Source of the DNA: Escherichia coli
Lineage (GTDB): Bacteria > Pseudomonadota > Gammaproteobacteria > Enterobacterales > Enterobacteriaceae
DNA: 64,000 nt
Strand: one strand, 5' to 3'
Assembly: GCF_013122565.1 (NCBI RefSeq)
Contig: NZ_CP053258.1
In this document: positions 1 through 64,000 of the stretch, piece after piece
How positions within the stretch are numbered: position 1 is the stretch's first letter
Layout of the letters: each line of letters begins with the position of its first letter
Program-made: the position numbers and the translations under genes
The notes under the pieces: model-generated
What the model saw: the letters and a program-made list of their open reading frames with translations, nothing else
What the model was told of the DNA's origin: nothing
Databases searched by the model: none

Positions 1-713
1 CGCTCTCCTGTTCAGCCGATCGCAATATCAAAGCAAAAATTAACAAGCACGGTATCTGGCTGGAAAAACTCGAACACAATCCGGGGCAATATATTCCAGC
101 CTCACTATGGGAAGAAAATCACGCGCAACATGTACAACTGGATCTAAACCGTCCGTTGCGTGACGTGATGCAGGATCTCGCCAGATTACCGGTAGGTACC
201 CGCGTGTCGTTAAGTGGTCCCATCGTAGTGGCGCGCGATATCGCCCACGCCAAAATAAAAGCGCGGCTGGATAGCGGCGAATCGATGCCGGAGTACCTGA
301 AGCATCATATTGTCTATTACGCTGGCCCGGCGAAAACACCGGAGAACATGGCCTGCGGTTCACTAGGTCCAACCACGGGCGGTCGAATGGACGGTTATGT
401 CGATACCTTCCAGGCTGCTGGCGGCAGTCTGGTGATGTTATCGAAAGGTAACCGCAGCCAGCAGGTCACCGATGCCTGTCACAAACATGGTGGCTTCAAT
501 CTGGGAAGTATTGGCGGTGCAGCTGCGTTACTGGCGCAAGAATATGTCAAAAGTCTGCGTTGCCTGGAATACCCGGAGCTGGGTATGGAAGCGGTGTGGA
601 TGATGGAAGTGGAAAATCTGCCCGCATTCATCCTGGTAGATGATAAAGGCAATAATTTCTTTAGTCAGTTTGAGCAGCAACACCGCTGCGCCAGTTGCCC
701 TGCGGGACATTAA
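1..713 (+). CDS. Class I (Fe-S) fumarate hydratase, FumA/FumB-family paralog; 3' portion only, 5' end lies outside the window
   Basis: Frame 3 is open from position 3 to the stop at 711-713. The translation ([31 protein letters not shown] ... [12 protein letters not shown] ... ELGMEAVW ... [12 protein letters not shown]) matches the hinge and C-terminal domain of FumA/FumB as I recall them. The ORF track shows only the TTG-initiated tail 156..713. Confidence 0.8.
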
Positions 714-722
714 GGAAAATGA

Positions 723-1325
723 ATGGAAGCGCGAATTTCAACTGAACGGCATGTGCAGCGCCAGCAGAAATTGAAGGAACAGGTCGATACGCGCGTCGCG
801 GCGGCGATAGAGAAAAAAGGGATCTTGATTGTTTTCACCGGCAATGGCAAAGGGAAATCCACTGCCGCGTTTGGTACGGTGACGCGCGCGGTGGGTCATG
901 GCAAAACGGTGGGGGTTGCGCAGTACATCAAGGGGCAATGGGACAACGGCGAATACAACCTTCTCCAGCCGCTCGGGGTTGAGTTTCATATTATGGGAAC
1001 CGGTTTTACCTGGGAGACACAGAACCGGCAAGCGGATATCGACGCGGCGAAAGAGGTCTGGTCGGAAAGCAAACGGATGCTGGCTGACAAGCGTTACGAC
1101 TTAGTGGTGCTTGATGAGCTGACCTATATGCTGGCTTACCATTATCTGGATACCGAAGAAGTGATCGCTTCTCTGCAAAACCGCCCGGCACAACAAAGTG
1201 TCATTGTCACCGGACGCGGTTGCCACAGTCAGATATTAAAAATGGCGGATACGGTCAGCGAAATCCGCCCCGTCAAACATGCTTTTGATAACGGCATTCA
1301 GGCCCAGCCGGGTATCGACTGGTAA
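723..1325 (+). CDS. Cob(I)yrinic acid a,c-diamide / cob(I)alamin adenosyltransferase family protein (BtuR/CobO-like paralog)
   Basis: 200 aa with P-loop GNGKGKSTAAFG and strong similarity to E. coli BtuR as recalled (VFTGNGKGK, GFTWETQNR, VVLDELTYM, TGRGC, VSE-RPVKHAFD). AAGGA Shine-Dalgarno sits 6 nt upstream of the ATG and 9 bp after the fumarase stop. Confidence 0.8.
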   Translation: MEARISTERHVQRQQKLKEQVDTRVAAAIEKKGILIVFTGNGKGKSTAAFGTVTRAVGHGKTVGVAQYIKGQWDNGEYNLLQPLGVEFHIMGTGFTWETQNRQADIDAAKEVWSESKRMLADKRYDLVVLDELTYMLAYHYLDTEEVIASLQNRPAQQSVIVTGRGCHSQILKMADTVSEIRPVKHAFDNGIQAQPGIDW

Positions 1326-1328
1326 TAA

Positions 1329-1360
1329 CTGCGCCTGGCATCCCGCCAGGCGCAGGTTTT
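1329..1360. terminator. Bidirectional intrinsic terminator between the convergent CobO-like and LysR genes
   Basis: Perfect 11-bp inverted repeat CTGCGCCTGGC-atccc-GCCAGGCGCAG followed by GTTTT on the + strand and flanked by an A/T run for the opposite strand. Confidence 0.5.
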
Positions 1361-2264
1361 ACATCTCCTGCGGTACGACCGATTTCGCCAGCAACCATTC
1401 ACGAAATTGCTGCAAGTGCGGCGAGTCAGACTTCTCTTCCTGCCACGTCATAATAAAACGATTACCGGTACGAATAGGCACATCACAGGGAATCACCATA
1501 TCGCCACTATCCAAATCATGTTGAATAGCGAACCGTGGTAACAGCGCCACGCCGAGATTAGAGCGCACGGCGGCAATCAACATTGAAAGCAAATCGAAAC
1601 GTGGCCCGTTGTTGACCAGCGGACTGCTAACGCCAGATAAAGCAAACCACTCTTCCCAGCCAGTAATACGGGTGCTTTGATGCAGAAGTGGTAACTCAGT
1701 AAGCAGTTCTGCCACTGACAGTTTTTGATCGGACATTGCAAGCAAACTGCCGCTGCATACCGGCAAAATCTCCTCTTCAAAGAGATATTCTACTTCCGCC
1801 CAGGGCGCGCAAAAATTTTCGCGCATAATGACAGCATCGTACTCCCGATTAAGAAAATCGCCGTTATTAGCTAAAGAATGAATATTAACAATAATATCGG
1901 GATGTAACTTTGTGAATTCATGTAAATTTGGGATTAACCAGTGGGTACTAAAAGTAGGATTAACGGCAAGTTCAATAACCTGAACCGTAGGCTGCCAGGT
2001 CATAATGGTATTGGTATCGCGTTCCAGCTTATTTAATGTTTCTTTTACTATCCCCAGGTAATACTTCCCTGCATCATTAAGAAAAATACGTTTTTTAGAG
2101 TGTGAAAATAACGGAGTACGTAAAAATTCCTCCAGCGCACTTACTTGTCTGAATACTGCACTTTGGGTTAACGCTAACTCCTCTGCCGCTCTGGTATAAC
2201 TTTCATGACGTGCGACGACCTCAAAAGTCACCAGCAGTTCCGTTTTAGGTATTTTTCCTCGCAT
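1359..2264 (-). CDS. LysR-family transcriptional regulator
   Basis: N-terminal HTH region (LVTFEVVARHESYTRAAEELALTQSAVFRQVSALEEFL) and LysR-type substrate-binding C-terminus. Start chosen at MRGKIPKTELL (2264) rather than the longer track ORF starting at 2294. Confidence 0.8.
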   Translation of the reverse strand: MRGKIPKTELLVTFEVVARHESYTRAAEELALTQSAVFRQVSALEEFLRTPLFSHSKKRIFLNDAGKYYLGIVKETLNKLERDTNTIMTWQPTVQVIELAVNPTFSTHWLIPNLHEFTKLHPDIIVNIHSLANNGDFLNREYDAVIMRENFCAPWAEVEYLFEEEILPVCSGSLLAMSDQKLSVAELLTELPLLHQSTRITGWEEWFALSGVSSPLVNNGPRFDLLSMLIAAVRSNLGVALLPRFAIQHDLDSGDMVIPCDVPIRTGNRFIMTWQEEKSDSPHLQQFREWLLAKSVVPQEM

Positions 2265-2854
2265 AATGCCTTCCGTGAAAAAATAACAATTCAAAAAATT
2301 ATTTTATAAAAAACAGTAGCGCTAATGAATATCATAATTCAAATAAACAAACCAGTCAGCTATATGTCTAACCAGGAAAATAAAGTGACAATAATCCTAA
2401 AACAGGAATTTCACCTCAGTTATCCGCATGCAATGCTTTAAAGCCATTATTGCAAGAATATTATTCATATACATGAATATACTCTAAATAAGTCGAGTTG
2501 GAGGAAGGGAACAAATAATGAATTTCCAGAAGCTTACATAAGTAAGTGACCTGGGTGAGCGAACATCGATGCAGCACATGCAACTTGAATTATGACAAGT
2601 ATACAATGATAAATTTAGATACCCTATGTTATATATTATCTATGTCCGGTTAAATTGAATGAGTCATGGCCTTCAAAGACATCGCAAAAGATAATTTCTC
2701 TTTAACAATAAGCCAGATTTACCACTTGTAAAAATTGCTATCGCCACATACACTACGCGCGTTTTCTTTCCCTTTTGCTGGCTGCTGACCGGAAAGACAA
2801 AATTACCCTCGCAATACAGGGGGTTGTTTAACGTCTATATTTCAGGACAGCGTT

Positions 2855-4252
2855 ATGCATCATCTTTCAAGGCTTGATAAAGCCTTTCTGCGCAAAGGGA
2901 TCCAACTTTCCCGCGCCAACAATATTGTTTCATTATCTCGTCCATCAGGTGTCAGTGCCCGCGTACTGCTGCCAGACGAACTGCCGCTGGAAGAAAAAGC
3001 AGTAACACAACTGCTTGATTTTGCAGAAGTGAAGCTACCAGACCACCCAGGTTATGTACGCCAGACGTGTGCGACGCCAGATTTTCATCCCGGCAATGGC
3101 GTCCCCGTTGGCGCGGTGGTAGCCTCAACGCCGGATTTAGTCATTCCCGCCGCCATCGGCACCGATATTTCTTGTGGCATGCGGCTGCTGACGACCGGAA
3201 TAACACTTGAGCAAGCCGAAGCGCATAAAGACGTCATCACTCAGCGGTTAACGCAAGTGTTACTGCAAAATGAGCGCGATGTTCCGTTATCTGCACGAGC
3301 GTTCACCGCGCTTTTTGATGGCGGGCCGGCAGATTGCATGTCGGCCTTGCCATCAGCAGGTCTCTGGACACGCACGAATATCCCCCGAATGGTACAAGAG
3401 ATTGACCGCTGCATTGGGCTGAACGAGCATAAAAGTCATTCGCGTTATGCCCCACCCGCCCTGCTGGCAACGGACCGCGCATTACTCCGCGACCCTTGTC
3501 TGGGTACGCCGGGTTCAGGTAATCATTTTATTGAACTTCAGGTAGTTGATAGCGTGATCGATCGCCATGTAGCCTGGCAACAAGGGCTGAAAACAGGCGA
3601 TATCGTGGTGATGATCCATAGTGGATCGCGAGATGTCGGCTTTTACGTCGGACGACGCTGGACGGACCGTGCCCGCGCAGACTGGCCCGCTGGGCATAAA
3701 CATCCACAAAGCGGGTTATATGGTCTGGCTGGTGGACTGGCGGAGGAATATCTACAAGCGATGGGAATGGCGGCGCGTTACGCATGGTTAAATCGCGTGA
3801 CCATTACGGAAATGGTGCGCGTATGTTTTGCCGATTTATTCCATCAGGATGAATCACATCTGGTGGTGGATGTGCCGCATAACATCATCCTTCGCGAGCA
3901 TGAGATGAATATTCATCGCAAAGGCGCAACACCGGCACGTGCGGGCGATCTGGCGTTAATCCCCGGTTCAATGGGCGATTATTCGTGGCTTGCGGTAGGT
4001 TGCGGCAACCCGGAGTGGTTGTGGTCATGCAGTCACGGAGCAGGACGCAGCCAGCGTCGGCAGGCCATGCGCGCACACGCGACTGAAGAGTCAACGCTGC
4101 CGTGGCAATGCGTAACACTGCGTGAAGAACGGCGTATTGAGGAAGCGCCAGCTGCTTATAAAGATATTGGTCCGGTTATCGAAGCCCAACAAGAAGCTGG
4201 ATTAATTCAGCCAGCGGTCAGATTTCGACCGTGGTTAACGTTTAAGGCATAA
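2855..4252 (+). CDS. RtcB-family RNA ligase paralog (orphan)
   Basis: 465 aa with the RtcB signature motifs DISCGMR, GSGNHFIE, HSGSR, HN...HRKGA, IPGSMG and SHGAGR. Stop codon is immediately followed by the sucD 3' terminator palindrome. Confidence 0.8.
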   Translation: MHHLSRLDKAFLRKGIQLSRANNIVSLSRPSGVSARVLLPDELPLEEKAVTQLLDFAEVKLPDHPGYVRQTCATPDFHPGNGVPVGAVVASTPDLVIPAAIGTDISCGMRLLTTGITLEQAEAHKDVITQRLTQVLLQNERDVPLSARAFTALFDGGPADCMSALPSAGLWTRTNIPRMVQEIDRCIGLNEHKSHSRYAPPALLATDRALLRDPCLGTPGSGNHFIELQVVDSVIDRHVAWQQGLKTGDIVVMIHSGSRDVGFYVGRRWTDRARADWPAGHKHPQSGLYGLAGGLAEEYLQAMGMAARYAWLNRVTITEMVRVCFADLFHQDESHLVVDVPHNIILREHEMNIHRKGATPARAGDLALIPGSMGDYSWLAVGCGNPEWLWSCSHGAGRSQRRQAMRAHATEESTLPWQCVTLREERRIEEAPAAYKDIGPVIEAQQEAGLIQPAVRFRPWLTFKA

Positions 4253-4349
4253 AAAAGGCCATCATACGATGGCCAACCATGTCGAAACCGACAGCCCTTC
4301 GCCATTCCTGTAGAGGGAAGCGGCGAGGGCTATTTCTTATTACAGATAT
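4253..4349 (-). ncRNA. sdhX: sucD 3'UTR-derived sRNA (SdhX/RybD-like) with intrinsic terminator
   Basis: Minus-strand region directly after the sucD stop ends in hairpin GGCCATCGTATGATGGCC followed by TTTTTT (4253-4276 on +). Position and terminator match the SdhX sRNA as I recall it; exact 5' end not determinable. Confidence 0.5.
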
Positions 4350-5219
4350 TTATTTCAGAACAGTTTTCAGTGCTTCACCGATATCCGCCAGGCTGCGAAC
4401 GGTTTTCACGCCTGCGGCTTCCAGAGCCGCGAATTTCTCATCCGCAGTCCCTTTCCCACCGGCAATGATGGCACCTGCGTGGCCCATACGTTTGCCTTTC
4501 GGCGCAGTCACACCAGCGATGTAACCTACAACTGGCTTGGTAACGTGCTCTTTGATGTACGCTGCTGCTTCTTCTTCAGCGCTACCGCCGATCTCACCGA
4601 TCATCACGATCGCTTCGGTCTGCGGATCTTTTTCGAACATTTCGAGGATGTCGATAAAGTTAGAGCCAGGGATCGGGTCACCGCCGATACCAACACAGGT
4701 CGACTGACCGAAACCGTAATCCGTGGTCTGTTTAACCGCTTCATAGGTCAGTGTACCGGAACGGGAAACGATACCCACTTTACCCGGTTTGTGAATGTGA
4801 CCAGGCTGGATACCGATTTTGCATTCACCTGGGGTGATAACGCCCGGGCAGTTCGGGCCGATCATACGAACGCCGGCTTCATCCAGTTTCACTTTCACAG
4901 TCAGCATATCCAGCGTCGGGATGCCTTCAGTGATGGTGATAATCAGTTTGATGCCTGCGTCGATGGCTTCCAGAATGGAGTCTTTGCAGAACGGTGCTGG
5001 TACGTAGATAACAGAAGCGGTAGCGCCAGTGGCAGCAACGGCTTCACGCACGGTGTTGAACACCGGCAGGCCGAGGTGGGTGGTGCCGCCTTTACCTGGG
5101 GTTACGCCGCCAACCATTTTAGTGCCGTATGCAATAGCCTGTTCTGAGTGGAAAGTCCCCTGGCTACCGGTAAAACCCTGGCAGATAACCTTGGTGTTTT
5201 TATCAATTAAAATGGACAT
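4350..5219 (-). CDS. sucD: Succinyl-CoA synthetase alpha subunit
   Basis: 289 aa, [27 protein letters not shown]..., CoA-binding and phosphohistidine motifs; start overlaps the sucC stop. Confidence 0.97.
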
Positions 5220-6385
5220 TATTTCCCCTCCACTGCGGCAACAACCTGCTGAGCTGCATCCGTCAGACCTTTTGCTGCAATAATATTCAGGCCGCTGTCA
5301 GCCAGTTTCTTCGCGCCGAGTTCGGCGTTGTTACCTTCCAGACGTACCACGACCGGTACGTTAACACCCACTTCCGCTACCGCGCCGATGATACCGTCAG
5401 CGATCAGGTCGCAACGAACGATACCGCCGAAGATGTTAACCAGAACGGCTTTCACTTTGTCGTCAGAGAGGATGATTTTGAACGCTTCGGTTACACGTTC
5501 TTTGGTTGCGCCGCCGCCAACGTCCAGGAAGTTAGCCGGTTCGCCGCCGTGCAGTTTAACGATGTCCATCGTACCCATCGCCAGACCTGCGCCGTTAACC
5601 ATACAACCGATGTTACCGTCCAGCGCAACGTAGTTCAGTTCCCACTGTGCAGCTTGTGCTTCACGTGGATCTTCCTGCGACTGGTCACGCATTTCGCGCA
5701 GATCAGGCTGGCGGAACAGTGCGTTGCCATCAGCGCCCAGTTTGCCGTCGAGGCAAATCAGATCGCCCTGTTTGGTAATGACCAGCGGGTTGATTTCGAT
5801 CAGCGCCAGGTCACGCTCCAGGAAAATGGTCGCCAGGCCCATGAAGATTTTGGTGAACTGCTGAACCAGTTTACCTTCCAGACCAAGTTTGAACGCCAGC
5901 TCGCGTCCCTGATACGGCATCGGGCCAGTCAGCGGATCAAGCGCAACTTTATGGATCAGGTGCGGAGTTTCTTCCGCCACTTTTTCGATTTCCACGCCGC
6001 CTTCGGTGGAGGCCATAAAGACCACGCGACGTGAACTACGGTCTACAACGGCACCGAGATACAGCTCTTTAGCGATATCGGTCGCCGCTTCAACCAGAAT
6101 CTGGTTAACCGGTTGGCCATTGGCATCTGTTTGATACGTTACCAGACGCTTGCCCAGCCAGTTTTCTGCAAAAGCACGGATGTCTTCTTTGCTGTTTACA
6201 ACTTTCACACCGCCCGCTTTACCGCGGCCACCAGCGTGAACCTGACATTTCACTACCCACGGACCGGCACCGATTTTTGAAGCGGCTTCTTCTGCTTCGC
6301 GCGGAGTAGTACAGGCATAACCCACCGGTGCTGGTAAGCCATAGCGGGCAAAAAGTTGTTTTGCCTGATATTCATGTAAGTTCAT
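5219..6385 (-). CDS. sucC: Succinyl-CoA synthetase beta subunit
   Basis: 388 aa, [18 protein letters not shown]..., ATP-grasp domain. Confidence 0.97.
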
Positions 6386-6469
6386 GTGTTCTGTCCATCC
6401 TTCAGTAATCGTTATCTTTTAAACCGTAGACCGAATATTTCGTATCGCTTCCGGGTATTGTCGGTCACC

Positions 6470-6640
6470 CGTAGGCCTGATAAGACGCGTCAGCGTCGCA
6501 TCAGGCATCGCTTGTCGGATGCGGCGCGAGCGCCTTATCCGACCTACATCGGTGCTTCCCGTAGGCCTGATAAGACGCGTTAAGCGTCGCATCAGGCTTC
6601 AATGGCCGGAGAAGGCGATAATGCCTTATCCGGTCTACAG
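6470..6640. repeat. BIME / cluster of REP palindromes in the sucB-sucC intergenic region
   Basis: Several alternating-orientation REP units (GCCTGATGCGACGCT...CTTATCAGGCCTAC type, and GCCGGATGCGGCG...CTTATCCGACCTAC). Confidence 0.85.
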
Positions 6641-6660
6641 TGCAGGTGAAGCTTAAACTA

Positions 6661-7878
6661 CTACACGTCCAGCAGCAGACGCGTCGGATCTTCCAGCAAC
6701 TCTTTGATCGTTACCAGGAAGCCCACGGATTCGCGACCATCGATCAGACGGTGATCGTAGGACAGCGCCAGGTACATCATCGGCAGGATCTCAACCTGAC
6801 CATTCACCGCCATCGGACGATCTTTGATAGCGTGCATACCCAGAATTGCGCTCTGCGGCGGGTTGATGATCGGCGTAGACATCAGGGAACCGAACACACC
6901 ACCGTTGGTGATAGTGAAGTTACCACCGGTCAGATCTTCAACGGTCAGCTTGCCGTCACGGCCTTTGACTGCCAGCTCTTTGATTTTCTTCTCGATGTCT
7001 GCCATGCCGAGGGTATCGACATCACGCAGTACCGGCGTCACCAGGCCGCGCGGCGTAGAAACCGCCATGCTGACGTCGAAATAGTTGTGGTAAACCACAT
7101 CATCGCCGTCGATAGAAGCATTCACTTCCGGGTAACGTTTCAGGGCTTCAACCACCGCTTTCACGTAGAAGGACATAAAGCCCAGACGGATGCCGTGACG
7201 TTTTTCAAACGCTTCACCGTACTGCTTACGCAGATCCATAATCGGCTTCATGTTGACTTCGTTGAACGTGGTCAGCATGGCGGTGGAGTTTTTCGCTTCC
7301 AGCAGACGCTCTGCCACACGCTTACGCAGGCGAGTCATCGGGACACGTTTTTCGCTACGTGCAGCCAGAGCCGGTTGCGCCGCCGGAGCAGCCGCTGCCG
7401 GAGCAGACTCTTTCGCCGGGGCTTTCGCCAGATGTTTTTCCACATCTTCACGAGTCAGACGACCACCCACACCGGTGCCTTTAATGGCGCTGGCGTCGAG
7501 ATTGTGTTCAGCCAGCAGGCGACGGATCGCCGGGCTTAACGCATCGTTGTTTTGCTCTTCCAGAGACGCCTGCTGGCGTTGCGCCGGAGTGGACGCTTTC
7601 TCTTCAGATTTGGCGCTGGTTTCTTTACCGGCGCTGTTGCCTTCACGCAGGCGACCAAGGATCTGACGAGACGTTACCGTTGTACCTTCATCTTCCAGAA
7701 CCGCATCCAGAATGCCGTCTGCTGATGCCGGTACTTCCAGTACCACTTTGTCAGTTTCGATTTCTACCAGCACTTCATCACGTACGACTGCGTCGCCGGG
7801 TTTTTTATGCCAGGTTGCGACGGTGGCATCGGCTACGGATTCAGGCAGGTCAGGGACCAGAATATCTACGCTACTCAT
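6661..7878 (-). CDS. sucB: 2-oxoglutarate dehydrogenase E2 (dihydrolipoyllysine succinyltransferase)
   Basis: 405 aa, lipoyl domain ([14 protein letters not shown]), Ala/Pro-rich linker, catalytic DHRLIDG motif. Confidence 0.97.
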
Positions 7879-7892
7879 TGTGTATCCTTTAT

Positions 7893-10694
7893 TTATTCGA
7901 CGTTCAGCGCGTCATTAACCAGATCTTGTTGCTGTTTCTGGTGAACGGACATATACCCTACCGCCGGAGAGGCGGAGGCCGGGCGGCCTGCATAACGCAG
8001 AGAAGCCCCAAACGGAATCACTTCACGGAAATGATGCTGGCTGCAGTACCATGCGCCCTGGTTGAGCGGCTCTTCCTGGCACCAGACAAAATCCTTGACG
8101 TGAGCAAACTGCTGCAACACTTCCTGCATCGCTTTATGCGGGAACGGGTAGAGTTGCTCGATACGCACAATGGCGACATCGTGTTGATTGTTCTTACGAC
8201 GCTGTTCCAGCAGGTCGTAATAAACCTTACCAGAACACATCACTACGCGCTTCACGCCCTTCGGATCAAGCTCGTCGATTTCACCGATGGCTGGCAGGAA
8301 GGTGCCGTTCGCCAGTTCTTCGAGGCTGGAAACCGCCAGCGGATGACGCAGCAGGGATTTCGGCGACATCACGACCAGCGGACGACGCATCCCGCGCAGC
8401 GCCTGACGACGCAGCATGTGGTAAACCTGTGCCGGGGTAGACGGTACGCACACCTGCATGTTTTGCTCAGCGCAAAGTTGCAGATAACGTTCCAGACGCG
8501 CGGAGGAGTGCTCCGGCCCCTGCCCTTCGTAACCGTGTGGCAGCAACATCACCAGGCCACACATCCGGCCCCATTTCTGTTCGCCAGAGGAGATGAACTG
8601 GTCGATAACCACCTGAGCACCGTTAGCGAAGTCACCGAACTGCGCTTCCCAGATGGTCAGAGTGCGTGGTTCTGCGGTGGCATAACCGTATTCAAACGCC
8701 AGCACGGCTTCTTCAGACAGTACGGAGTCCCAGACACGGAACGCGCCCTGGCCGTTATGGATGTGTTGCAGCGGCGTGTAAGTGGAACCGTTAGACTGGT
8801 TGTGGATCACCGCGTGGCGGTGGAAGAAGGTACCGCGACCGGAGTCTTCACCCGACAGGCGAACCGGAATGCCTTCGTCAACCAGCGTGGCGTAAGCGAG
8901 GTTTTCCGCGCCGCCCCAGTCGAACAGTTTCTCACCGGCTGCCATCGCCTGGCGATCGCCATAAATCTTGGCAACGCGAGACTGCATTTCAACTGCTTCC
9001 GGCACCGTGCTGATGCGTTTAGCCAGTTCCTGCAGGCGCTTCATCTCAACTTTGTTCGGGTACTCTTCGTCCCATTCGTGGTTGAGGTACGGCGACCAGG
9101 TGAAGGAGTGCATGTTCATCGGACGCCACTCTGCTACCACGCAATCGCCAGCATCCAGCGCATCGCGGTACAGGTTAACCATCTCGGTGGCATCTTCCAG
9201 CGTCGCGACTTTTTCCTGCTCCAGCTTGTCTGCGTAGATTTTGCGCGGCGTTGGATGTTTTTTGATTTTCTGATACATCAGCGGCTGGGTTGCGCTCGGC
9301 TCGTCGGCTTCGTTGTGGCCGTGACGGCGGTAGCACACCAGGTCGATGAAGACATCACGTTTAAAGGTGTTACGGAAATCGAGCGCCAGACGGGTCACAA
9401 AGGCAACGGCTTCCGGATCATCCGCGTTAACGTGGAAAATCGGTGCCTGAACCATCTTACCGATATCAGTACAGTACGGCGTCGAACGTGCATCCAGCGG
9501 ATTAGAGGTGGTGAAGCCAACCTGGTTGTTGATAACGATACGTACCGTACCGCCAACTTCATAACCACGCGCTTTCGACATGTTCAGGGTTTCCTGAACC
9601 ACGCCCTGCCCGGTCACTGCGGCGTCACCGTGGATGGTGATTGGCAGCACTTTGTTGCTGCTCGGCTCATCGAGTCTGTCCAGACGGGCACGAACAGAAC
9701 CGATAACGACCGGGCTGACAATCTCAAGGTGAGACGGGTTAAACGCCAGCGCCAGGTGCACCAGGCCGCCATCGGTCTGGAAGTCAGACGAGAAGCCCAT
9801 GTGGTATTTCACGTCGCCTGTGCCGAGGTGTTCTTTATGTTTACCGGCAAACTCGTCGAACAAGTCTTGCGGTTTTTTACCCAGCACGTTCACCAGCACG
9901 TTCAGACGACCACGGTGCGCCATCCCGAGAACCACTTCGCGGGTGCCGCTGTTGCCCGCGTGGCGGATCATCTCTTTAAGCATCGGGATTAACGCGTCAC
10001 CGCCTTCCAGCGAGAAGCGTTTTGCGCCAGGGAATTTTGCGCCGAGGTAACGTTCAAGGCCTTCAGCGGCGGTCAGTTCGCTTAAGAAGCGTTTTTTCTC
10101 TTCGCTATTGAAAGTCGCGCGACCAGACTCGATACGCTGTTGGATCCAGCGTTTTTCTTCGGTGCTGGTAATGTGCATATACTCGGCGCCAATCGGGCCG
10201 CAGTAGGTTTGCTTCAGGGCTTCCAGCAGTTCACCGAGTTTCATGGTTTCTTTGCCGCTGGCAAATGAACCGACGTTGAAGGTCTCCTGGAAGTCTGCTT
10301 CGGTCAGATCGTGGAAAGACGGATCCAGATCGGCCACTTTATCTTGCTGCCACAGTCCCAGCGGATCGAGATTCGCATGCTGGTGACCACGGAAGCGGTA
10401 TGCGTTAATGAGCTGCAGGACTTTAACCTGCTTCACATTGGTGTCAGGGTCGGAGATCGTTGAAGAGTAACGTGAAGCGTCTTTCGCCAGGCGGCGGAAA
10501 TATTCACGCGTTTGAGAGTGGAATTGATCCGGTTTGACTCCCGTACCAGGTAACTGCTGGAACGTCGAACGCCAGTTAGCGTCAACCGAGTCAGGATCGG
10601 TTAAGAAGTCTTCATAGAGCTGTTCTATCCAGCTCTGGTTTGCGCCAGAGAGGTAAGAAGAGTCCAACCAGGCTTTCAAAGCGCTGTTCTGCAT
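7893..10694 (-). CDS. sucA: 2-oxoglutarate dehydrogenase E1 component
   Basis: 933 aa, [34 protein letters not shown]...; thiamine-diphosphate enzyme. Confidence 0.97.
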
Positions 10695-10873
10695 CGTGAT
10701 CCCTTAAGCATCTTTTTTATGCTTACTTCGCCGTGGATACTACCACGCACAGTGATGTGCGTGCCGGGGTTCACTTGCGAGCTCTTGTCTACGTAGTGGC
10801 TCGCGAAGGAACCTTTAAAAACTGTCTTAGTGTCAGGGGCAGTTTTTAAAGATTTCCTGCATTTCTTTGTTAC

Positions 10874-10992
10874 GCCTGATGCGCTGCGCTTATCAGGCCT
10901 ACGGGTAATGACGTGTAGGCCGGATAAGGCGTTCACGCCGCATCCGGCACTGGTTGCCTGATAAGACGCTTGAGCGTCTTATCAGGCCTACG
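10874..10992. repeat. REP cluster in the sdhB-sucA intergenic region
   Basis: Three REP units including two copies of CTTATCAGGCCTAC (10892-10902 and 10981-10991 contain ATCAGGCCTAC). Confidence 0.85.
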
Positions 10993-10994
10993 GT

Positions 10995-11711
10995 TTACGC
11001 ATTACGTTGCAACAACATCGACTTGATATGACCGATGGCGCGCGTCGGGTTCAGCCCCTTCGGACATACACTGACGCAGTTCATGATGCTGTGACAGCGG
11101 AATACACTGAATGCATCGCTCAAACCGTCGAGGCGGCTGTCAGTCTCGGTATCACGGCTATCGATCAGGAAACGATATGCCGCTAACAAGCCTGCCGGGC
11201 CGATAAACTTATCGGGATTCCACCAGAAAGACGGACAAGAGGTTGAACAACATGCGCAGAGAATACATTCATACAGCCCGTCGAGTTTTTCGCGCTGCTC
11301 TGGCATCTGTAAATGCTCGCGAGCTGGCGGATTTTGTTCATTATTCAACAGGTAAGGCTTAATTTTCTCATATTGCGCATAGAATTGTCCCATGTCTACC
11401 ACCAAATCGCGGATCACCGGTAAACCTGGCAGAGGGCGAATCACAATCTTCTTGCCCGGCTGGTTGAGTGCCGAAATTGGGGTAATACAGGCCAGACCAT
11501 TCTTGCCGTTCATGTTCAGACCGTCGGAACCGCACACACCTTCACGACAGGAGCGACGGAACGACAGGCTGGGATCTTTCTCTTTCAGCTGGATAAGCGC
11601 ATCCAGCAGCATCATGTCACGACCTTCTTCCGCTTCCAGGGTGTAATCCTGCATACGCGGAGCATCATCAACATCCGGGTTATAGCGATAAATTGAAAAC
11701 TCGAGTCTCAT
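10995..11711 (-). CDS. sdhB: Succinate dehydrogenase iron-sulfur subunit
   Basis: 238 aa, Cys clusters for the 2Fe-2S, 4Fe-4S and 3Fe-4S centres. Confidence 0.97.
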   Translation of the reverse strand: MRLEFSIYRYNPDVDDAPRMQDYTLEAEEGRDMMLLDALIQLKEKDPSLSFRRSCREGVCGSDGLNMNGKNGLACITPISALNQPGKKIVIRPLPGLPVIRDLVVDMGQFYAQYEKIKPYLLNNEQNPPAREHLQMPEQREKLDGLYECILCACCSTSCPSFWWNPDKFIGPAGLLAAYRFLIDSRDTETDSRLDGLSDAFSVFRCHSIMNCVSVCPKGLNPTRAIGHIKSMLLQRNA

Positions 11712-11726
11712 TTTCCTGTCTCCGCA

Positions 11727-13493
11727 TTAGTAAGTACGAATCTTCGGCGGGAATGCCGGACGCAGTTTCGGTTCCATGTTGACGCTTCGGCGCGTCATGG
11801 ATTCCGACTCTGGCAGATACAGGGAGTGGCACAGCCAGTTTTCATCATCACGATCCGGGAAGTCGAAGCGGCTATGCGCGCCACGGCTTTCGGTACGGAA
11901 GTTGGCAGAAACAGCCGTTGCATACGCCGTTTCCATCAGGTTATCCAGTTCCAGGCACTCAACGCGCTGGGTGTTGAACTCGCTGGAAGTGTCATCCAGA
12001 CGGGCATTTTTCAGACGCTCGCGGATAACTTTCAACTGCTCAAGCCCTTTCGCCATCGCATCACCTTCACGGAAGACCGAGAAGTTATGCTGCATACATT
12101 CTTGCAGCGCTTTACGAATCGCCACCGGATCTTCACCGTTACGATTATTGTTCCAGCGGTTCAGACGATCCAGAGATGCTTCAACATCAGACTCGCTGGC
12201 ATCGCGCAATGCGCCCTGCTCGGCGATAGACTCTTGCAGATGCAGACCCGCTGCGCGACCAAAGACCACCAGGTCCAGCAGCGAGTTGCCGCCCAGACGG
12301 TTAGCACCGTGTACCGATACGCAGGCAATTTCACCTACCGCGAACAGCCCCGGAACAACCACATCTTCGCCTTTCTCATTCACAGTCAGCGCCTGACCGG
12401 TAACTTTGGTCGGAATACCGCCCATCATGTAGTGACAGGTTGGGATAACCGGAATCGGCTCTTTCACCGGATCAACGTGAGCAAAGGTACGGGAAAGCTC
12501 CAGGATACCCGGCAGACGGGATTCGAGAACTTCTTTACCCAGGTGATCGAGTTTCAGTTTCGCGTGTGGCCCCCACGGACCATCACAGCCGCGACCTTCA
12601 CGGATTTCAATCATGATGGAACGCGCCACCACATCACGGCCCGCCAGGTCTTTGGCGTTCGGCGCATAACGCTCCATAAAGCGTTCGCCATGTTTGTTCA
12701 GCAGATAACCGCCTTCACCACGGCAACCTTCGGTGACCAGTACGCCCGCACCGGCAATGCCGGTCGGGTGGAATTGCCACATTTCCATATCCTGCACCGG
12801 TACGCCTGCGCGGATAGCCATGCCGACACCGTCACCGGTGTTAATGTGGGCGTTAGTGGTGGACTGATAAATACGCCCTGCCCCGCCAGTCGCCAGCACG
12901 GTAGCGCGGGCTTTGAAATAAACCACTTCACCGGTTTCGATGCACAGTGCGGTACAACCCACCACCGCGCCATCCTGGTTTTTCACCAGATCCAGCGCAT
13001 ACCACTCGGAGAAAATGGTGGTGTGGTTTTTCAGGTTCTGCTGATAAAGCGTGTGCAACAGTGCGTGACCGGTACGGTCAGCCGCTGCCGCAGTGCGTGC
13101 CGCCTGCTCGCCGCCGAAGTTTTTCGACTGACCGCCAAACGGACGTTGATAGATACGACCATCATCGAGACGCGAGAACGGCAGGCCCATGTGTTCCAGT
13201 TCCAGAATCGCTTCCGGCCCGGTTTTACACATATATTCAATCGCGTCCTGGTCACCGATATAGTCCGACCCTTTCACGGTGTCGTACATATGCCATTCCC
13301 AGTTATCTTCATGGGTATTACCCAGCGCAACGGTAATGCCGCCTTGCGCAGAAACGGTATGGGAACGGGTCGGGAAGACTTTAGAGAGCAGCGCACAGGT
13401 CTGGCCGCTCTGGGAAATTTGCAGCGCCGCGCGCATACCTGCGCCGCCGGCACCAATCACAACTGCATCAAATTCTCTGACTGGCAATTTCAT
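11727..13493 (-). CDS. sdhA: Succinate dehydrogenase flavoprotein subunit
   Basis: Start trimmed to [24 protein letters not shown] (FAD-binding GxGxxG); 588 aa. Confidence 0.97.
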
Positions 13494-13840
13494 CACACAC
13501 CCCACACCACAACGAATCCATAAATCACGTAAACCACCAGTGCAACGACAATCACCAGTTGCAGCATCAGGCGCAAAGCCAGCGGTTTAACGTAGTCGGT
13601 CAACACCTGCCACATGCCGATCCAGGCATGGATCAAGATAGAAAACAGCGCCAGCAGGGTGAACACTTTGGTGAACGCAGAGGCGAAGAAACCGATCCAG
13701 ACTTCATATGTCAGTTCGCCACTGGTGGCGAAAAAACCGACCATATAAATGATGTAGAGCGTCAGGACGATAGCGGTAGCGCGAACGAGGATGAAATCAT
13801 GTACGCCATTGCGTCCTAATGCGGAGGCGTTGCTTACCAT
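13493..13840 (-). CDS. sdhD: Succinate dehydrogenase membrane anchor subunit
   Basis: 115 aa hydrophobic protein, [21 protein letters not shown]... Confidence 0.95.
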
Positions 13841-14223
13841 ACGAGGACTCCTGCGAGAAGTGAAAGCACGACAGTAATAACAAAGGAGATTTTGGCGGAG
13901 CGTTTACCCGCTTCGAATGTTTCTTCCAGATAGCCAAAATCCATCATCATGTGGCGAATACCTACGACGACGTGATACGCCAGAGCGGTAAGGATGCCCC
14001 ACATGATAAATTTGACGAAGAAGCTGCCCATAATCGCGGAAGCTTGCTCGAAACCTTCAGGGGAAGAGAGGCTGGTACCCAGAAGCCACAGCAGGATGCC
14101 CACAGCAACAAAGGTGATCACACCGGAAACGCGATGGAGAATGGACGCTATCGCCGTGATGGGGAACCGGATGGTCTGTAGGTCCAGATTAACAGGTCTT
14201 TGTTTTTTCACATTTCTTATCAT
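13834..14223 (-). CDS. sdhC: Succinate dehydrogenase cytochrome b556 subunit
   Basis: Start trimmed to [34 protein letters not shown] (129 aa). Confidence 0.95.
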
Positions 14224-14238
14224 GAATAACGCCCACAT

Positions 14239-14931
14239 GCTGTTCTTATTATTCCCTGGGGACTACGGGCACAGAGGTTAACTTTCTGTTACCTGGAGAC
14301 GTCGGGATTTCCTTCCTCCGGTCTGCTTGCGGGTCAGACAGCGTCCTTTCTATAACTGCGCGTCATGCAAAACACTGCTTCCAGATGCGAAAACGACACG
14401 TTACAACGCTGGGTGGCTCGGGATTGCAGGGTGTTCCGGAGACCTGGCGGCAGTATAGGCCGTTCACAAAATCATTACAATTAACCTACATATAGTTTGT
14501 CGGGTTTTATCCTGAACAGTGATCCAGGTCACGATAACAACATTTATTTAATTTTTAATCATCTAATTTGACAATCATTCAACAAAGTTGTTACAAACAT
14601 TACCAGGAAAAGCATATAATGCGTAAAAGTTATGAAGTCGGTATTTCACCTAAGATTAACTTATGTAACAGTGTGGAAGTATTGACCAATTCATTCGGGA
14701 CAGTTATTAGTGGTAGACAAGTTTAATAATTCGGATTGCTAAGTACTTGATTCGCCATTTATTCGTCATCAATGGATCCTTTACCTGCAAGCGCCCAGAG
14801 CTCTGTACCCAGGTTTTCCCCTCTTTCACAGAGCGGCGAGCCAAATAACAAACGGGTAAAGCCAGGTTGATGTGCGAAGGCAAATTTAAGTTCCGGCAGT
14901 CTTACGCAATAAGGCGCTAAGGAGACCTTAA
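14239..14931. promoter_or_regulatory. Divergent gltA / sdhCDAB-sucABCD control region
   Basis: 693-bp AT-rich intergenic region between divergent sdhC and gltA. By established knowledge it holds the gltA and sdhC promoters; individual sites are not resolved here. Confidence 0.5.
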
Positions 14932-16215
14932 ATGGCTGATACAAAAGCAAAACTCACCCTCAACGGGGACACAGCTGTTGAACTGGATGTGCTGAAAGGC
15001 ACGCTGGGTCAAGATGTTATTGATATCCGTACTCTCGGTTCAAAAGGTGTGTTCACCTTTGACCCAGGCTTCACTTCAACCGCATCCTGCGAATCTAAAA
15101 TTACTTTTATTGATGGTGATGAAGGTATTTTGCTGCACCGCGGTTTCCCGATCGATCAGCTGGCGACCGATTCTAACTACCTGGAAGTTTGTTACATCCT
15201 GCTGAATGGTGAAAAACCGACTCAGGAACAGTATGACGAATTTAAAACTACGGTGACCCGTCATACCATGATCCACGAGCAGATTACCCGTCTGTTCCAC
15301 GCTTTCCGTCGCGACTCACATCCAATGGCAGTCATGTGTGGTATTACCGGCGCGCTGGCGGCGTTCTATCACGACTCGCTGGATGTTAACAATCCTCGTC
15401 ATCGTGAAATTGCCGCGTTCCGCCTGCTGTCGAAAATGCCGACCATGGCAGCGATGTGTTACAAGTATTCCATTGGTCAGCCATTTGTTTATCCGCGCAA
15501 CGATCTCTCCTACGCCGGTAACTTCCTGAATATGATGTTCTCCACGCCGTGCGAACCGTATGAAGTTAATCCGATTCTGGAACGTGCTATGGACCGTATT
15601 CTGATCCTGCACGCTGACCATGAACAGAACGCCTCTACCTCCACCGTGCGTACTGCTGGCTCTTCGGGTGCGAACCCGTTTGCCTGTATCGCAGCAGGTA
15701 TTGCTTCACTGTGGGGACCTGCGCACGGTGGTGCTAACGAAGCGGCGCTGAAAATGCTGGAAGAAATCAGCTCCGTTAAACACATTCCGGAATTTGTTCG
15801 TCGTGCGAAAGACAAAAATGATTCTTTCCGCCTGATGGGCTTCGGTCACCGCGTGTACAAAAATTACGACCCGCGCGCCACCGTAATGCGTGAAACCTGC
15901 CATGAAGTGCTGAAAGAGCTGGGCACCAAAGATGACCTGCTGGAAGTGGCTATGGAGCTGGAAAACATCGCGCTGAACGACCCGTACTTTATCGAGAAGA
16001 AACTGTACCCGAACGTCGATTTCTACTCTGGTATCATCCTGAAAGCGATGGGTATTCCTTCTTCCATGTTCACCGTCATCTTCGCCATGGCCCGTACCGT
16101 TGGCTGGATCGCTCACTGGAGCGAAATGCACAGTGACGGCATGAAGATCGCCCGTCCGCGCCAGTTGTATACAGGATATGAAAAACGCGACTTTAAAAGC
16201 GATATCAAGCGTTAA
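14932..16215 (+). CDS. gltA: Citrate synthase
   Basis: 427 aa, [78 protein letters not shown]... Confidence 0.97.
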
Positions 16216-16606
16216 TGGTTGATTGCTAAGTTGTAAATATTTTAACCCGCTGTTCATATGGCGGGTTAATTTTTATATGCCTAAATACAAATATTTGTAA
16301 AAATAAAATCCACTATCGGATATCCATATATTTTTAATAAAAATATATCGGTATGAATTATAAACAGTTCAGTGAACTTTAATCACCTATATTCCTGTCA
16401 GTCACATGAATAAATCACCAAACATAGCGCACCCCTATAATTTCCAATGGTTTATTCATTAAACAATTAATTCACGACATCAATTAATTACTTTTACATT
16501 TAATAAAATTAATAATATTTTTAAGAAAAACTAAAAACATTCGACAATCAAATAAGATATTCTTGCACCGATATACCTTTTTTCTTTTCTGTTAAAGGAC
16601 TCTGTT

Positions 16607-17173
16607 ATGTTTAAAGGACAAAAAACATTGGCCGCACTGGCCGTATCTCTGCTGTTCACTGCACCTGTTTATGCAGCTGATGAAGGATCCGGTGAAATTC
16701 ACTTTAAAGGTGAGGTTATTGAAGCGCCTTGTGAAATACATCAGGATGATATTGATAAAGAAGTTGAACTCGGTCAGGTGACCACCAGCCACATTAATCA
16801 AACTCATCACAGCGATGCCGTTGCTGTCGACCTGCGCTTGGTGAATTGCGATTTGGAAAACTCCAACAACGGTTCCGGTGACAAGATTTCTAAAGTTGCA
16901 GTCACCTTTGATAGCTCAGCGAAAACCACCGGCGCAGATCCGATTCTCAACAACACCAGCACGGGTGAAGCCACCGGCGTCGGCGTGCGTTTATTGAATA
17001 AAAATCAAACCAATATCGTTTTAGGCACCGCTGCTCCAGACATCGACCTGGCTCCGACCTCCAGCGAGCAAACGCTGAATTTCTTTGCCTGGATGGAACA
17101 AATTGATCAGGCAACACCAGTAACGCCAGGTGCAGTTACGGCGAATGCAACCTACGTGCTGGATTATAAATAA
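16607..17173 (+). CDS. ybgD: Fimbrial subunit (chaperone-usher fimbriae)
   Basis: 188 aa with signal peptide (MFKGQKTLAALAVSLLFTAPVYA) and fimbrial subunit C-terminal Y-x-L-x-Y-K-like pattern. Confidence 0.85.
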   Translation: MFKGQKTLAALAVSLLFTAPVYAADEGSGEIHFKGEVIEAPCEIHQDDIDKEVELGQVTTSHINQTHHSDAVAVDLRLVNCDLENSNNGSGDKISKVAVTFDSSAKTTGADPILNNTSTGEATGVGVRLLNKNQTNIVLGTAAPDIDLAPTSSEQTLNFFAWMEQIDQATPVTPGAVTANATYVLDYK

Positions 17174-17223
17174 GTATTACTTTGGCGGCGCTATCGCCGC
17201 CTTTCTTCAAATATTTATCAGGT

Positions 17224-19683
17224 ATGGACACCGTGAATATTTATCGACTCTCTTTTGTATCCTGCCTGGTCATGGCGATGCCTTCCGCATTAGCGGTCGA
17301 ATTCAACCTGAATGTCCTCGATAAATCGATGCGCGATCGTATTGATATATCATTATTAAAGGAAAAAGGTGTCATTGCTCCAGGCGAATATTTTGTTAGC
17401 GTTGCGGTAAATAATAACCAAATCAGTAACGGGCAAAAGATTAACTGGCAAAAAAATGACGATAAAACCATTCCGTGCATCAATGATTTACTGGTCGATA
17501 AATTTGGCTTAAAACCTGAAGTCCGTCAGTCGTTACCATTGATAAATCAGTGCATCGATTTTAGCTCCCGACCTGAAATGCTCTTCAATTTTGATCAGGC
17601 CAGTCAGCAACTGAATATCACCATTCCGCAGGCCTGGCTGGCGTGGCACTCAGATAACTGGACCCCACCCTCCACATGGAAAGAAGGTGTCGCCGGTGTC
17701 CTGATGGATTACAACTTGTTTGCTAGCAGCTACCGCCCACAGAATGGCAGCAGCAGCACTAATCTTAACGCCTACGGAACAGCAGGAATCAACACGGGGG
17801 CATGGCGCTTACGCAGTGATTACCAGTTGAATCAGACGGATAGCGATGATGACCATGAACAGTCAGGCGAAATATCACGTACCTATCTTTTTCGCCCGTT
17901 ACCGCAATTAGGTTCAAAATTAACCCTCGGCGAAACGGATTTTAGTTCCAATATTTTCGACGGTTTTTCTTATACCGGTGCGGCACTGGCGAGTGACGAT
18001 CGAATGTTGCCATGGGAACTACGCGGCTACGCTCCACAAATTAGCGGTATTGCACAGACCAATGCCACGGTGACGATCAGTCAATCAGGCCGCGTCATTT
18101 ACCAGAAAAAAGTCACACCAGGTCCGTTTATCATTGATGACCTTAATCAGTCCGTCCAGGGAACGCTGGATGTCAAAGTAACGGAAGAAGATGGTCGGGT
18201 GAACAATTTCCAGGTTTCGGCAGCATCGACGCCCTTCCTGACTCGCCAGGGACAGGTTCGCTATAAACTGGCCGCGGGTCAGCCACGGCCTTCCATGTCA
18301 CATCAAACTGAAAATGAAACCTTTTTTAGCAATGAAGTTTCCTGGGGGATGCTCTCCAACACCTCGCTGTACGGCGGCCTGCTGATTTCGGGTGATGACT
18401 ACCATTCTGCCGCAATGGGTATCGGGCAAAATATGCTGTGGCTTGGCGCGCTGTCGTTTGATGTCACCTGGGCCAGTAGCCATTTTGATACTCAGCAGGA
18501 CGAGCGGGGCTTAAGCTACCGATTTAACTACAGCAAACAAGTGGATACCACCAACAGCACGATTTCACTTGCCGCTTATCGTTTCTCCGATCGTCATTTT
18601 CACAGCTACGCCAACTATCTGGATCACAAATACAACGACAGCGATGCGCAGGACGAAAAACAGACAATCAGCTTATCCGTAGGCCAACCGATTACCCCAC
18701 TAAACCTCAATCTTTACGCCAACCTGTTGCATCAAACCTGGTGGAATGCAGACGCCTCCACGACCGCCAACATCACGGCAGGTTTTAATGTTGATATTGG
18801 TGACTGGAGAGATATCTCGATTTCGACGTCATTCAATACAACCCATTACGAAGATAAAGATCGCGATAACCAGATTTACCTGTCGATTTCGCTCCCCTTC
18901 GGTAACGGTGGCCGGGTTGGCTATGACATGCAAAACAGTAGCCACAGCACCACACACCGCATGTCGTGGAACGATACGCTGGATGAACGTAATAGCTGGG
19001 GCATGTCTGCCGGACTGCAATCCGACCGTCCGGACAGTGGAGCCCAGGTGAGCGGTAACTATCAGCACCTGAGTTCAGCGGGTGAGTGGGATATTTCTGG
19101 TACCTATGCCGCCAATGATTACAGTTCTGTAAGCAGCAGCTGGAGCGGTTCTTTCACCGCAACCCAATATGGTGCAGCGTTTCATCGCCGCAGCTCCACC
19201 AATGAACCACGCCTGATGGTCAGCACCGATGGCGTGGCAGATATTCCGGTTCAGGGCAATCTCGACTACACCAACCATTTTGGCATTGCGGTGGTGCCGT
19301 TGATTTCCAGTTACCAGCCTTCCACCGTGGCGGTGAACATGAATGACTTACCCGACGGCGTAACAGTTGCAGAAAACGTTATCAAAGAAACGTGGATTGA
19401 AGGCGCAATAGGTTACAAATCACTGGCTTCCCGTTCCGGTAAAGACGTTAACGTCATCATTCGCAACGCCAGCGGTCAGTTCCCTCCCCTCGGTGCGGAT
19501 ATCCGCCAGGATGACAGCGGCATTAGCGTGGGGATGGTTGGCGAGGAAGGACACGCCTGGTTAAGCGGAGTCGCTGAAAATCAAAAGTTTACCGTGGTCT
19601 GGGGTGATAGTCAGCGTTGCTCGATCCATCTTCCTGAACATATGGAAGACACCGCAAATCGCCTGATTTTACCTTGTCATTAA
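17224..19683 (+). CDS. ybgQ: Fimbrial outer-membrane usher
   Basis: About 820 aa, usher-family size and composition; start chosen at MDTVNIYRLSFVSCLVMAMPSALA. Confidence 0.85.
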   Translation: MDTVNIYRLSFVSCLVMAMPSALAVEFNLNVLDKSMRDRIDISLLKEKGVIAPGEYFVSVAVNNNQISNGQKINWQKNDDKTIPCINDLLVDKFGLKPEVRQSLPLINQCIDFSSRPEMLFNFDQASQQLNITIPQAWLAWHSDNWTPPSTWKEGVAGVLMDYNLFASSYRPQNGSSSTNLNAYGTAGINTGAWRLRSDYQLNQTDSDDDHEQSGEISRTYLFRPLPQLGSKLTLGETDFSSNIFDGFSYTGAALASDDRMLPWELRGYAPQISGIAQTNATVTISQSGRVIYQKKVTPGPFIIDDLNQSVQGTLDVKVTEEDGRVNNFQVSAASTPFLTRQGQVRYKLAAGQPRPSMSHQTENETFFSNEVSWGMLSNTSLYGGLLISGDDYHSAAMGIGQNMLWLGALSFDVTWASSHFDTQQDERGLSYRFNYSKQVDTTNSTISLAAYRFSDRHFHSYANYLDHKYNDSDAQDEKQTISLSVGQPITPLNLNLYANLLHQTWWNADASTTANITAGFNVDIGDWRDISISTSFNTTHYEDKDRDNQIYLSISLPFGNGGRVGYDMQNSSHSTTHRMSWNDTLDERNSWGMSAGLQSDRPDSGAQVSGNYQHLSSAGEWDISGTYAANDYSSVSSSWSGSFTATQYGAAFHRRSSTNEPRLMVSTDGVADIPVQGNLDYTNHFGIAVVPLISSYQPSTVAVNMNDLPDGVTVAENVIKETWIEGAIGYKSLASRSGKDVNVIIRNASGQFPPLGADIRQDDSGISVGMVGEEGHAWLSGVAENQKFTVVWGDSQRCSIHLPEHMEDTANRLILPCH

Positions 19684-19697
19684 TTAAGGAAATGAAA

Positions 19698-20429
19698 ATG
19701 ACATTTATGAAAGGACTTCCCCTTTTGTTGTTGGTAGCCAGTCTGTGCAGCCACGCAGCACTACAACCCGATCGTACTCGTATTGTGTTTAACGCTAATG
19801 ATAAAGCTACCAGTCTGCGAGTAGATAATCGTAGCGATAAACTCCCCTACCTCGCTTATTCCTGGCTCGAAAATGAAAAAGGGGAGAAAAGCGACGATCT
19901 TCTGGTCGCCCTGCCACCGATACAACGTCTGGAACCGAAAGCAACAACGCAGGTGCGGATAGTCAAGCAAGCCTCGACCGCGAAATTACCGGGCGATCGC
20001 GAAACGCTATTTTTCTACAATATACGTGAAATTCCTCCCGCCCCGGAAAAAAACAGCGACCATGCCGTTCTGCAGGTCGCCATCCAGAGCCGTATCAAGG
20101 TGTTCTGGCGACCGTCTGCGTTACGCAAGAAAGCAGGGGAAAAGGTCGAACTGCAGTTACAGGTCAGCCAGAATGGCAACCAACTTAGCTTAAAAAACCC
20201 GACCGGCTATTATCTGACAATCGCCTACCTGGGACGAAATGAGCAAGGCGTTCTCCCCGGCTTCAAAACCGTGATAGTTGCACCTTTTAGTACGGTCAGC
20301 ACTAATACCGGAAGCTATAGCGGCAGCCAGTTTTATCTCGGTTATATGGATGATTACGGCGCGTTACGCATGACGACGCTCAATTGTAGCGGACAATGCC
20401 GTTTACAAGCCGTGGAGGCGAAGAAATGA
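19698..20429 (+). CDS. ybgP: Fimbrial periplasmic chaperone
   Basis: About 243 aa PapD-like chaperone with signal peptide ([20 protein letters not shown]). Confidence 0.85.
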
Positions 20430-21487
20430 GTGCTGGTAAGGGATTATTGCTCATCTTTTTTCTTCTTTTTCTACCCTTGAAGTCTGCGCTGGCGCTGAAC
20501 TGCTATTTTGGTACTTCCGGCGGGGCGGTAGAAAAATCGGAAGCTATTCAACCATTTGCTGTACCAGGCAATGCCAAACCAGGCGATAAAATCTGGGAGT
20601 CTGACGATATTAAAATTCCCGTTTATTGTGACAACAATACCAACGGCAACTTTGAAAGCGAGCATGTCTACGCCTGGGTAAACCCGTATCCGGGGGTGCA
20701 GGATCCTTATTATCAACTCGGCGTGACATACAATGGTGTCGATTACGATGCCAGCCTGGGGAAAAGCCGTATCGACACTAACCAGTGTATCGACAGTAAA
20801 AACATTGATATTTATACCCCTGAGCAGATCATCGCGATGGGATGGCAGAACAAAATTTGCTCGGGCGATCCCGCTAATATTCATATGTCGCGTACCTTTC
20901 TCGCTCGCATGCGGTTATACGTCAAAATTCGCGAAATGCCACCGCATGATTATCAAAGCACGCTTAGCGATTACATCGTGGTGCAATTTGATGGCGAAGG
21001 CAGTGTTAATGAGGACCCTACCGCTCAAAACCTGAAATATCATATTACCGGTCTGGAAAACATTCGCGTGCTGGACTGCAGCGTCAATTTTGCCATTACG
21101 CCTGCCAACCAGGTGATTGATTTTGGTAAATTTAACTTGCTGGATATTCGGCGACATAACATGACTAAAACGTTCAGTATTAAAACGACCAAGAGCCAAA
21201 ACGATCAATGTACCGACGGATTTAAAGTCAGTTCCTCCTTTTATACCGAAGAAACATTGATTGAAGAAGATAAAGCATTGTTGATTGGTAATGGTCTGAA
21301 GCTACGTTTACTGGATGAAAACGCCTCGCCTTATACATTCAATAAATATGCTGAATACGCCGATTTCACCAGTGACATGTTGATCTACGAAAAAACCTAT
21401 ACAGCTGAACTTTCGTCCATTCCAGGCACCCCCATCGAGGCTGGGCCCTTCGATACAGTGGTGCTTTTTAAGATTAACTATAACTGA
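20426..21487 (+). CDS. ybgO: Fimbrial adhesin-like protein
   Basis: About 353 aa secreted protein with signal peptide; last gene of the ybgDQPO cluster. Confidence 0.8.
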
Positions 21488-21638
21488 TTTACCATCATGC
21501 CCTTTGCAGCCGAAAAGGGCATCTCATTCAGAAAATTGCTGATTTTCCCCTTTTCCTTGATTGCTGTTATTTTTTCCTGGCCCGGCTTTCTTTATGCTGT
21601 ATCGATACACCAAAGAGAAAATAATGAGGGAGCAAAGG

Positions 21639-22685
21639 ATGCCAGTTTTGCAGTGGGGAATGTTATGTGTGTTATCACTTCTCCTTTCTATTGGTTTCCT
21701 CGCGGTACATCTCCCGGCGGCGCTATTACTTGGGCCGATGATCGCCGGGATCATCTTTAGTATGCGCGGAATTACTCTGCAACTTCCCCGCTCCGCTTTT
21801 CTCGCCGCCCAGGCCATTCTTGGCTGCATGATTGCGCAAAACCTCACTGGTTCGATCCTGACCACGCTGGCGGTGAACTGGCCGATTGTGTTAGCTATTT
21901 TACTGGTGACGCTGCTTTCCAGCGCCATTGTTGGGTGGCTACTGGTGCGCTATAGCTCATTACCTGGAAATACCGGTGCCTGGGGTTCTTCTCCTGGCGG
22001 CGCGGCGGCAATGGTCGCTATGGCGCAAGATTACGGCGCAGATATTCGCCTGGTGGCGTTTATGCAATATCTGCGAGTGCTGTTCGTCGCAGGGGCCGCT
22101 GTTCTGGTCACACGCATGATGCTGGGCGATAACGCTGAAGCGGTTAACCAGCAGATCGTCTGGTTTCCGCCAGTGAGCATTAATCTCCTGCTTACGATTT
22201 TGCTCGCGGTCGTTGCCGGTACAGTGGGATGCCTGCTGCGTCTTCCTTCCGGCACGATGCTCATCCCGATGCTGGCGGGCGCAGTGCTCCAGTCTGGTCA
22301 GCTCATCACCATCGAACTACCGGAATGGCTGCTGGCGATGGCGTATATGGCAATTGGCTGGCGAATTGGTCTGGGCTTCGATAAACAAATCTTATTGCGG
22401 GCATTGCGACCGCTGCCGCAAATCTTGATGTCGATTTTTGCTCTGCTGGCTATTTGTGCGGGTATGGCGTGGGGGCTGACCCGGTTTATGCACATTGATT
22501 TTATGACTGCCTACCTCGCCACCAGCCCCGGCGGGCTTGATACCGTGGCGGTCATCGCCGCAGGGAGCAATGCCGATATGGCGCTCATTATGGCGATGCA
22601 AACCCTGCGCCTGTTCAGTATTTTGCTGACAGGGCCTGCCATTGCGCGGTTTATTTCAACCTATGCGCCGAAACGTACGGCTTAG
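21639..22685 (+). CDS. abrB: AbrB-family membrane protein (putative regulator/transporter)
   Basis: Start trimmed to [20 protein letters not shown]; polytopic membrane protein with internal duplication; 348 aa. Confidence 0.85.
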
Positions 22686-23473
22686 TGCTGGCAGCCAGGA
22701 CACCAGTAAAACGGGCGCGATGACAACGTGGTTTTCTCAATGATGTCGCCACAGCGTTCGCACGGTTCGCCATCACGATGAAAAACCTTAAAGCGAAACA
22801 GCGCCCCATGATGCTTATTCTCATCCACCTGCCCCCGCGTAGCGTAAGAAAGTCGAGGAATATCCAGTAACGCGTGTGCGAGTGCATCCAGTTGCGCCGC
22901 CTTGAGATCTTTCGCTTTATGATTCCCAGTCAACCCAACCTGCCAGAGGATCTCCACCCGCAGATAATTGCCAAGCCCAGCGAGAAACGCCTGATCGAGC
23001 AGTAATCCAGCAAACTGACGGTTACGAAAGCGCGGCGACAATAACCGTTCTTTCACCACCTCCGGCGTCAGATTCGGATCCAGCACATCGGGACCAACGC
23101 GTTGTAAAAACGGATGCGTGGTCAGTTGTTCCGGGGTCAACATCTCAATATCCGAGGCGCTATAAAGCAGAATGGTTTTGTCGGCAGTTTGCAGCTTCAC
23201 CCGCAGCACGCGCGTGGTTTGCGGCTCTTCACCGGTATCAACCACCCGCCACACGCCGTACAGCTGGTTATGGCTGTAGAGCGTTAAGCCATCGGAAAAA
23301 TGGGTCAGCAACGCTTTTCCGCGTGTTTCCATATGAGTGACGTGTTGACCGATAAGTTGTGACTGATACGGTTGTAACTGCGGGAAGGCAAACCAGACAT
23401 CAGTTAGTGGTTTGCCTTTAATCGCCACCTCCAGGTTATCCGCTGCGCGGCGGATCTCCGGACCTTCAGGCAT
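22682..23473 (-). CDS. nei: Endonuclease VIII (DNA glycosylase/AP lyase)
   Basis: 263 aa, N-terminal MPEGPEIRR catalytic proline and C-terminal zinc finger ([25 protein letters not shown]). Confidence 0.95.
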
Positions 23474-23507
23474 GGTGATATCCTTTTTTCGTTTTTATTC
23501 AGCGGGA

Positions 23508-24242
23508 TTATGCTGAGACAACAATCCCCTTTTTGGCAAATGCAGAGCGTAATCGGTGGGCAAACGCCAGCGCGTGCTCGCCGTCACCATGCAGGCAGAC
23601 CGTTTGTGCCGTTACTTTCGCCCATTCGCCAGTGATGCTTTTAACTCTGCCGTTTTGCACCATCTCCAGCGTCTGTGCAAGCGCCTGTTCTTCGTCTTCA
23701 ATCAGCGCGCCTGGCTGGCTTCGCGGCACCAGCGAGCCGTCAGCCTTGTAACCGCGATCGGCAAACACTTCCTCGCGCGTTGTCAGGCCATATTGCTTGC
23801 CTGCACGAATCAGCTCGCTTCCCGCCAGCCCGACGAGAATCAATGCCGGATCGCAAGCGTATACCGCTCTGGCGATGGCGTCTGCCAGTTGTGCCTCTTT
23901 CGCCGCCTGGTTGTATAACATGCCGTGCGGTTTAACATGGCGCATAACACCGCCTTGCGCACGGGCAATCGTTGCCAGCGCGCCAATTTGATACAGCGTC
24001 TGGGCGTAAACGGTTTCTGGCGGCAGCTGCATGACGCTGCGCCCAAAATTTTCCCTGTCGGGAAAACTCGGGTGAGCGCCAATCGCAACACCATTTTTTA
24101 TTGCTTCACGCACGCAAGCCTGCATGGTTTGCGCATCGCCTGCATGAAATCCACAGGCAATATTGGCAGAGGAAACCAGCGTTAATAGCTCTGCGTCGCT
24201 GGCATAGCCTTCGCCCAGATCGGCGTTCAGGTCAATTTTCAT
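23508..24242 (-). CDS. pxpA: 5-oxoprolinase subunit A (LamB/YcsF family)
   Basis: 244 aa, [36 protein letters not shown]...; K-12 ybgL. Confidence 0.9.
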
Positions 24243-25164
24243 TGTGCAGCCGCCACGCTAATTGTTCGAAATAACGTTGCTGATCTTGCCGTGCTTTCAG
24301 TGCTTCTTCCAGTGAACACTGGACAAAATGAATCGGCTGACCGAGCGGAATTTGCGCCAGATGGTACATATCAGCCTCGATGATACAGGCAATACGCGGA
24401 TAACCACCGGTGGTCTGTGCGTCGTTCATCAACACAATCGGCTGCCCGTTATGCGGCACCTGCACCACGCCCGGTAACAAACCGTGAGATAACAGTTCGC
24501 GATCGGTGGTGCGTTTTAAAATTTGCCCCTGTAAGCGATAGCCCATACGGTTGCTTTGCGGGCTAAGCTGCCAGGGCGAACGCCAGAATGCATCCTGCGA
24601 GGCGCGATCGAACTCATGATATTCCGGCCCCGGCAAGGCACGAATGCGGTTGCCCCACAGCAGCTGTTTAACGCCCTGCGCTTCCATAAAATCACGCTTC
24701 GCTTTGCCAATCGGGAGCCGGTCACCATCCTTCAGTAAACGGCCTTCCAGCCCGCCAATCCCCACGTTGAGATCGGTGCTGCATGACCCCATTACCGGCG
24801 GAACATCAATACCACCCGCGACCGCCAGATAACTGCGCATCCCGTGCTGCGGGCGTTTAAGCGTTAAACGCTGGCCTGCTTTCATCGGCAATCGCCAGCC
24901 GGTCCAGACGGCGTTATCATCCAGCCGCGCTTCGCAACCTGCACCCGTCAGGGCAAACCACCCATCAGTTTCGAACTCAACCGTTAACTGACCGAGCGTG
25001 ATTTCCAGCGCGGGGGCATTGTCGTCATTACCCACCAGCAGGTTAGCAATGCGCAGCGCAGGCATATCCAGTGCGCCACAGTGGCTGATACCCGACTGGC
25101 GAAAACCGTGACGACCGCCATCCTGCACAGTGGTATACATGCCCGCACGAATAATCTTCAGCAT
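24232..25164 (-). CDS. pxpC: 5-oxoprolinase subunit C (allophanate hydrolase subunit 2 family)
   Basis: 310 aa; K-12 ybgK; overlaps neighbours as in an operon. Confidence 0.9.
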
Positions 25165-25814
25165 ACTCCCTCCTTCTGCGGTACAAAGCGCACGCTGTCT
25201 CCCGGACGTAATAAGATGGGTTCGTCACGCGCCGGATCAAACAGGCTGAGTGAGGTGTGACCAATCAACTGCCAGCCACCCGGCGTCGCCAGCGGATAAA
25301 CGCCAGTCTGCGGCCCGCCGATCCCGACAGAACCTGCAGGAACGAGCAAGCGCGGTTCAGCGCGCCGTGGCGTGTGTAGTTGTTCCGGCAAACTCCCGAG
25401 ATACGGGAAGCCCGGTTGAAAACCTAAAAACCAGACCACGTATTCCACGGAGGAGTGCAATTCAACAACCTGTTTTTCGCTCAACCCACAATGCGCCGCG
25501 ACCACCGCCAAATCCGGTCCGCCTGCTCCACCGTAAACCACCGGAATTTCAATAAAGCGAGAATCCGGCTCCAGCGCCTCACTCTCCTCCCACCAGCGTT
25601 GCAAACGCTCTATGGCATCCAGCGCCAGCGACTCAGGATTACGCAAAATCACCGTGATATTGTTCATGCCGGGAATAGCTTCAACCACATTCGGCATATC
25701 CACCAGACGCTGTGCCAGTCGCCAGATCCGTTTCTGGCTAGCCAGCGTCACCGGCGGTTCCAGTTCCAGCACTACCGCCGTTTCACCTATCAGATAACAA
25801 CGCGCTCGTTGCAC
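25158..25814 (-). CDS. pxpB: 5-oxoprolinase subunit B (allophanate hydrolase subunit 1 family)
   Basis: 218 aa; K-12 ybgJ. Confidence 0.9.
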
Positions 25815-25836
25815 TTTCGATCCCTCTGATTATTCG

Positions 25837-26580
25837 TTATGCAGGATTAGGAATATCAATAAAGGTCACATCAAGATCGGTATTTCCATTCAGCCACTCG
25901 CTCAACGCGCGAATACCACCGCGTTCAGTGGCATGGTGACCCGCAGCATAAAAATGCAATCCCTGCTCGCGGGCTGAATGAATGGTCTGTTCAGAAACTT
26001 CGCCAGTAATAAAAGCATCCACGCCAAAACGCGCGGCGCTATCGATAAAACTTTGCCCGCCGCCCGTGCACCAGGCAACACGCTGGACCACCTCAGGTCC
26101 GGTATCGCCACACCATAACGGCTTACGTCCCAGGCGCGCTTCAATCCAGGAAGCCAGCTCCAGTCCCGGCACAGGCATGGTCAGCTCGCCCCACGGCACC
26201 AATGGCTCAATTTCGCCCATGACCGTGATCCCCAGTAACGCCGCCAGCTGTGCGTTATTGCCCAGCTCAGGATGTGCGTCAAGCGGCAAATGCCAGCCAT
26301 ACAGGTTGATATCATTCGCCAGCAAGGTTTTTAAACGGTTACGCTTCATGCCGCGAATGACCGGAGATTCGCCTTTCCAGAAGTAGCCATGATGCACAAT
26401 GACCGCATCCGCACCCAGACGCACTGCCTCATCGAGCAAAGCCTGGCTGGCGGTGACACCGGTAACAATTTTTTGCACCGTCTCTTTGCCTTCCACCTGC
26501 AAACCATTCGGCGCGTAATCACTAATCGCCGCGCTGTTCAGTTTTTCGTTAATCAGTTGTTCCAGTTCGGTGTTTTTCAT
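25837..26580 (-). CDS. ybgI: Nif3-family metal-binding protein
   Basis: 247 aa, MKNTELEQLINEKLNSAAISDYAPNGLQVEG... Confidence 0.9.
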   Translation of the reverse strand: MKNTELEQLINEKLNSAAISDYAPNGLQVEGKETVQKIVTGVTASQALLDEAVRLGADAVIVHHGYFWKGESPVIRGMKRNRLKTLLANDINLYGWHLPLDAHPELGNNAQLAALLGITVMGEIEPLVPWGELTMPVPGLELASWIEARLGRKPLWCGDTGPEVVQRVAWCTGGGQSFIDSAARFGVDAFITGEVSEQTIHSAREQGLHFYAAGHHATERGGIRALSEWLNGNTDLDVTFIDIPNPA

Positions 26581-26667
26581 CTTCGCGCCTTCCGTATTCT
26601 GATAGCTACACCGTTAACATAGCGTTACCTCGCCTGTTCGTCGATAGCCAATCTTTTGACATATTAA

Positions 26668-28332
<1,665 letters not shown>

Positions 28333-28374
28333 CAGGCCAGCACCGATGCCTGATAAGACGCTCGCTGCGTTTTA

Positions 28375-29793
28375 TCAGGCTCCTTTCCTCGCTTCTTCAT
28401 ACGCTGCCAGCGTTCGCAGCCTTGCCTCTTTGTGATCAACTATCGGTTGCGGATAATCCAGCATCACACCTGCTTTCTGCGCCCACTTCCACGGCTCATG
28501 CACCGCTTTCCCTGGTACATCGCGCAGCTCCGGTAACCATCGGCGGATAAACTCACCTTCGCGATCAAATTTCTCGCCCTGGGTTGTCGGGTTAAAAATA
28601 CGAAAATACGGCGCAGCATCGGTTCCGGTGGAGGCCGCCCATTGCCAGCCACCGTTATTGGCTGCCAAATCACCATCAATCAGCTGCGACATGAAATATC
28701 GCTCGCCTTCGCGCCAGTCGATCAATAAATCTTTCACCAGAAAACTGGCTGTAATCATCCGTAGCCGGTTATGCATCCAGCCAGTGTTGTTAAGCTGACG
28801 CATGGCGGCATCGACAATCGGGTATCCGGTTTTACCTTCCTGCCAGGCCTGTAAATGGGCGGGATTGCTTTGCCATTGCACGCGGTCGGTCCAGGCAATA
28901 AACGGTCGATGTTTACACAACGAGGGGTAATACGTCATTAGATGACGGTAGAACTCGCGCCAGATCAGCTCATTAAGCCAGACACTACCGGCCCCACCGT
29001 CCAGCGCCTGAGGCTGTTCCGCCAACAGGCGATGCAAACACTGGCGAGGCGATAACCCGCCCGTTGCCAGACTGGCGGACAAACGACTGGTGCCTTCCAC
29101 TGCCGGAAAATCTCGTTGTTGCTCATACTCTCCGGCACCGTTCTGGCAAAACTGGCGTAATTGCGCAATCACCGCTTTTTCTTCCACCGGGAAATGCGCA
29201 GTATCGAAAGACTGACGAGGATAATTCAGCGTAATGGATGGCGCGGGCTCTATCGATCCGCTACTACGAACTTTTGGTGCAGTGACGCACTCCGGCATCC
29301 CTTCCCGCAGCCGTTTCAGCCAGGCATTCTTAAAAGGCGTAAAGACTTTGTACATCTCGTGATTGCCGGTCATCACCGCCCCCGGCGGCAGGATCACGCT
29401 GTCATCAAATCCTTCACACACCACGTTACGCAGCGCCCTCTCAGCCTGCACATCCCGCGCCCGCTCATTCACCTCATACTGATAGTTATAAAACAGATGG
29501 GTAATGCGATTTTCCACGCACACCTGTTTAACTGTTTCGACACTGGCAGCAAAGTCATCCACTTCACGGAACAATAAAGGAATGCCTTTTTCCGCCAGCG
29601 CTATTCGTAGCCCATTCAGTTGCGCATTGATAAATTCAGCCTGACGCGGCGACATATTATGCACTGCCCACTGGCGCGGTGTAGCGATATACAACGCCAG
29701 CACGCGTGCAGACGAATTGCGGCAGGCGGCAGCCAGCGCGAGATTATCATGCAGACGTAAATCCTGGCGAAACCAGACCAGATGGGTAGTCAT
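28375..29793 (-). CDS. phr: Deoxyribodipyrimidine photolyase
   Basis: 472 aa, MTTHLVWFRQDLRLHDNLALAAACRN...; FAD-binding C-terminal domain. Confidence 0.95.
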   Translation of the reverse strand: MTTHLVWFRQDLRLHDNLALAAACRNSSARVLALYIATPRQWAVHNMSPRQAEFINAQLNGLRIALAEKGIPLLFREVDDFAASVETVKQVCVENRITHLFYNYQYEVNERARDVQAERALRNVVCEGFDDSVILPPGAVMTGNHEMYKVFTPFKNAWLKRLREGMPECVTAPKVRSSGSIEPAPSITLNYPRQSFDTAHFPVEEKAVIAQLRQFCQNGAGEYEQQRDFPAVEGTSRLSASLATGGLSPRQCLHRLLAEQPQALDGGAGSVWLNELIWREFYRHLMTYYPSLCKHRPFIAWTDRVQWQSNPAHLQAWQEGKTGYPIVDAAMRQLNNTGWMHNRLRMITASFLVKDLLIDWREGERYFMSQLIDGDLAANNGGWQWAASTGTDAAPYFRIFNPTTQGEKFDREGEFIRRWLPELRDVPGKAVHEPWKWAQKAGVMLDYPQPIVDHKEARLRTLAAYEEARKGA

Positions 29794-30299
29794 AAAGCTC
29801 CTGCATGGCGCAAGTTAATCACACGCGGCCAAAGTTCGAAATAACGCTGCCCTGAAAGCCAGGCGTCAGGATAAAGCGCCATATAGTGTTTGATACGCAT
29901 CAGCGGCGCAAGAAGCGGTTGCTCGCCACGGCGATAACTGTCGATAAGCGCAGCCAGCTGCTGGCGTTCTGTGGAATCAATATGTGGGCGAAAATAACCC
30001 TGAACGTGCATCAAAACGTTGGTGTGATCGCGCGTGTTGGCGGGGTGAGAAAGTAAAACGATTACACGTTGGCGGTACTGGTTGTAATAGTCATCCAGAT
30101 TTTGCCACCGATGAATATCAGCCACAAACGGGCCAAGTTTGCGGTATTCCGGCTGGTAATGCGCCAGAAAGACGAGTTTATAGCGGCTGTGATAATCGTT
30201 GAACGCCCCACGCGTTAGCCCATGTTCTTTCAGTCGATGTAACTCATGAAGGGCGAAGATACGGATTAGGGTGCTTTCATCAAATCGTTGCTGATTCAT
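29790..30299 (-). CDS. ybgA: DUF1722-family protein cotranscribed with photolyase
   Basis: Start trimmed to MNQQRFDESTLIRIFALHELHRLKEHG (169 aa); stop overlaps the phr start. Confidence 0.85.
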   Translation of the reverse strand: MNQQRFDESTLIRIFALHELHRLKEHGLTRGAFNDYHSRYKLVFLAHYQPEYRKLGPFVADIHRWQNLDDYYNQYRQRVIVLLSHPANTRDHTNVLMHVQGYFRPHIDSTERQQLAALIDSYRRGEQPLLAPLMRIKHYMALYPDAWLSGQRYFELWPRVINLRHAGAL

Positions 30300-30400
30300 T
30301 ACTGCTCCTGAACGGTTTACAGGAGTAAGTGTAGACGGCGAAAAGAAAAAAACCGCCAGCGTTTCCACTAGCGGTTTTCAATGTATTCAAAACTCAGCAA

Positions 30401-30607
30401 TCAGTAAAAATCACCGGTTGCCTTTTCGGCCTGATCCATCCAAACCGGTTTATCGCTGGTTTTCGACCAGACGCGATGCAGGTAGCTGTAAAAGCGGGCG
30501 CGGTCTTTCCAGAAAAGCATGAAAGGCAGCGCCAGAACGCCCGCTGCAACCGCATAAGTACGGCGTAAAAAGATAAGCCATGCAGGATATTCTCTGTAGA
30601 GTTCCAT
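30401..30607 (-). CDS. ybfA: Small DUF2517-family protein
   Basis: 68 aa, [68 protein letters not shown]. Confidence 0.8.
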
Positions 30608-30816
30608 ACTTTTCTCCCCCTTTTGTATCTACCCGGTGAATAGCACCGGAAAAATGAATTTGTTTATCTGATGAAAATAGTACCGCCTTTTGTGTAATTT
30701 TACTACTCATCCGACCACTTATTTTTGCTTATTGATGGTTTATTTACATTCATCCTGTAATTAAGTTACACAAAAGTTAAATTAATACTAAACGTTAGTT
30801 AAATCATGGCTTTTGC

Positions 30817-30842
30817 CATTTTTATACTTTTTTTACACCCCG
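30817..30842 (+). promoter_or_regulatory. KdpE-binding site / kdpFABC promoter region
   Basis: CATTTTTATACTTTTTTTACACCCCG upstream of kdpF matches the T-rich KdpE operator as I recall it. Confidence 0.5.
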
Positions 30843-30919
30843 TCCGCAGATTTTTGCGAAATCTTTGCAGCCAGAATTCTACCCTTCCGGTATCACTTTT
30901 AGGCCACTGGAGGTGCACT

Positions 30920-31009
30920 GTGAGTGCAGGCGTGATAACCGGCGTATTGCTGGTGTTTTTATTACTGGGTTATCTGGTTTATGCCCTGATCAATGCGGAG
31001 GCGTTCTGA
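30920..31009 (+). CDS. kdpF: K+-transporting ATPase small subunit F
   Basis: GTG-initiated 29-aa hydrophobic peptide [29 protein letters not shown] with GGAGG upstream; stop overlaps the kdpA ATG (TGATG). Confidence 0.85.
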
Positions 31010-32682
31010 TGGCTGCGCAAGGGTTCTTACTGATCGCCACGTTTTTACTGGTGTTAATGGTGCTGGCGCGCCCTTTAGGCAGCGGGCTGGCGCGGCTGAT
31101 TAATGACATACCTCTTCCCGGTACAGCGGGCGTTGAACGTATACTCTTTCGTTTACCTGGCGTCTCTGACAGTGAGATGAACTGGAAGCAGTATCTCTGT
31201 GCCATTCTCGGCCTGAACATGCTGGGGCTGGCGGTGCTGTTTTTCATGCTGCTCGGTCAGCACTATCTACCGCTTAATCCACAGCAGTTGCTGGGGCTGT
31301 CGTGGGATCTGGCGCTGAATACCGCCGTCAGCTTTGTCACGAATACCAACTGGCAATCTTATAGCGGTGAAACCACGTTGAGCTATTTCAGCCAGATGGC
31401 GGGCTTAACGGTGCAAAACTTTCTTTCTGCCGCCAGCGGGATTGCGGTGATTTTTGCCTTCATCCGTGCATTTACCCGCCAGAGCATGAGCACACTCGGG
31501 AATGCCTGGGTCGATCTGCTACGCATCACGTTATGGGTGCTAGTCCCTGTGGCGTTGTTGATCGCACTGTTTTTTATTCAACAAGGTGCACTGCAAAACT
31601 TTCAGCCTTATCAGGCGGTGAATACCGTTGAAGGAGCGCAACAGCTGTTACCAATGGGTCCGGTGGCTTCTCAGGAAGCGATCAAGATGCTCGGCACTAA
31701 CGGCGGTGGTTTCTTTAATGCCAACTCGTCGCATCCGTTTGAAAACCCAACCGCACTGACCAACTTCGTGCAGATGCTGGCGATCTTCTTGATCCCAACA
31801 GCGCTGTGCTTTGCCTTTGGTGAAGTGACGGGCGATCGCCGTCAGGGGCGCATGTTGCTGTGGGCGATGTCGGTGATTTTTGTCATCTGCGTAGGCGTGG
31901 TGATGTGGGCAGAAGTTCAGGGTAATCCTCATCTGCTGGCGCTGGGTGCGGACAGCAGCATCAATATGGAAGGTAAAGAGAGCCGTTTCGGCGTGCTGGT
32001 CAGTAGCCTGTTTGCGGTCGTGACTACAGCGGCATCCTGTGGCGCGGTGATTGCGATGCATGATTCGTTTACCGCTCTCGGTGGCATGGTGCCGATGTGG
32101 CTGATGCAAATTGGTGAAGTGGTATTCGGCGGTGTCGGTTCTGGTCTTTACGGCATGATGCTGTTTGTCCTGCTGGCGGTGTTTATTGCCGGGCTGATGA
32201 TTGGTCGTACACCGGAATATCTGGGTAAAAAAATCGACGTACGTGAGATGAAACTGACTGCACTGGCGATTCTGGTCACCCCGACGCTGGTGCTGATGGG
32301 CGCGGCGCTGGCAATGATGACCGACGCCGGACGTAGCGCCATGCTCAACCCTGGCCCGCATGGTTTTAGCGAAGTGCTGTACGCCGTGTCATCCGCCGCT
32401 AACAACAACGGCAGCGCCTTTGCCGGATTAAGCGCCAACTCTCCGTTCTGGAACTGTTTACTGGCGTTCTGCATGTTTGTCGGTCGCTTCGGGGTGATTA
32501 TCCCGGTGATGGCAATTGCCGGTTCGCTGGTGAGTAAAAAGAGCCAACCCGCCAGCTCCGGCACGCTGCCAACGCACGGCCCGCTGTTTGTTGGCCTGTT
32601 AATCGGCACCGTGTTGCTGGTTGGCGCACTGACCTTTATCCCTGCCCTGGCGCTTGGTCCGGTGGTGGAATATCTCTCCTGA
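31009..32682 (+). CDS. kdpA: K+-transporting ATPase subunit A
   Basis: Start trimmed to [38 protein letters not shown] (557 aa). Confidence 0.97.
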
Positions 32683-32704
32683 TGATATTGAGTGAGCACT
32701 GAAT

Positions 32705-34753
32705 ATGAGTCGTAAACAACTGGCGCTATTCGAACCAACACTTGTCGTTCAGGCGCTGAAAGAAGCGGTGAAAAAATTAAACCCGCAGGCGCAATGGCGC
32801 AATCCGGTGATGTTTATCGTCTGGATCGGCAGTCTGCTGACCACCTGTATTAGCATCGCGATGGCAAGCGGCGCGATGCCTGGCAATGCGCTGTTTAGCG
32901 CGGCAATTAGCGGCTGGCTGTGGGTCACCGTACTGTTCGCTAATTTCGCCGAGGCGCTGGCAGAAGGCCGCAGTAAAGCGCAGGCCAATAGTCTGAAAGG
33001 GGTGAAAAAAACTGCCTTTGCCCGCAAGCTGCGTGAGCCGAAATATGGCGCTGCGGCGGACAAAGTTCCTGCCGATCAACTGCGTAAAGGCGATATCGTA
33101 CTGGTAGAAGCTGGCGATATTATCCCCTGCGATGGTGAAGTTATTGAAGGGGGCGCATCGGTCGATGAAAGCGCCATCACCGGGGAATCGGCACCGGTTA
33201 TCCGTGAATCCGGCGGCGATTTTGCCTCCGTCACTGGCGGCACGCGTATTCTTTCTGACTGGCTGGTAATTGAGTGCAGCGTTAATCCCGGCGAGACATT
33301 TCTGGATCGGATGATCGCGATGGTGGAAGGCGCACAGCGACGCAAAACGCCGAACGAGATTGCCCTGACCATTCTCCTGATTGCCCTGACTATCGTCTTT
33401 TTACTGGCAACCGCCACGCTGTGGCCGTTTTCCGCGTGGGGCGGTAATGCAGTCAGCGTAACGGTACTGGTGGCGCTGCTGGTCTGTCTGATCCCAACCA
33501 CTATTGGCGGCCTGTTGTCAGCGATCGGCGTCGCCGGGATGAGTCGGATGCTGGGCGCGAATGTGATTGCCACCAGCGGACGTGCAGTTGAAGCGGCGGG
33601 TGACGTTGACGTCCTGCTGCTGGATAAAACCGGCACCATCACACTCGGTAACCGTCAGGCGTCGGAGTTTATCCCTGCGCAGGGCGTGGATGAAAAAACG
33701 CTGGCTAATGCCGCACAACTGGCTTCGCTGGCTGATGAAACGCCGGAAGGCCGCAGTATTGTGATCCTCGCCAAGCAGCGTTTTAATCTGCGCGAGCGCG
33801 ATGTGCAGTCGCTTCACGCCACCTTTGTACCGTTTACTGCGCAAAGCCGGATGAGCGGGATCAACATCGACAACCGCATGATCCGTAAAGGTTCTGTCGA
33901 TGCCATTCGCCGCCATGTTGAGGCTAACGGTGGTCACTTCCCTGCCGATGTTGATCAAAAAGTCGATCAGGTTGCGCGTCAGGGAGCCACGCCGCTGGTG
34001 GTGGTGGAAGGTTCTCGTGTGCTGGGCGTTATTGCGCTGAAAGATATCGTCAAAGGCGGTATTAAAGAGCGCTTCGCCCAGCTGCGTAAAATGGGCATTA
34101 AAACGGTGATGATTACCGGCGATAACCGTCTGACTGCCGCCGCCATTGCTGCGGAAGCGGGCGTCGATGATTTCCTCGCTGAAGCGACACCGGAGGCCAA
34201 GCTGGCATTGATTCGTCAGTATCAGGCGGAAGGCCGTTTGGTGGCGATGACCGGCGACGGCACCAACGATGCTCCGGCGCTGGCGCAGGCAGATGTCGCG
34301 GTGGCGATGAACTCTGGTACTCAGGCGGCGAAAGAAGCGGGCAATATGGTGGATCTCGACTCTAACCCGACCAAGTTGATCGAGGTGGTACATATTGGCA
34401 AACAGATGCTGATGACCCGTGGCTCGCTGACCACCTTCAGCATTGCCAACGATGTGGCGAAATACTTCGCCATTATTCCGGCGGCGTTCGCGGCAACGTA
34501 TCCGCAGTTAAATGCGCTGAACATCATGCGCCTGCATTCGCCCGACTCCGCCATTCTCAGTGCGGTCATTTTCAACGCCTTGATTATCGTCTTTTTGATT
34601 CCCCTGGCGTTAAAAGGCGTGAGTTATAAACCGCTTACCGCTTCTGCCATGTTGCGCCGTAACTTATGGATTTACGGTCTGGGTGGGCTGCTGGTGCCGT
34701 TTATTGGTATCAAAGTCATTGATTTACTGCTGACCGTTTGCGGTCTGGTGTGA
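32705..34753 (+). CDS. kdpB: K+-transporting P-type ATPase subunit B
   Basis: 682 aa with P-type ATPase motifs DKTGTIT and [11 protein letters not shown]. Confidence 0.97.
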
Positions 34754-34761
34754 GGTTTACC

Positions 34762-35334
34762 ATGAGTGGATTACGTCCGGCATTATCGACATTTATCTTT
34801 CTGTTATTGATTACTGGCGGCGTTTACCCGCTGCTGACCACCGTGCTGGGGCAATGGTGGTTTCCCTGGCAGGCCAACGGTTCGTTGATCCGTGAAGGTG
34901 ATACAGTGCGGGGTTCGGCATTAATCGGGCAGAATTTTACTGGCAACGGCTATTTTCATGGTCGCCCGTCGGCAACGGCAGAAATGCCCTATAATCCACA
35001 GGCTTCTGGCGGGAGCAATCTGGCGGTCAGTAACCCTGAGCTGGATAAACTAATAGCCGCACGCATTGCGGCATTACGGGCCGCTAACCCGGATGCCAGC
35101 GCGAGCGTTCCGGTTGAACTGGTGACGGCGTCGGCAAGCGGGCTGGACAATAACATAACCCCGCAAGCGGCGGCCTGGCAAATCCCACGCGTGGCGAAAG
35201 CGCGTAATCTCAGCGTTGAACAGCTCACGCAACTGATCGCAAAATACAGCCAACAACCGCTGGTGAAATATATCGGCCAGCCGGTCGTCAACATTGTTGA
35301 ACTCAATCTGGCGCTGGATAAGCTTGATGAATAA
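34762..35334 (+). CDS. kdpC: K+-transporting ATPase subunit C
   Basis: Start trimmed to [27 protein letters not shown] (190 aa). Confidence 0.95.
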
Positions 35335-38011
35335 CGAACCCTTACGTCCCGACCCCGACCGTCTGCTGGAACAAACTGCCGCGCCGCATCGGGGGAAGCT
35401 GAAAGTTTTCTTCGGTGCCTGTGCAGGCGTCGGGAAGACCTGGGCGATGCTGGCAGAAGCCCAGCGACTGCGGGCGCAAGGGCTGGATATTGTGGTTGGC
35501 GTGGTAGAAACCCACGGGCGAAAAGATACCGCCGCCATGCTGGAAGGGCTGGCTGTTCTGCCGTTAAAACGCCAGGCGTACCGTGGGCGGCATATCAGCG
35601 AGTTTGATCTCGATGCCGCCCTCGCCCGCCGCCCGGCGCTGATCTTAATGGACGAACTGGCGCACAGTAATGCGCCAGGTTCTCGTCATCCTAAACGCTG
35701 GCAGGATATCGAAGAACTGCTGGAAGCTGGCATTGATGTTTTCACAACCGTCAACGTTCAGCATCTGGAAAGTCTGAATGATGTGGTCAGCGGCGTCACC
35801 GGAATTCAGGTACGGGAAACCGTGCCCGATCCTTTTTTCGATGCCGCCGACGACGTGGTTCTGGTGGACTTGCCCCCGGACGATCTGCGCCAGCGGCTGA
35901 AAGAAGGCAAAGTCTATATTGCCGGGCAGGCGGAGCGCGCCATTGAACATTTTTTCCGCAAAGGCAATCTGATCGCCCTGCGCGAACTGGCACTGCGCCG
36001 TACTGCTGATCGCGTTGATGAGCAAATGCGCGCCTGGCGGGGGCATCCTGGCGAAGAGAAAGTGTGGCACACGCGCGACGCGATCCTTTTATGCATCGGC
36101 CATAACACCGGCAGCGAAAAACTGGTCCGCGCAGCGGCGCGGCTGGCGTCACGGCTGGGTAGCGTCTGGCACGCGGTGTATGTTGAAACCCCTGCCCTGC
36201 ATCGCTTACCGGAGAAAAAACGTCGGGCAATTCTCAGCGCCTTACGTCTGGCGCAGGAGCTGGGCGCGGAGACGGCAACACTTTCTGATCCAGCGGAAGA
36301 GAAAGCGGTAGTGCGTTATGCCCGTGAACATAATCTCGGCAAGATTATTCTCGGTCGCCCAGCCTCGCGCCGCTGGTGGCGTCGGGAAACGTTTGCTGAC
36401 CGACTGGCGCGCATCGCTCCCGATCTCGATCAGGTGCTGGTCGCGCTTGATGAACCACCCGTCCGCACGATTAACAACGCGCCGGATAGCCGCTCTTTTA
36501 AAGACAAGTGGCGGGTACAGATTCAGGGATGCGTGGTTGCCGCCGCGTTATGCGCCGTTATCACCTTAATTGCTATGCAGTGGCTGATGGCGTTTGATGC
36601 CGCCAACCTGGTGATGCTGTATCTGCTTGGCGTGGTGGTGGTCGCGCTATTTTATGGACGCTGGCCTTCGGTGGTTGCTACCGTCATTAATGTGGTGAGT
36701 TTCGATCTCTTTTTTATCGCCCCACGCGGCACGCTCGCCGTCTCTGATGTGCAATATCTGCTGACCTTCGCGGTGATGTTAACCGTCGGGCTGGTGATCG
36801 GGAACCTTACTGCGGGTGTGCGTTATCAGGCGCGGGTAGCCCGTTACCGCGAGCAACGCACACGGCACTTATATGAAATGTCGAAAGCTCTGGCGGTGGG
36901 CCGCAGTTCGCAGGACATCGCCGCCACCAGCGAACAATTTATTGCCTCCACGTTTCATGCCCGCAGTCAGGTGTTGTTGCCCGATGACAACGGTAAATTG
37001 CAGCCGTTAACACATCCGCAAGGAATGACGCCGTGGGACGATGCCATCGCGCAGTGGAGTTTTGATAAAGGCCTGCCTGCGGGTGCGGGCACCGACACGT
37101 TACCCGGCGTGCCGTACCAGATTTTGCCGTTAAAAAGCGGTGAGAAAACCTACGGGCTGGTGGTGGTGGAACCGGGGAATCTGCGTCAGTTGATGATCCC
37201 GGAACAGCAGCGCCTGCTGGAGACGTTTACGCTGTTAGTCGCCAATGCGCTTGAGCGGCTGACGCTGACCGCCAGCGAAGAACAGGCGCGGATGGCAAGC
37301 GAACGGGAACAGATCCGCAACGCCCTGCTGGCGGCGCTTTCGCATGATTTACGCACTCCGCTTACGGTGCTGTTCGGTCAGGCAGAAATCTTAACGCTCG
37401 ATCTGGCAAGCGAAGGATCGCCCCACGCCCGCCAGGCCAGCGAGATCCGTCAGCACGTGCTGAACACTACCCGACTGGTGAATAATCTACTGGATATGGC
37501 GCGAATTCAGTCCGGCGGCTTTAATTTGAAGAAAGAGTGGTTAACGCTGGAAGAAGTAGTCGGCAGCGCGCTGCAAATGCTGGAACCGGGTTTATCGTCG
37601 CCCATCAATCTTTCTCTGCCAGAACCGCTGACCTTAATCCACGTTGACGGGCCACTCTTTGAACGGGTGCTGATTAATCTGCTGGAGAACGCGGTGAAAT
37701 ACGCGGGTGCGCAGGCCGAAATTGGGATCGATGCCCACGTTGAGGGCGAAAATCTACAACTGGATGTCTGGGATAACGGCCCCGGTCTTCCGCCAGGCCA
37801 GGAGCAGACGATATTTGATAAGTTTGCTCGCGGGAATAAAGAGTCGGCAGTACCGGGGGTAGGGCTTGGGCTGGCAATTTGTCGGGCGATAGTGGATGTA
37901 CACGGGGGCACTATTACCGCGTTCAACCGACCGGAAGGTGGTGCCTGTTTTCGTGTTACACTTCCCCAGCAAACCGCTCCTGAACTTGAAGACTTTCATG
38001 AGGATATGTGA
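35327..38011 (+). CDS. kdpD: Sensor histidine kinase KdpD
   Basis: Start trimmed to [41 protein letters not shown] (894 aa); Walker A, USP domain, four TM helices, HisKA (LSHDLRTPL) and HATPase domains. Confidence 0.97.
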
Positions 38012-38685
38012 CAAACGTTCTGATTGTTGAAGATGAACAGGCTATTCGTCGCTTTCTGCGCACGGCGCTGGAGGGCGACGGTATGCGCGTCTTTGAGGCC
38101 GAAACGCTGCAACGCGGCTTGCTGGAAGCGGCAACCCGTAAGCCAGATTTGATTATTCTCGATCTCGGCCTGCCCGACGGTGATGGGATTGAGTTTATCC
38201 GCGACCTGCGCCAGTGGAGCGCGGTGCCGGTGATTGTGCTTTCCGCACGCAGCGAAGAGAGCGACAAAATCGCCGCGCTGGATGCCGGAGCGGATGATTA
38301 TCTGAGTAAGCCGTTTGGCATTGGCGAATTGCAGGCCCGTCTGCGCGTCGCATTACGCCGCCACTCTGCCACCACCGCGCCCGATCCGCTGGTGAAATTT
38401 TCCGATGTTACCGTCGATTTAGCCGCCCGCGTGATCCATCGCGGTGAGGAAGAGGTGCATCTCACCCCGATTGAGTTTCGCCTGCTGGCAGTGCTGCTCA
38501 ACAACGCCGGAAAAGTACTCACCCAGCGCCAGTTACTCAATCAGGTGTGGGGGCCAAACGCGGTCGAACACAGTCACTATTTGCGTATTTATATGGGACA
38601 TCTGCGACAAAAACTGGAACAGGATCCCACTCGCCCCCGCCATTTCATTACTGAAACCGGTATTGGGTATCGGTTTATGCTTTGA
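38008..38685 (+). CDS. kdpE: Response regulator KdpE (OmpR family)
   Basis: 225 aa; receiver domain (ILDLGLPDGDG) and winged-helix output; 4-bp overlap with kdpD. Confidence 0.97.
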   Translation: MTNVLIVEDEQAIRRFLRTALEGDGMRVFEAETLQRGLLEAATRKPDLIILDLGLPDGDGIEFIRDLRQWSAVPVIVLSARSEESDKIAALDAGADDYLSKPFGIGELQARLRVALRRHSATTAPDPLVKFSDVTVDLAARVIHRGEEEVHLTPIEFRLLAVLLNNAGKVLTQRQLLNQVWGPNAVEHSHYLRIYMGHLRQKLEQDPTRPRHFITETGIGYRFML

Positions 38686-38808
38686 AAAAAGTGGCAATGT
38701 ATGGATAAAGTCATTTTTTATTCAAATATAAGGAACTTAATATTTAAAAAATGTTCCATACAATTCCTCATCATAAATGACACCGTAGCACACAAGGAGC
38801 AAGTAGCG

Positions 38809-39459
38809 ATGCGTGAAATAAATCAGTTAGTAAATACTGAAGATTCAGCCTGGCCAATAATCCAGAACTGGTTAAAAGACGCCACAAACCATACCGAACT
38901 CTTACCGGTTAATAAAGATTTAGCCGAAACCGCACTTTATCAATTACAGGTGACAACAAAATCACCGATGGGTGCGCTTGTCTATGGCTCCGGAGGTCTA
39001 CTGATTGATAATGGTTGGTTACGCATAGCAGGCTCTGGTCACCCCCGGTTGCCACGAGATCCAGTAAGTTGGACACAACGCCCTGAATTCGCAGGCGTGC
39101 GGGCTTTACCCATCGCTGACGATGTCGCAGGGGGAATTTTTGCTCTTAATGGTGGCGATCTTGGGGAAGATACTGGCTGCGTTTATTATTTTGCGCCAGA
39201 TACGCTGAATTGGGAAAGTCTGGAAGTTGGATATTCTGAGTTTCTTCAGTGGGCATTATCCGGTGATTTAGATACCTTCTATGAAAATGTACGATGGCAG
39301 CAATGGCGAGAAGACGTAATAAAATTATCGGCAACGGAAGCCTTCACGTTCTACCCTTTCTTATGGGTACAAAGTGAAGAAGCAAGAACAAGAAAAGTTA
39401 TTTCGCTTACTGAACTCTGGGAAATGCAGTATCAAATGAAAGAAACATTCACTCAATAA
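38809..39459 (+). CDS. Hypothetical protein, probably the intact counterpart of K-12 ybfG
   Basis: 216-aa ORF starting MREINQLVNTEDSAWPIIQNW with AAGGAG Shine-Dalgarno; position between kdpE and ybfP. The ybfG assignment is from positional memory only. Confidence 0.55.
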   Translation: MREINQLVNTEDSAWPIIQNWLKDATNHTELLPVNKDLAETALYQLQVTTKSPMGALVYGSGGLLIDNGWLRIAGSGHPRLPRDPVSWTQRPEFAGVRALPIADDVAGGIFALNGGDLGEDTGCVYYFAPDTLNWESLEVGYSEFLQWALSGDLDTFYENVRWQQWREDVIKLSATEAFTFYPFLWVQSEEARTRKVISLTELWEMQYQMKETFTQ

Positions 39460-39499
39460 GACATGTTCAGGTCCGGGTTTCATTCCCGGACTCACTATT

Positions 39500-39994
39500 T
39501 TAATGTGTGTTTATCGCTTTCAATTCTTGCTGGCATTTTTCTGACTGGCAGCGTCGCAACTCAATAATCCCGACATGCATCATCGAGCCAAAAAATCCGC
39601 TTTCGCTGACATAATCCTCATTGACTATCGGTCGAGTGCCGGGCTTGCCCTGGCAAACCCGCATAAAAAATGAGGTGTAGCATTGCCAACCGGGATTTAA
39701 ACCGACCTTTTCTTGTGCTGACATATCGTGAAGATAAGTAAGTTCTTTTTCGTTCCCGCCTGACAACTGCCAGCTGCGGGTATTATCAGGTAAGTTATCG
39801 CCACGGCAATTTGTCTTACACCGGGAAGGTGCAATATTTACCGCAATGCTACCCGTTAATCCTCTGGTTTTATCTTTAGGGGTCAGTAACCAGTCGCCAG
39901 CTAATGATGATTGTTCAGGTTGGGCGCATGCAGTCAGCAGTAATGTGGCGGTAATTAGTGACACTATGACGACCAGACTCCTGTTGGTCTTCAT
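39500..39994 (-). CDS. ybfP: Lipoprotein
   Basis: 164 aa with signal peptide and lipobox (LLLTAC). Confidence 0.85.
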   Translation of the reverse strand: MKTNRSLVVIVSLITATLLLTACAQPEQSSLAGDWLLTPKDKTRGLTGSIAVNIAPSRCKTNCRGDNLPDNTRSWQLSGGNEKELTYLHDMSAQEKVGLNPGWQCYTSFFMRVCQGKPGTRPIVNEDYVSESGFFGSMMHVGIIELRRCQSEKCQQELKAINTH

Positions 39995-40043
39995 TGGGAT
40001 TTCCTTGAGCTACTCAGTTTGTTGACAAAGTGTTCGTTGTTTT

Positions 40044-40142
40044 TGCCGGATGCGGCGTGAACGCCTTATCCGGCCTACAAAATCGCGTAAATTCAATATA
40101 TTGCACCATCCTCGTAGGCCTGATAAGCGTAGCGCATCAGGC
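40044..40142. repeat. REP pair (BIME) between ybfP and pgm
   Basis: GCCGGATGCGGCGTGAACGCCTTATCCGGCCTAC and the inverted unit GTAGGCCTGATAAGCGTAGCGCATCAGGC. Confidence 0.85.
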
Positions 40143-40208
40143 AATTCTGTGTTTGTCATACGTAAAAAAGGGCGATCTTCTGACCGCCCTTTTTCTTATT
40201 TAATGTGT

Positions 40209-41849
40209 TTACGCGTTTTTCAGAACTTCACTAACAATCTCAACCGCTTCTTTCTCGATCTGCTTGCGATGTTCTTCACCGAGGAAGCTTTCGCAATAAA
40301 TCTTGTACGCGTCTTCCGTGCCTGACGGACGCGCGGCGAACCAGCCGTTGTCAGTCATCACTTTCAGACCGCCGATAGAAGCACCGTTGCCCGGTGCCGC
40401 CGTCAGGCGCGCGGTGATCGGGTCGCCTGCCAGGGTGCTGGCGCTCACCATTTCCGGAGACAGCTTAGACAGCGCCGCTTTTTGTGCGGAAGTCGCAGCT
40501 GCCTGCAAACGGTTGTAGCTCGGCGCACCAAAGCGTTTTGCCAGTTCGTTGTAGTGTTCCTGCGGATTCTTACCGGTGACAGCGGTGATTTCCGCCGCCA
40601 GCAGACACATGATGATGCCGTCTTTGTCGGTGGACCATGGCGTGCCGTCGAAACGCAGGAAGGAAGCCCCTGCGCTCTCTTCGCCGCCAAAGCCGAAGCT
40701 GCCGTCGAACAGACCATCAACAAACCATTTGAAACCTACCGGGACTTCTACCAGCTTACGGCCCAAGTCATTGACCACACGGTCGATCATCGCAGAAGAA
40801 ACCAGCGTTTTACCGACAGCAACATCTTTGCCCCACTGCGGACGATGCTGGAACAGGTAGTTGATCGCCACCGCCAGGTAGTGGTTCGGATTCATCAAAC
40901 CTGCCGGAGTGACGATACCGTGACGGTCATAATCCGGGTCGTTAGCAAACGCCAGATCGAACTTATCACGCAGTGCCAGCAGGCCCGCCATCGCACACTC
41001 GGAGGAGCAGTCCATACGGATCGCGCCGTCTTTATCAAGGTGCATAAAGCGGAACGTTTGATCGACCTGATCGTTAACGATAGTCAGGTTGAGGTTGTAA
41101 TACTCGCCAATACGCTTCCAGTATTCGATACCGGAACCGCCCAGCGGATCAACGCCAAGCGTCAGGCCCGCCTTCTGAATCGCCGCCATATCAACGATAT
41201 CGGCCAGCCCTTCCACGAACGGCTGCACCAGATCCTGCTCTTTCACATGACCGGATGCCATCGCTTCGTCGAGGGAGATACGCTTCACGCCTTTCAGGCC
41301 ATCGGCCAGCAGTGCGTTGGCACGATCTTCCACCACTTTAGTGACGTTGGTATCAGCCGGGCCACCATTTGGCGGATTGTACTTGATACCACCATCTTCC
41401 GGCGGGTTATGGGACGGTGTAATCACGATACCGTCTGCCAGCGGGCCACCTTTTTTATTGTGAACCAGGATGGCATTGGAAACGGCAGGCGTCGGGGTGA
41501 AGCCATTGTTTTCCTGCACAATAACATCTACGCCGTTCGCTGCCAGCACTTCCAGAACGGAAATAAATGCAGGTTCGGACAGGGCGTGAGTATCTTTACC
41601 CACATAGCAAGGGCCAGTGATGCCGTTTTTCGCACGTTCTTCAGCAATTGCCTGAGCGATCGCCAGAATGTGCGGCTCGTTAAAGCTGTGGCGCGCTGCA
41701 CTGCCACGGTGACCGGAAGTACCGAATTTCACCGCGTGCTCCGCATTCCCTGCTTCTGGTTTCAGTACATAATATTGCGCCGTCAGTTGGGCGACGTTAA
41801 TCAAATCACTCTGTTGTGCAGGTTGGCCTGCACGATTGTGGATTGCCAT
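40209..41849 (-). CDS. pgm: Phosphoglucomutase
   Basis: Start trimmed to [28 protein letters not shown] (546 aa); active-site TPSHNP motif present. Confidence 0.97.
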
Positions 41850-41874
41850 TGCTTTGTCCTTTGTCTGCAACGTG

Positions 41875-42420
41875 TTAGATAGTTCCGCAAACCTTCTCAA
41901 TCAATTCCGCCGGGAATTGCATCGACTGCATGATGTGTTCGATCATGCTGCATTTACGGCCGGTGTTGGTGTTGGTGATCACCCAATACGGCGTGCCTGG
42001 CACATGTTTCGGCTTGGTCTGATTACCATTTTTCAGCAGCGTTTGTTCATCTGCCGCAAAGTAAACGCGCGTACGACCGTGCAACGATTCCGTTGCTTCG
42101 GCAAACGCCTGGGCGTCAAGAGAATATAGTGTAGACAACAGCAGCATAAAGCGATTGACCGCTCGCTTTTGCTCTGCGTATTCATCCGAAAGCAGAAGTT
42201 CACGCATTGCGCGAACCTTGTCTTTAATCGTTTTGACCGGCTTCGCTTCGACGATAGCAGGTGACGCAACGCGAACCTCTTTCGTCACCGGAGCAGCAGG
42301 CTGTGATGCGGCGGAAAATTTCAACATACGCCGTAAAATGTCGGATGCGCTCTCGCCGATATGCTTAGTGTGGCTGGCAATATAGCTGTAGAGTTCATCA
42401 TCAACTTCAATCGTTTTCAT
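41875..42420 (-). CDS. seqA: Replication initiation negative regulator SeqA
   Basis: Start trimmed to [35 protein letters not shown] (181 aa). Confidence 0.95.
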
Positions 42421-42604
42421 CTTAATCCAGTGCAGTGTCTTAGCTGAATACAAGTCGCCAGGAGTATATGAATAAATCCCGGCAGCGGATAGCGTCAAGC
42501 CTGGCTTGCAGAAAAACTCGGAATAAACCTTATTTGTTGCAGCCCTGTGGCACAATGGTCAACATAATACCCTAACCCGACAACGCGAAAAAAAGAACTT
42601 TGCC

Positions 42605-43369
42605 ATGAAATTGAATATCCGCGCGCAAACTGCACAAAACCAGCACAATAATTCTCCCATCGTTCTTGTCCACGGTCTGTTTGGCAGCCTCGACAACCTT
42701 GGCGTACTGGCTCGCGATCTGGTAAACGATCACAATATCATCCAGGTTGATATGCGTAACCACGGTCTTTCACCGAGAGATCCGGTAATGAATTACCCGG
42801 CGATGGCGCAGGATCTTGTTGATACTCTGGATGCACAGCAGATCGACAAAGCAACATTTATCGGTCACTCCATGGGCGGTAAAGCGGTAATGGCACTTAC
42901 TGCACTGGCCCCCGATCGCATCGATAAACTGGTGGCGATCGATATCGCGCCGGTCGACTATCACGTACGCCGTCATGATGAGATTTTCGCGGCTATCAAC
43001 GCGGTCAGTGAATCGGACGCACAAACTCGCCAGCAAGCAGCAGCAATAATGCGCCAGCATCTTAATGAAGAAGGGGTGATTCAGTTTCTGTTGAAATCTT
43101 TTGTTGACGGGGAGTGGCGCTTTAACGTGCCGGTATTGTGGGATCAGTATCCGCATATTGTGGGTTGGGAGAAAATCCCGGCATGGGATCACCCTGCCCT
43201 GTTTATCCCTGGCGGCAATTCTCCGTATGTTAGCGAGCAGTACCGTGATGATTTACTGGCACAATTTCCACAGGCACGGGCGCATGTGATTGCAGGCGCG
43301 GGTCACTGGGTCCATGCTGAAAAACCGGATGCGGTATTACGCGCTATCCGTCGCTATCTCAATGATTAA
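42605..43369 (+). CDS. ybfF: Alpha/beta-hydrolase esterase
   Basis: 254 aa, GHSMGG nucleophile elbow. Confidence 0.9.
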   Translation: MKLNIRAQTAQNQHNNSPIVLVHGLFGSLDNLGVLARDLVNDHNIIQVDMRNHGLSPRDPVMNYPAMAQDLVDTLDAQQIDKATFIGHSMGGKAVMALTALAPDRIDKLVAIDIAPVDYHVRRHDEIFAAINAVSESDAQTRQQAAAIMRQHLNEEGVIQFLLKSFVDGEWRFNVPVLWDQYPHIVGWEKIPAWDHPALFIPGGNSPYVSEQYRDDLLAQFPQARAHVIAGAGHWVHAEKPDAVLRAIRRYLND

Positions 43370-43508
43370 CGCAACTGATTAAAAACCCAGCGTCCGCGTC
43401 GCTTTCCGCGCGTGGGCGTTGGCGTGACTCATCGCGCTGATGTATTATGGCGCGCTATCCATCCGGGCAGAGGCCTGGCTGATTGTTTCCCCCGAAGTCA
43501 CCAAGATC

Positions 43509-43802
43509 ATGGCCAAAGAACAAACGGACCGTACGACATTAGATCTGTTCGCGCACGAGCGTCGACCGGGACGACCGAAAACTAATCCGCTTTCGCGCGA
43601 TGAACAGCTGCGTATTAATAAACGCAACCAGCTAAAACGCGACAAAGTACGTGGCCTTAAGCGTGTCGAACTGAAGCTGAACGCGGAAGCTGTCGAGGCG
43701 CTGAACGAGCTGGCGGAATCGCGCAATATGAGCCGTAGCGAACTGATCGAAGAGATGTTAATGCAGCAACTGGCGGCGCTGCGTAGTCAGGGCATCGTTT
43801 AA
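43509..43802 (+). CDS. ybfE: CopG-like small DNA-binding protein
   Basis: Start trimmed to [33 protein letters not shown] (97 aa). Confidence 0.8.
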
Positions 43803-43941
43803 ATTTCCACTTTCATGTAGCACAGTGTGCAGTCCTGCTCGTTTGCTGATTCCGCAAGACTGCCTGTTCTGCTATGATTGCCTTTATCCGTGGGCAATTT
43901 TCCACCCCCATTTCAATAAGTTTCAAGAGGTTATTTCACTC

Positions 43942-44472
43942 ATGGCTATCACTGGCATCTTTTTCGGCAGCGACACCGGTAATACCGAAAATATCGCAAA
44001 AATGATTCAAAAACAGCTTGGTAAAGACGTTGCCGATGTCCATGACATTGCAAAAAGCAGCAAAGAAGATCTGGAAGCTTATGACATTCTGCTGCTGGGC
44101 ATCCCAACCTGGTATTACGGCGAAGCGCAGTGTGACTGGGATGACTTCTTCCCGACTCTCGAAGAGATTGATTTCAACGGCAAACTGGTTGCGCTGTTTG
44201 GTTGTGGTGACCAGGAAGATTACGCCGAATATTTCTGCGACGCATTGGGCACCATCCGCGACATCATTGAACCGCGCGGTGCAACCATCGTTGGTCACTG
44301 GCCAACTGCGGGCTATCATTTCGAAGCATCAAAAGGTCTGGCTGATGACGACCACTTTGTCGGTCTGGCTATCGACGAAGACCGTCAGCCGGAACTGACC
44401 GCTGAACGTGTAGAAAAATGGGTTAAACAGATTTCTGAAGAGTTGCATCTCGACGAAATTCTCAATGCCTGA
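43942..44472 (+). CDS. fldA: Flavodoxin 1
   Basis: Start trimmed to [27 protein letters not shown] (176 aa), FMN-binding signature. Confidence 0.97.
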
Positions 44473-44672
44473 TGTGATGCGGCGTAGACTCATGTCTACG
44501 CCGTATTAATAGATAATGCCAATCAAAATAATTGCTACAAATTTGTAACTTTTGCTGTTGTACCTGTACAATGTCCCGGTGTTCAAGTGGCCTTGCCGTT
44601 GTAAATGTAAGCTGTGCCACGTTTTTATTAACAATATTTGCCAGGGACTTGTGGTTTTCATTTAGGCGTGGC

Positions 44673-44691
44673 AATTCTATAATGATACGCA
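44673..44691 (+). promoter_or_regulatory. Fur box at the uof/fur promoter
   Basis: TATAATGATACGCATTATC closely matches the 19-bp Fur consensus GATAATGATAATCATTATC and overlaps the uof start codon. Confidence 0.6.
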
Positions 44692-44768
44692 TTATCTCAA
44701 GAGCAAATTCTGTCACTTCTTCTAATGAAGTGAACCGCTTAGTAACAGGACAGATTCCGCATGACTGA
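44682..44768 (+). CDS. uof: Upstream ORF of fur (leader peptide)
   Basis: 28-aa ORF MIRIISRANSVTSSNEVNRLVTGQIPHD whose stop (44766-44768) overlaps the fur ATG at 44761. Confidence 0.7.
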   Translation: MIRIISRANSVTSSNEVNRLVTGQIPHD

Positions 44769-45207
44769 TAACAATACCGCCCTAAAGAAAGCTGGCCTGA
44801 AAGTAACGCTTCCTCGTTTAAAAATCCTGGAAGTTCTTCAGGAGCCGGACAACCATCACGTCAGTGCGGAAGATTTATACAAACGTCTGATCGATATGGG
44901 TGAAGAAATTGGTCTGGCTACGGTATATCGCGTACTGAACCAGTTTGACGATGCTGGTATCGTCACCCGCCACAATTTTGAAGGCGGTAAATCCGTATTT
45001 GAACTGACACAGCAACATCACCACGATCACCTGATCTGCCTCGACTGCGGCAAGGTTATCGAATTTAGTGATGATTCCATCGAAGCGCGTCAGCGTGAAA
45101 TTGCCGCAAAACATGGCATTCGCCTGACTAACCACAGTCTCTATCTTTACGGTCACTGTGCCGAAGGCGATTGCCGCGAAGATGAGCACGCGCACGAAGG
45201 CAAATAA
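44761..45207 (+). CDS. fur: Ferric uptake regulator
   Basis: 148 aa, MTDNNTALKKAGLKVTLPRLKILEVLQEPDNHHVSAEDLYKRLIDMGEEIGLATVYRVLNQF... Confidence 0.98.
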   Translation: MTDNNTALKKAGLKVTLPRLKILEVLQEPDNHHVSAEDLYKRLIDMGEEIGLATVYRVLNQFDDAGIVTRHNFEGGKSVFELTQQHHHDHLICLDCGKVIEFSDDSIEARQREIAAKHGIRLTNHSLYLYGHCAEGDCREDEHAHEGK

Positions 45208-45291
45208 GCCAGCCTGAATGAGAAAAAGCCAACCTGCAGGTTGGCTTTTTTATGCAAGGAAAATAAGAAAAGCGAGAGTTACAGCTCTCTC

Positions 45292-45618
45292 TTATTTGTT
45301 ATTACTGCGAATTTCCTGCCAAACTTTATCACAATCGGCTTTCACCGCCTGATCATTTCCGGTTTGCGTTGCACGCAGACACTGCTGATAATCCAGTACG
45401 CGTACACTTTCCTGGTCGGCAAACTGCTGATGTTGTTTCTCTTTCTTCAGCACGTTTAACACGCTCTGGCAGGCTTCAATTTTTTCCGGCGAACCTTGCG
45501 CGGTGTTGATACAGGCGCTGTATGCCTCTTTCAGACGGCTGTCTTCCTGTGGCGCGGTTGATTGCGCACAAGCCACCAGCCCCGATGCCATCATGGCGAT
45601 GAGAATCAGTTTTTTCAT
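45292..45618 (-). CDS. chiQ: Chitosugar-induced lipoprotein
   Basis: 108 aa, signal peptide with lipobox (LVAC). Confidence 0.85.
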   Translation of the reverse strand: MKKLILIAMMASGLVACAQSTAPQEDSRLKEAYSACINTAQGSPEKIEACQSVLNVLKKEKQHQQFADQESVRVLDYQQCLRATQTGNDQAVKADCDKVWQEIRSNNK

Positions 45619-45667
45619 AGCGAATTCCTCAAATGTGCGGCAGGCACAAAACCTGCCGCGTCGGGCA

Positions 45668-47074
45668 TCAGAAGATGGTGAATGGTGCGATTACCATAAA
45701 TTTCACGTCACGCTCATCCTGGAAGATGTTACCGTAACCGCCGCCCCAGCTTGGGATGTCAGAGTGGTTGTCGTATTCGGTGAAATGCAGTTTGAACATC
45801 GTGCCTTTGGCGCGGCCGTCCTGAATGGTGTAGACCGCATCCAGGCTGTATGCAGACTCTTCAATAGTCCGGTTTTTGTCGTAGTACGCATCCGGATTGC
45901 TCTGCCAGGTCGCAGGTTTTGCATCCCATGCGTAAACGTAGGAAGCGCCGATGGCGAAGCCTGGAAGATTCCAGTTTTTCAGGTCATACATCGCACCGAA
46001 GAAGACCGCTTTTTCGCCGTTGGCGTTGAAGTCAGAACGGTTATCCCACCAGATATCCAGGCGACCATTCGAGGAAGCGTAGGTTGGGGTCATACGTTGC
46101 AGGAAGTATCCCTGCTGACCGTCAGCCTTAACCCAGGTGCCTTCGAGGCGCAAATCCACTACGTCAGCCGCCCGGTAACCAAAGGTCAACGCTTGCAGCC
46201 AGGCGGTGCCGTCATAAAGATCGTTGACGCTGCGATCGTCAACTTTATCGCGCGTACCATAGAACTGATAGCTGGTGGTTAACGGGCTACCGGCGATATC
46301 AAATTTGTAGCTGGCTTTGGCAAAATATTGATCGATATACCCTTCCGCCTGACCAAACGCCGCTTCCAGTACGAAGTTATTTTTGAAGTCGTATTTCGCC
46401 CCAAGGGAGTGCAGATAATCAACTTTGGTGGTTTTATCGTTCTGATAAAACTCATCCATTTCCAGGTGCCACGGCGCTTTGTATTCGTTGGTCCACATGT
46501 AGGAGAAACTCAAGGCACCAGCATCGCCGTAATCAAAATTCGCTCCGGCTTCCGCACCCTGATAAGTACCTGGCATAAAGCTCCAGTGCGGCGCTAACAG
46601 CGTCTGACCGGTTGGCTGAATATAACCTGCCCTCGCCCAAACCGGACCGTATTTAAATTTGGCCGCAGCTTTATACAGGCTTATACCGCTTTTGTCGCCG
46701 GACCAGTCTTCGTCATAGGCTTTATTACTTTTTGAAAACGCGATTTCGTTCGGGTGAGAGCTGTCGCCGTTTTCCGCCATTTCAATCGCCGTAAACGCAG
46801 CAATATCAAGGCCGAACATATCAGCAGCATAACCGGACTGAAAATCGAGGTTGGCATTCCAGGTGGAGTGAGAAAGGTTGGTTTTGTATTTGTCGCCGTC
46901 GGTAACATCTTTACGGTCGCGTTCACGCTGCCAGTAATAGATACCGCCGGTTAAGGTTGAATCGTCGATGAATCCTTCGGCGCGAGCCTCCGGCATTGCC
47001 ATAAAGCCCGACATTGCTGTAACACCGGCGATAGCCAGCGCCAGCGTACTACGTTTGCCACTAAACGTACGCAT
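45668..47074 (-). CDS. chiP: Chitoporin (OprD-family outer-membrane porin)
   Basis: 468 aa, signal peptide, beta-barrel with C-terminal aromatic residue. Confidence 0.9.
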
Positions 47075-47521
47075 GGGTTAATCCTCTTTGACGTATAAAT
47101 TGCTGCACCAAAGGTGAACAGCGAAAAAATAAAAATTAAAAAAGTAGCGTTGAGAAAAGTCTCGCTGACTACAGGAACAGACTATTTTTCGCGACGCGAA
47201 TTATCAATCTCTTTCTGTAACCAGAATGTAAGAACATGAGCAACCGCACATATTTTGATGATTTTTGTTACAAGGCTTAAGTTTGCGGTTGAAAGGCTTG
47301 CAGAAGAATAAAAGCGTGAAATTCCAGCAAGATGAAAGCGGTTACATTTTATTTAATTATGTTTTGTGATTTTAAATTTATTTTATGGATAAATTGCGAA
47401 GCGGAATTAATTCGCGAAGAAAAGCAGAAAAAAACGCCGCAGAGCGCGGCGTTTGGGATTGTTTGCATATTTCTTGCCGGATGTGGCGTAAATGCCTCAC
47501 CCGGCCTGGTAGAACTTAAAA

Positions 47522-49186
47522 TTACTCGCCTACTTTCGCCCAGGTATCACGCAGCCCAACGGTGCGGTTAAATACCGGTTTTTCCGCCGTAGAATGGCGG
47601 CTGTCGAGGCAGAAGTAACCTTCACGCTCAAACTGGAATGCTTTACCCGCTACCGCGTCTTTCAGCGACGGTTCAGCAAAGCCCTGTTTGATCACCAGCG
47701 ATTCCGGGTTAATCACCGACAGGAAATCATCCGCAGCGCCTGGGTTAGGCACGCTGAACAGACGATCATACAAACGGATTTCAACCGGCAGCGCATGTGC
47801 CGCGCTCACCCAGTGAATAACGCCTTTCACTTTACGACCATCTGCCGGATCTTTGCTTAAGGTATCGGCGTCATAAGTACAGAAGATGGTGGTGATATTA
47901 CCTTCGGCATCTTTCTCGACGCGTTCTGCCTTAATCACGTAAGCATTACGCAGACGCACTTCTTTACCCAGCACCAGACGTTTGTACTGCTTGTTAGCTT
48001 CTTCGCGGAAATCGGCGCGATCGATCCAAATTTCACCGCTAAACGGCACCTGACGGCTCCCCATTTCCGGTTTGTTCGGATGGTTCGGCATGGTGACCAT
48101 TTCGCCTTCGCCCTGATAGTTTTCGATAACCAGTTTCACCGGATCGATAACCGCCATTGCGCGCGGCGCATTTTCGTTGAGATCTTCACGGATGCAGGAT
48201 TCCAGCGACGCCATCTCAATGGTGTTGTCCTGCTTGGTCACGCCAATGCGTTTGCAGAACTCACGAATAGAAGCCGCAGTGTAACCACGACGACGCAGAC
48301 CAGAAATGGTCGGCATACGCGGGTCATCCCAGCCTTCAACGTGCTTGTCGGTCACCAGCAGGTTCAGCTTACGCTTGGACATCACAGTGTATTCCAGATT
48401 CAGGCGCGAGAATTCGTACTGGCGCGGGTGAACAGGAATGGTGATGTTGTCCAGCACCCAGTCGTACAGGCGACGGTTGTCCTGGAATTCAAGCGTACAC
48501 AATGAGTGCGTAATACCTTCCAGCGCATCGCTGATGCAGTGGGTGAAGTCGTACATCGGGTAGATGCACCACTTGTTGCCAGTCTGGTGGTGTTCAGCAA
48601 ATTTAATGCGGTACAGCACCGGATCGCGCATTACGATAAATGGCGACGCCATGTCGATTTTCGCACGCAGGCAGGCTTTACCTTCTTCAAAACCACCGGC
48701 ACGCATTTTTTCGAACAGCGCCAGGTTCTCTTCAACGCTGCGGTCGCGGTACGGGCTGTTTTTACCCGGCTGCGTCAGGGTGCCGCGGTATTCGCGGATC
48801 TGTTCCGGTGTCAGTTCATCAACATACGCCAGGCCTTTATTGATCAGTTCGATCGCATAGGCGTGGAGCTGATCAAAATAATCGGAGGAGTAACGGACGT
48901 TACCAGACCAGTGAAAACCTAACCACTCTACGTCGTTTTTGATCGAATCGACATACTCGATATCTTCTTTTACCGGGTTAGTGTCGTCGAAACGCAGGTT
49001 GCACTGGCCTTTATAGTCCTGGGCGATCCCGAAGTTCAGGCAGATAGATTTCGCATGCCCAATATGCAGATAGCCATTCGGCTCCGGCGGGAAACGGGTG
49101 TGTACTGTGGTGTGCTTACCACTGGCCAGATCTTCATCGATGATCTGACGGATAAAGTTAGTCGGGCGGGCTTCTGCCTCACTCAT
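47522..49186 (-). CDS. glnS: Glutaminyl-tRNA synthetase
   Basis: 554 aa, [24 protein letters not shown]..., HIGH motif ([14 protein letters not shown]) and MSK motif. Confidence 0.98.
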
Positions 49187-49388
49187 CGTGGATTCCTCAA
49201 AGCGTAAACAACGTATAACGGCGTATGATCTTATAAGCGGGACAGGCTGACAACTGTTAGTTAGTGAAAATCGAAAATCTCACTGAGATTATGGGGATGA
49301 TTGATGAAAAAAAAAGCGGCAGAGAAGATCTCCACCGCTTGTCATTGTTGGATGCGACGCTCAAGCGTCGCATCAGGCATAAAGCAGA

Positions 49389-51335
49389 TTACTTTTTGAT
49401 TTCATACAGCGGTGTTTGACCCGCCACAACATGGCCCTGAGCTTTAATGATCAAACCACTGAAATCGTCGATATTGCTGCAAACCACCGGACTAATCATC
49501 GAGCTGGCGTTAGCGTTCAGGTAATCCAGATCCATTTCCAGAATCGGTTGCCCTGCGCTTACCTGCGCGCCCTCTTCCACCAGACGTTTAAAGCCTTTAC
49601 CTTCCAGCGCTACGGTGTCGATACCCATATGGACGACGATCTCCGCGCCTTTTTCGGTTTCCAGGCAGAACGCGTGGTTGGTGTTGAAGATTTTCACGAT
49701 TGTTCCTGCGGCTGGTGATACGACGATTTTATCTGTCGGTTTTACCGCCACACCGTCACCCACCGCTTTGCTGGCGAATGCTTCGTCAGGAACCTGATCC
49801 AGTGCCACAACATCACCGGTAATCGGCGATACCAGCTCCGCGACAGACACCGCGTTTGGTACAGCCTGCGGTTTTGCTACAGGAGCGGCAGTTGCCGGAG
49901 TTGCTTCAGCTGACGCAGCTGCTACCGGGCCACGGGCAACGACTTTCTTCATCGCATCGCCGATGGATTCTGCTTTCGCGCCAACAATCACCTGAATAGT
50001 CTGTTTGTTCAGTTTTACTACCCCAGAAGCCCCCAGACGTTTACACATCGTATCGTTAACGCGGGCAGAGTCAGCCACGGTAAGGCGCAGACGAGTGATA
50101 CAGGCGTCAATCGCTTTCAGGTTGTCAGTGCCGCCAACCGCAGCAATATAGTTGGTTGCCAGTTGATTGAGGCCTTCTTCAGTGTTGCTGTTGGCTTCTT
50201 CAGTAACGATCTCGTCTTCTTTATCTTCACGACCCGGCGTTTTCAGGTTGAACATGCGGATAACCAAACTGAACACCACGAAGTAGATAGCGAAGAAGAC
50301 AACACCCATAACCAGCAGCATCCAGACGTTCTGGCTGGCGGCCGGCAGGTTATACATCAACGCGTAGTCGATAGCCCCCGCAGAGAAAGAGAAGCCGGCA
50401 TGGATACCCAGCAGCGTTGCCACAAACAGGCTGATACCGGTCAGCAGTGCGTGCAGGAGGTACAGCAGCGGTGCAAGGAACATGAACAGGAATTCCAGCG
50501 GCTCAGTCACACCGGTCAGGAACGCAGTAACAGCAACAGAAAGCAGCATCCCGCCAACCATCGGACGACGCTCTTTCGGTGCTGCGAAGTACATCGCCAG
50601 CGCCGCACCCGGCAGACCGAACATCATGATCGGGAAGAAGCCGGACATGAACATCCCCGCGGTGCCGTCACCAGCGTAGAAACGGTTGATGTCGCCGTGG
50701 AAAACCGTACCCGCCGCGTTGGTGAATTCACCAATCTGGAACCAGGCGATGGTGTTCAGCACCTGATGCAGACCGGTTGGGATCAGCAGACGGTTGATGA
50801 AACCAAAGATACCGGAACCCAGCGCGTCCGCAGAAACGATCCACTCGCCGCCTGCATGGATAGCGTGCTGTACCGGCGGCCAGACGTAACCAAAAATGGC
50901 CGCCAGCACCAGACAGAAGAAGCCGGTGGCGATCGGCACAAAGCGTTTGCCGCCGAAGAAGCTCAGGAAGTCCGGCAGTTTAATATCGGACCAACGGTTA
51001 TAGGCTGCGCCACCAACCAGACCGGTAATGATACCCGCCAGTACACCCATGTTTATTTCTGGGTTGATGGTCACCATCGCTTTGGTTAACACAAAGTAAC
51101 CTACCGCACCCGCCAGCGCCGCCGCACCAGCGCTGTCTTTCGACCAGCTGGATGCCACACCGATGGCGAAGATTAATGCGAGGTTATCAAAAATCGCACC
51201 GCCCGCCTGGGCAATAAACGCAACGTTAAGTAAATCTGGCTGACCGAATCGCAGCAACAGCGCCGCCACCGGCAGCACCGCGATAGGGAGCTGTAACGCC
51301 CTACCGAGTCGCTGGAAAAAACCTAAAATATTCAT
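49389..51335 (-). CDS. nagE: PTS N-acetylglucosamine-specific EIICBA component
   Basis: 648 aa; EIIC membrane domain, EIIB cysteine region, EIIA C-terminal domain. Confidence 0.97.
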   Translation of the reverse strand: MNILGFFQRLGRALQLPIAVLPVAALLLRFGQPDLLNVAFIAQAGGAIFDNLALIFAIGVASSWSKDSAGAAALAGAVGYFVLTKAMVTINPEINMGVLAGIITGLVGGAAYNRWSDIKLPDFLSFFGGKRFVPIATGFFCLVLAAIFGYVWPPVQHAIHAGGEWIVSADALGSGIFGFINRLLIPTGLHQVLNTIAWFQIGEFTNAAGTVFHGDINRFYAGDGTAGMFMSGFFPIMMFGLPGAALAMYFAAPKERRPMVGGMLLSVAVTAFLTGVTEPLEFLFMFLAPLLYLLHALLTGISLFVATLLGIHAGFSFSAGAIDYALMYNLPAASQNVWMLLVMGVVFFAIYFVVFSLVIRMFNLKTPGREDKEDEIVTEEANSNTEEGLNQLATNYIAAVGGTDNLKAIDACITRLRLTVADSARVNDTMCKRLGASGVVKLNKQTIQVIVGAKAESIGDAMKKVVARGPVAAASAEATPATAAPVAKPQAVPNAVSVAELVSPITGDVVALDQVPDEAFASKAVGDGVAVKPTDKIVVSPAAGTIVKIFNTNHAFCLETEKGAEIVVHMGIDTVALEGKGFKRLVEEGAQVSAGQPILEMDLDYLNANASSMISPVVCSNIDDFSGLIIKAQGHVVAGQTPLYEIKK

Positions 51336-51456
51336 CTTATTCCCCCTACGAGAACCCTAATTGGCTCGTTTAAAGCCGTATTTTTATTTTGCTGCAAATT
51401 GTACTGCCGATGTTCTGTAATCAGATTGTTAGATCATCTGCTACAGAGTGTGTGAA

Positions 51457-51575
51457 AATTTAATTCGTATCGCAAATTAAACGCGTGTCTTTTGTGAGTT
51501 TTGTCACCAAATATCGTTATCATCACTCCCTTTTACTGGCTAAACCAGAAAACTTATTTTATCATTCAAAAAATC
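51457..51575. promoter_or_regulatory. nagE-nagBACD divergent control region: two NagC operators flanking a CRP site
   Basis: Palindromic TTAATTCGTATCGCAAATTAA (about 51461-51482); CRP-like TGTGAGTTTTGTCACC (51493-51508); CTTATTTTATCATTCAAAAAATC (about 51553-51575). Matches the loop-forming architecture as I recall it. Confidence 0.6.
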
Positions 51576-51667
51576 AGGTCGGATTGACGCCTGTCTGCGC
51601 AAATCCAGGTTACGCTTAAAGATGCCTAATCCGCCAACGGCTTACATTTTACTTATTGAGGTGAATA

Positions 51668-53676
<2,009 letters not shown>

Positions 53677-53684
53677 GAGAAAGT

Positions 53685-54905
53685 ATGACACCAGGCGGAC
53701 AAGCTCAGATAGGTAATGTTGATCTCGTAAAACAGCTTAACAGCGCGGCGGTTTATCGCCTGATTGACCAGTACGGGCCAATCTCGCGGATTCAGATTGC
53801 CGAGCAAAGCCAGCTTGCCCCCGCCAGCGTAACCAAAATTACGCGTCAGCTTATCGAACGCGGGCTGATCAAAGAAGTTGATCAGCAGGCCTCCACTGGG
53901 GGCCGCCGCGCTATCTCCATCGTCACCGAAACCCGCAATTTCCACGCAATCGGTGTACGGCTTGGTCGTCACGACGCCACCATCACCCTGTTTGATCTCA
54001 GCAGCAAAGTGCTGGCAGAAGAACATTACCCGCTGCCGGAACGTACCCAGCAAACGCTGGAACATGCCCTGTTGAATGCCATTGCTCAGTTTATTGATAG
54101 CTACCAGCGCAAACTGCGCGAGCTGATCGCGATTTCGGTGATCCTGCCAGGGCTTGTTGACCCGGACAGCGGCAAAATTCATTACATGCCGCATATTCAG
54201 GTAGAAAACTGGGGGCTGGTAGAAGCACTGGAAGAACGTTTTAAAGTGACCTGTTTCGTCGGTCACGATATCCGTAGTCTGGCGCTGGCAGAGCACTACT
54301 TCGGTGCAAGTCAGGATTGCGAAGACTCCATTCTGGTGCGTGTCCATCGCGGAACCGGGGCCGGGATTATCTCTAACGGGCGCATTTTTATTGGCCGCAA
54401 CGGCAACGTCGGTGAAATTGGCCATATTCAGGTCGAACCGCTGGGTGAACGCTGCCACTGCGGCAACTTTGGCTGCCTGGAAACTATCGCCGCCAACGCT
54501 GCCATTGAACAACGGGTGTTGAATCTGTTAAAGCAGGGCTACCAGAGCCGCGTGCCGCTGGACGACTGCACCATCAAAACTATCTGTAAAGCCGCGAACA
54601 AAGGCGATAGCCTGGCGTCGGAAGTGATTGAGTATGTCGGTCGTCATCTGGGCAAAACCATCGCCATTGCTATCAACTTATTTAATCCGCAAAAAATTGT
54701 TATTGCCGGTGAAATCACCGAAGCCGATAAAGTGCTGCTCCCTGCTATTGAAAGCTGCATTAATACCCAGGCGCTGAAGGCGTTTCGTACTAATCTGCCG
54801 GTGGTACGTTCTGAGCTGGATCACCGCTCGGCAATCGGCGCTTTTGCGCTGGTAAAACGCGCCATGCTCAACGGTATTTTGCTCCAGCATTTGCTGGAAA
54901 ATTAA
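53685..54905 (+). CDS. nagC: N-acetylglucosamine repressor (ROK family)
   Basis: 406 aa, N-terminal HTH plus ROK sugar-kinase-like domain with CxCGxxGC zinc motif. Confidence 0.97.
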   Translation: MTPGGQAQIGNVDLVKQLNSAAVYRLIDQYGPISRIQIAEQSQLAPASVTKITRQLIERGLIKEVDQQASTGGRRAISIVTETRNFHAIGVRLGRHDATITLFDLSSKVLAEEHYPLPERTQQTLEHALLNAIAQFIDSYQRKLRELIAISVILPGLVDPDSGKIHYMPHIQVENWGLVEALEERFKVTCFVGHDIRSLALAEHYFGASQDCEDSILVRVHRGTGAGIISNGRIFIGRNGNVGEIGHIQVEPLGERCHCGNFGCLETIAANAAIEQRVLNLLKQGYQSRVPLDDCTIKTICKAANKGDSLASEVIEYVGRHLGKTIAIAINLFNPQKIVIAGEITEADKVLLPAIESCINTQALKAFRTNLPVVRSELDHRSAIGAFALVKRAMLNGILLQHLLEN

Positions 54906-54952
54906 TGTGCTTTTATAGTGGCGCTTATTGTTGTCAATATTCTGGGTAGTCC

Positions 54953-55705
54953 ATGACCATTAAAAATGTAATTTGCGATATCGACGGCGTGCTGATGCAC
55001 GATAACGTCGCCGTACCGGGTGCAGCGGAATTTTTGCACGGGATTATGGATAAAGGCCTGCCGCTGGTGTTGCTGACCAACTATCCTTCGCAGACCGGGC
55101 AAGATCTGGCGAACCGCTTTGCCACTGCCGGTGTCGATGTACCTGACAGCGTGTTTTATACCTCTGCGATGGCGACCGCCGATTTCCTGCGTCGCCAGGA
55201 AGGCAAGAAAGCGTATGTGGTGGGCGAAGGCGCACTGATTCATGAACTGTACAAAGCCGGTTTCACTATTACCGATGTGAACCCTGATTTTGTGATTGTT
55301 GGCGAAACGCGTTCCTACAACTGGGACATGATGCATAAAGCGGCCTATTTCGTCGCTAATGGTGCACGCTTTATCGCCACCAACCCGGATACCCACGGGC
55401 GCGGTTTTTATCCGGCCTGTGGCGCGTTGTGTGCAGGGATTGAGAAAATCTCCGGGCGCAAACCGTTCTATGTTGGTAAGCCGAGTCCGTGGATTATCCG
55501 CGCGGCATTAAACAAAATGCAGGCACATTCGGAAGAAACGGTGATTGTCGGCGATAACCTGCGTACCGATATTCTGGCCGGCTTCCAGGCAGGTCTGGAG
55601 ACGATTCTGGTGCTTTCTGGTGTTTCGTCGCTCGACGATATCGACAGTATGCCTTTCCGCCCCAGCTGGATTTACCCGTCGGTCGCTGAAATCGACGTTA
55701 TCTGA
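54953..55705 (+). CDS. nagD: HAD-family UMP phosphatase (NagD/UmpH)
   Basis: 250 aa, DIDGVL HAD motif I. Confidence 0.95.
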   Translation: MTIKNVICDIDGVLMHDNVAVPGAAEFLHGIMDKGLPLVLLTNYPSQTGQDLANRFATAGVDVPDSVFYTSAMATADFLRRQEGKKAYVVGEGALIHELYKAGFTITDVNPDFVIVGETRSYNWDMMHKAAYFVANGARFIATNPDTHGRGFYPACGALCAGIEKISGRKPFYVGKPSPWIIRAALNKMQAHSEETVIVGDNLRTDILAGFQAGLETILVLSGVSSLDDIDSMPFRPSWIYPSVAEIDVI

Positions 55706-55756
55706 ATAGCAACCACGTCTGCGGACGTGGTTGATACTGATGACAAATGCCAAACT

Positions 55757-55854
55757 GCCTGATGCGCTACGCTTATCAGGCCTACGCAGCTCCTGCAATA
55801 TATTGAATTTTCATGCTTTTGTAGGCCGGATAAGGCGTTCACGCCGCATCCGGC
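55757..55854. repeat. REP pair (BIME) between nagD and asnB
   Basis: GCCTGATGCGCTACGCTTATCAGGCCTAC and inverted GTAGGCCGGATAAGGCGTTCACGCCGCATCCGGC. Confidence 0.85.
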
Positions 55855-56101
55855 ATGAACAAATCGCACTTTGTCAGTAATTTGGCCCCCGTAAAATATA
55901 ACCATTCAATAAAACCCGCTAAAAATTATCGATTCATCAATAAATACATCCTTACACCAGACCTTTTTTCACCAATCGACAATCACCATTACGTTTTTTA
56001 TTTTTTCACCGCCAAATCGCTTGCGCACAGTGCTGCTTTGCGGCATTTTTTTAAACAAGCAAACACAACAAGCAACAAATACCAGGTTAACGGAGAAGGT
56101 T

Positions 56102-57766
56102 ATGTGTTCAATTTTTGGCGTATTCGATATCAAAACAGACGCAGTTGAGCTGCGTAAGAAAGCACTCGAGCTGTCACGCCTGATGCGTCATCGTGGCCCG
56201 GACTGGTCCGGTATTTATGCCAGCGATAACGCCATTCTCGCTCACGAACGTCTGTCAATTGTTGACGTTAACGCGGGGGCGCAACCTCTCTACAACCAAC
56301 AAAAAACCCACGTACTGGCGGTAAACGGTGAAATCTACAACCACCAGGCATTGCGCGCTGAATATGGCGATCGTTATCAGTTCCAGACAGGGTCTGACTG
56401 TGAAGTGATCCTCGCGCTGTATCAGGAAAAAGGGCCGGAATTTCTCGACGACTTGCAGGGCATGTTTGCCTTTGCCCTGTACGACAGCGAAAAAGATGCC
56501 TACCTGATTGGTCGCGACCATCTGGGGATCATCCCACTGTATATGGGGTATGACGAACACGGTCAGCTGTATGTGGCCTCAGAAATGAAATCGCTGGTGC
56601 CAGTTTGCCGCACGATTAAAGAGTTCCCGGCGGGGAGCTATTTGTGGAGCCAGGACGGCGAAATCCGTTCTTACTATCATCGCGACTGGTTCGACTACGA
56701 TGCGGTGAAAGATAACGTGACCGACAAAAACGAGCTGCGTCAGGCACTGGAAGATTCAGTTAAAAGCCATCTGATGTCTGATGTGCCTTACGGTGTGCTG
56801 CTTTCTGGTGGTCTGGATTCCTCAATTATTTCCGCGATCACCAAGAAATACGCCGCCCGTCGCGTGGAAGATCAGGAACGTTCTGAAGCCTGGTGGCCGC
56901 AGTTACACTCCTTTGCTGTAGGCCTGCCGGGTTCACCGGATCTGAAAGCAGCCCAGGAAGTGGCAAACCATCTGGGCACGGTGCATCACGAAATTCACTT
57001 CACTGTACAGGAAGGTCTGGATGCCATCCGCGACGTGATTTACCACATCGAAACTTATGATGTGACCACTATTCGCGCTTCAACACCGATGTATTTAATG
57101 TCGCGTAAGATCAAGGCGATGGGCATTAAAATGGTGCTGTCCGGTGAAGGTTCTGATGAAGTGTTTGGCGGTTATCTTTACTTCCACAAAGCGCCGAACG
57201 CTAAAGAACTGCATGAAGAGACGGTGCGTAAACTGCTGGCCCTGCATATGTATGACTGCGCGCGTGCCAACAAAGCGATGTCAGCCTGGGGCGTGGAAGC
57301 ACGCGTTCCGTTCCTCGACAAAAAATTCCTTGATGTGGCGATGCGCATTAACCCGCAGGATAAAATGTGCGGTAACGGCAAAATGGAAAAACACATCCTG
57401 CGTGAATGTTTTGAGTCGTATCTGCCCGCAAGCGTGGCCTGGCGGCAGAAAGAGCAGTTCTCCGATGGCGTCGGTTACAGTTGGATCGACACCCTGAAAG
57501 AAGTGGCGGCGCAGCAGGTTTCTGATCAGCAACTGGAAACTGCCCGCTTCCGCTTCCCGTACAACACGCCGACCTCAAAAGAAGCGTATCTGTACCGGGA
57601 GATCTTTGAAGAACTGTTCCCGCTTCCGAGTGCCGCTGAGTGCGTGCCGGGCGGTCCTTCCGTCGCGTGTTCTTCCGCTAAAGCAATCGAATGGGATGAA
57701 GCGTTCAAGAAAATGGACGATCCATCTGGTCGTGCGGTTGGTGTTCACCAGTCGGCGTATAAGTAA
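56102..57766 (+). CDS. asnB: Asparagine synthetase B (glutamine-hydrolysing)
   Basis: Start trimmed to MCSIFGVFDIK (N-terminal catalytic Cys after Met); 554 aa; SGGLDSS PP-loop. Confidence 0.98.
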   Translation: MCSIFGVFDIKTDAVELRKKALELSRLMRHRGPDWSGIYASDNAILAHERLSIVDVNAGAQPLYNQQKTHVLAVNGEIYNHQALRAEYGDRYQFQTGSDCEVILALYQEKGPEFLDDLQGMFAFALYDSEKDAYLIGRDHLGIIPLYMGYDEHGQLYVASEMKSLVPVCRTIKEFPAGSYLWSQDGEIRSYYHRDWFDYDAVKDNVTDKNELRQALEDSVKSHLMSDVPYGVLLSGGLDSSIISAITKKYAARRVEDQERSEAWWPQLHSFAVGLPGSPDLKAAQEVANHLGTVHHEIHFTVQEGLDAIRDVIYHIETYDVTTIRASTPMYLMSRKIKAMGIKMVLSGEGSDEVFGGYLYFHKAPNAKELHEETVRKLLALHMYDCARANKAMSAWGVEARVPFLDKKFLDVAMRINPQDKMCGNGKMEKHILRECFESYLPASVAWRQKEQFSDGVGYSWIDTLKEVAAQQVSDQQLETARFRFPYNTPTSKEAYLYREIFEELFPLPSAAECVPGGPSVACSSAKAIEWDEAFKKMDDPSGRAVGVHQSAYK

Positions 57767-58075
57767 GAAATGCGGTATTGCCCCGGAGAAATCCGGGGCA
57801 ATTTCAGTTACTGGGGCGCTTGTTGATTCTGATATGCAGTGAGGAAATGTTCCGGATTTGCTACATCGCTGTTTGGCAACTCATCACTGTAGGCCAGTAT
57901 TTCATAGATTAATTTCCCACCACTATTGTTGAATTCCGAATTTCATCCTGTACGACAAAAGAATGGCTAGGGTGGGGAAAAAACACAAAGTAAACAATAA
58001 TTGACGAATATAGCGCCACGCTGTTCGCAACCTAACCAAACAGTCACTTTCGAGCAATTTTCCTTGAAAAAGAGG

Positions 58076-58104
58076 TTGACGCTGCAAGGCTCTATACGCA
58101 TAAT
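58076..58104 (+). promoter_or_regulatory. Sigma-70 promoter of the metT tRNA operon
   Basis: TTGACG (58076-58081), 17-bp spacer, CATAAT (58099-58104), then GC-rich discriminator GCGCCCCGC typical of stringently controlled stable-RNA promoters; AT-rich UP-like region upstream. Confidence 0.6.
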
Positions 58105-58144
58105 GCGCCCCGCAACGCCGATAAGGTATCGCGAAAAAAAAGAT

Positions 58145-58221
58145 GGCTACGTAGCTCAGTTGGTTAGAGCACATCACTCATAATGATGGGGTCACAGGTT
58201 CGAATCCCGTCGTAGCCACCA
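58145..58221 (+). tRNA. metT: tRNA-Met (elongator, anticodon CAT)
   Basis: GGCTACGTAGCTCAGTTGGTTAGAGCACATCACTCATAATGATGGGGTCACAGGTTCGAATCCCGTCGTAGCCACCA; cloverleaf with encoded CCA. Confidence 0.95.
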
Positions 58222-58230
58222 TCTTTTTTT

Positions 58231-58315
58231 GCGGGAGTGGCGAAATTGGTAGACGCACCAGATTTAGGTTCTGGCGCCGCAAGGTGTGCGAGTTCAAGTC
58301 TCGCCTCCCGCACCA
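58231..58315 (+). tRNA. leuW: tRNA-Leu (anticodon TAG), long variable arm
   Basis: GCGGGAGTGGCGAAATTGGTAGACGCACCAGATTTAGGTTCTGG...CTCGCCTCCCGCACCA. Confidence 0.95.
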
Positions 58316-58338
58316 TTCACCAGAAAGCGTTGTACGGA

Positions 58339-58413
58339 TGGGGTATCGCCAAGCGGTAAGGCACCGGTTTTTGATACCGGCATTCCCTGGTTCGAATCCA
58401 GGTACCCCAGCCA
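58339..58413 (+). tRNA. glnU: tRNA-Gln (anticodon TTG)
   Basis: TGGGGTATCGCCAAGCGGTAAGGCACCGGTTTTTGATACCGGCATTCCCTGGTTCGAATCCAGGTACCCCAGCCA. Confidence 0.95.
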
Positions 58414-58447
58414 TCTTCTTCGAGTAAGCGGTTCACCGCCCGGTTAT

Positions 58448-58522
58448 TGGGGTATCGCCAAGCGGTAAGGCACCGGTTTTTGATACCGGCATTCCCTGGT
58501 TCGAATCCAGGTACCCCAGCCA
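58448..58522 (+). tRNA. glnW: tRNA-Gln (anticodon TTG), duplicate
   Basis: Identical to the glnU sequence. Confidence 0.95.
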
Positions 58523-58537
58523 TCGAAGAAACAATCT

Positions 58538-58614
58538 GGCTACGTAGCTCAGTTGGTTAGAGCACATCACTCATAATGATGGGGTCACAGGTTCGAATCC
58601 CGTCGTAGCCACCA
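58538..58614 (+). tRNA. metU: tRNA-Met (elongator, anticodon CAT), duplicate
   Basis: Identical to the metT sequence. Confidence 0.95.
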
Positions 58615-58662
58615 AATTCTGAATGTGTCGAATACGTTCGGCAAATTCAAAAACCAATTTGT

Positions 58663-58737
58663 TGGGGTATCGCCAAGCGGTAAGGCACCGGATTCTGATT
58701 CCGGCATTCCGAGGTTCGAATCCTCGTACCCCAGCCA
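58663..58737 (+). tRNA. glnV: tRNA-Gln (anticodon CTG)
   Basis: TGGGGTATCGCCAAGCGGTAAGGCACCGGATTCTGATTCCGGCATTCCGAGGTTCGAATCCTCGTACCCCAGCCA. Confidence 0.95.
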
Positions 58738-58774
58738 ATTTATTCAAGACGCTTACCTTGTAAGTGCACCCAGT

Positions 58775-58849
58775 TGGGGTATCGCCAAGCGGTAAGGCAC
58801 CGGATTCTGATTCCGGCATTCCGAGGTTCGAATCCTCGTACCCCAGCCA
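58775..58849 (+). tRNA. glnX: tRNA-Gln (anticodon CTG), duplicate
   Basis: Identical to the glnV sequence. Confidence 0.95.
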
Positions 58850-58856
58850 CATTAGA

Positions 58857-58890
58857 AAAGCTCGCTTCGGCGGGCTTTTTGCTTTTTTGC
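58857..58890 (+). terminator. Intrinsic terminator of the tRNA operon
   Basis: AAAAGCTCGCTTCGGCGGGCTTTTTGCTTTTTTGCG: GC stem with tetraloop followed by T-runs. Confidence 0.7.
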
Positions 58891-58967
58891 GTATATTCAA
58901 TGTCGAATGCGATGTTGACTCGTCTTATCCTTCAAAGTCGGATGCGACGCTGCCGCGTCTTATCCGA

Positions 58968-60191
<1,224 letters not shown>

Positions 60192-60192
60192 C

Positions 60193-60252
<60 letters not shown>

Positions 60253-60281
60253 GTTGGCATGCATCCAGCAATGTTGTGAGG

Positions 60282-61457
60282 CTACACCCCTAACGCATAT
60301 TTCAGCGCCTGACGTTTCAACACGCCAGCACGCTCCGCCGCCATCAAACCAAGATTACGCACAAAACGCAGCGGCGGCAGATTATTACTGAATCCGGCAT
60401 AAAACAGATCCATACCACTTTGCATAATGAAGTTATCCGCCATGCGCCGCATCTGGTAACGCTTGAGGACAGGATAACTGGCCCACGCTTCGCCATAGCT
60501 ACGGGCGTTGACCAGAACATCAATCAGGGCATCGACATCACGATAACCAAGATTCACCCCCTGCCCCGCCAGCGGATGGATGGTATGCGCGGCATCGCCC
60601 ACCAGCGCAAGCCCTGGTTGCACATACTGCAACGCATGGCGACGTGTCAGCGGAAACGCACCAGCGGCAAGCGGTGTAACGTAACCCAGACGCGACGGGA
60701 AATGCTTCGCGATTTCCGCCTGGAGCTGCGCCATATTCATATTCTGCAACTGGCGAATGCGCGCCGGAGAGTCATACCACACCAGCGATGCCCAGTTATC
60801 AAACAACGGCAGAAACGCACGCGGTCCGTCCGGGGTAAATTGCTGCCAGGTGCTATCGCCGGGATCGTTCTCGCACTGGATGCTAATCAACATGCACGAC
60901 TGCGCATACTGCCAGGCATGAACGCCAATTCCCGCCATCTGCCGCACCTGCGAATTTGCGCCGTCGGCACCAATCACCAGCTTCGCGCGGATCGTTTCTC
61001 CACCCTTCAGTTCCAGCTCCTGAAGATCATCATGGCGATGCAGCGCAATCAGTGAGCCTGGCACACGTAACGTTACTTTCGGATGCGCTTCCAGCGCCTG
61101 CCACAGCGCCTGTTGCAGGACGGTGTTTTCCACCATATAGCCAAGCAACGGTAGCTTAAGTTCAGCAGCATCAAACACCACATGCGCCGTTTCCCACTCC
61201 CACGTTTCCAGTCTGTGGTAAGGATGGCAACGCATAGCCTGTACTGCATCCCAGACCCCTAACCCTTTAAGCAATGATACCGAAGCCGCGCTGATCGCCG
61301 AGATCCGCACGTCCGGTTGGCTATCAGCGACAAACGGCGCTGGTTCTGCGTGCTCGATCACCGTTACCGAAAATCCGTGCTGTGCCAGCCCCAGCGCCAG
61401 TGCGCCGCCGACCATTCCTCCGCCGACAATGGCAATTTCCGTTGGTTGATTTGTCAT
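60282..61457 (-). CDS. ubiF: FAD-dependent ubiquinone biosynthesis hydroxylase
   Basis: Start trimmed to MTNQPTEIAIVGGGMVGGALALGLAQHGF (FAD GxGxxG); about 391 aa. Confidence 0.95.
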   Translation of the reverse strand: MTNQPTEIAIVGGGMVGGALALGLAQHGFSVTVIEHAEPAPFVADSQPDVRISAISAASVSLLKGLGVWDAVQAMRCHPYHRLETWEWETAHVVFDAAELKLPLLGYMVENTVLQQALWQALEAHPKVTLRVPGSLIALHRHDDLQELELKGGETIRAKLVIGADGANSQVRQMAGIGVHAWQYAQSCMLISIQCENDPGDSTWQQFTPDGPRAFLPLFDNWASLVWYDSPARIRQLQNMNMAQLQAEIAKHFPSRLGYVTPLAAGAFPLTRRHALQYVQPGLALVGDAAHTIHPLAGQGVNLGYRDVDALIDVLVNARSYGEAWASYPVLKRYQMRRMADNFIMQSGMDLFYAGFSNNLPPLRFVRNLGLMAAERAGVLKRQALKYALGV

Positions 61458-61602
61458 GGTCAATCATCCTGTTAGCAATATGCTTTAAGTTTACAGGATT
61501 TTTACCCCTAAGGGCTGATAACGCTCATACTGGTCACAACGGCAGCAAAGCATTACACTATGCGCCCTGCATTCCTGGCTACTATTTCGCAAGAGCAAGT
61601 CG

Positions 61603-63027
61603 ATGACCAAAAAACTCCATATTAAAACCTGGGGCTGTCAGATGAACGAGTACGATTCATCGAAGATGGCCGATCTGCTGGATGCCACCCACGGCTATCA
61701 ACTGACCGACGTGGCGGAAGAAGCGGATGTGCTGCTGCTGAACACCTGCTCAATCCGCGAGAAGGCTCAGGAAAAGGTCTTCCATCAGTTGGGTCGCTGG
61801 AAACTGTTAAAAGAGAAGAATCCAGACCTGATTATCGGCGTCGGTGGCTGCGTGGCATCGCAAGAAGGCGAGCACATTCGCCAGCGCGCCCACTATGTCG
61901 ATATTATTTTTGGGCCGCAAACGCTGCACCGTCTGCCGGAGATGATCAACTCCGTGCGCGGCGACCGCAGCCCGGTTGTAGATATCAGCTTCCCGGAAAT
62001 CGAGAAGTTTGACCGTCTACCGGAACCGCGCGCCGAAGGGCCGACCGCGTTTGTCTCCATCATGGAAGGCTGCAATAAATATTGCACCTACTGCGTGGTG
62101 CCTTACACCCGTGGTGAAGAGGTAAGCCGTCCGTCTGACGATATTCTGTTTGAGATTGCCCAGCTTGCGGCTCAGGGCGTGCGTGAAGTCAACCTGCTCG
62201 GTCAGAACGTGAATGCCTGGCGTGGTGAAAACTACGACGGCACCACCGGATCGTTTGCCGATCTGCTGCGTCTGGTTGCAGCGATCGACGGGATCGATCG
62301 TATTCGCTTTACCACCAGTCATCCGATCGAATTCACCGACGATATCATCGAAGTGTACCGCGACACGCCGGAGCTGGTGAGCTTCCTGCATCTGCCGGTA
62401 CAGAGCGGTTCCGATCGCATTCTGAACCTGATGGGCCGTACCCATACGGCGCTGGAGTACAAAGCGATCATCCGTAAACTGCGTGCGGCGCGTCCGGATA
62501 TTCAGATCAGTTCTGATTTCATTGTTGGCTTCCCTGGCGAAACCACCGAAGACTTCGAGAAAACGATGAAGCTGATTGCCGACGTCAATTTCGACATGAG
62601 CTACAGCTTTATCTTCTCTGCACGTCCGGGTACACCAGCCGCCGATATGGTTGATGATGTTCCGGAAGAAGAGAAGAAGCAGCGTCTGTATATTCTGCAA
62701 GAGCGCATTAATCAGCAAGCGATGGCGTGGAGCCGTCGGATGCTCGGCACCACCCAGCGTATTCTGGTAGAAGGGACTTCACGTAAGAGCATCATGGAGC
62801 TTTCCGGGCGTACGGAAAATAACCGCGTGGTCAACTTCGAAGGCACGCCGGATATGATCGGTAAATTCGTCGATGTAGAAATTACCGACGTCTACCCGAA
62901 CTCTCTGCGCGGTAAAGTGGTGCGAACTGAAGATGAAATGGGTCTGCGCGTGGCAGAAACACCAGAATCGGTGATTGCCCGTACTCGCAAAGAAAACGAC
63001 CTTGGTGTGGGTTATTATCAGCCGTAA
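61603..63027 (+). CDS. miaB: tRNA-i6A37 methylthiotransferase (radical SAM)
   Basis: 474 aa, [19 protein letters not shown]..., radical-SAM CxxxCxxC (CNKYCTYC), TRAM domain. Confidence 0.98.
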
Positions 63028-63179
63028 TTCTCAGGCCCGCCGTTCCGGTGGGCCTTGTTTTTTCTCTCTTTATCCCCATCTTTATCGCAATGCTTGCGCC
63101 TTTTTCCTGTGGCGTGAATAATTTCCTTATAGGCCGGTGAATGTTCAGCTTCCGGCGGCATACAGATAAGAGGAACGGT

Positions 63180-64000
63180 TTGAACATAGACACTCGCGAA
63201 ATCACCCTGGAGCCAGCAGACAACGCGCGTCTGTTGAGCCTGTGCGGCCCGTTTGATGACAACATCAAGCAGCTCGAACGCCGTCTCGGCATCGAGATCA
63301 ATCGCCGCGATAACCACTTTAAACTGACCGGCCGTCCGATTTGCGTCACCGCTGCGGCAGACATTCTGCGTAGCCTGTATGTCGATACTGCCCCGATGCG
63401 CGGTCAGATTCAGGATATTGAACCGGAACAGATCCACCTTGCGATTAAAGAAGCGCGGGTACTGGAGCAAAGCGCGGAGAGCGTGCCGGAGTACGGCAAA
63501 GCGGTCAATATCAAAACTAAACGCGGCGTAATTAAGCCGCGCACGCCAAACCAGGCGCAGTACATCGCCAATATTCTCGACCATGACATTACCTTCGGCG
63601 TTGGCCCGGCGGGTACGGGTAAAACCTACCTGGCAGTGGCTGCAGCAGTTGATGCCCTGGAGCGTCAGGAAATTCGCCGTATTCTGCTGACTCGTCCGGC
63701 GGTCGAAGCCGGTGAGAAACTGGGGTTCCTGCCTGGCGATTTAAGCCAGAAAGTAGACCCGTATCTGCGCCCACTGTACGACGCGCTGTTTGAAATGCTG
63801 GGCTTTGAGAAAGTCGAGAAACTGATTGAGCGCAACGTTATTGAAGTCGCGCCGCTGGCCTATATGCGTGGTCGTACGCTGAATGACGCCTTTATCATTC
63901 TCGATGAGAGCCAGAACACCACCATCGAACAGATGAAGATGTTCCTGACCCGTATCGGTTTTAACTCAAAAGCGGTTATCACCGGCGACGTCACGCAGAT
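63180..64000 (+). CDS. ybeZ: PhoH-like ATPase, 3' end lies outside the window
   Basis: TTG start with AAGAGGA Shine-Dalgarno; translation (L/M)NIDTREITLEPADNARLLSLCGP... with Walker A GPAGTGKTYLA. Frame is open to the window end, so the ORF track does not list it. Confidence 0.85.
   Translation, partial: MNIDTREITLEPADNARLLSLCGPFDDNIKQLERRLGIEINRRDNHFKLTGRPICVTAAADILRSLYVDTAPMRGQIQDIEPEQIHLAIKEARVLEQSAESVPEYGKAVNIKTKRGVIKPRTPNQAQYIANILDHDITFGVGPAGTGKTYLAVAAAVDALERQEIRRILLTRPAVEAGEKLGFLPGDLSQKVDPYLRPLYDALFEMLGFEKVEKLIERNVIEVAPLAYMRGRTLNDAFIILDESQNTTIEQMKMFLTRIGFNSKAVITGDVTQ

Follow-up and report, generated by a model that had tools for sequence, protein, structure and literature searches.

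The question raised by this locus is what, if anything, follows from the fact that two convergent genes of Escherichia coli, abrB and nei, end inside one another's stop codons. The window, by which we mean the whole stretch of DNA analysed here, comprises 64,000 nt of contig NZ_CP053258.1 (assembly GCF_013122565.1). An earlier note made from the sequence had placed the overlap at 22682-22685, had stated that it leaves no room for separate terminators and had raised the possibility that convergent transcription causes interference between the two genes. It is proposed here, with a probability of about 80%, that this is an ordinary, probably neutral 4-nt tail-to-tail overlap of two unrelated genes, whose origin and Rho-dependent transcript ends would be as set out below.

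The junction and its two genes

The plus strand of the window reads GCTTAGTGCT at 22680-22689. In codons, positions 22677-22685 (plus strand) are ACG GCT TAG, with the abrB stop codon TAG at 22683-22685, and the opposite strand reads CAG CAC TAA and finishes at 22682, the nei stop codon TAA (minus strand) being the reverse complement of 22682-22684. The two coding sequences lie on opposite strands (abrB on the plus strand and nei on the minus strand) with facing 3' ends, and they overlap by exactly 4 nt; the shared tetramer TTAG at 22682-22685 is one of the four (CTAA, TTAA, CTAG and TTAG) that characterize this class of overlap. The dinucleotide TA at 22683-22684 (2 nt) is common to both stop codons. 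A T-to-C change at 22682 is silent in abrB (GCT to GCC) and preserves the stop in nei (TAA to TAG), and loss of either stop codon at this place would extend the protein by only 7-8 residues. The sequence and the open reading frames agree with the placement of the overlap in the earlier note, whose coordinates are exact.

The abrB coding sequence (21639..22685, plus strand) encodes a polytopic membrane protein of 348 aa belonging to the AbrB/PF05145 family; the start at 21639 is taken from the RefSeq orthologue. The protein matches PF05145 over positions 1-313 of 314 (E 1e-98, 330.6 bits), shows 99% amino acid identity to the RefSeq E. coli abrB product and is matched twice by TIGR03082 ("membrane protein AbrB duplication"), indicating an internal duplication. 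The RefSeq product name for 21639-22685, "AbrB family transcriptional regulator", is at odds with this hydrophobic 348-aa TIGR03082 protein and seems to be a misnomer of historical origin, the product being a polytopic membrane protein. The name abrB derives from an effect on aidB, and AbrB has been reported to affect aidB expression.

The nei coding sequence (22682..23473, minus strand, stop codon TAA) encodes endonuclease VIII of 263 aa, which matches the NCBIfam equivalog NF007763 over its full length (1-263 of 263) with 498.6 bits against a cutoff of 252. Its domains are Fapy_DNA_glyco, H2TH and the C-terminal zinc finger zf-FPG (PF01149, PF06831 and PF06827). The zinc finger ends in YWCPGCQ(H/R/K)-stop, a C-terminus that is kept across the Enterobacterales sampled, and the final residue of AbrB is variable (A, V or H). 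Gene nei is the last of the ybgI-pxpBCA-nei gene string and is reportedly the terminal gene of an operon, according to the title of a paper by Gifford and Wallace from 2000. The pxp genes upstream of nei also overlap, in this case co-directionally, by 11 nt between pxpC and pxpA (24232-24242, minus strand) and by 7 nt between pxpB and pxpC (25158-25164, minus strand), and both of these overlaps match the K-12 annotation.

Because each protein is matched by its family model across the whole length, both stop codons are secure, and the two open reading frames are genuine full-length genes and not over-extended calls. A different stop assignment after homology alignment, which the earlier note had named as the outcome that would overturn its claim, is not possible for either gene.

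The same junction in Escherichia

The overlap is not particular to this genome. In the RefSeq annotation of K-12 MG1655, nei occupies 745935..746726 (plus strand) and abrB 746723..747769 (minus strand), giving the identical 4-nt overlap, and the same overlap is annotated (RefSeq/PGAP) in all further E. coli records that we inspected. The region was found in about 5,424 of 5,426 complete E. coli genomes, and window positions 21000-24000 are only ~94.6-95% identical to any of these 5,424, a divergence from which the source of the window is probably an Escherichia other than E. coli or a cryptic clade. Eight E. coli-labelled genomes (K-12 and seven more) have the tetramer CTAG; the window and E. 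albertii have TTAG. The form YTAG is thus retained in every Escherichia lineage sampled despite variable flanking codons, a retention that could reflect purifying selection and not simple inheritance, although these lineages are too close to tell the two apart.

Two E. coli strains carry rearrangements at this site. In strain OkiPb01694 (locus L125, 1-2599) the end of a P2-like prophage, with integrase, cox-family and HTH genes, sits within the 3' end of abrB, ~100 nt short of the stop codon and at a point homologous to about window position 22587; the abrB remnant of 108 nt still overlaps an intact nei by 4 nt. In at least one strain, therefore, phage attachment takes place in the 3' region of abrB. 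A search of a phage collection with the abrB 3' end for an attP-like copy yielded a single record of 1.8 kb without annotation, at 79% identity, that is not informative. In strain FG31-1 (locus L124, 1981-2743) a tandem duplication of ~760 bp spans the junction and consists of a partial nei (459 nt) and a partial abrB (312 nt), followed by an intact nei; owing to this duplication the 4-nt overlap occurs twice.

The nei 3' end in other Enterobacterales and the origin of the overlap

A different arrangement is found in the relatives of Escherichia. The comparison covers at least 19 Enterobacterales loci, with Salmonella, Klebsiella, Shigella and E. fergusonii lying outside the sample. In at least 12 other Enterobacterales (Pantoea, Erwinia, Mixta, Serratia, Kluyvera, Pseudescherichia, "Escherichia sp. 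ESNIH1", an Enterobacter MAG and strain RIT691 among the sources of these loci) nei converges on gltA across a spacer of 36-762 nt. Where this spacer is short, it holds one GC-rich hairpin with a T-tract behind it, and several such spacers also have the matching A-tract, which makes a classical bidirectional terminator, as in Mixta (AAAAAAGGGCCTGCGGGCCCTTTTTT) and Kluyvera (AAAAAAAGCGCCTGCGGGCGCTTTTTTT). Among the matches listed for the Enterobacterales loci, none outside Escherichia has abrB beside nei. The partner of nei is a ybgO-like fimbrial gene in Superficieibacter, without abrB (+127 nt; L017, 10320-10448), an AraC-type regulator in Citrobacter sp. FP75 (+2 nt; L026, 5858-5861) and an MFS transporter in Enterobacter sp. 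BIGb0383, where the genes overlap (-62 nt; L025, 4041-4102). Within the Enterobacterales, nei thus has convergent partners of several kinds, at spacings from +762 to -62 nt, and its 3' flank has the appearance of a recurrent insertion or rearrangement point.

In Escherichia, a ybgDQPO-abrB block lies between nei and gltA, and gltA has its own terminator. In the window this intrinsic terminator is at 16244..16274 (plus strand), a 10-bp hairpin formed by AACCCGCTGT and ATGGCGGGTT (dG -13.5 kcal/mol) followed by AATTTTT, and it sits where most of the sampled relatives have the gltA/nei intergenic terminator. The stretch from the gltA terminator to ybgD (16275-16606) is very AT-rich (~37% GC over 16000-16499), as is typical of the promoter region of a fimbrial operon that was acquired horizontally and is probably silenced. 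On the simplest reading, the arrangement would be derived within Escherichia, the choice between insertion here and loss elsewhere resting on the at least 19 loci compared.

We propose that the stop codon of nei is ancestral and that the ybgDQPO fimbrial operon together with abrB would, in the lineage of Escherichia, have come to separate the gltA terminator from nei. The reading frame of abrB would then end at a TAG that arises automatically from the complemented nei stop codon (TTA or CTA) and, next to it, the G of the complemented last nei codon CAC. Entry of the block would also have cost nei the hairpin terminator that it faces or shares with gltA in most of the sampled relatives.

A plus-strand reading frame entering the end of nei (CAC-TAA, which is TTAGTG on the plus strand) stops at the same TAG in one of three frames, and the remaining two frames lead to overlaps of 42 or 62 nt, the latter being the overlap observed in Enterobacter sp. 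BIGb0383. The overlap lengths seen at nei match the stop codons available antisense to its conserved zinc-finger codons. For convergent genes in general, overlap lengths jump at 4 nt, which is the modal class and is produced by the four-base sequences CTAA, TTAA, CTAG and TTAG (Lillo & Krakauer 2007, PMC2174442). The same study counted 58 convergent overlaps in E. coli and found that the phases of convergent overlaps fit a neutral origin by stop-codon mutation (PMC2174442). The abrB/nei overlap is not beyond chance expectation, and its origin is probably neutral.

Transcript ends

If the genes leave no DNA between them, the question is how their transcripts end. Our scans for intrinsic terminators (a consensus scan and a relaxed hairpin-plus-U-tract scan) found none in the window within 900 nt past either stop codon, and the relaxed scan of K-12 over the same distance past both stop codons gave nothing convincing. 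The sole minus-strand hit (22808-22789) lies inside nei on its sense strand, and shuffled sequences give about as many hits. No GC-rich hairpin with an A-tract on one side and a T-tract on the other is present at the junction. An Rfam scan of 21000-24000 by E-value gave no match, and a scan of the whole window at gathering thresholds gave nothing near the junction; the gathering matches elsewhere in the window are two naRNA4 (REP-like) elements, the ES036 sRNA and a cluster of seven tRNAs, listed at 6474-6544 (minus strand), 10918-10988 (plus strand), 55778-55820 (minus strand) and 58145-58846 (plus strand). Predicted intrinsic terminators are present in only ~20% of convergently overlapping genes (PMC2174442).

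In K-12, termination on the nei strand is sensitive to the Rho inhibitor bicyclomycin. Adams et al. (2021, PMC7815308) mapped a Rho termination region at 747036 (plus strand), labelled "antisense abrB", 310 nt past the nei stop codon, with a Rho score of 2.87 and p = 7.6e-5 (PMC7815308, supplementary file 2). Coverage upstream and downstream of this position is 68/30 without and 75/95 with bicyclomycin, values that derive from low read counts at a resolution of 800 nt and concern the nei strand only (PMC7815308). The curated Term-seq tables of that study hold no 3' end in 746,400-746,999, and nei, pxpA/B/C, ybgI and ybgO are absent from its tables, as is any entry for the abrB strand (PMC7815308). 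In an ungapped alignment at 96.7% identity, K-12 position 747036 corresponds to window position 22372, and homology to K-12 together with composition points to a putative rut/Rho-termination region at 22324..22501 (minus strand), which in the RNA of the nei strand corresponds to 181-358 nt beyond the stop codon of nei, antisense to abrB. Read from 22501 to 22324 on the minus strand, this region has a C/G ratio of 1.6 over 178 nt, compared with 1.07 for the whole abrB antisense strand, and 78-nt windows within it reach 2.0. The RNA beyond the nei stop codon thus offers the untranslated, C-rich and G-poor stretch of at least ~80 nt that is looked for in Rho-dependent termination, and Rho termination of nei transcripts in the window can be inferred by homology to K-12. 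On the other strand, a candidate Rho loading region is predicted at 22746..23003 (plus strand), in the abrB-strand RNA 61-318 nt past the abrB stop codon, where C/G is 1.41 overall and 78-nt windows reach 2.15 (22766-22843); from this composition, abrB transcripts probably undergo Rho termination inside antisense nei.

These data bear on the statement in the earlier note that the overlap leaves no room for separate terminators. The intergenic space is indeed zero and no intrinsic terminator lies within 900 nt, so the description holds; it does not amount to a problem, however, as the K-12 Rho region 310 nt past the nei stop codon indicates that termination without intergenic DNA is possible. 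In the proposed scheme, transcripts of the nei operon would enter antisense abrB, where they are untranslated and C-rich and would be stopped diffusely by Rho a few hundred nucleotides on, and abrB transcripts would probably end likewise within antisense nei. Because each transcript would run into the opposite gene, the two mRNAs would have complementary 3' ends, with no dedicated regulatory function implied.

When folded, the plus-strand RNA of 22660-22860 is less structured than its shuffles (z = +1.5). The minus-strand RNA of 22500-22705 has a minimum free energy of -85.8 against -76.2 +/- 4.6 in shuffles (z = -2.1, 4 of 200 shuffles), and in this fold the last codons of nei pair with a segment ~170 nt downstream. 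The fold may have arisen by chance, or it may be a protective 3' structure that persists once Rho has terminated the transcript and the end has been trimmed; it is beyond a covariation test, since the Escherichia sequences are too similar and both strands are coding.

Transcript overlap and alternative explanations

The interference proposed in the earlier note presupposes that the two transcripts overlap, and this part is real and already documented in the K-12 literature, given the Rho region antisense to abrB and an entry in the ExcludonFinder study. The latter lists 165 convergent excludons that were seen in 50% or more of 58 MG1655 RNA-seq data sets, and nei-abrB is one of them (NAR 2025, PMC12288877). 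With the reference annotation and this catalogued transcript overlap in K-12, the abrB/nei overlap is already known. Our literature search found no experiment on reciprocal expression of nei-abrB.

The alternative that survives best, although we consider it unlikely, is a selected excludon, in which the terminator-less overlap is kept for mutually exclusive expression of the nei operon and abrB through polymerase collision and/or cutting of the complementary 3' ends by RNase III, thereby coupling a base-excision-repair gene to abrB. The listing among the 165 pairs (PMC12288877) is consistent with it, but an excludon call is automatic for overlapping coding sequences, as overlapping coverage is its only requirement. 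The K-12 nei-strand RNA continues into abrB for over 300 nt and increases under bicyclomycin (PMC7815308), which also suits an excludon; nevertheless, this strand is sparsely covered in K-12, with 68 reads per 800 nt compared with 588 at sucA (PMC7815308). Our scan of the window found no consensus sigma-70 promoter upstream of abrB, and all that has been reported are genomic-SELEX peaks for minor sigma factors inside ybgO (PMC5493296). Low nei-strand coverage and the missing consensus promoter suggest that polymerase collisions should be rare, and functional interference between abrB and nei is probably weak. Conservation of the overlap in all Escherichia sampled speaks for selection, yet in other genera nei tolerates convergent neighbours of a quite different kind, and the prophage of OkiPb01694 leaves only the short abrB remnant beside an intact nei. 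Less likely again is the specific proposal that the YTAG junction would be under selection as a true excludon in which read-through from ybgI-pxpBCA-nei silences abrB and abrB dampens nei; such a device would link oxidative base-excision repair to AbrB.

Still more improbable is a bidirectional terminator, driven by collision or based on a hairpin, that would end both transcripts precisely at the junction. Such terminators have been described by SEnd-seq for many convergent E. coli pairs, the class is reported to act on hundreds of convergent genes in E. coli (bioRxiv 10.1101/2022.10.23.513370), and a small 4-bp hairpin (CUGG-CAG-CCAG) is possible just inside nei. Against this, the junction has no stable hairpin and no terminator-like sites, the positive z-score of the plus-strand RNA across it indicates less structure than in shuffles, curated K-12 Term-seq 3' ends are lacking within ~300 nt of it, and the nei-strand termination seen in K-12 is Rho-sensitive and lies downstream of the junction, at the +310 position (PMC7815308).

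An annotation artefact, in which one frame is mis-called, extended or a pseudogene and there is no true overlap, can be dismissed, as each stop is fixed by the first in-frame stop codon, both proteins are full length against curated models, the Nei zinc-finger C-terminus is conserved, PGAP and the K-12 reference give the same ends, and nothing in its support was found.

The neutral overlap thus remains our preferred explanation, and its significance is small: the junction is a textbook case of a 4-nt tail-to-tail overlap such as gene insertion and stop codon composition can produce, and it would also illustrate how Rho, and not a hairpin, ends transcripts. It is a useful negative result in that the overlap needs no special explanation, and what modest interest it has is evolutionary and concerns the changing convergent partners of the nei 3' end.

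Comparison with known systems

The closest counterpart is the K-12 pair nei (b0714) and abrB (b0715), which is like that of the window in gene order, orientation and the 4-nt overlap, with ybgO on one side and pxpA on the other as in the window and ~94.6% DNA identity over 3 kb. The two differ in the tetramer: K-12, like all E. coli sampled, has CTAG, and the window has TTAG, with nei ending in TAA instead of TAG and with GCT instead of GCC as the last codon of abrB. The gltA-nei terminators of the relatives involve the same nei 3' end facing a convergent gene; there, however, a spacer of 36-762 nt separates the genes and carries a hairpin where it is short, whereas in the window the spacing is -4 nt and nei is without a hairpin terminator.

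With the convergent excludons (PMC12288877) the locus shares the presence of its K-12 orthologue pair on the list and a transcript overlap for which the Rho region at +310 suggests a length of no less than a few hundred nucleotides. Classical excludons differ in that reciprocal regulation has been demonstrated for them, whereas the entry for nei-abrB reflects overlapping coverage. The best match is to the modal 4-nt class of convergent overlaps (PMC2174442), from which no notable difference sets the junction apart: its geometry is identical, its tetramer is one of those listed, and it is terminator-less like ~80% of such genes.

Follow-up and report, generated by a model that had tools for sequence, protein, structure and literature searches.

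The presence or absence of Rhs elements has reportedly long been known to vary among Escherichia coli strains from the work of Hill and colleagues. The site considered here, kdpA..phr, was catalogued as Rhs 'position 5' by Jackson et al. 2009 (PMC2935791), who inferred that the E. coli ancestor was already equipped with an rhs gene there, and it was tabulated as b0699-b0706 in the E. coli W genome paper (PMC3032704). In K-12 MG1655 (NC_000913.3) the site holds the RhsC element (b0700-b0706), and the annotated gene order is ybfA, rhsC, ybfB, ybfO (pseudogene), ybfC, ybfQ, ybfL (pseudogene), ybfD and ybgA. This annotation agrees with the original prediction, which had RhsC and associated ybf genes between ybfA and ybgA in K-12.

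Here, the corresponding site was analysed in a 64-kb stretch of E. coli DNA (the window). The chromosomal site and both flanks (ybfA/kdp and ybgA/phr) are the same as in K-12, whereas rhsC, the tips, the H-repeat copies and the island ends are all absent, so that the window is the empty counterpart of the RhsC locus. We put at roughly 0.9 the probability that 30300-30400 represents an unoccupied allele of the site that holds RhsC in K-12, and that the lineage obtained this form, vertically or through homologous recombination, from an allele that was never interrupted rather than through deletion in place. Variation of this kind at the Rhs site is a common and already described strain difference, and the ybfA-ybgA finding matters little on its own. 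The gains are modest: a base-level insertion point for RhsC, support for the empty form as the ancestral enterobacterial architecture, and signs that different cargo, of toxin or immunity type, has entered the site more than once.

The ybfA-ybgA gap and the RhsC insertion point

ybfA and ybgA had been placed directly next to each other, about 100 bp apart, and the measured gap (30300-30400) is 101 bp. The flanks are colinear with K-12, with kdpFABC on one side and phr-dtpD on the other. phr is the downstream partner of ybgA, and its start overlaps the ybgA stop. The features of the region are given below.

28375..29793, minus strand: phr, deoxyribodipyrimidine photolyase (ORF list; tblastn with K-12 Phr, 94.9% identity)
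29790..30299, minus strand: ybgA (DUF1722), 169 aa (94.1% to K-12 YbgA; Pfam PF08349, E = 1e-33)
30305..30309, minus strand: ybgA Shine-Dalgarno AGGAG, 5 nt upstream of the ATG (read from the sequence)
30326..30336, minus strand: GTCTACACTTA block, conserved in Escherichia, Citrobacter and Trabulsiella (alignments)
30337..30345, minus strand: 9-nt spacer, CTTTTCGCC on the minus strand (BLAST break points 30337 / 30347 and junction sequences)
30346..30379, minus strand: putative intrinsic (Rho-independent type) terminator of ybfA (terminator scan, folding, conservation)
30401..30607, minus strand: ybfA (DUF2517), 68 aa (100% to K-12 YbfA; PF10725, E = 3e-34)
30920..31009, plus strand: kdpF, first gene of the divergent kdpFABC operon and conserved left flank (sequence; colinear with K-12 kdpF/kdpA)

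Read along the minus strand, the ybfA stop is followed by 21 nt, the hairpin, the T-run, CTTTTCGCC (30345..30337), GTCTACACTTA (30336..30326) and a leader with AGGAG (30309..30305), before the ATG at 30299. The GGAG of this Shine-Dalgarno sequence is invariant in 11 of 11 sequences from three genera. An Rfam search of 28000-32000 at a permissive threshold returned no match in the 30300-30400 gap, and a repeat search of 30200-30700 turned up nothing beyond the terminator arms and a few short matches attributable to chance. No part of the 101-bp gap is left unassigned, with no island-end sequence, Rhs core, tip, immunity gene or H-repeat between ybfA and ybgA, and the annotation of the region in this genome is simply ybfA, terminator and ybgA-phr.

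Within the ybgA leader, a CTCCTG...CAGGAG inverted repeat at 30305-30324 (minus strand) overlaps the Shine-Dalgarno sequence in Escherichia, and a different hairpin, TTATCCG...CGGATAA, occupies this position in Citrobacter. A conserved secondary structure in the leader was considered and dropped after RNAalifold gave zero consensus pairs.

Comparison with K-12 was used to locate the insertion point. By BLAST, window positions 30347-33000 match the ybfA/kdp side of K-12 (97.6%) and positions 28382-30337 match the ybgA/phr side (93.8%). Between these two blocks K-12 has 9,568 bp (the island is 49.6% G+C, against 51.9% for the window), and the window has 9 bases (30337-30345). Alignment with K-12 thus also disposes of the one circumstance named as fatal to the original prediction, namely that K-12 ybfA might itself lie directly beside ybgA. 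Because the matches break at 30337 and 30347, the insertion point, which had been placed to within about 100 bp, can be narrowed to about 9 bases (30337-30346). With a slash marking each junction, the K-12 left junction reads GGCGGTTTTTT/GTATCAGGAAG..., a K-12-type left junction that can also be written GGCGGTTTTTT/GTATCAGG, and the right junction reads ...ATCATTTCTCAAC/GTCTACACTTACTCC; the window junction is GGCGGTTTTTTT-CTTTTCGCC-GTCTACACTTACTCC. No target-site duplication or flanking repeats were found at the K-12 island ends, and the sole string common to the surroundings of both ends is TATCA. On these alignments, the insertion point is the 9-nt spacer that separates the T-run of the ybfA terminator from the GTCTACAC block, and the target was not duplicated. 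In K-12-type genomes, 9.6 kb of DNA entered and replaced this spacer, comprising rhsC with the immunity-like ybfB, ybfO (an orphan Rhs tip) with ybfC, and H-repeat/ISAs1 transposase genes in three copies.

Remnants of an Rhs core or tip elsewhere were also looked for within the 64-kb window, which is the portion of the genome covered, and none were seen. Neither tblastn with RhsC, YbfB, YbfC and YbfD nor a nucleotide search with the island gave a match in these 64 kb, and an Rhs polymorphic toxin locus (YD/RHS-repeat ORF, RHS core, variable tip and immunity gene) is absent from the window.

The left border of the spacer is formed by a stem-loop. A terminator scan identified it on the minus strand at 30379..30348, with 14 pairs, of which 6 are G-C, and a 4-nt loop; it begins 21 nt past the ybfA stop. 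The T-run consists of seven T (30352..30346), the first five of which close the predicted 14-pair stem. The hairpin reads CCGCTAGTG-GAAA-CGCTGGCGG on the minus strand, and the whole of 30379..30348 is spelled GAAAACCGCTAGTG-GAAA-CGCTGGCGGTTTTT. RNA folding gave -22.8 kcal/mol, compared with -12.85 +/- 2.66 for dinucleotide shuffles (z = -3.7), and 1 of 200 shuffles folds as well. Thirteen pairs persist across 11 aligned sequences from Escherichia, Citrobacter and Trabulsiella, and one inner pair is compensatory (AU in 6 and GC in 5 of the sequences). The stem-loop is thus directly followed by a T-run, lies downstream of a stop codon and is conserved in relatives; together the hairpin and T-run are most likely the intrinsic terminator of ybfA. 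The terminator-like hairpin and minus-strand T-run of the original prediction are therefore borne out by scan, folding and conservation, but the palindrome quoted for them, CCGCCAGCG...CGCTGGCGG, is the K-12 version and not that of the window. The 5' arm of the window, CCGCTAGTG, differs from the K-12 form by two transitions, with pairing kept as G·U, and CCGCCAGCG on the plus strand of the window (30353-30361) is the reverse complement of the same hairpin arm, CGCTGGCGG.

On the other side of the spacer, GTCTACACTTA is the first stretch in common with K-12 on the ybgA side. The block is almost invariant in three genera although Citrobacter ybgA is only ~65% identical. It holds a -10-like TACACT (30333..30328; 4 of 6 against the consensus), and a consensus promoter scan called no sigma-70 site at the block. 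TACACT is a plausible -10 element of a candidate ybgA-phr promoter.

Site states in E. coli and related genera

The frequency of the empty site was assessed by searching a 1-kb probe across the window junction against 5,424 complete E. coli genomes. The contiguous arrangement is present in 1,310 of the 5,424 (24%), and the probe is split into two places in most others. Conversely, a 100-nt probe centred on the K-12 left junction was found nearly full-length in 3,484 complete genomes, and a K-12 right-junction probe in 3,140. Some strains carry a variant right end, such as the E. albertii-like one of strain 08-00022. The empty site is annotated as ybfA followed by ybgA in PE164, LR-62-2 and clone D i14, the last a CFT073-like strain that we take to belong to the B2 phylogroup. 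At these three empty junctions the gene order, terminator and ybgA leader are as in the window, and the spacer is the same or one base shorter; identity to the window over 1 kb is only 93-97.4%.

Site states were also surveyed by looking up contigs that encode the exact YbfA of the window. These include full K-12-like islands, islands broken by IS elements and a clean empty site (L025), as well as a deletion remnant (L028) with a truncated rhsC, roughly 2.8 kb long, in which both K-12-type island ends are kept. Rhs proteins at the ybfA-ybgA site (L022-L029) carry PF05593, PF03527 and PF20148. One contig (L030; GCA_026649565.1, 8262-10470) has an unrelated, AT-rich insert of 2.2 kb (28-47% G+C) in the ybfA-ybgA gap. 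Its junctions, TTTTTTTAT/.../GTACCGCC-GTCTACAC, have ends that differ from those of the K-12 island, and an ORF in the insert shows weak, sub-threshold similarity to SUKH/SMI1 immunity-type proteins.

To place the empty form outside E. coli, GTDB species representatives were scanned with the window YbgA, which returned 14 loci. In six Citrobacter species and Trabulsiella odontotermitis, kdpA-ybfA-ybgA-phr is contiguous, with a terminator, a T-run, a 9-10 nt spacer and the GTCTACACTTA block. This arrangement is like that of the window (contiguous genes, hairpin and T-run, spacer of 9-10 nt and a [GT][TA]CTACACTTA block), whereas the hairpin loop and inner stem differ, and the ybgA product of Citrobacter is longer at its N-terminus and only about 65% identical to that of the window. 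The site is also empty in SCPM-O-B-8794 and E69 (L007 and L008), two divergent Escherichia lineages that carry the label E. coli and are about 90-94% identical to the window. The block consensus in empty sites is GT[CT]TA[CA]ACTTA. The SCPM-O-B-8794 spacer, ATGTACGCC, resembles Citrobacter spacers such as ATGCACGGAC (L012), and that of E69, GTTTTCGCC, is close to that of the window, although 9 nt is little sequence on which to base homology across genera. Because Citrobacter, Trabulsiella and the two Escherichia lineages share the terminator, the short spacer and GTCTACACTTA, these comparisons support the empty form as the ancestral architecture for this part of the Enterobacteriaceae, with the window junction being of that type.

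In contrast to these empty sites, ybgA is immediately preceded by foreign DNA, or by the end of the contig, in E. albertii, E. whittamii, Escherichia sp. E1V33 and Escherichia sp. MOD1-EC7003. The comparison in these lineages concerns the right end, their contigs ending inside the inserted DNA. All four have in common with K-12 the last ~20 nt before GTCTACAC, CACAAAT.TCATTT.C.A.C. The cargo in E. whittamii (L010, 1-8981) is a type VI secretion set consisting of a DUF4123 adaptor, PAAR, a VgrG C-terminal fragment, a muramidase and a full-length ISAs1/H-repeat transposase, and that in E1V33 is an Rhs tip with an IS200-type transposase. The cargo of E. whittamii and the unrelated 2.2-kb insert described above occupy one and the same place, the stretch of at most 10 nt that separates the ybfA terminator from GTCTACAC, where the window carries nothing. 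That several species have this island end in common suggests a single old insertion, the interior of which would since have turned over. Because this right end is common to four other Escherichia lineages, the insertion is probably older than E. coli itself, in agreement with Jackson et al. 2009 (PMC2935791).

The phrase 'unoccupied ancestral state' used in the original prediction can thus be retained for the architecture, which is contiguous in Citrobacter and Trabulsiella. For the lineage's own line of descent it is unproven, the insertion apparently being older than E. coli.

Origin of the empty allele

The history of the site has to be read against the divergence of the window itself. Across 5,426 complete E. 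coli genomes, the highest identities to the window are 97.0% (18001-43000), 98.4% (44001-58000) and 97.5% (1-6000). Among GTDB species representatives there is no exact match to the window YbgA, the best having 93% protein identity, and the window is much further from other Escherichia species than from E. coli. By these identities, the window is from a divergent E. coli-like lineage. The ybgA-phr flank (28382-30337) has 93.8% identity with K-12; with E. albertii it has 92.1%, placing that species no further away than other E. coli. The adjacent stretch at 19.9-28.4 kb is 96% identical to K-12 and 83% to E. albertii, and ybgA-phr is far more diverse than its neighbours. This suggests that the ybgA-phr segment has been exchanged across species boundaries. 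When flank haplotypes were compared, genomes did not cluster by occupancy, and PE164 (empty) is nearest to K-12 (occupied). A mosaic flank together with mixed occupancy would fit frequent recombination across the site.

The strain may descend from an occupied ancestor, because the shared right end spans species and because Jackson et al. 2009 (PMC2935791) inferred an ancestral rhs gene at this position. If the ancestors were indeed occupied, the empty allele could have been regained secondarily, through homologous recombination of the kdp and ybgA-phr flanks with an empty-site donor. Such a return would be compatible with an allele of ancestral type and incompatible with unbroken vertical descent. 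It draws on the occupied state with its shared right end, which spans several Escherichia species and is inferred to be older than E. coli, on the mosaic and unusually diverse ybgA-phr flank, as frequent recombination would give, and on the intermixing of empty and occupied genomes by flank similarity. However, no recombination tract was delimited, and the two divergent Escherichia lineages (L007 and L008) and the B2-type strains are also empty, so the empty allele may have persisted throughout. We regard this route as possible but rather doubtful.

Loss of an island that was once present in this lineage, by excision or deletion leaving a clean junction, is a much weaker proposal. Partial island deletions do occur, as the roughly 2.8-kb remnant with a truncated rhsC (L028) illustrates, but a deletion of that type keeps both island ends and the window has neither. 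K-12 has no flanking direct repeat, and recombination between the TATCA copies would give TTTTTTGTATCATTTCTCAACGTCTAC, whereas the window has TTTTTTTCTTTTCGCCGTCTAC. The 9-nt spacer of the window is moreover absent from K-12, and it resembles the spacers of other empty Escherichia sites and, via L007, those of Citrobacter. Deletion in place is disfavoured because remnants of the L028 type keep the island ends and because the 9-nt spacer could not be recreated, and we consider it very improbable. Less credible still is an assembly artefact in which an Rhs or IS repeat was collapsed or skipped and ybfA wrongly joined to ybgA. Draft contigs of E. albertii, MOD1-EC7003 and E1V33 do end 123-2,152 bp upstream of ybgA, but closed PE164 has the same spacer and junction (two differing bases in a 141-bp alignment), as do over a thousand other complete genomes.

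An unoccupied allele derived from an uninterrupted one, by descent or by homologous recombination, is therefore our preferred reading of the window. A wider proposal, to which we assign even odds, is that this stretch of at most 10 nt has long been a hot spot for insertion, where empty and occupied alleles would have coexisted, or been exchanged across species, since before the E. albertii / E. coli split. This proposal fits the right end shared by four non-coli Escherichia lineages and K-12, the scarless empty sites in the window, in B2-type strains and in two divergent Escherichia lineages, and the presence of at least one unrelated insert (L030) in the same gap. If it is true, the window, whose lineage falls outside the E. 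coli diversity that has been sampled, would add another independent case of the empty allele.

Other features of the window

Several other differences from K-12 were observed in the window. At 38542-38700, the K-12 speFL-speF-potE block (about 4.2 kb, NC_000913.3 716865-721054) is absent, making this a second 'empty site'. The 3' end of kdpE (145 nt, 38542-38686) matches both K-12 kdpE and the K-12 ybfI pseudogene, and the speFL-speF-potE block of K-12 is therefore bracketed by a direct repeat of the kdpE end. Beside sucD, positions 1-4242 hold genes for an RtcB-family protein, a LysR-type regulator and a class I fumarate hydratase (as annotated elsewhere), where K-12 has mngR-mngA-mngB; positions 1-6000 of the window are at least 80% covered in only 26 of 5,425 complete E. 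coli genomes.

Relative to K-12, a 1,277-bp insertion is present at 58971-60247, between the last tRNA-Gln (58775-58849) of the metT-leuW-glnUW-metU-glnVX cluster and ubiF (60282-61463, minus strand). It encodes a 326-aa IS110-family transposase (59162-60142, plus strand; Pfam DEDD_Tnp_IS110 and Transposase_20). In size and protein the insertion may resemble IS621, the 'bridge RNA' element.

REP-type repeats were detected at 6474-6544 (minus strand), 10918-10988 (plus), 28313-28381 (plus) and 55778-55820 (minus), corresponding to Rfam naRNA4 (two above threshold and one below) and ES036. The sub-threshold naRNA4 match is the REP-like repeat at 28313-28381, in the dtpD-phr interval, a point at which alignments to other genomes are interrupted. 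REP-type repeats are probably the reason why each genome gave dozens of additional short BLAST matches.

Follow-up and report, generated by a model that had tools for sequence, protein, structure and literature searches.

The window, by which we mean the whole 64,000-nucleotide stretch of Escherichia coli DNA analyzed here, very probably carries the standard Escherichia kdpFABC-kdpDE locus in a layout unchanged relative to E. coli K-12, with gene overlaps of a common and catalogued kind. Judged from geometry alone, translational coupling by termination and reinitiation is plausible at kdpF/kdpA, kdpC/kdpD, and kdpD/kdpE. Among these three overlaps it appears most plausible for kdpD, which lacks a recognizable Shine-Dalgarno sequence (SD).

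The kdp genes and their surroundings

An earlier note on this DNA identified the genes as kdpFABCDE, and matches to six NCBIfam equivalog models bear this out. All six Kdp proteins score above the model cut-offs with full-length matches, and the list of open reading frames and the comparison with K-12 give the gene order F-A-B-C-D-E on a single strand, with uninterrupted frames:

30920-31009, plus strand: kdpF, 29 aa, GTG start, TGA stop; NF011332, 76.7 bits (cut-off 56); strong SD GGAGG upstream, anti-SD duplex -10.6 kcal/mol
31009-32682, plus strand: kdpA, 557 aa; TIGR00680, 998.8 bits (cut-off 387.7), full length
32705-34753, plus strand: kdpB, 682 aa, P-type ATPase subunit; TIGR01497, 1279.8 bits (cut-off 527.9)
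34762-35334, plus strand: kdpC, 190 aa; TIGR00681, 334.8 bits (cut-off 152.55)
35327-38011, plus strand: kdpD, 894 aa, sensor histidine kinase; NF007793, 1836.4 bits (cut-off 1123), aligned 1-894
38008-38685, plus strand: kdpE, 225 aa, response regulator, GTG start; NF007820, 487.6 bits (cut-off 325)

Although its title named kdpE, the earlier note ended the operon at 38011, which is the end of kdpD, and so omitted kdpE, which runs to 38685.

The description of the operon as complete and intact holds. E. coli K-12 MG1655 (b4513, b0698-b0694) has the same six genes in the same order, with the same lengths and the same start and stop codons, and no frame in the window contains an internal stop. 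K-12 and the window align without gaps for 8340 nt at 97.7-97.9% identity (BLAST), with 97-100% nucleotide identity per kdp gene (100% for kdpF), and the codon differences across the kdp genes comprise 153 synonymous and 22 nonsynonymous changes. Each of the six frames is thus intact and evolves under purifying selection, and the ribosome-binding sites are likewise conserved. The 22 amino acid substitutions include 12 in KdpA, with a clustered patch at residues 40-55, one in KdpC, and one in KdpE (A208T). Catalytic and regulatory residues that are kept include, in KdpB, D307 of the DKTGT motif along with S162, the latter of established importance (PMC11018627); H673 of KdpD; and D52 of KdpE together with its DNA-contact residues R193, R200, and T215 (importance in PMC3264566).

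The flanks differ from those of K-12 MG1655, in that the window is without the RhsC island upstream and without speFL-speF-potE downstream. The Rhs-less neighboring junction mentioned in the earlier note is real, as found by BLAST of the window against K-12 and by a count across 5426 complete E. coli genomes, 1310 of which have ybgA and ybfA in the contiguous arrangement. Downstream of kdpE, absence of speFL-speF-potE as seen here is rare among E. coli genomes. The best-matching complete E. coli genome reaches only 97.6% identity over kdp and 98.7% over pgm-nagE, and an exact 60-mer taken at the kdpE/ybfG junction does not occur in any GTDB species representative. The features between the upstream junction and kdpF are as follows:

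30338-30379: Rhs-free junction, ybgA to ybfA, with nine unaligned bases (30338-30346) where K-12 has the 9.6-kb RhsC island (BLAST against K-12)
30348-30379, minus strand: ybfA terminator-like hairpin (terminator scan)
30821-30837, plus strand: KdpE operator, TTTATA (30821-30826) and TTTACA (30832-30837), 5 bp apart, upstream of the kdpFABC promoter

The KdpE half-sites have been experimentally defined (PMC3264566). In the alignment the operator is identical to that of K-12, the nearest substitution (30843) lying outside the minimal 21-bp site. Loss of the neighboring Rhs island and, on the opposite flank, of speF-potE has not affected the kdp operon or its control region.

Junction geometry and ribosome-binding sites

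Reading of the sequence and the list of open reading frames place the five junctions as follows:

31007-31011, plus strand: kdpF/kdpA junction, TGATG, 1-nt overlap (-1), as in K-12; kdpA has its own SD, GGAGG inside kdpF, anti-SD -9.5 kcal/mol
32683-32704, plus strand: kdpA/kdpB spacer, 22 nt, non-overlapping, as in K-12; weak SD-like GAGTGAG, anti-SD -4.7 kcal/mol
34754-34761, plus strand: kdpB/kdpC spacer, 8 nt, as in K-12; SD GAGGT overlapping the kdpB stop, anti-SD -6.3 kcal/mol
35327-35334, plus strand: kdpC/kdpD overlap, 8 nt, ATGAATAA (-8), as in K-12
38006-38011, plus strand: kdpD/kdpE junction, AUGUGA; overlap GTGA at 38008-38011, 4 nt (-4); kdpE has its own SD, anti-SD -6.1 kcal/mol

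The three overlaps are exactly as the earlier note gave them. Its statement that coupling runs throughout the operon goes too far, as only three of the five junctions are overlaps: stop and start lie within an overlap at F/A, C/D, and D/E, and are separated by gaps of 22 nt at kdpA/kdpB and 8 nt, a borderline distance, at kdpB/kdpC. All five distances (-1, +22, +8, -8, -4) match those tabulated for K-12 in the supplement of PMC10666635, and the junction cores are those of K-12, with only single substitutions, each at least 4 nt away from any start or stop codon.

The three kdp overlaps are therefore already known, being the same as those catalogued for E. coli K-12, and they are not special, representing no more than chance or custom gives. 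No distance classes are commoner among unidirectional gene pairs of E. coli than these three, -4, -1, and -8 (PMC10666635), and further overlaps of 1-4 nt occur in the same K-12 neighborhood, at potE/speF, ybgA/phr, rhsC/ybfB, and ybfO/ybfC. The kdp overlaps fall into the classes of the reinitiation-coupled pairs studied by Huber et al. 2019, 2023 (PMC6728339, PMC10666635), and F/A links subunits of the same heteromeric complex, a kind of pair in which overlaps are reported to be enriched. A/B and B/C likewise link complex subunits, but without overlap. C/D and D/E are rated "not complex" in the table of PMC10666635, and the pairs tested there include no kdp pair.

The start of kdpE is a GUG inside AUGUGA, in which the last kdpD codon (AUG), the kdpE start, and the kdpD stop (UGA) are interleaved. 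This resembles the ambiguous AUGUG/GUGUG initiation sites with A4 described in PMC9841429, where termination-reinitiation at AUGUGA-type sites was demonstrated with reporters and where K-12 kdpE is listed among the atGTG-starting genes, with SD GAGG and DtoStart 12 (Table 2). At such sites the 5' AUG competes as a start; at kdpE this AUG doubles as the final sense codon of kdpD, and ribosomes therefore arrive at it mainly through elongation. No start-site ambiguity is predicted for kdpE (PMC9841429).

Conservation of the junctions was assessed in a small sample of loci from a plasmid collection and in the published table of COG pairs (PMC10666635 supplement). The kdpD/kdpE overlap is conserved in eight of the nine taxa examined, its 4-nt form also occurring in Klebsiella, Proteus, and three of four alphaproteobacterial loci, and for the KdpD-OmpR COG pair a distance of about -3.4 to -4 is typical in 1,695 genomes. 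For kdpC/kdpD the values are +3 (Klebsiella), +4 (Proteus), +87 (Azospirillum), and +216 (L. plantarum), with a typical COG-pair distance of about +20. In the loci examined, conservation of the C/D and F/A distances does not extend beyond close relatives, and so the overlap itself is not under strong selection at these two junctions.

Coupling and the alternatives to it

A literature search found no experiment on translational coupling at any kdp junction. On the proposed mechanism, a ribosome ending kdpF could reinitiate at the kdpA AUG that overlaps the kdpF stop and is also served by a strong SD belonging to kdpA itself, and kdpB and kdpC would be initiated from their own SDs within the short spacers. 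Coupling at kdpA/kdpB is unlikely, since the 22-nt spacer falls in the range in which termination-reinitiation was measured as nearly abolished in E. coli (PMC10666635). The kdpE GUG could be used either by reinitiation after the kdpD UGA or by fresh, SD-guided initiation. Dependence on ribosomes that terminate at kdpC would be likeliest for kdpD, which has no SD and an AUG 8 nt before the kdpC stop; such dependence would tie KdpD output to synthesis of the pump on readthrough transcripts.

The strongest alternative is that the overlaps have no coupling role, and have arisen neutrally from genome compaction and the chance placement of starts and stops. All downstream genes would then be initiated afresh by free 30S subunits, with kdpD merely poorly translated, as would fit a low-copy sensor. 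We consider this somewhat unlikely overall. It is favored by the good SDs of kdpA, kdpC, and kdpE (-9.5, -6.3, and -6.1 kcal/mol), which make independent initiation of these genes possible; by the variation of C/D and F/A in other taxa, where they range from overlaps to gaps of 2-216 nt; by the abundance of such distances, with about a quarter (24%) of E. coli unidirectional pairs lying between -8 and +6 (PMC10666635); and by the lack of structure in the junction regions, which would leave them open to free ribosomes. However, the anti-SD pairing of kdpD (-3.1 kcal/mol, against a mean of -2.45 for random positions) is not above background, and the D/E overlap is kept from Enterobacterales to Alphaproteobacteria and Bacillota. 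Further, when three native overlapping pairs of E. coli were tested with reporters, downstream translation was in every case strongly dependent on termination near the start codon (PMC10666635).

Coupling could instead operate through RNA unfolding, with downstream ribosome-binding sites locked in structure and opened only by a ribosome translating the upstream gene. This is one of two accepted coupling models (PMC12548453), and part of the AUGUGA region is base-paired in the minimum-free-energy fold of the D/E junction. It is nevertheless very improbable here: all five 120-nt junction segments fold no better than dinucleotide-shuffled versions of themselves (z 0.02 to 0.96, with 98-168 of 200 shuffles folding at least as well as the native segment), so that no stable structure hiding the downstream ribosome-binding site is indicated at any of them (z >= 0), and a search of 29500-40200 against Rfam gave zero matches. 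We give almost no credence to the view that start-codon choice or sequencing error has created the apparent intactness or the overlaps, as, despite upstream alternative starts in the open reading frame lists (e.g., TTG at 35294 for kdpD and TTG at 30865 in the kdpA frame), the chosen starts match the K-12 N-termini residue for residue, the equivalog models align from position 1, the Klebsiella and Proteus homologs begin at homologous codons, and the K-12 alignment has no gap.

Transcription and the supply of KdpD

Scans of 30300-39600 for promoters and terminators gave counts no higher than in shuffled sequence, and the promoter scan missed the activator-dependent kdpF promoter. In the same scan no promoter-like site was seen on the plus strand of the kdpC interior and no strong terminator-like site at the kdpC/kdpD junction; a relaxed promoter scan inside kdpC returned 8-of-12 matches only (e.g., 35216-35245), which are too weak to serve as evidence. 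A weak promoter belonging to kdpDE itself reportedly also lies inside kdpC, as Polarek et al. are said to have described in 1992. On transcripts from such a promoter kdpD could not be coupled to kdpC.

In the K-12 literature, the promoter ahead of kdpF is switched on by phosphorylated KdpE when K+ is limiting, and readthrough then co-induces kdpDE within the same transcription unit as kdpFABC (PMC7657598, PMC3739934). Most kdpFABC transcripts end before kdpD, according to Altendorf 1992 as cited in PMC5401905. KdpD is also a serine kinase that turns the pump off via KdpB S162, and its expression by readthrough has been argued to be important for making enough kinase to inhibit the pump (PMC11018627). 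We tentatively propose, as a possibility that is less than even, that on readthrough transcripts kdpD is translated almost only by ribosomes that have just completed kdpC, and that translation would thereby set a fixed KdpD-to-pump ratio.

Confirmation of the locus indicates that the strain carries a Kdp system that looks functional from its sequence. The kdp overlaps are textbook operon features, tabulated for K-12, and the result in itself matters little. As the sole gene of the locus without a ribosome-binding site of its own, kdpD makes the kdpC/kdpD junction the best place for a test of coupling. If kdpD is indeed translated by ribosomes that have just finished kdpC, the C/D overlap of Escherichia would have a functional rationale, through a mechanism of a kind that is not new.

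Gene junctions of kdpFABCDE

The six kdp genes of the window meet at five successive junctions (F/A to D/E), three of which are overlaps and two gaps.

The kdp genes, with anti-Shine-Dalgarno (anti-SD) duplex energies (random-position mean -2.45 kcal/mol), and their junctions
30920-31009, + strand: kdpF, GTG start; -10.6 kcal/mol
31009-32682, + strand: kdpA; -9.5 kcal/mol
32705-34753, + strand: kdpB; -4.7 kcal/mol
34762-35334, + strand: kdpC; -6.3 kcal/mol
35327-38011, + strand: kdpD; -3.1 kcal/mol
38008-38685, + strand: kdpE, GTG start; -6.1 kcal/mol
31007-31011, + strand: F/A, 1-nt overlap, TGATG
32683-32704, + strand: A/B, 22-nt spacer
34754-34761, + strand: B/C, 8-nt spacer
35327-35334, + strand: C/D, 8-nt overlap, ATGAATAA
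38008-38011, + strand: D/E, 4-nt overlap, GTGA, inside AUGUGA

An earlier note had described translational coupling throughout this operon. Its specifics are accurate, the overlaps of 1, 8 and 4 nt at F/A, C/D and D/E being right to the base, but its title is overstated: overlap geometry does not extend to A/B and B/C, and the range it gave, 30920-38011, ends with kdpD and leaves kdpE outside.

The overlaps are neither beyond chance nor new. The E. coli K-12 MG1655 (K-12) annotation has the same five junction distances, tabulated for that strain as kdpF-kdpA -1, kdpA-kdpB +22, kdpB-kdpC +8, kdpC-kdpD -8, and kdpD-kdpE -4 (Huber et al. 2023, PMC10666635, supplementary table), and the junction cores are identical, the only changes close by being single substitutions that stay 4 nt or more away from every start and stop codon. 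Among unidirectional E. coli gene pairs, a distance of -4 occurs most often, with -1 and -8 next, and 707 of 2,987 pairs (24%) fall between -8 and +6 (PMC10666635). A published list of genes with a GUG start in AUGUG context also includes K-12 kdpE, with the SD GAGG (PMC9841429, Table 2). The locus is an ordinary kdp system, already described.

Integrity of the operon and its flanks

The note's further claim, that the operon is complete and intact, is well supported at the sequence level by comparison with K-12: 8340 nt align ungapped at ~97.7% identity; gene lengths, start codons, and stop codons from kdpF to kdpE all equal the annotation; and inspection of the reading frames found no internal stop in any of the six genes. 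All six Kdp proteins pass their NCBIfam equivalog cut-offs at full length, and key residues are kept (KdpB D307 and S162; KdpD H673; KdpE D52, R193, R200, and T215). Amino-acid differences from K-12 number 0 in KdpF, 12 in KdpA, 4 in KdpB, 1 in KdpC, 4 in KdpD, and 1 in KdpE, and the 153 synonymous against 22 nonsynonymous codon differences indicate purifying selection on the kdp genes. Three positions differ in the 312-bp ybfA-kdpF spacer, leaving untouched the half-sites TTTATA and TTTACA of the KdpE operator. Within kdpA, codons 40-55 (31126-31173) carry 11 nucleotide differences in 48 nt, with no indel, giving five amino-acid changes (T40A, V45I, A49L, L50P, R55S), none of which K-12, TOK-001, or CUWW10 shares; a more distant donor may have contributed this patch as a short recombination tract.

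Upstream, the Rhs-less junction that had been pointed out holds against K-12. Between ybfA and ybgA (30338-30379), the 9.6-kb RhsC island that K-12 has there, from rhsC to ybfD, is cleanly absent, and nine bases (30338-30346) lie between the ybgA and ybfA flanks. This arrangement, shared by 1310 of the 5426 complete E. coli genomes, is therefore a common polymorphism. Less common is the absence downstream (38540-38810, from the kdpE 3' end to the start of the DUF2625 gene) of speFL-speF-potE, which in K-12, as in almost every E. coli, comes next after kdpE. Here the sequence directly after the kdpE stop is the one that follows ybfI in K-12 (41/41 nt identical), ybfI being a pseudogene copy (~145 nt, 90% identical) of the kdpE 3' end; of the 14 sites at which the two copies differ, the window has the kdpE base at 12. 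Contiguous kdpE-DUF2625 is found in only one of the 5426 genomes (CUWW10), with IS1 between them in three more. In Klebsiella aerogenes, pgm directly follows kdpE. An ancestral empty site and a deletion between the two repeats both fit this sequence; kdpE itself is unaffected.

The DUF2625 gene (ybfG; 38809-39459, + strand) is a full-length open reading frame, open also in TOK-001 and CUWW10, whereas the K-12 annotation gives it as a pseudogene. kdpE and the DUF2625 gene have no terminator-like site between them; the first comes at 39470-39492. GTDB species representatives lack a 60-mer taken from the kdpE/ybfG junction, and no complete RefSeq E. coli genome reaches 99% identity over the regions compared (30000-39000 and 40200-52000), the highest values being 97.6% for kdp and 98.7% for pgm-nagE. 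The window appears to come from an Escherichia lineage without close representation among complete E. coli genomes.

Possible coupling and conservation of the junctions

In the reporter assays described for three native E. coli pairs, reinitiation drops steeply with distance, by 80-100% at 38 nt, and the abstract states that ~20 nt almost abolishes coupling (PMC10666635). Given this dependence, termination-reinitiation is unlikely across the 22-nt kdpA/kdpB spacer. The geometry allows coupling at three junctions and disfavors it at one, and coupling at three of the five is a reasonable inference. Duplex energies make initiation on their own possible for kdpA, kdpC, and kdpE; among the six genes, kdpD alone lacks a recognizable SD and is thus the strongest candidate for translation that relies on ribosomes ending at kdpC. 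Coupling of the unfolding type is unsupported, as none of the five junction RNA segments is more folded than its shuffles (z-scores 0.02 to 0.96). An Rfam search of the kdp region returned no family matches.

A weak kdpDE promoter was reportedly sited inside kdpC by Polarek et al. in 1992. In K-12, KdpE ChIP-exo gave kdpDE no peak of its own, yet kdpDE was differentially expressed with kdpABC, which the authors read as one transcription unit (PMC7657598), and RNA polymerase occupancy rises across kdpFABCDE at low K+ (PMC3739934). Altendorf (1992), as cited in PMC5401905, proposed that the majority of transcripts end before kdpD. Coupling of kdpD to kdpC can only apply on readthrough transcripts.

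Junctions, annotated or placed by homology, were also read in K. aerogenes, Proteus mirabilis, Azospirillum, Rhizobium etli, Novosphingobium, Acetobacter, Listeria grayi, and Lactiplantibacillus plantarum. D/E overlaps by 4-11 nt in eight of nine taxa, Escherichia included, and A/B and B/C are gaps in every case examined; distances are -8, +3, +4, -4, -1, +87, and +216 at C/D and -1, -1, +2, +2, +10, and +12 at F/A. This small sample agrees with published COG-pair distances (KdpD-OmpR about -3.4, KdpA-KdpB +14, KdpB-KdpC +12, KdpC-KdpD about +20; PMC10666635). Judged by these distances, D/E looks to be the only conserved overlap, those at F/A and C/D being lineage-specific.

Follow-up and report, generated by a model that had tools for sequence, protein, structure and literature searches.

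Loss of the speFL-speF-potE operon beside kdpE in an Escherichia coli strain, probably by recombination of the 3′ end of kdpE with its partial copy ybfI

The window analysed here is a 64,000 nt (64 kb) stretch of the genome of an Escherichia coli strain. Its central part includes the 3′ portion of the kdpFABCDE operon. The gene for the sensor kinase KdpD (35327..38011, plus strand; start set by the 894-aa length in RefSeq) is followed by an intact kdpE (38008..38685, plus strand), which encodes a response regulator of 225 aa with the Pfam domains Response_reg and Trans_reg_C. The kdpD-kdpE segment is 98.0-98.2% identical to that of K-12-type strains (98.1% for K-12 itself), and KdpE is 99.6% identical to the K-12 protein at the amino-acid level. 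The 3′ end of kdpE (38542..38686, plus strand) is the lone remaining copy of a 145-bp repeat, whose second, decayed copy, ybfI, resides upstream of ybfG in undeleted strains. A 123-bp AT-rich spacer (38686..38808, plus strand), which is the native upstream region of ybfG and is identical to the K-12 spacer, leads to an intact ybfG (38809..39459, plus strand). This gene encodes a 216-aa DUF2625 protein with a predicted SUKH/Tdi-like fold; its ATG at 38809 comes 9 nt after a Shine-Dalgarno sequence, AAGGAG, at 38794-38799. A terminator-like hairpin (39470..39492, plus strand) separates ybfG from the convergent ybfP (39500..39994, minus strand), an ORF without a Pfam family that encodes a lipoprotein with the lipobox LLTAC. 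The conserved right flank is pgm, for phosphoglucomutase (40209..41849, minus strand), and a REP-like sequence lies between ybfP and pgm at about 40031-40146.

A preliminary description of this DNA had given the order kdpE, 123 bp, an intact 216-aa ORF with a good Shine-Dalgarno sequence, and ybfP, and its coordinates proved exact to the base. It had also remarked on the absence of speF-potE, which is borne out within the 64-kb window: tblastn with the K-12 SpeFL, SpeF and PotE proteins found no match there, nor did blastn with the complete K-12 cassette of 4.2 kb. An Rfam search at the kdpE-ybfG locus returned nothing. The K-12 arrangement that it gave for comparison is likewise correct, the full order being kdpE-speFL-speF-potE-[kdpE 3′ fragment]-ybfG (with an internal stop)-ybfP-pgm.

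The bracketed fragment is annotated in K-12 as a 135-nt ‘winged helix-turn-helix’ pseudogene between potE and ybfG, and we take it to be the ybfI of the K-12 annotation. ybfI, situated just upstream of ybfG, is a decayed duplicate of the final 145 bp of kdpE. With the 3′ end of kdpE it forms a pair of imperfect direct repeats that share about 90% identity and enclose the 4.3-kb speFL-speF-potE segment. The repeats are spaced 4,335 bp apart in K-12 and also flank the cassette in four other loci that we compared (L003, L005, L013 and L014). Relative to kdpE, ybfI carries both synonymous and nonsynonymous substitutions, as well as a stop and a frameshift. We considered ybfI as a functional foreign kdpE and rejected this idea, because the mix of substitutions, the stop and the frameshift indicate decay. 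A donor with a DUF2625 gene placed directly after kdpE would account for ybfI, but no such arrangement was seen in five distant DUF2625 contexts or in about 35 enterobacterial kdpE-speF loci.

The junction in the window is a hybrid of the two repeat environments. Five sites (38549, 38553, 38575, 38588 and 38634) are fixed differences, at which all examined kdpE sequences differ from all examined ybfI copies, and at each of them the window repeat is of the kdpE type. The same holds for each of the 15 sites at which it differs from K-12 ybfI, the last of which is 38646. From 38687 on, there is not one mismatch in 123 nt to the spacer that lies downstream of ybfI in K-12. The contrast between 15 mismatches in 145 positions of the repeat and 0 in 123 positions of the spacer is significant (Fisher p=7.5e-5), and it is also reflected in overall identity, which is 89.7% between the window repeat and ybfI compared with 99.2-99.5% between spacer plus ybfG and K-12-type strains. 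Between the two regimes, at 38647-38686, lies the longest block of perfect identity shared by the repeats (40 bp). The junction is free of filler DNA, IS elements and target duplications. Such a sharp switch from kdpE-type sequence to the ybfI flank is the signature of a crossover between the repeats.

We therefore consider it very probable, judging from this pattern of sequence, that speFL-speF-potE was lost by recombination between the 3′ end of kdpE and ybfI. The starting point would have been a K-12-like arrangement, kdpE-speFL-speF-potE-ybfI-ybfG-ybfP-pgm, in which the approximately 90%-identical direct repeats paired and a crossover took place in the terminal 40-bp identity block (38647..38686). 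This event would have removed 4,335 bp by K-12 spacing, comprising the kdp terminator, speFL, speF, potE and the potE terminator, and would have fused an intact kdpE seamlessly to the native upstream spacer of ybfG. The placement of the crossover derives from the SNP pattern within the 145-bp repeat and assumes that the parental ybfI was of the K-12 type. The exchange itself was presumably either RecA-dependent or the product of slippage. Of the two origins offered in the preliminary description, clean deletion thus stands, and recombination between the kdpE 3′ end and ybfI can be assigned as its mechanism.

A junction that coincides with repeats can also be produced during assembly, if the 145-bp repeats are collapsed and the intervening 4.3 kb are dropped. 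The 40-bp exact block shared by the repeats does exceed some assembly k-mers, but outside this block the repeats are only about 90% identical. Moreover, a 29-kb Logan contig (L004), built by a second assembler from run SRR11451224, crosses the junction unbroken and is 100% identical to the window over 9.3 kb (9,261 bp); this exact repetition argues against an assembly artefact, with the reservation that the run is possibly the window's own read set. Other Logan contigs (L005) carry speF-potE through both repeats uncollapsed, and the complete genome of strain CUWW10 shows the same type of junction. We regard an artefact as very improbable.

The kdpE stop codon forms the boundary of every structural allele that we saw at this locus (window 38683-38690; L101 3180-3200; L102 3180-3200). 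The boundary takes three forms. TGA|A continues either into the speFL side or into the ybfG spacer, and in O169:H41- and B1.H1.1-type alleles CTT TAG|G runs directly into a REP element. The end of the gene seems to be a hot spot for rearrangement.

The other origin proposed in the preliminary description was that speF-potE had never been acquired in this lineage. The window would then preserve an ancestral empty site, and K-12-type strains would have gained the operon beside kdpE later, creating the repeat in the process. Campbell-type insertion through homology with the 3′ end of kdpE would also yield flanking direct repeats, and the site before insertion would resemble the window. The distance of the window from sequenced relatives is compatible with such an early branch, as the best matches among 5,426 complete E. 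coli genomes are 98.3% identical on the kdp side, 99.0% on the pgm side and 98.7% in sdh-ybgQ (12000-20000), and an undeleted close relative of the window lineage is absent from this set. The distribution of the operon, however, speaks against an empty site. The order kdpE-speF-potE-pgm is common to more than 25 Enterobacteriaceae genera or species; in the form kdpD-kdpE-speF-potE-pgm-seqA, lacking ybfG and ybfP, it is found in E. albertii, several Citrobacter, Enterobacter, Kluyvera, Lelliottia, Leclercia, Atlantibacter, Cedecea and Trabulsiella. E. coli O157:H7 has the simple kdpE-speF-potE-pgm order too, without the ybf module. From this conserved order it follows that speF-potE next to kdpE is ancestral. 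Its wide conservation makes the operon older than E. coli, and by the same comparison of gene orders the ybfI-ybfG-ybfP module, which about one third of complete E. coli genomes carry, is the insertion and is specific to E. coli.

The alleles of the module point in the same direction. E. coli has a second class of ybfI-ybfG-ybfP alleles, with about 3-5% nucleotide difference (L013/L014 9001-9399). The ybfG of this class is annotated as a truncated product of 132 aa, which indicates that the gene has decayed independently in lineages besides K-12, and ybfI has an extra 1-bp deletion. The window ybfG and ybfP are 99.2-99.5% and 98.6% identical, respectively, to the K-12-type alleles, but only 96.8% and 94.9% identical to those of the second class. 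Nevertheless, the second class has ybfI with the same decay mutations: W>stop, H>N and I>N are common to copies from both module alleles, deeply diverged as these are, and the duplication must therefore predate both. As the window alleles are closer to the K-12 type than to the second ybfI-bearing class, the window is nested within the carriers of the duplication rather than basal to them. Its ybfG and ybfP belong to one ybfI-bearing allele class, so its ancestor had ybfI and the present arrangement is secondary. Given this nesting, and the conservation of kdpE-speF-potE-pgm across Enterobacteriaceae and most E. coli, the proposal that the operon was never acquired does not hold, and an ancestral empty site is scarcely credible.

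Somewhat less improbable, yet still unlikely, is that recombination between strains was involved, either because imported ybfI-ybfG-pgm DNA paired non-allelically with the 3′ end of the recipient's kdpE or because a ready-deleted allele was transferred. The two flanks do have different nearest relatives: genomes of the O55:H7/O157:H7 type come nearest on the kdp side (98.3% identity) and another set of genomes on the pgm side (99.0%), and for ybfG the K-12-type strains reach 99.2-99.5%. Normal variation in divergence from gene to gene can account for this difference, however, and the 5,426 genomes contain no near-identical donor for either flank, nor can an import tract be delimited. A deletion that was imported, or was made during import by non-allelic recombination, would give an identical junction, and both the end product and the repeat-based mechanism would be the same as for deletion from a K-12-like arrangement, which we continue to prefer.

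A 100% match to the kdpE-ybfG region occurs only in Logan run SRR11451224, and by these comparisons the window lineage is poorly represented among finished genomes. The remainder of the window diverges from K-12 in several other places. Identity to K-12 amounts to only about 96% from sucD to dtpD (4243-30337) and to about 94% in ybgA-phr. Positions 1-4243, which contain a Fumerase_C ORF and genes for a BtuR/CobO-type corrinoid adenosyltransferase, a LysR regulator and an RtcB RNA ligase, have no counterpart beside sucD in K-12, where mngR-mngA-mngB sits. Between ybfA and ybgA, the K-12 rhsC element and ISAs1 remnants (9.6 kb, KLY 728426-737993) are absent and replaced by about 9 bp (30337-30347). 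The window holds a single IS in its 64 kb, which makes a Shigella lineage less likely. This IS is a copy of IS621, an IS110-family element with a bridge-RNA-guided recombinase (58971-60247; transposase ORF 59162-60142, plus strand), located between the Gln/Met/Leu tRNA cluster and ubiF, where K-12 has no insertion. Its transposase matches the PDB entry 8wt6, ‘IS621 transposase’, with 727.8 bits over all 326 residues, and the roughly 190 nt of non-coding sequence upstream of the ORF is where we would expect the bridge RNA to lie. Rfam matches in the window comprise naRNA4 (CssrE; two copies) and ES036 (CssrF), at 6474-6544 (minus strand), 10918-10988 (plus strand) and 55778-55820 (minus strand); we take both to be REP-derived sRNA families.

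The product of the intact ybfG belongs to a defined protein family. Against the Pfam profile PF10946 (DUF2625), the window protein scores 292.2 bits (E=1.8e-87; cutoff 27), and its residues 4-202 align to profile positions 1-206 of 207, a match to the full length of the family. It retains 25 of 25 invariant columns in a 51-sequence alignment, and the exact protein is present in RefSeq as WP_152913856.1. Spacer and ybfG together (773 bp) are 99.2% identical to K-12 at the nucleotide level, and the position is orthologous, extending from the kdpE-derived repeat to the convergent ybfP-pgm. The 216-aa ORF is the orthologue of ybfG, by position and by near-identity, and a DUF2625 protein over its full length.

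The preliminary description had also supposed that ybfG in K-12 is the decayed version of a real gene, and this turns out to be so. The changes that set the K-12 gene apart from the window protein are I4M, G108V and a single TGG>TAG substitution at W70, a residue that is near-invariant in the DUF2625 family. Among the 1,648 genomes with the ybfG segment, the exact K-12 sequence around codon 70 occurs in only 364, and those sampled are K-12-type strains, for the most part laboratory derivatives; the other 1,284 differ around this codon, all that were sampled doing so at one base, consistent with TGG. On these sequence counts, an intact ybfG is the norm, and the K-12 ‘pseudogene’ is a one-codon knockout of an accessory gene that most carriers retain intact.

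The closest full-length relatives of YbfG outside E. coli are only about 45-57% identical and come from scattered taxa. A literature search found no papers on DUF2625, and ybfG appeared only in expression tables. A confident AlphaFold model of YbfG (pLDDT 93.7, built from 51 sequences) is predicted to have the alpha+beta fold that defines SUKH proteins. A sub-threshold match to SMI1_KNR4 (E=0.052, 14.6 bits, below the cutoff of 25.4) agrees with this fold, although at the level of sequence it leaves YbfG outside the named SUKH family, and a search of PDB sequences with its profile gave nothing significant. The structures compared with it, 8g0k, 8fzz and 6itw, we group as Tdi immunity proteins to Ntox15 (Tde) T6SS DNases together with the SUKH superfamily. 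These and the related YobK and SMI1/KNR4 are only 10-14% identical to YbfG in sequence. Tdi proteins neutralize Ntox15 DNases and often occur as orphans (PMC10470768).

No toxin gene adjoins the DUF2625 gene in the window or in the five other DUF2625 contexts that were inspected. In Flavobacterium the gene is accompanied by SUFU and DUF2314, and in Citrobacter by DUF596 and small ORFs; in Yersinia it resides on a mobile island, in Kosakonia it stands without a toxin gene, and in Burkholderia the surroundings are housekeeping-like. As none of these contexts offers an adjacent toxin, it is the predicted fold that points to membership in an immunity class, and we propose only tentatively that YbfG might be a stand-alone immunity protein of the SUKH/Tdi type.

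Its neighbour YbfP is a cysteine-rich lipoprotein of 164 aa. No homologues below 60% identity were found; those whose source is named are all from E. coli, and the rest are on metagenome contigs. The AlphaFold model of YbfP is unusable (pLDDT 34, 6 sequences).

The spacer between kdpE and ybfG carries a sigmaE-type motif, GGAACTT at 38732-38738 followed after 16 nt by TCCAT at 38755-38759. In the definition used, a −35 element GGAACTT is combined with a TCAAA-like −10 element at about 16-nt spacing, and TCCAT agrees with the latter at 3 of 5 positions. Matches to sigma70 promoters in the spacer were no more numerous than in shuffled controls. In K-12 a sigmaE promoter of ybfG has been mapped by RACE (PMC1312014), and ybfH-ybfG are induced 3.9- and 25-fold by sigmaE (PMC2731931). 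The motif in the spacer may correspond to this K-12 promoter, as judged from the motif and from the identity of the two spacers.

Both terminator-like hairpins of the K-12-like arrangement, one after kdpE and the other after potE, lie inside the deleted segment, and no terminator-like hairpin is found between kdpE and ybfG in the window. With both terminators removed, transcription of the kdp operon may read through into ybfG. A broader reading of the module can be assembled from these elements: in an E. coli-specific ybfI-ybfG-ybfP module, YbfG would be an orphan Tdi-like (SUKH) immunity protein against the Ntox15-type DNases of competitors, induced through sigmaE by envelope stress, with K-12 a natural amber knockout and the present strain one in which the gene, terminator-less behind kdp, is also coupled to potassium limitation. 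As a whole we think this reading unlikely to be right, but it provides a testable hypothesis on the function of DUF2625, namely that of an orphan immunity protein of the SUKH/Tdi-like type belonging to the sigmaE regulon.

The loss of the operon has a more immediate implication. Judged from the gene content of the window, the functions of the acid-inducible ornithine decarboxylase and of the putrescine/ornithine antiporter have presumably been lost in this strain. A strain with the deletion allele should lack both the inducible decarboxylase and the antiporter, which matters for biochemical typing and for physiology at low pH.

Loss of speF-potE is uncommon in the species. At least 80% of the speF-potE sequence is present in 5,038 of the 5,426 complete E. 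coli genomes (about 93%), and 295 have no match at all. A junction query placed kdpE within about 850 bp of pgm in 354 genomes, and those that lack speF-potE mostly carry other deletions that draw kdpE close to pgm. In B1.H1.1, for example, only ybfP is retained of the ybf module, and in O169:H41 kdpE is followed by a REP element and then pgm, ybfG and ybfP being gone as well. Adjacency of kdpE and ybfG was found in only four of the complete genomes.

Compared with the K-12 locus (b0688-b0694 region), the window has the same flanking genes in the same order and lacks 4,335 bp (speFL, speF, potE and two terminators) and one copy of the repeat, while its ybfG is intact in contrast to the K-12 gene with TAG at codon 70. 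The arrangement is an ordinary strain-level deletion with a clear mechanism and not a new type of system, and public genomes already include annotations for each of its components. Its main value is as a worked example of how the 145-bp ybfI fragment can serve E. coli as an inbuilt recombination substrate through which an operon for acid stress and polyamines is lost repeatedly. Three of the four genomes with kdpE next to ybfG, E. coli ET846, MB10 and KL53, have lost the operon through IS1, which, unlike in the window, occupies the kdpE-ybfG junction. The fourth, E. coli CUWW10 (NZ_CP182145.1, RefSeq complete), resembles the window in having a scar-free kdpE-ybfG-ybfP-pgm order with the 123-bp spacer and an intact DUF2625 gene. 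Its KdpE protein, however, is that of K-12, its kdpE differs from the window gene at 19 nt, and its crossover lies 3′ of a GGC/GGG site, in a 19-bp block. With a kdpE product identical to that of K-12 and a different crossover site, the deletion in CUWW10 is independent of the one in the window.

Follow-up and report, generated by a model that had tools for sequence, protein, structure and literature searches.

A probable two-layer control region upstream of fur in Escherichia coli, with its layers on different transcripts

In enterobacteria, Fur acts as the master regulator of iron, and indirect control by a small RNA (sRNA) through a coupled upstream open reading frame (uORF) has its textbook case in uof-fur. 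In the fur leader, a promoter, a Fur box, the start codon of uof and the start of fur are packed into a short segment of DNA. A previous reading of this segment, made from its letters (hereafter, the sequence-only reading), recognized the published uof-fur unit and placed both autoregulation by Fur and coupled translation of uof and fur in it. The question raised by this locus is whether these two mechanisms can act on one and the same mRNA and, if they cannot, which parts of the leader serve each of them.

In this study, we analyzed the uof-fur leader in a 64,000-nt stretch of E. coli DNA (the window, i.e., the entire stretch, to which coordinates refer unless stated otherwise), mapped published transcription start sites (TSSs) onto it, and compared it with 80 fur loci, each taken from a different species, of the families Enterobacteriaceae, Erwiniaceae, Pectobacteriaceae and Hafniaceae.

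Anatomy of the leader and its identity with K-12

Region 44673-44768 is the known uof-fur leader of E. coli, and it is an ordinary example of it. Alignment with K-12, which the sequence-only reading had named as a check, revealed not a single difference in the 300 nt upstream of fur. Since the leader is identical to that of K-12, the K-12 literature applies directly to the window. K-12 uof (b4637, annotated as 'RyhB-regulated fur leader peptide') has the same position and arrangement, and the Fur protein is 100% identical to Fur of E. coli and E. albertii. The region is present at >=95% identity in 5,424 of 5,426 complete E. coli genomes; under the match, fldA, uof ('fur leader peptide'), fur and chiQ are annotated in all eight E. 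coli records listed. With regard to the window itself, there is thus nothing new in this region, as it is the K-12 sequence. For the larger segment 44400-45300, the best E. coli match was the baboon isolate PapM-32-1 (99.8% identity), followed among the records listed by matches of 99.3%, and 2,150 genomes fell into the 95-99% band.

The anatomy of the leader can be read directly from the DNA (Table 1). A 28-codon upstream ORF overlapping the fur start, as the sequence-only reading had it, is borne out by the sequence and the ORF list: an ATG at 44682-44684 is followed by 28 sense codons and a TGA, directly 5' of fur on the same strand, with the stop located inside the start of the fur ORF. 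The encoded peptide matches the NCBIfam equivalog NF011344 over its full length (1-28/28; 85.2 bits with a cutoff of 71, E 1.8e-24). The two ORFs do overlap, and the stop codon, which had been placed on the fur ATG itself, occupies fur codons 2-3, 2 nt past the ATG triplet. The Shine-Dalgarno (SD) sequence of fur forms an anti-SD duplex of -4.0 kcal/mol, and that of uof is weak (-3.6 kcal/mol).

Table 1. Features of the uof-fur leader and adjacent genes in the window
Feature	Position	Strand	Description and source
fldA (flavodoxin 1)	43942..44472	+	K-12 gene order, RefSeq; gives read-through transcripts with uof and fur
Candidate upstream promoter 'Puof'	44543..44572	+	TTGTAA, 18-nt spacer, TACAAT; promoter scan 9/12
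Pfur, sigma-70 promoter	44655..44683	+	-35 TTTTCA 44655-44660, 17-nt spacer, -10 TATAAT 44678-44683
Fur box TATAATGATACGCATTATC	44678..44696	.	16/19 to consensus; spans -13 to +6 of Pfur, contains uof ATG
uof	44682..44768	+	28 codons and TGA, fur leader peptide MIRIISRANSVTSSNEVNRLVTGQIPHD; sequence, ORF list, K-12 annotation, NF011344
Pfur transcription start (A)	44691..44691	+	SMRT-Cappable-seq TSS 710,716 mapped from K-12
UCA, uof codon 6	44697..44699	+	MiaB-dependent decoding according to PMC11448259
GAGCAA	44701..44706	+	Candidate pairing core to RyhB nt 42-47 UUGCUC; putative
RNA stem-loop UCACUUC-UUCUAAU-GAAGUGA	44713..44733	+	7 bp, about -8.5 kcal/mol; uof codons 11-18
fur Shine-Dalgarno AGGA	44747..44750	+	Inside invariant block AACAGGACAGATTCCGCATG; alignment columns invariant
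uof/fur overlap ATGACTGA, 8 nt	44761..44768	+	fur start codon, then uof stop; proposed coupling site
fur (ferric uptake regulator)	44761..45207	+	148 aa; ORF list, RefSeq, K-12

The uof frame has no stop for 50 further codons upstream (44532-44681) in either the window or K-12, and it contains an ATG, at 44571, that coincides with the TACAAT(G) of an upstream promoter-like site. No ATG was found at this position in any relative with an intact uORF (0/36), and unrelated in-frame ATGs at -118 and -97 occurred only in a divergent Erwinia metagenome-assembled genome. An upstream extension of uof starting from this ATG was dismissed because of the missing counterparts and is probably meaningless.

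Promoters, the Fur box and the uof start codon

The best promoter-like site of the region in a promoter scan is Pfur (10/12), and its TTTTCA-17-TATAAT arrangement is kept in nearly all of the 80 Enterobacterales loci. SMRT-Cappable-seq (PMC6131387, Supplementary Data 2) provides three relevant K-12 starts: TSS 710,716 on the reverse strand, assigned to an operon of fur (b0683) only; TSS 711,521, assigned to fldA-uof-fur; and TSS 711,951, assigned to ybfE-fldA-uof-fur. Using the K-12 coordinates of uof (710,639-710,725) and the identical sequence, we mapped 710,716 to window position 44691, which follows the -10 hexamer by 7 nt and the A of the uof ATG by 9 nt. Two papers (one of them PMC7867234) likewise describe Pfur as lying inside the uof ORF and Puof, or +1uof, as lying upstream of uof.

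Because TSS 44691 is downstream of the uof ATG, the Pfur mRNA lacks the uof start codon and cannot express uof. The published TSS data thus separate two kinds of transcripts: those initiated at the fldA and ybfE promoters carry this codon, and those from Pfur do not. Accordingly, uof is available only on transcripts begun upstream (from the candidate Puof, fldA and ybfE promoters), and autorepression by Fur and uof-fur coupling would act on different mRNAs. The published uof-fur unit recognized by the sequence-only reading stands, with the refinement that the two mechanisms it mentions would belong to separate mRNAs.

Three upstream sources of such transcripts have to be considered. TTGTAA-18-TACAAT at 44543-44572 is a likely candidate for Puof. 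Nearly all loci of Enterobacteriaceae have kept its TACAAT hexamer, which lies approximately 195 nt before fur, and transcription from this promoter would begin near 44580, giving an mRNA with the uof ATG. No Puof TSS was found in the SMRT-Cappable-seq table (PMC6131387), and the supplements of the 2016 Cappable-seq study contained no TSS entries near the locus. The second source is the promoter of fldA, a gene whose start in the window was placed from the length of K-12 fldA (531 nt), and the ybfE promoter, located further upstream, also yields read-through transcripts with uof-fur. Directly after the fldA stop, at 44480-44503, there is a perfect 10-bp hairpin, CGGCGTAGAC-TCAT-GTCTACGCCG, lacking a T-run; such a hairpin fits read-through from fldA into uof-fur. 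An attenuator-type terminator was not seen between uof and fur.

The Fur box does cover the uof ATG, as proposed, with a register different from the one first suggested. The best match to the 19-bp consensus GATAATGATAATCATTATC begins at 44678 and has 16/19 matches, and the 19-mer beginning at 44673 starts 5 nt too far upstream and has about 4/19 by our own count. The box includes the -10 hexamer and TSS 44691. Protection of 44678-44696 by Fur-Fe2+ has been reported. From its location at -13 to +6 of Pfur, and with Fur binding taken from the literature, the box would be a classical occlusion operator; PMC7867234 also states that the Fur operator overlaps the promoter. Since the Pfur transcript starts downstream of the uof ATG, the position of the box over this codon is promoter geometry and not a translational device, and it should not be read as control of uof translation.

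Could the consensus match simply reflect a -10 hexamer in an A+T-rich promoter, with autoregulation being absent or indirect? The TATAAT hexamer does supply five of the 16 matching positions, and fur autoregulation is described in the literature as only 'moderate' or 'slight'. The match, however, runs 13 nt past the hexamer and includes the 3' half-site CATTATC. Across both strands of the 64-kb window, it is the sole site with <=3 mismatches, and no match at this threshold occurred in 100 dinucleotide-preserving shuffles. In addition, the TATAATGAKACGCATTAYC core of the box is conserved across the genera of Enterobacteriaceae, and autoregulation of E. coli fur by Fur is on record in the literature (including PMC7867234). 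We regard a chance match of this kind as very improbable.

Fate of the upstream ORF and a conserved hairpin in relatives

Each of the 80 loci was assigned to a class according to the fate of the ORF starting at TATAATG. This ORF is open in the uof frame and ends at ACTGA in 36 loci, as it does in the window; these belong to Escherichia, most Citrobacter, Enterobacter, Kosakonia, Kluyvera, Leclercia, Phytobacter, Pseudescherichia, Pluralibacter gergoviae and Siccibacter. It continues beyond the usual stop in one locus (Enterobacter asburiae), is open in another frame and ends at ATGA in seven (Mangrovibacter, Cedecea neteri, Buttiauxella sp. B2), and is in frame with fur with no stop in four (Buttiauxella izardii and agrestis, Dryocola). 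It is closed early in 24 loci, which include Salmonella arizonae, C. sedlakii, Klebsiella oxytoca, Raoultella, Atlantibacter, Pantoea, some Erwinia, Edwardsiella and Hafnia. In the remaining eight (Trabulsiella, Dickeya, Pectobacterium, some Erwinia), the TATAATG-type ATG is absent. Conservation of the uORF in relatives, a point on which the sequence-only reading depended, was therefore found in 36/80 loci and many Enterobacteriaceae genera. At the same time, the uORF is not universal among enterobacterial fur leaders. By frame breakage or removal of the AUG, it was lost at least eight times independently (S. arizonae, C. sedlakii, Citrobacter sp. Awk 4, Enterobacter sp. Bisph1, Klebsiella/Raoultella, Pluralibacter UBA7423, Trabulsiella, Entomohabitans).

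Several classes have features of their own. In Klebsiella oxytoca and Raoultella terrigena, the long uORF is closed and a 14-codon mini-uORF, MEVDRLATGQIPHD, is found in the uof frame; its ATG lies about -37 to the fur ATG (at 1501 in these loci) and it has the same ACTGA stop. Being downstream of the equivalent of the Pfur start, this mini-uORF would be present on all fur transcripts. In Enterobacter sp. R1, Buttiauxella izardii, Buttiauxella agrestis and Dryocola, the ATG of TATAATG is in the fur frame, at -66 to -69 from the fur ATG, with no stop between the two, and transcripts started upstream could here encode Fur with 22-23 extra N-terminal residues. In six loci from Mangrovibacter, Cedecea neteri, Enterobacter sp. 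Ag1 and Buttiauxella sp. B2, the TATAATG ORF runs in another frame to the ATGA overlap, and its peptide is unrelated to Uof. This pattern suggests that selection, if any, is on termination at the fur start and not on the peptide.

The geometry of uof and fur is partly forced. The final two bases of the Pfur -10 hexamer, together with the G that follows, make up the uof ATG, and this codon is conserved as a part of TATAAT+G. In almost every relative, fur codons 1-3 (ATG ACT GAY) contain a stop for each of the two alternative frames (ATGA and ACTGA); the uof stop is conserved because fur starts in this way, and the 8-nt overlap because these codons (Met-Thr-Asp) are conserved. Conservation of the uORF is restricted to some lineages, and the uORF is built from elements that are under constraint for other reasons.

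These observations bring up the explanation that the uORF is a by-product with little function. Its frame would stay open through the constraints of the Fur box, the hairpin (see below) and the fur ribosome-binding site, most fur mRNA would come from Pfur, and RyhB would act directly on the leader RNA. The stops forced in both alternative frames at the fur start, the conservation of the -10 hexamer in lineages with and without the uORF, the repeated breakage of the uORF, the start of the Pfur transcript downstream of the uof AUG and the weak uof SD all agree with it. Other features of the same loci speak against it. Intact uORFs differ in length by 3 nt, having 28 or 29 codons (variants -79 and -82), so the frame is preserved. 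In several frame-changed lineages (Mangrovibacter, Cedecea, Buttiauxella sp. B2), the ORF begins at the same ATG and continues to terminate at the fur start; in Klebsiella and Raoultella, a mini-uORF has been retained in the uof frame.

Codon-level analysis of 22 distinct 28-codon uof sequences has weight on both sides of this issue. Codons 2-5 coincide with the Fur box. Codons 7-15, in the middle of uof, were neutral at the peptide level (pN/pS 0.94), as expected of a by-product. Codons 16-26, on the other hand, had a pN/pS of 0.15 in the uof frame only, as against 2.07 and 1.22 for the two remaining frames. With about eight variable columns in related sequences, this is a hint of coding constraint on codons 16-26.

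The middle of uof is constrained at the level of RNA by a hairpin (Table 1), whose loop corresponds to the hypervariable codons 14-15. The stem-loop is part of the minimum-energy fold of the long leader. When segment -58 to -23 was folded one by one in 67 distinct leaders, the mean energy was -7.7 kcal/mol, compared with -4.5 kcal/mol for shuffles and -4.0 kcal/mol for a neighboring segment. In almost all leaders of Enterobacteriaceae, the end of the 3' arm falls at -28 to -30. Stems differ by genus and stay complementary (CACTTC/GAAGTG, ACTTCC/GGAAGT, CGCTCA/TGAGCG, GCTCC/GGAGC, GCCC/GGGC). A covariance model was built from the gap-free -79 group and used to search the remaining loci. In the resulting alignment, which is fitted to the model and includes one reverse-strand echo, compensatory changes occurred in six of eight pairs and 90% of cells were paired; 0-1 of 500 shuffles were as good, and slid-partner controls had 33-54% of cells paired. 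Within the gap-free -79 group, the stem hardly varies, and the covariation test in this group alone was uninformative.

MAFFT and RNAalifold, applied to 70 leaders, missed the hairpin because loop lengths differ. Whole-leader fold stability was ordinary (z = 0.28 for 44690-44800 and -0.22 for 44580-44800), and within the leader only the local hairpin stood out. The hairpin is kept whether the uORF is intact or broken. In S. arizonae, C. sedlakii, Citrobacter sp. Awk 4 and Enterobacter sp. Bisph1, the 1-nt deletions that close the uORF fall in the hairpin loop, and a uORF of little function would account for such losses. Judged from these comparisons, no other RNA feature located between the promoter and the ribosome-binding site of fur is as widely conserved as the hairpin. 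Its role may be in leader stability or structure, or in access of RyhB or Hfq.

No Rfam family matched the leader, and the only matches, below threshold, were at the fur/chiQ terminator. One such match, on the minus strand at 45217-45296, was to the enterobacterial sRNA STnc370 (36.1 bits with a gathering score of 54, E 0.004); it lies in the fur/chiQ convergent intergenic region and overlaps a hairpin, AAAAAGCCAACCTGCAGGTTGGCTTTTTT (about 45224-45252), that looks like a bidirectional terminator. The hairpin of the leader, conserved and lacking an Rfam family, is worth mention when the model of RyhB and uof is revisited.

RyhB, the two layers and known systems

In the secondary literature (including PMC11448259), fur translation is described as coupled to uof translation, which is said to be required for efficient fur translation, and RyhB, itself repressed by Fur, is described as blocking uof initiation and thereby reducing Fur synthesis. 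RyhB residues G44/C45 are reported to be essential for uof/fur repression. The statements of reviews on the need for uof translation and on the block of uof initiation stand against a uORF of little function. One study reports that RyhB lowers Pfur-derived fur mRNA and not Puof-derived uof-fur mRNA, as would be expected if RyhB acted directly on the leader RNA. If RyhB acts on the Pfur mRNA, its site lies downstream of 44691. An effect of RyhB on an mRNA that lacks the uof AUG is awkward for RyhB control mediated purely by uof. With the arguments of the preceding section taken into account, we nevertheless consider a by-product uORF with direct action of RyhB on the leader to be unlikely.

Pairing of RyhB with the leader was not confirmed by our computational searches. 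GAGCAA is the leader's only perfect complement of >=6 nt to the RyhB core containing G44/C45. An exact k-mer search of the leader against RyhB found two six-mers versus 2.56 expected by chance, which is not significant. Full-length duplex folding of RyhB and the leader returned a meaningless 130-nt duplex. The best duplex with RyhB nt 30-70 in a sliding search (-17 kcal/mol) was located at the upstream promoter and was weaker than the mean best value for random 350-nt pieces of the window (-19.3). The authors of PETcofold noted that the published RyhB-uof interaction was not predictable computationally. The UCA codon associated with MiaB occurs in 16/36 loci with an intact uORF (Escherichia, most Citrobacter, Pseudescherichia, Enterobacter sp. 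ENT03), and codon 6 is CCA, CCG, CTN or another codon elsewhere.

A further possibility is that RNA and DNA elements, i.e., Pfur with the Fur box, the stem-loop (-48 to -28) and the invariant block for ribosome binding at fur, rather than the uof peptide or ORF, form the functional core conserved in this leader. If so, uof would be a lineage-restricted elaboration present on minority, upstream-started transcripts only, and RyhB would control the main Pfur mRNA independently of uof, perhaps through the hairpin region or mRNA decay. The effect of RyhB on Pfur mRNA and not Puof mRNA and the repeated natural loss of the uORF fit this possibility, which we hold to be real and yet rather doubtful.

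The reading that we prefer, and consider highly probable, is that the E. coli uof-fur control region is a composite of two layers that are located on different transcripts. In the transcriptional layer, iron-loaded Fur bound to the box would occlude RNA polymerase at Pfur, and Fur would weakly repress its own gene; the Pfur mRNA begins in uof codon 4 and gives no uof expression. In the translational layer, for which coupling and the dependence on RyhB and MiaB are taken from the literature, transcripts begun upstream (candidate Puof, fldA and ybfE promoters) would carry the uof AUG. Ribosomes would stop at the UGA (44766-44768), 2 nt past the fur AUG, and fur initiation would follow by coupling, according to the published model. 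When iron is scarce, RyhB and MiaB-dependent reading of UCA would lower uof translation, leading to less Fur.

Compared with known systems, the locus of the window is closest to K-12 uof-fur (b4637-b0683), with which it shares the 28-aa peptide, the length of the overlap, the Fur box, the promoter elements and the gene neighborhood (ybfE-fldA-uof-fur / chiQ-chiP). The leaders do not differ, and the two loci are distinguished within fur by three changes, all in third codon positions. Other Enterobacterales fur leaders share the -35 and -10 elements of Pfur, an overlapping Fur-box-like sequence and the fur ribosome-binding block, and those of other Enterobacteriaceae also share the leader hairpin. 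In the leaders of Salmonella arizonae, Klebsiella, Yersinia, Erwinia and Dickeya, in contrast, the uORF is closed, frame-shifted, fused to fur or devoid of its ATG; Y. enterocolitica is described as lacking uof (PMC7867234). A mechanistic parallel is the action of the sRNA GcvB on thrL (possibly also ivbL), where, as with uof, translation of a short upstream ORF is blocked at initiation by an sRNA, with lowered expression of the gene behind it. Control by thrL and ivbL involves transcription attenuation, whereas translational coupling at overlapping stop and start codons is proposed for uof.

Follow-up and report, generated by a model that had tools for sequence, protein, structure and literature searches.

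The metT tRNA operon in an Escherichia coli genome and the variation of its gene copy number among complete genomes

The array of seven tRNA genes described here is the already known metT operon of Escherichia coli, in its ordinary form. The explanation that best covers all the observations, to which we attach a probability of about 95%, is that of the known operon read as one transcript, with old paralogous genes kept identical and with unequal exchange between them at low frequency. The copy number of the operon varies in E. coli, a few per cent of the complete genomes carrying from one to five Gln(CUG) genes and, within the same few per cent, from one to at least three Gln(UUG) genes or additional units of Met-Leu-Gln. 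As a discovery this has a small weight, since the operon with its identical pairs, the way it is processed and its being essential all belong to the textbook biology of E. coli; the count of the copy-number variants in complete genomes is the sole mildly new item. The sequence of the metT operon was reportedly determined by Nakajima, Ozeki and Shimura in 1981 (in Cell).

Methods

The window, i.e. the whole stretch of 64,000 nucleotides that was analysed, was searched for tRNA genes with ARAGORN and Rfam and compared with E. coli K-12. Presence and copy number of the operon were surveyed in 5426 complete E. coli genomes from RefSeq. Queries that combined long flanks with one repeat copy gave coverage without discrimination, the wild-type pieces being merged into one place, and were replaced by short queries centred on the unique spacers, for which a missing junction indicates the loss of a unit and extra places the gain of one. 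For the glnW-Met-leuW junction, only single-piece matches at 100% coverage were counted. For comparison with other species, one genome per species was scanned for the anticodon arm of tRNA-Leu(UAG) and then analysed with ARAGORN.

Results and discussion

Gene content and relation to the K-12 operon

ARAGORN places seven tRNA genes on the + strand of the window at 58145-58849, and the Rfam family RF00005 matches the same seven places with scores of 57.6-71.1 bits, the gathering score being 29. The gene order, on which both programs and the K-12 annotation agree, is Met(CAU)-Leu(UAG)-Gln(UUG)-Gln(UUG)-Met(CAU)-Gln(CUG)-Gln(CUG), all in the same orientation, with spacers of 9, 23, 34, 15, 48 and 37 nt, in this order, and with the CCA end encoded in all seven genes. 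The coordinates and the seven-tRNA order given by a first-pass annotation of this DNA are exact by ARAGORN and Rfam, and its gene names agree with those of K-12. The genes are as follows.

58145..58221, + strand: metT, elongator tRNA-Met(CAU), 77 nt, CCA encoded; corresponds to K-12 metT (ARAGORN, Rfam, K-12 alignment)
58231..58315, + strand: leuW, tRNA-Leu(UAG), 85 nt, single copy (ARAGORN, Rfam, K-12 comparison)
58339..58413, + strand: glnU, tRNA-Gln(UUG), 75 nt (ARAGORN, Rfam, K-12 annotation)
58448..58522, + strand: glnW, tRNA-Gln(UUG), 75/75 with glnU (ARAGORN, Rfam, direct comparison, K-12 annotation)
58538..58614, + strand: metU, tRNA-Met(CAU), 77/77 with metT (ARAGORN, Rfam, direct comparison, K-12 annotation)
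58663..58737, + strand: glnV, tRNA-Gln(CUG), 75 nt, unlike glnU and glnW at 7 positions (ARAGORN, Rfam, K-12 annotation)
58775..58849, + strand: glnX, tRNA-Gln(CUG), 75/75 with glnV (ARAGORN, Rfam, direct comparison, K-12 annotation)

The ORF for asparagine synthetase B (asnB) lies upstream of metT on the same strand and ends at 57766; downstream of the operon, the ubiF ORF (60282-61463) lies on the opposite strand, with miaB next to it. In K-12 MG1655, glnX-glnV-metU-glnW-glnU-leuW-metT occupy 696430-697133 between ubiF and asnB. The two loci are alike in their genes and the order of these, in strand with respect to asnB and ubiF, in spacer lengths (within 1 nt) and in the terminator hairpin, and unlike in that the window carries IS621 in the downstream REP region, at a site which is empty in K-12. 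Only three differences were found over 705 nt, namely substitutions at 58627 and 58635 and a 1-nt indel at 58649; as all three sit in the metU-glnV spacer, the seven tRNA genes are all identical to those of K-12. The 1191-nt metT region is present in 5424 of the 5426 complete E. coli genomes, and at least 80% of this query is covered in 5357 of them. Some E. coli genomes (locus L004, positions 1533-1970; WB61, locus L130; locus L131) have about 430 extra bp between asnB and metT, with a 438-bp ORF annotated as a hypothetical protein, an insert that is missing in both the window and K-12.

Transcription unit and essentiality

The signals that flank the array in this strain are motif matches.

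58076..58104, + strand: promoter-like TTGACG-17 nt-CATAAT (10/12), followed by a G+C-rich discriminator, GCGCCCCGC (consensus scan, pattern match only)
58855..58880, + strand: Rho-independent terminator with an 11-bp stem, a UUCG loop and a T-run (motif scan and fold)

The first of these is the sole promoter-like site that the sigma-70 consensus scan detected on the + strand between asnB and metT, and its G+C-rich discriminator is of a type usual in stable-RNA promoters. The terminator hairpin starts six bases after glnX and folds with -16.8 kcal/mol (z = -3.3). One promoter-like site and one terminator hairpin are thereby present at the positions expected for a single unit: a promoter of the stable-RNA type about 40 nt upstream of metT would give rise to a single seven-tRNA transcript ending at the hairpin past glnX. 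Its maturation would proceed as in K-12, with RNase E trimming the terminator, RNase P parting the tRNAs and the CCA ends already encoded.

The single transcript, the route via RNase E and RNase P and the essentiality are taken from the K-12 literature and not from the window data. In K-12, a full-length transcript with all seven tRNAs is documented; it is mainly RNase E that removes its terminator, before RNase P separates the tRNAs (Mohanty and Kushner, PMC2241853). The unit comprises all the genes for the elongator tRNA-Met, tRNA-Leu(UAG), tRNA-Gln(UUG) and tRNA-Gln(CUG); it is not on the list, in a systematic study, of units that can be deleted without consequence, and has been deleted only with plasmid support (PMC11480407, PMC6265465). 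As the sole supply of the elongator tRNA-Met, tRNA-Leu(UAG) and both tRNA-Gln species, the unit as a whole is essential.

Identical gene pairs and the age of the layout

The first-pass annotation had described the array as a tandemly duplicated operon with three sequence-identical gene pairs and partly similar spacers. The pairs hold on direct comparison, with 77/77 matches for metT/metU and 75/75 for both glnU/glnW and glnV/glnX, a perfect identity over 75-77 nt that is far above the chance expectation. The Gln(UUG) and Gln(CUG) genes differ at 7 of 75 positions, comprising the wobble base and six stem positions, which may be read as three compensated pairs, and the longest identical run they share is 29 nt. 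The similarity of the spacers is not borne out: local alignments of the relevant spacer pairs against 2000 shuffles gave p values from 0.09 to 0.96, none of which stands out, and the likeness is thus not above that of shuffled sequence. According to the repeat finder, the gene repeats reach just 2-9 nt past the gene ends, and upstream of the two Met genes 6 of 9 positions match (p = 0.17).

The identical pairs could in principle stem from a Met-Gln-Gln block that was recently duplicated in tandem in this lineage, as the layout Met-(Leu)-Gln-Gln / Met-Gln-Gln resembles a duplicated module and as Pasteurellaceae carry the first module alone. We consider such a recent event very improbable, given that the spacers of the two halves are alike no more than by chance, that the Gln genes of the halves have diverged as above, mostly at stem positions in apparent compensated pairs, and that the seven-gene order also occurs in Citrobacter werkmanii and E. 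albertii and, nearly the same, in Superficieibacter and Acerihabitans. As C. werkmanii and E. albertii have the same order, the layout of the metT operon is older than E. coli. Any duplication of the Met-Gln module must likewise be old, because the spacers hold no trace of it and the Gln genes differ at 7 of 75 positions. The tandem duplication initially proposed is supported in part: the duplicate origin of the second module stays plausible in view of the Pasteurellaceae with the first only. An old duplication of the first module, predating E. coli, is a plausible source of the second, Met-Gln(CUG), module, and the unrelated spacers agree with it.

Related clusters in other species and the upkeep of copy identity

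The clusters of Haemophilus, Rodentibacter, Photorhabdus and Vibrio share with E. coli the core order Met(CAU)-Leu(UAG)-Gln(UUG), whereas the second module, Met-Gln(CUG) with one to three Gln(CUG) genes, is confined to the Enterobacterales among the gammaproteobacterial species sampled. The pasteurellacean genera Haemophilus and Rodentibacter are limited to Met-Leu-Gln(UUG)-Gln(UUG); Citrobacter werkmanii and E. albertii have the seven genes in the order of E. coli, Superficieibacter has eight, three of them Gln(CUG), and Acerihabitans has six. Vibrio shows variable (Met-Leu-Gln)n arrays; long arrays of Met-Leu(UAG)-Gln(UUG) units were observed in several species of the genus (loci L013, L044, L070 and L074), V. 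hannami having 11 tRNA genes in 1.4 kb. The same sort of repeat plasticity operates in these Vibrio arrays on a larger scale.

The copies within a species were then compared with those of E. coli. In Citrobacter, the two Met copies depart from E. coli by a single shared change. The Gln(UUG) pair shows no internal difference in either Haemophilus or Rodentibacter and is 8 nt off E. coli, and in a Vibrio the copies of Met, of Leu and of Gln are each uniform and 1-10 nt off E. coli. Identity within and difference between species form a pattern of concerted evolution, with exceptions: the Gln(CUG) copies of Citrobacter differ by 5 nt, and copies in Acerihabitans by 1-3 nt (Gln(UUG) by 3 nt). No differences were found between the tRNAs of E. 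coli, E. albertii and Superficieibacter.

Since the tRNAs hardly vary in the Enterobacteriaceae, purifying selection alone could explain the identity of the pairs there. In a general form of this explanation, the pairs would be maintained by purifying selection on each tRNA alone, gene conversion playing no part and the copy variants being rare accidents that do not help to keep the copies alike. Strong selection is indeed indicated by the identical tRNAs of the three genera or species just named, and the unlike copies of Citrobacter and Acerihabitans also suit such an explanation. It is nevertheless an unlikely one, as the copies usually share their changes where the species differ (Citrobacter Met; Haemophilus and Rodentibacter Gln(UUG); Vibrio Met, Leu and Gln) and as comparison of strains shows unequal exchange between the copies directly. 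We therefore infer a homogenisation of the copies, in which old paralogues would be held identical by purifying selection together with gene conversion or unequal exchange.

Copy-number variation among E. coli genomes

The first-pass annotation had pointed to the repeats as a substrate for recombination that could alter tRNA copy number, and had suggested a comparison among strains. That comparison, carried out over the 5426 genomes, reveals both losses and gains of the repeat units, with the junctions expected of such recombination. The counts for the three spacer-centred junctions are given below; some variant counts may be assembly errors, and in a few genomes an absent junction could represent a diverged spacer.

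glnV-glnX junction: present in 5267 genomes, absent in 159; 5300 places, maximum 4 per genome
glnU-glnW junction: present in 5341 genomes, absent in 85; 5381 places, maximum 3 per genome
leuW-glnU junction: present in 5412 genomes, absent in 14; 5434 places, maximum 3 per genome

A spacer-Gln(CUG)-spacer query was matched in a single piece at 100% coverage in 27 of the 5426 genomes, in several spacer identity classes. The junction glnW-spacer15-Met-spacer9-leuW, which would be expected only as a product of unequal exchange between metT and metU, was found in one piece in 10 of 5426; the count of 5192 obtained for the same query at 80% coverage is meaningless, because wild-type alignments enter the similar 9 nt upstream of the Met genes. 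Loci read directly include those of ETEC6333, with a single Gln(CUG) gene, K-12 GM4792, with five Gln(CUG) genes, Origami2(DE3), with Met-Leu-Gln-Gln-Gln-Met-Leu-Gln-Met-Gln-Gln, and STK78-E, with three Met-Leu-Gln units followed by Met-Gln. The canonical set, to which the window belongs, is kept in at least 93.6% of the 5426 genomes, a bound obtained by summing all the departures.

The direct repeats, 75-77 nt in length and perfect, are long and identical enough for homologous exchange. Unequal exchange of the RecA type would add or remove units of 109 nt between glnU and glnW, of 112 nt between glnV and glnX, and of 393 nt (Met-Leu-Gln-Gln) between metT and metU, and from the structure of the junctions we infer homologous recombination as the probable mechanism of the copy changes.

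The departures run both ways and occur in several backgrounds, as judged by the spacer identity classes among the expansion matches. That dosage polymorphism of tRNA-Gln and tRNA-Met in natural E. coli recurrently arises at the array as a hot spot, affecting about 6% of the genomes at most and selected to tune the supply for Gln and Met decoding, is nonetheless a doubtful proposition, to which we lend little credence; if it were true, the dosage changes would be adaptive and not neutral accidents or assembly noise. Copy variation at the metT locus is of relevance to the tRNA gene counts that enter codon-adaptation indices and to the users of Origami2(DE3), Rosetta2(DE3) and GM4792. Published surveys of metT copy number across strains were sought in the literature, and only general work and K-12 strain papers came up.

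Reliability of the assembled locus

Assemblies designated complete can be wrong at the metT locus of E. coli. In CEA224S (NZ_CP166080.1; locus L003, positions 3360-3380), all seven genes are missing from such an assembly, the gap beginning one base ahead of metT and ending with the last base of glnX, and the rest of the record giving no match to the query; it is odd that this gap meets the gene boundaries exactly. In WB61 (NZ_CP020025.1; locus L130, positions 2335-2601) the array is reduced to Met, a Leu remnant and a single Gln(CUG), with Gln(UUG) missing at the locus; the 82-nt Leu remnant is annotated in the record and was not called by ARAGORN. Both states are regarded as artefacts because essential tRNAs would be missing, the gap of CEA224S being probably an artefact of assembly or post-processing and the array of WB61 likely a collapsed assembly.

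The array of the window might similarly owe its form to repeats collapsed or expanded in assembly, its true copy number being another. Tandem repeats of 75-77 identical nt with periods of 109-393 nt can be mis-assembled, and the implausible states in other complete assemblies illustrate the hazard at this very locus. However, the array is the canonical one, as in the great majority of the surveyed genomes and in K-12, with spacer lengths that agree within 1 nt, and ordinary reads or read pairs exceed the repeat periods in length. We hold an artefact here to be extremely improbable; nothing suggests a collapse or an expansion, and the array of the window is taken as normal.

Redundancy and suppressor alleles

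The duplicate genes for tRNA2-Gln were described in 1979 (Inokuchi et al., as cited in PMC4444293). In the classic amber suppressor supE44, one of the two Gln(CUG) genes is altered, and the literature places the allele in glnX, the seventh gene (PMC4444293, PMC11148124). The redundancy of the pairs allows one copy to become a nonsense suppressor (supE, supB) while the other stays normal. In E. coli 035053C1pKPC2_Vir_090515B1 (locus L129, positions 1184-1258), the sixth gene, at the glnV position, has the amber-suppressor anticodon CTA and is without annotation in the record; this could be an independent allele or one transferred between the identical copies.

The downstream IS621 element

The first-pass annotation also noted an insertion sequence adjoining the tRNA array, which is confirmed as IS621. 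Two features follow the operon, both outside it.

58896..58970, + strand: two tandem 35-nt REP-like repeats, 83% alike, ending TTATCCGACCT (repeat finder, empty K-12 site)
58971..60249, + strand: IS621 (IS110 family), 1279 bp (comparison with the empty K-12 site)

The two REP-like repeats, which span 58896-58965, directly follow the operon terminator, and the second of them is the target of IS621, which is inserted after CT in the repeat (...TTATCCGACCT|ACAGTTGG...). The transposase ORF spans 59162-60142 (326 aa) and is annotated in near-identical loci as 'IS110-like element IS621 family transposase'. The element, which begins 90 bp after the terminator hairpin, is not part of the transcription unit and occupies this site in only 4 of the 5426 complete E. 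coli genomes. No role of the element in the tRNA repeats was seen, and a link between IS621 and the copy-number changes was rejected on its position, the rarity of the site and its absence from the variants inspected.

The 12-nt string TATCCGACCTTG occurs in the non-coding left end of IS621 (59033-59044) and also spans the left junction (58961-58972). It would suit the left target guide of a bridge RNA of the IS110 type, as reportedly described by Durrant et al. 2024, matching the REP-like target. The putative left guide and the left flank recur unchanged in two other IS621 copies, at speB (locus L132) and at nagA (locus L133). The segment presumed to be the right guide reads CTGCGCGGTAG in the window and in C9, and CTGTTGCGTAG in strain 2018-05-2CC; the right flanks differ in parallel with it (ACAGTTGG versus ACGTTCGG), and on this side the complementarity of guide and target is imperfect. 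An Rfam search of the non-coding left end of IS621 matched no family.

Comparison with known systems

The classic case of tandem tRNA repeats that change in copy number by unequal recombination is that of tyrT/tyrV (su3) in E. coli. In Pseudomonas fluorescens SBW25, large tandem duplications are reported to alter the tRNA dosage (PMC7661048, PMC10954465). The metT array resembles both cases in having identical direct tRNA repeats and whole-unit gains and losses among strains. It differs from the large-scale duplications described for SBW25 in that its units measure 109-393 nt and lie inside one operon, and the events recorded here come from natural and laboratory genome assemblies and not from a selection experiment.
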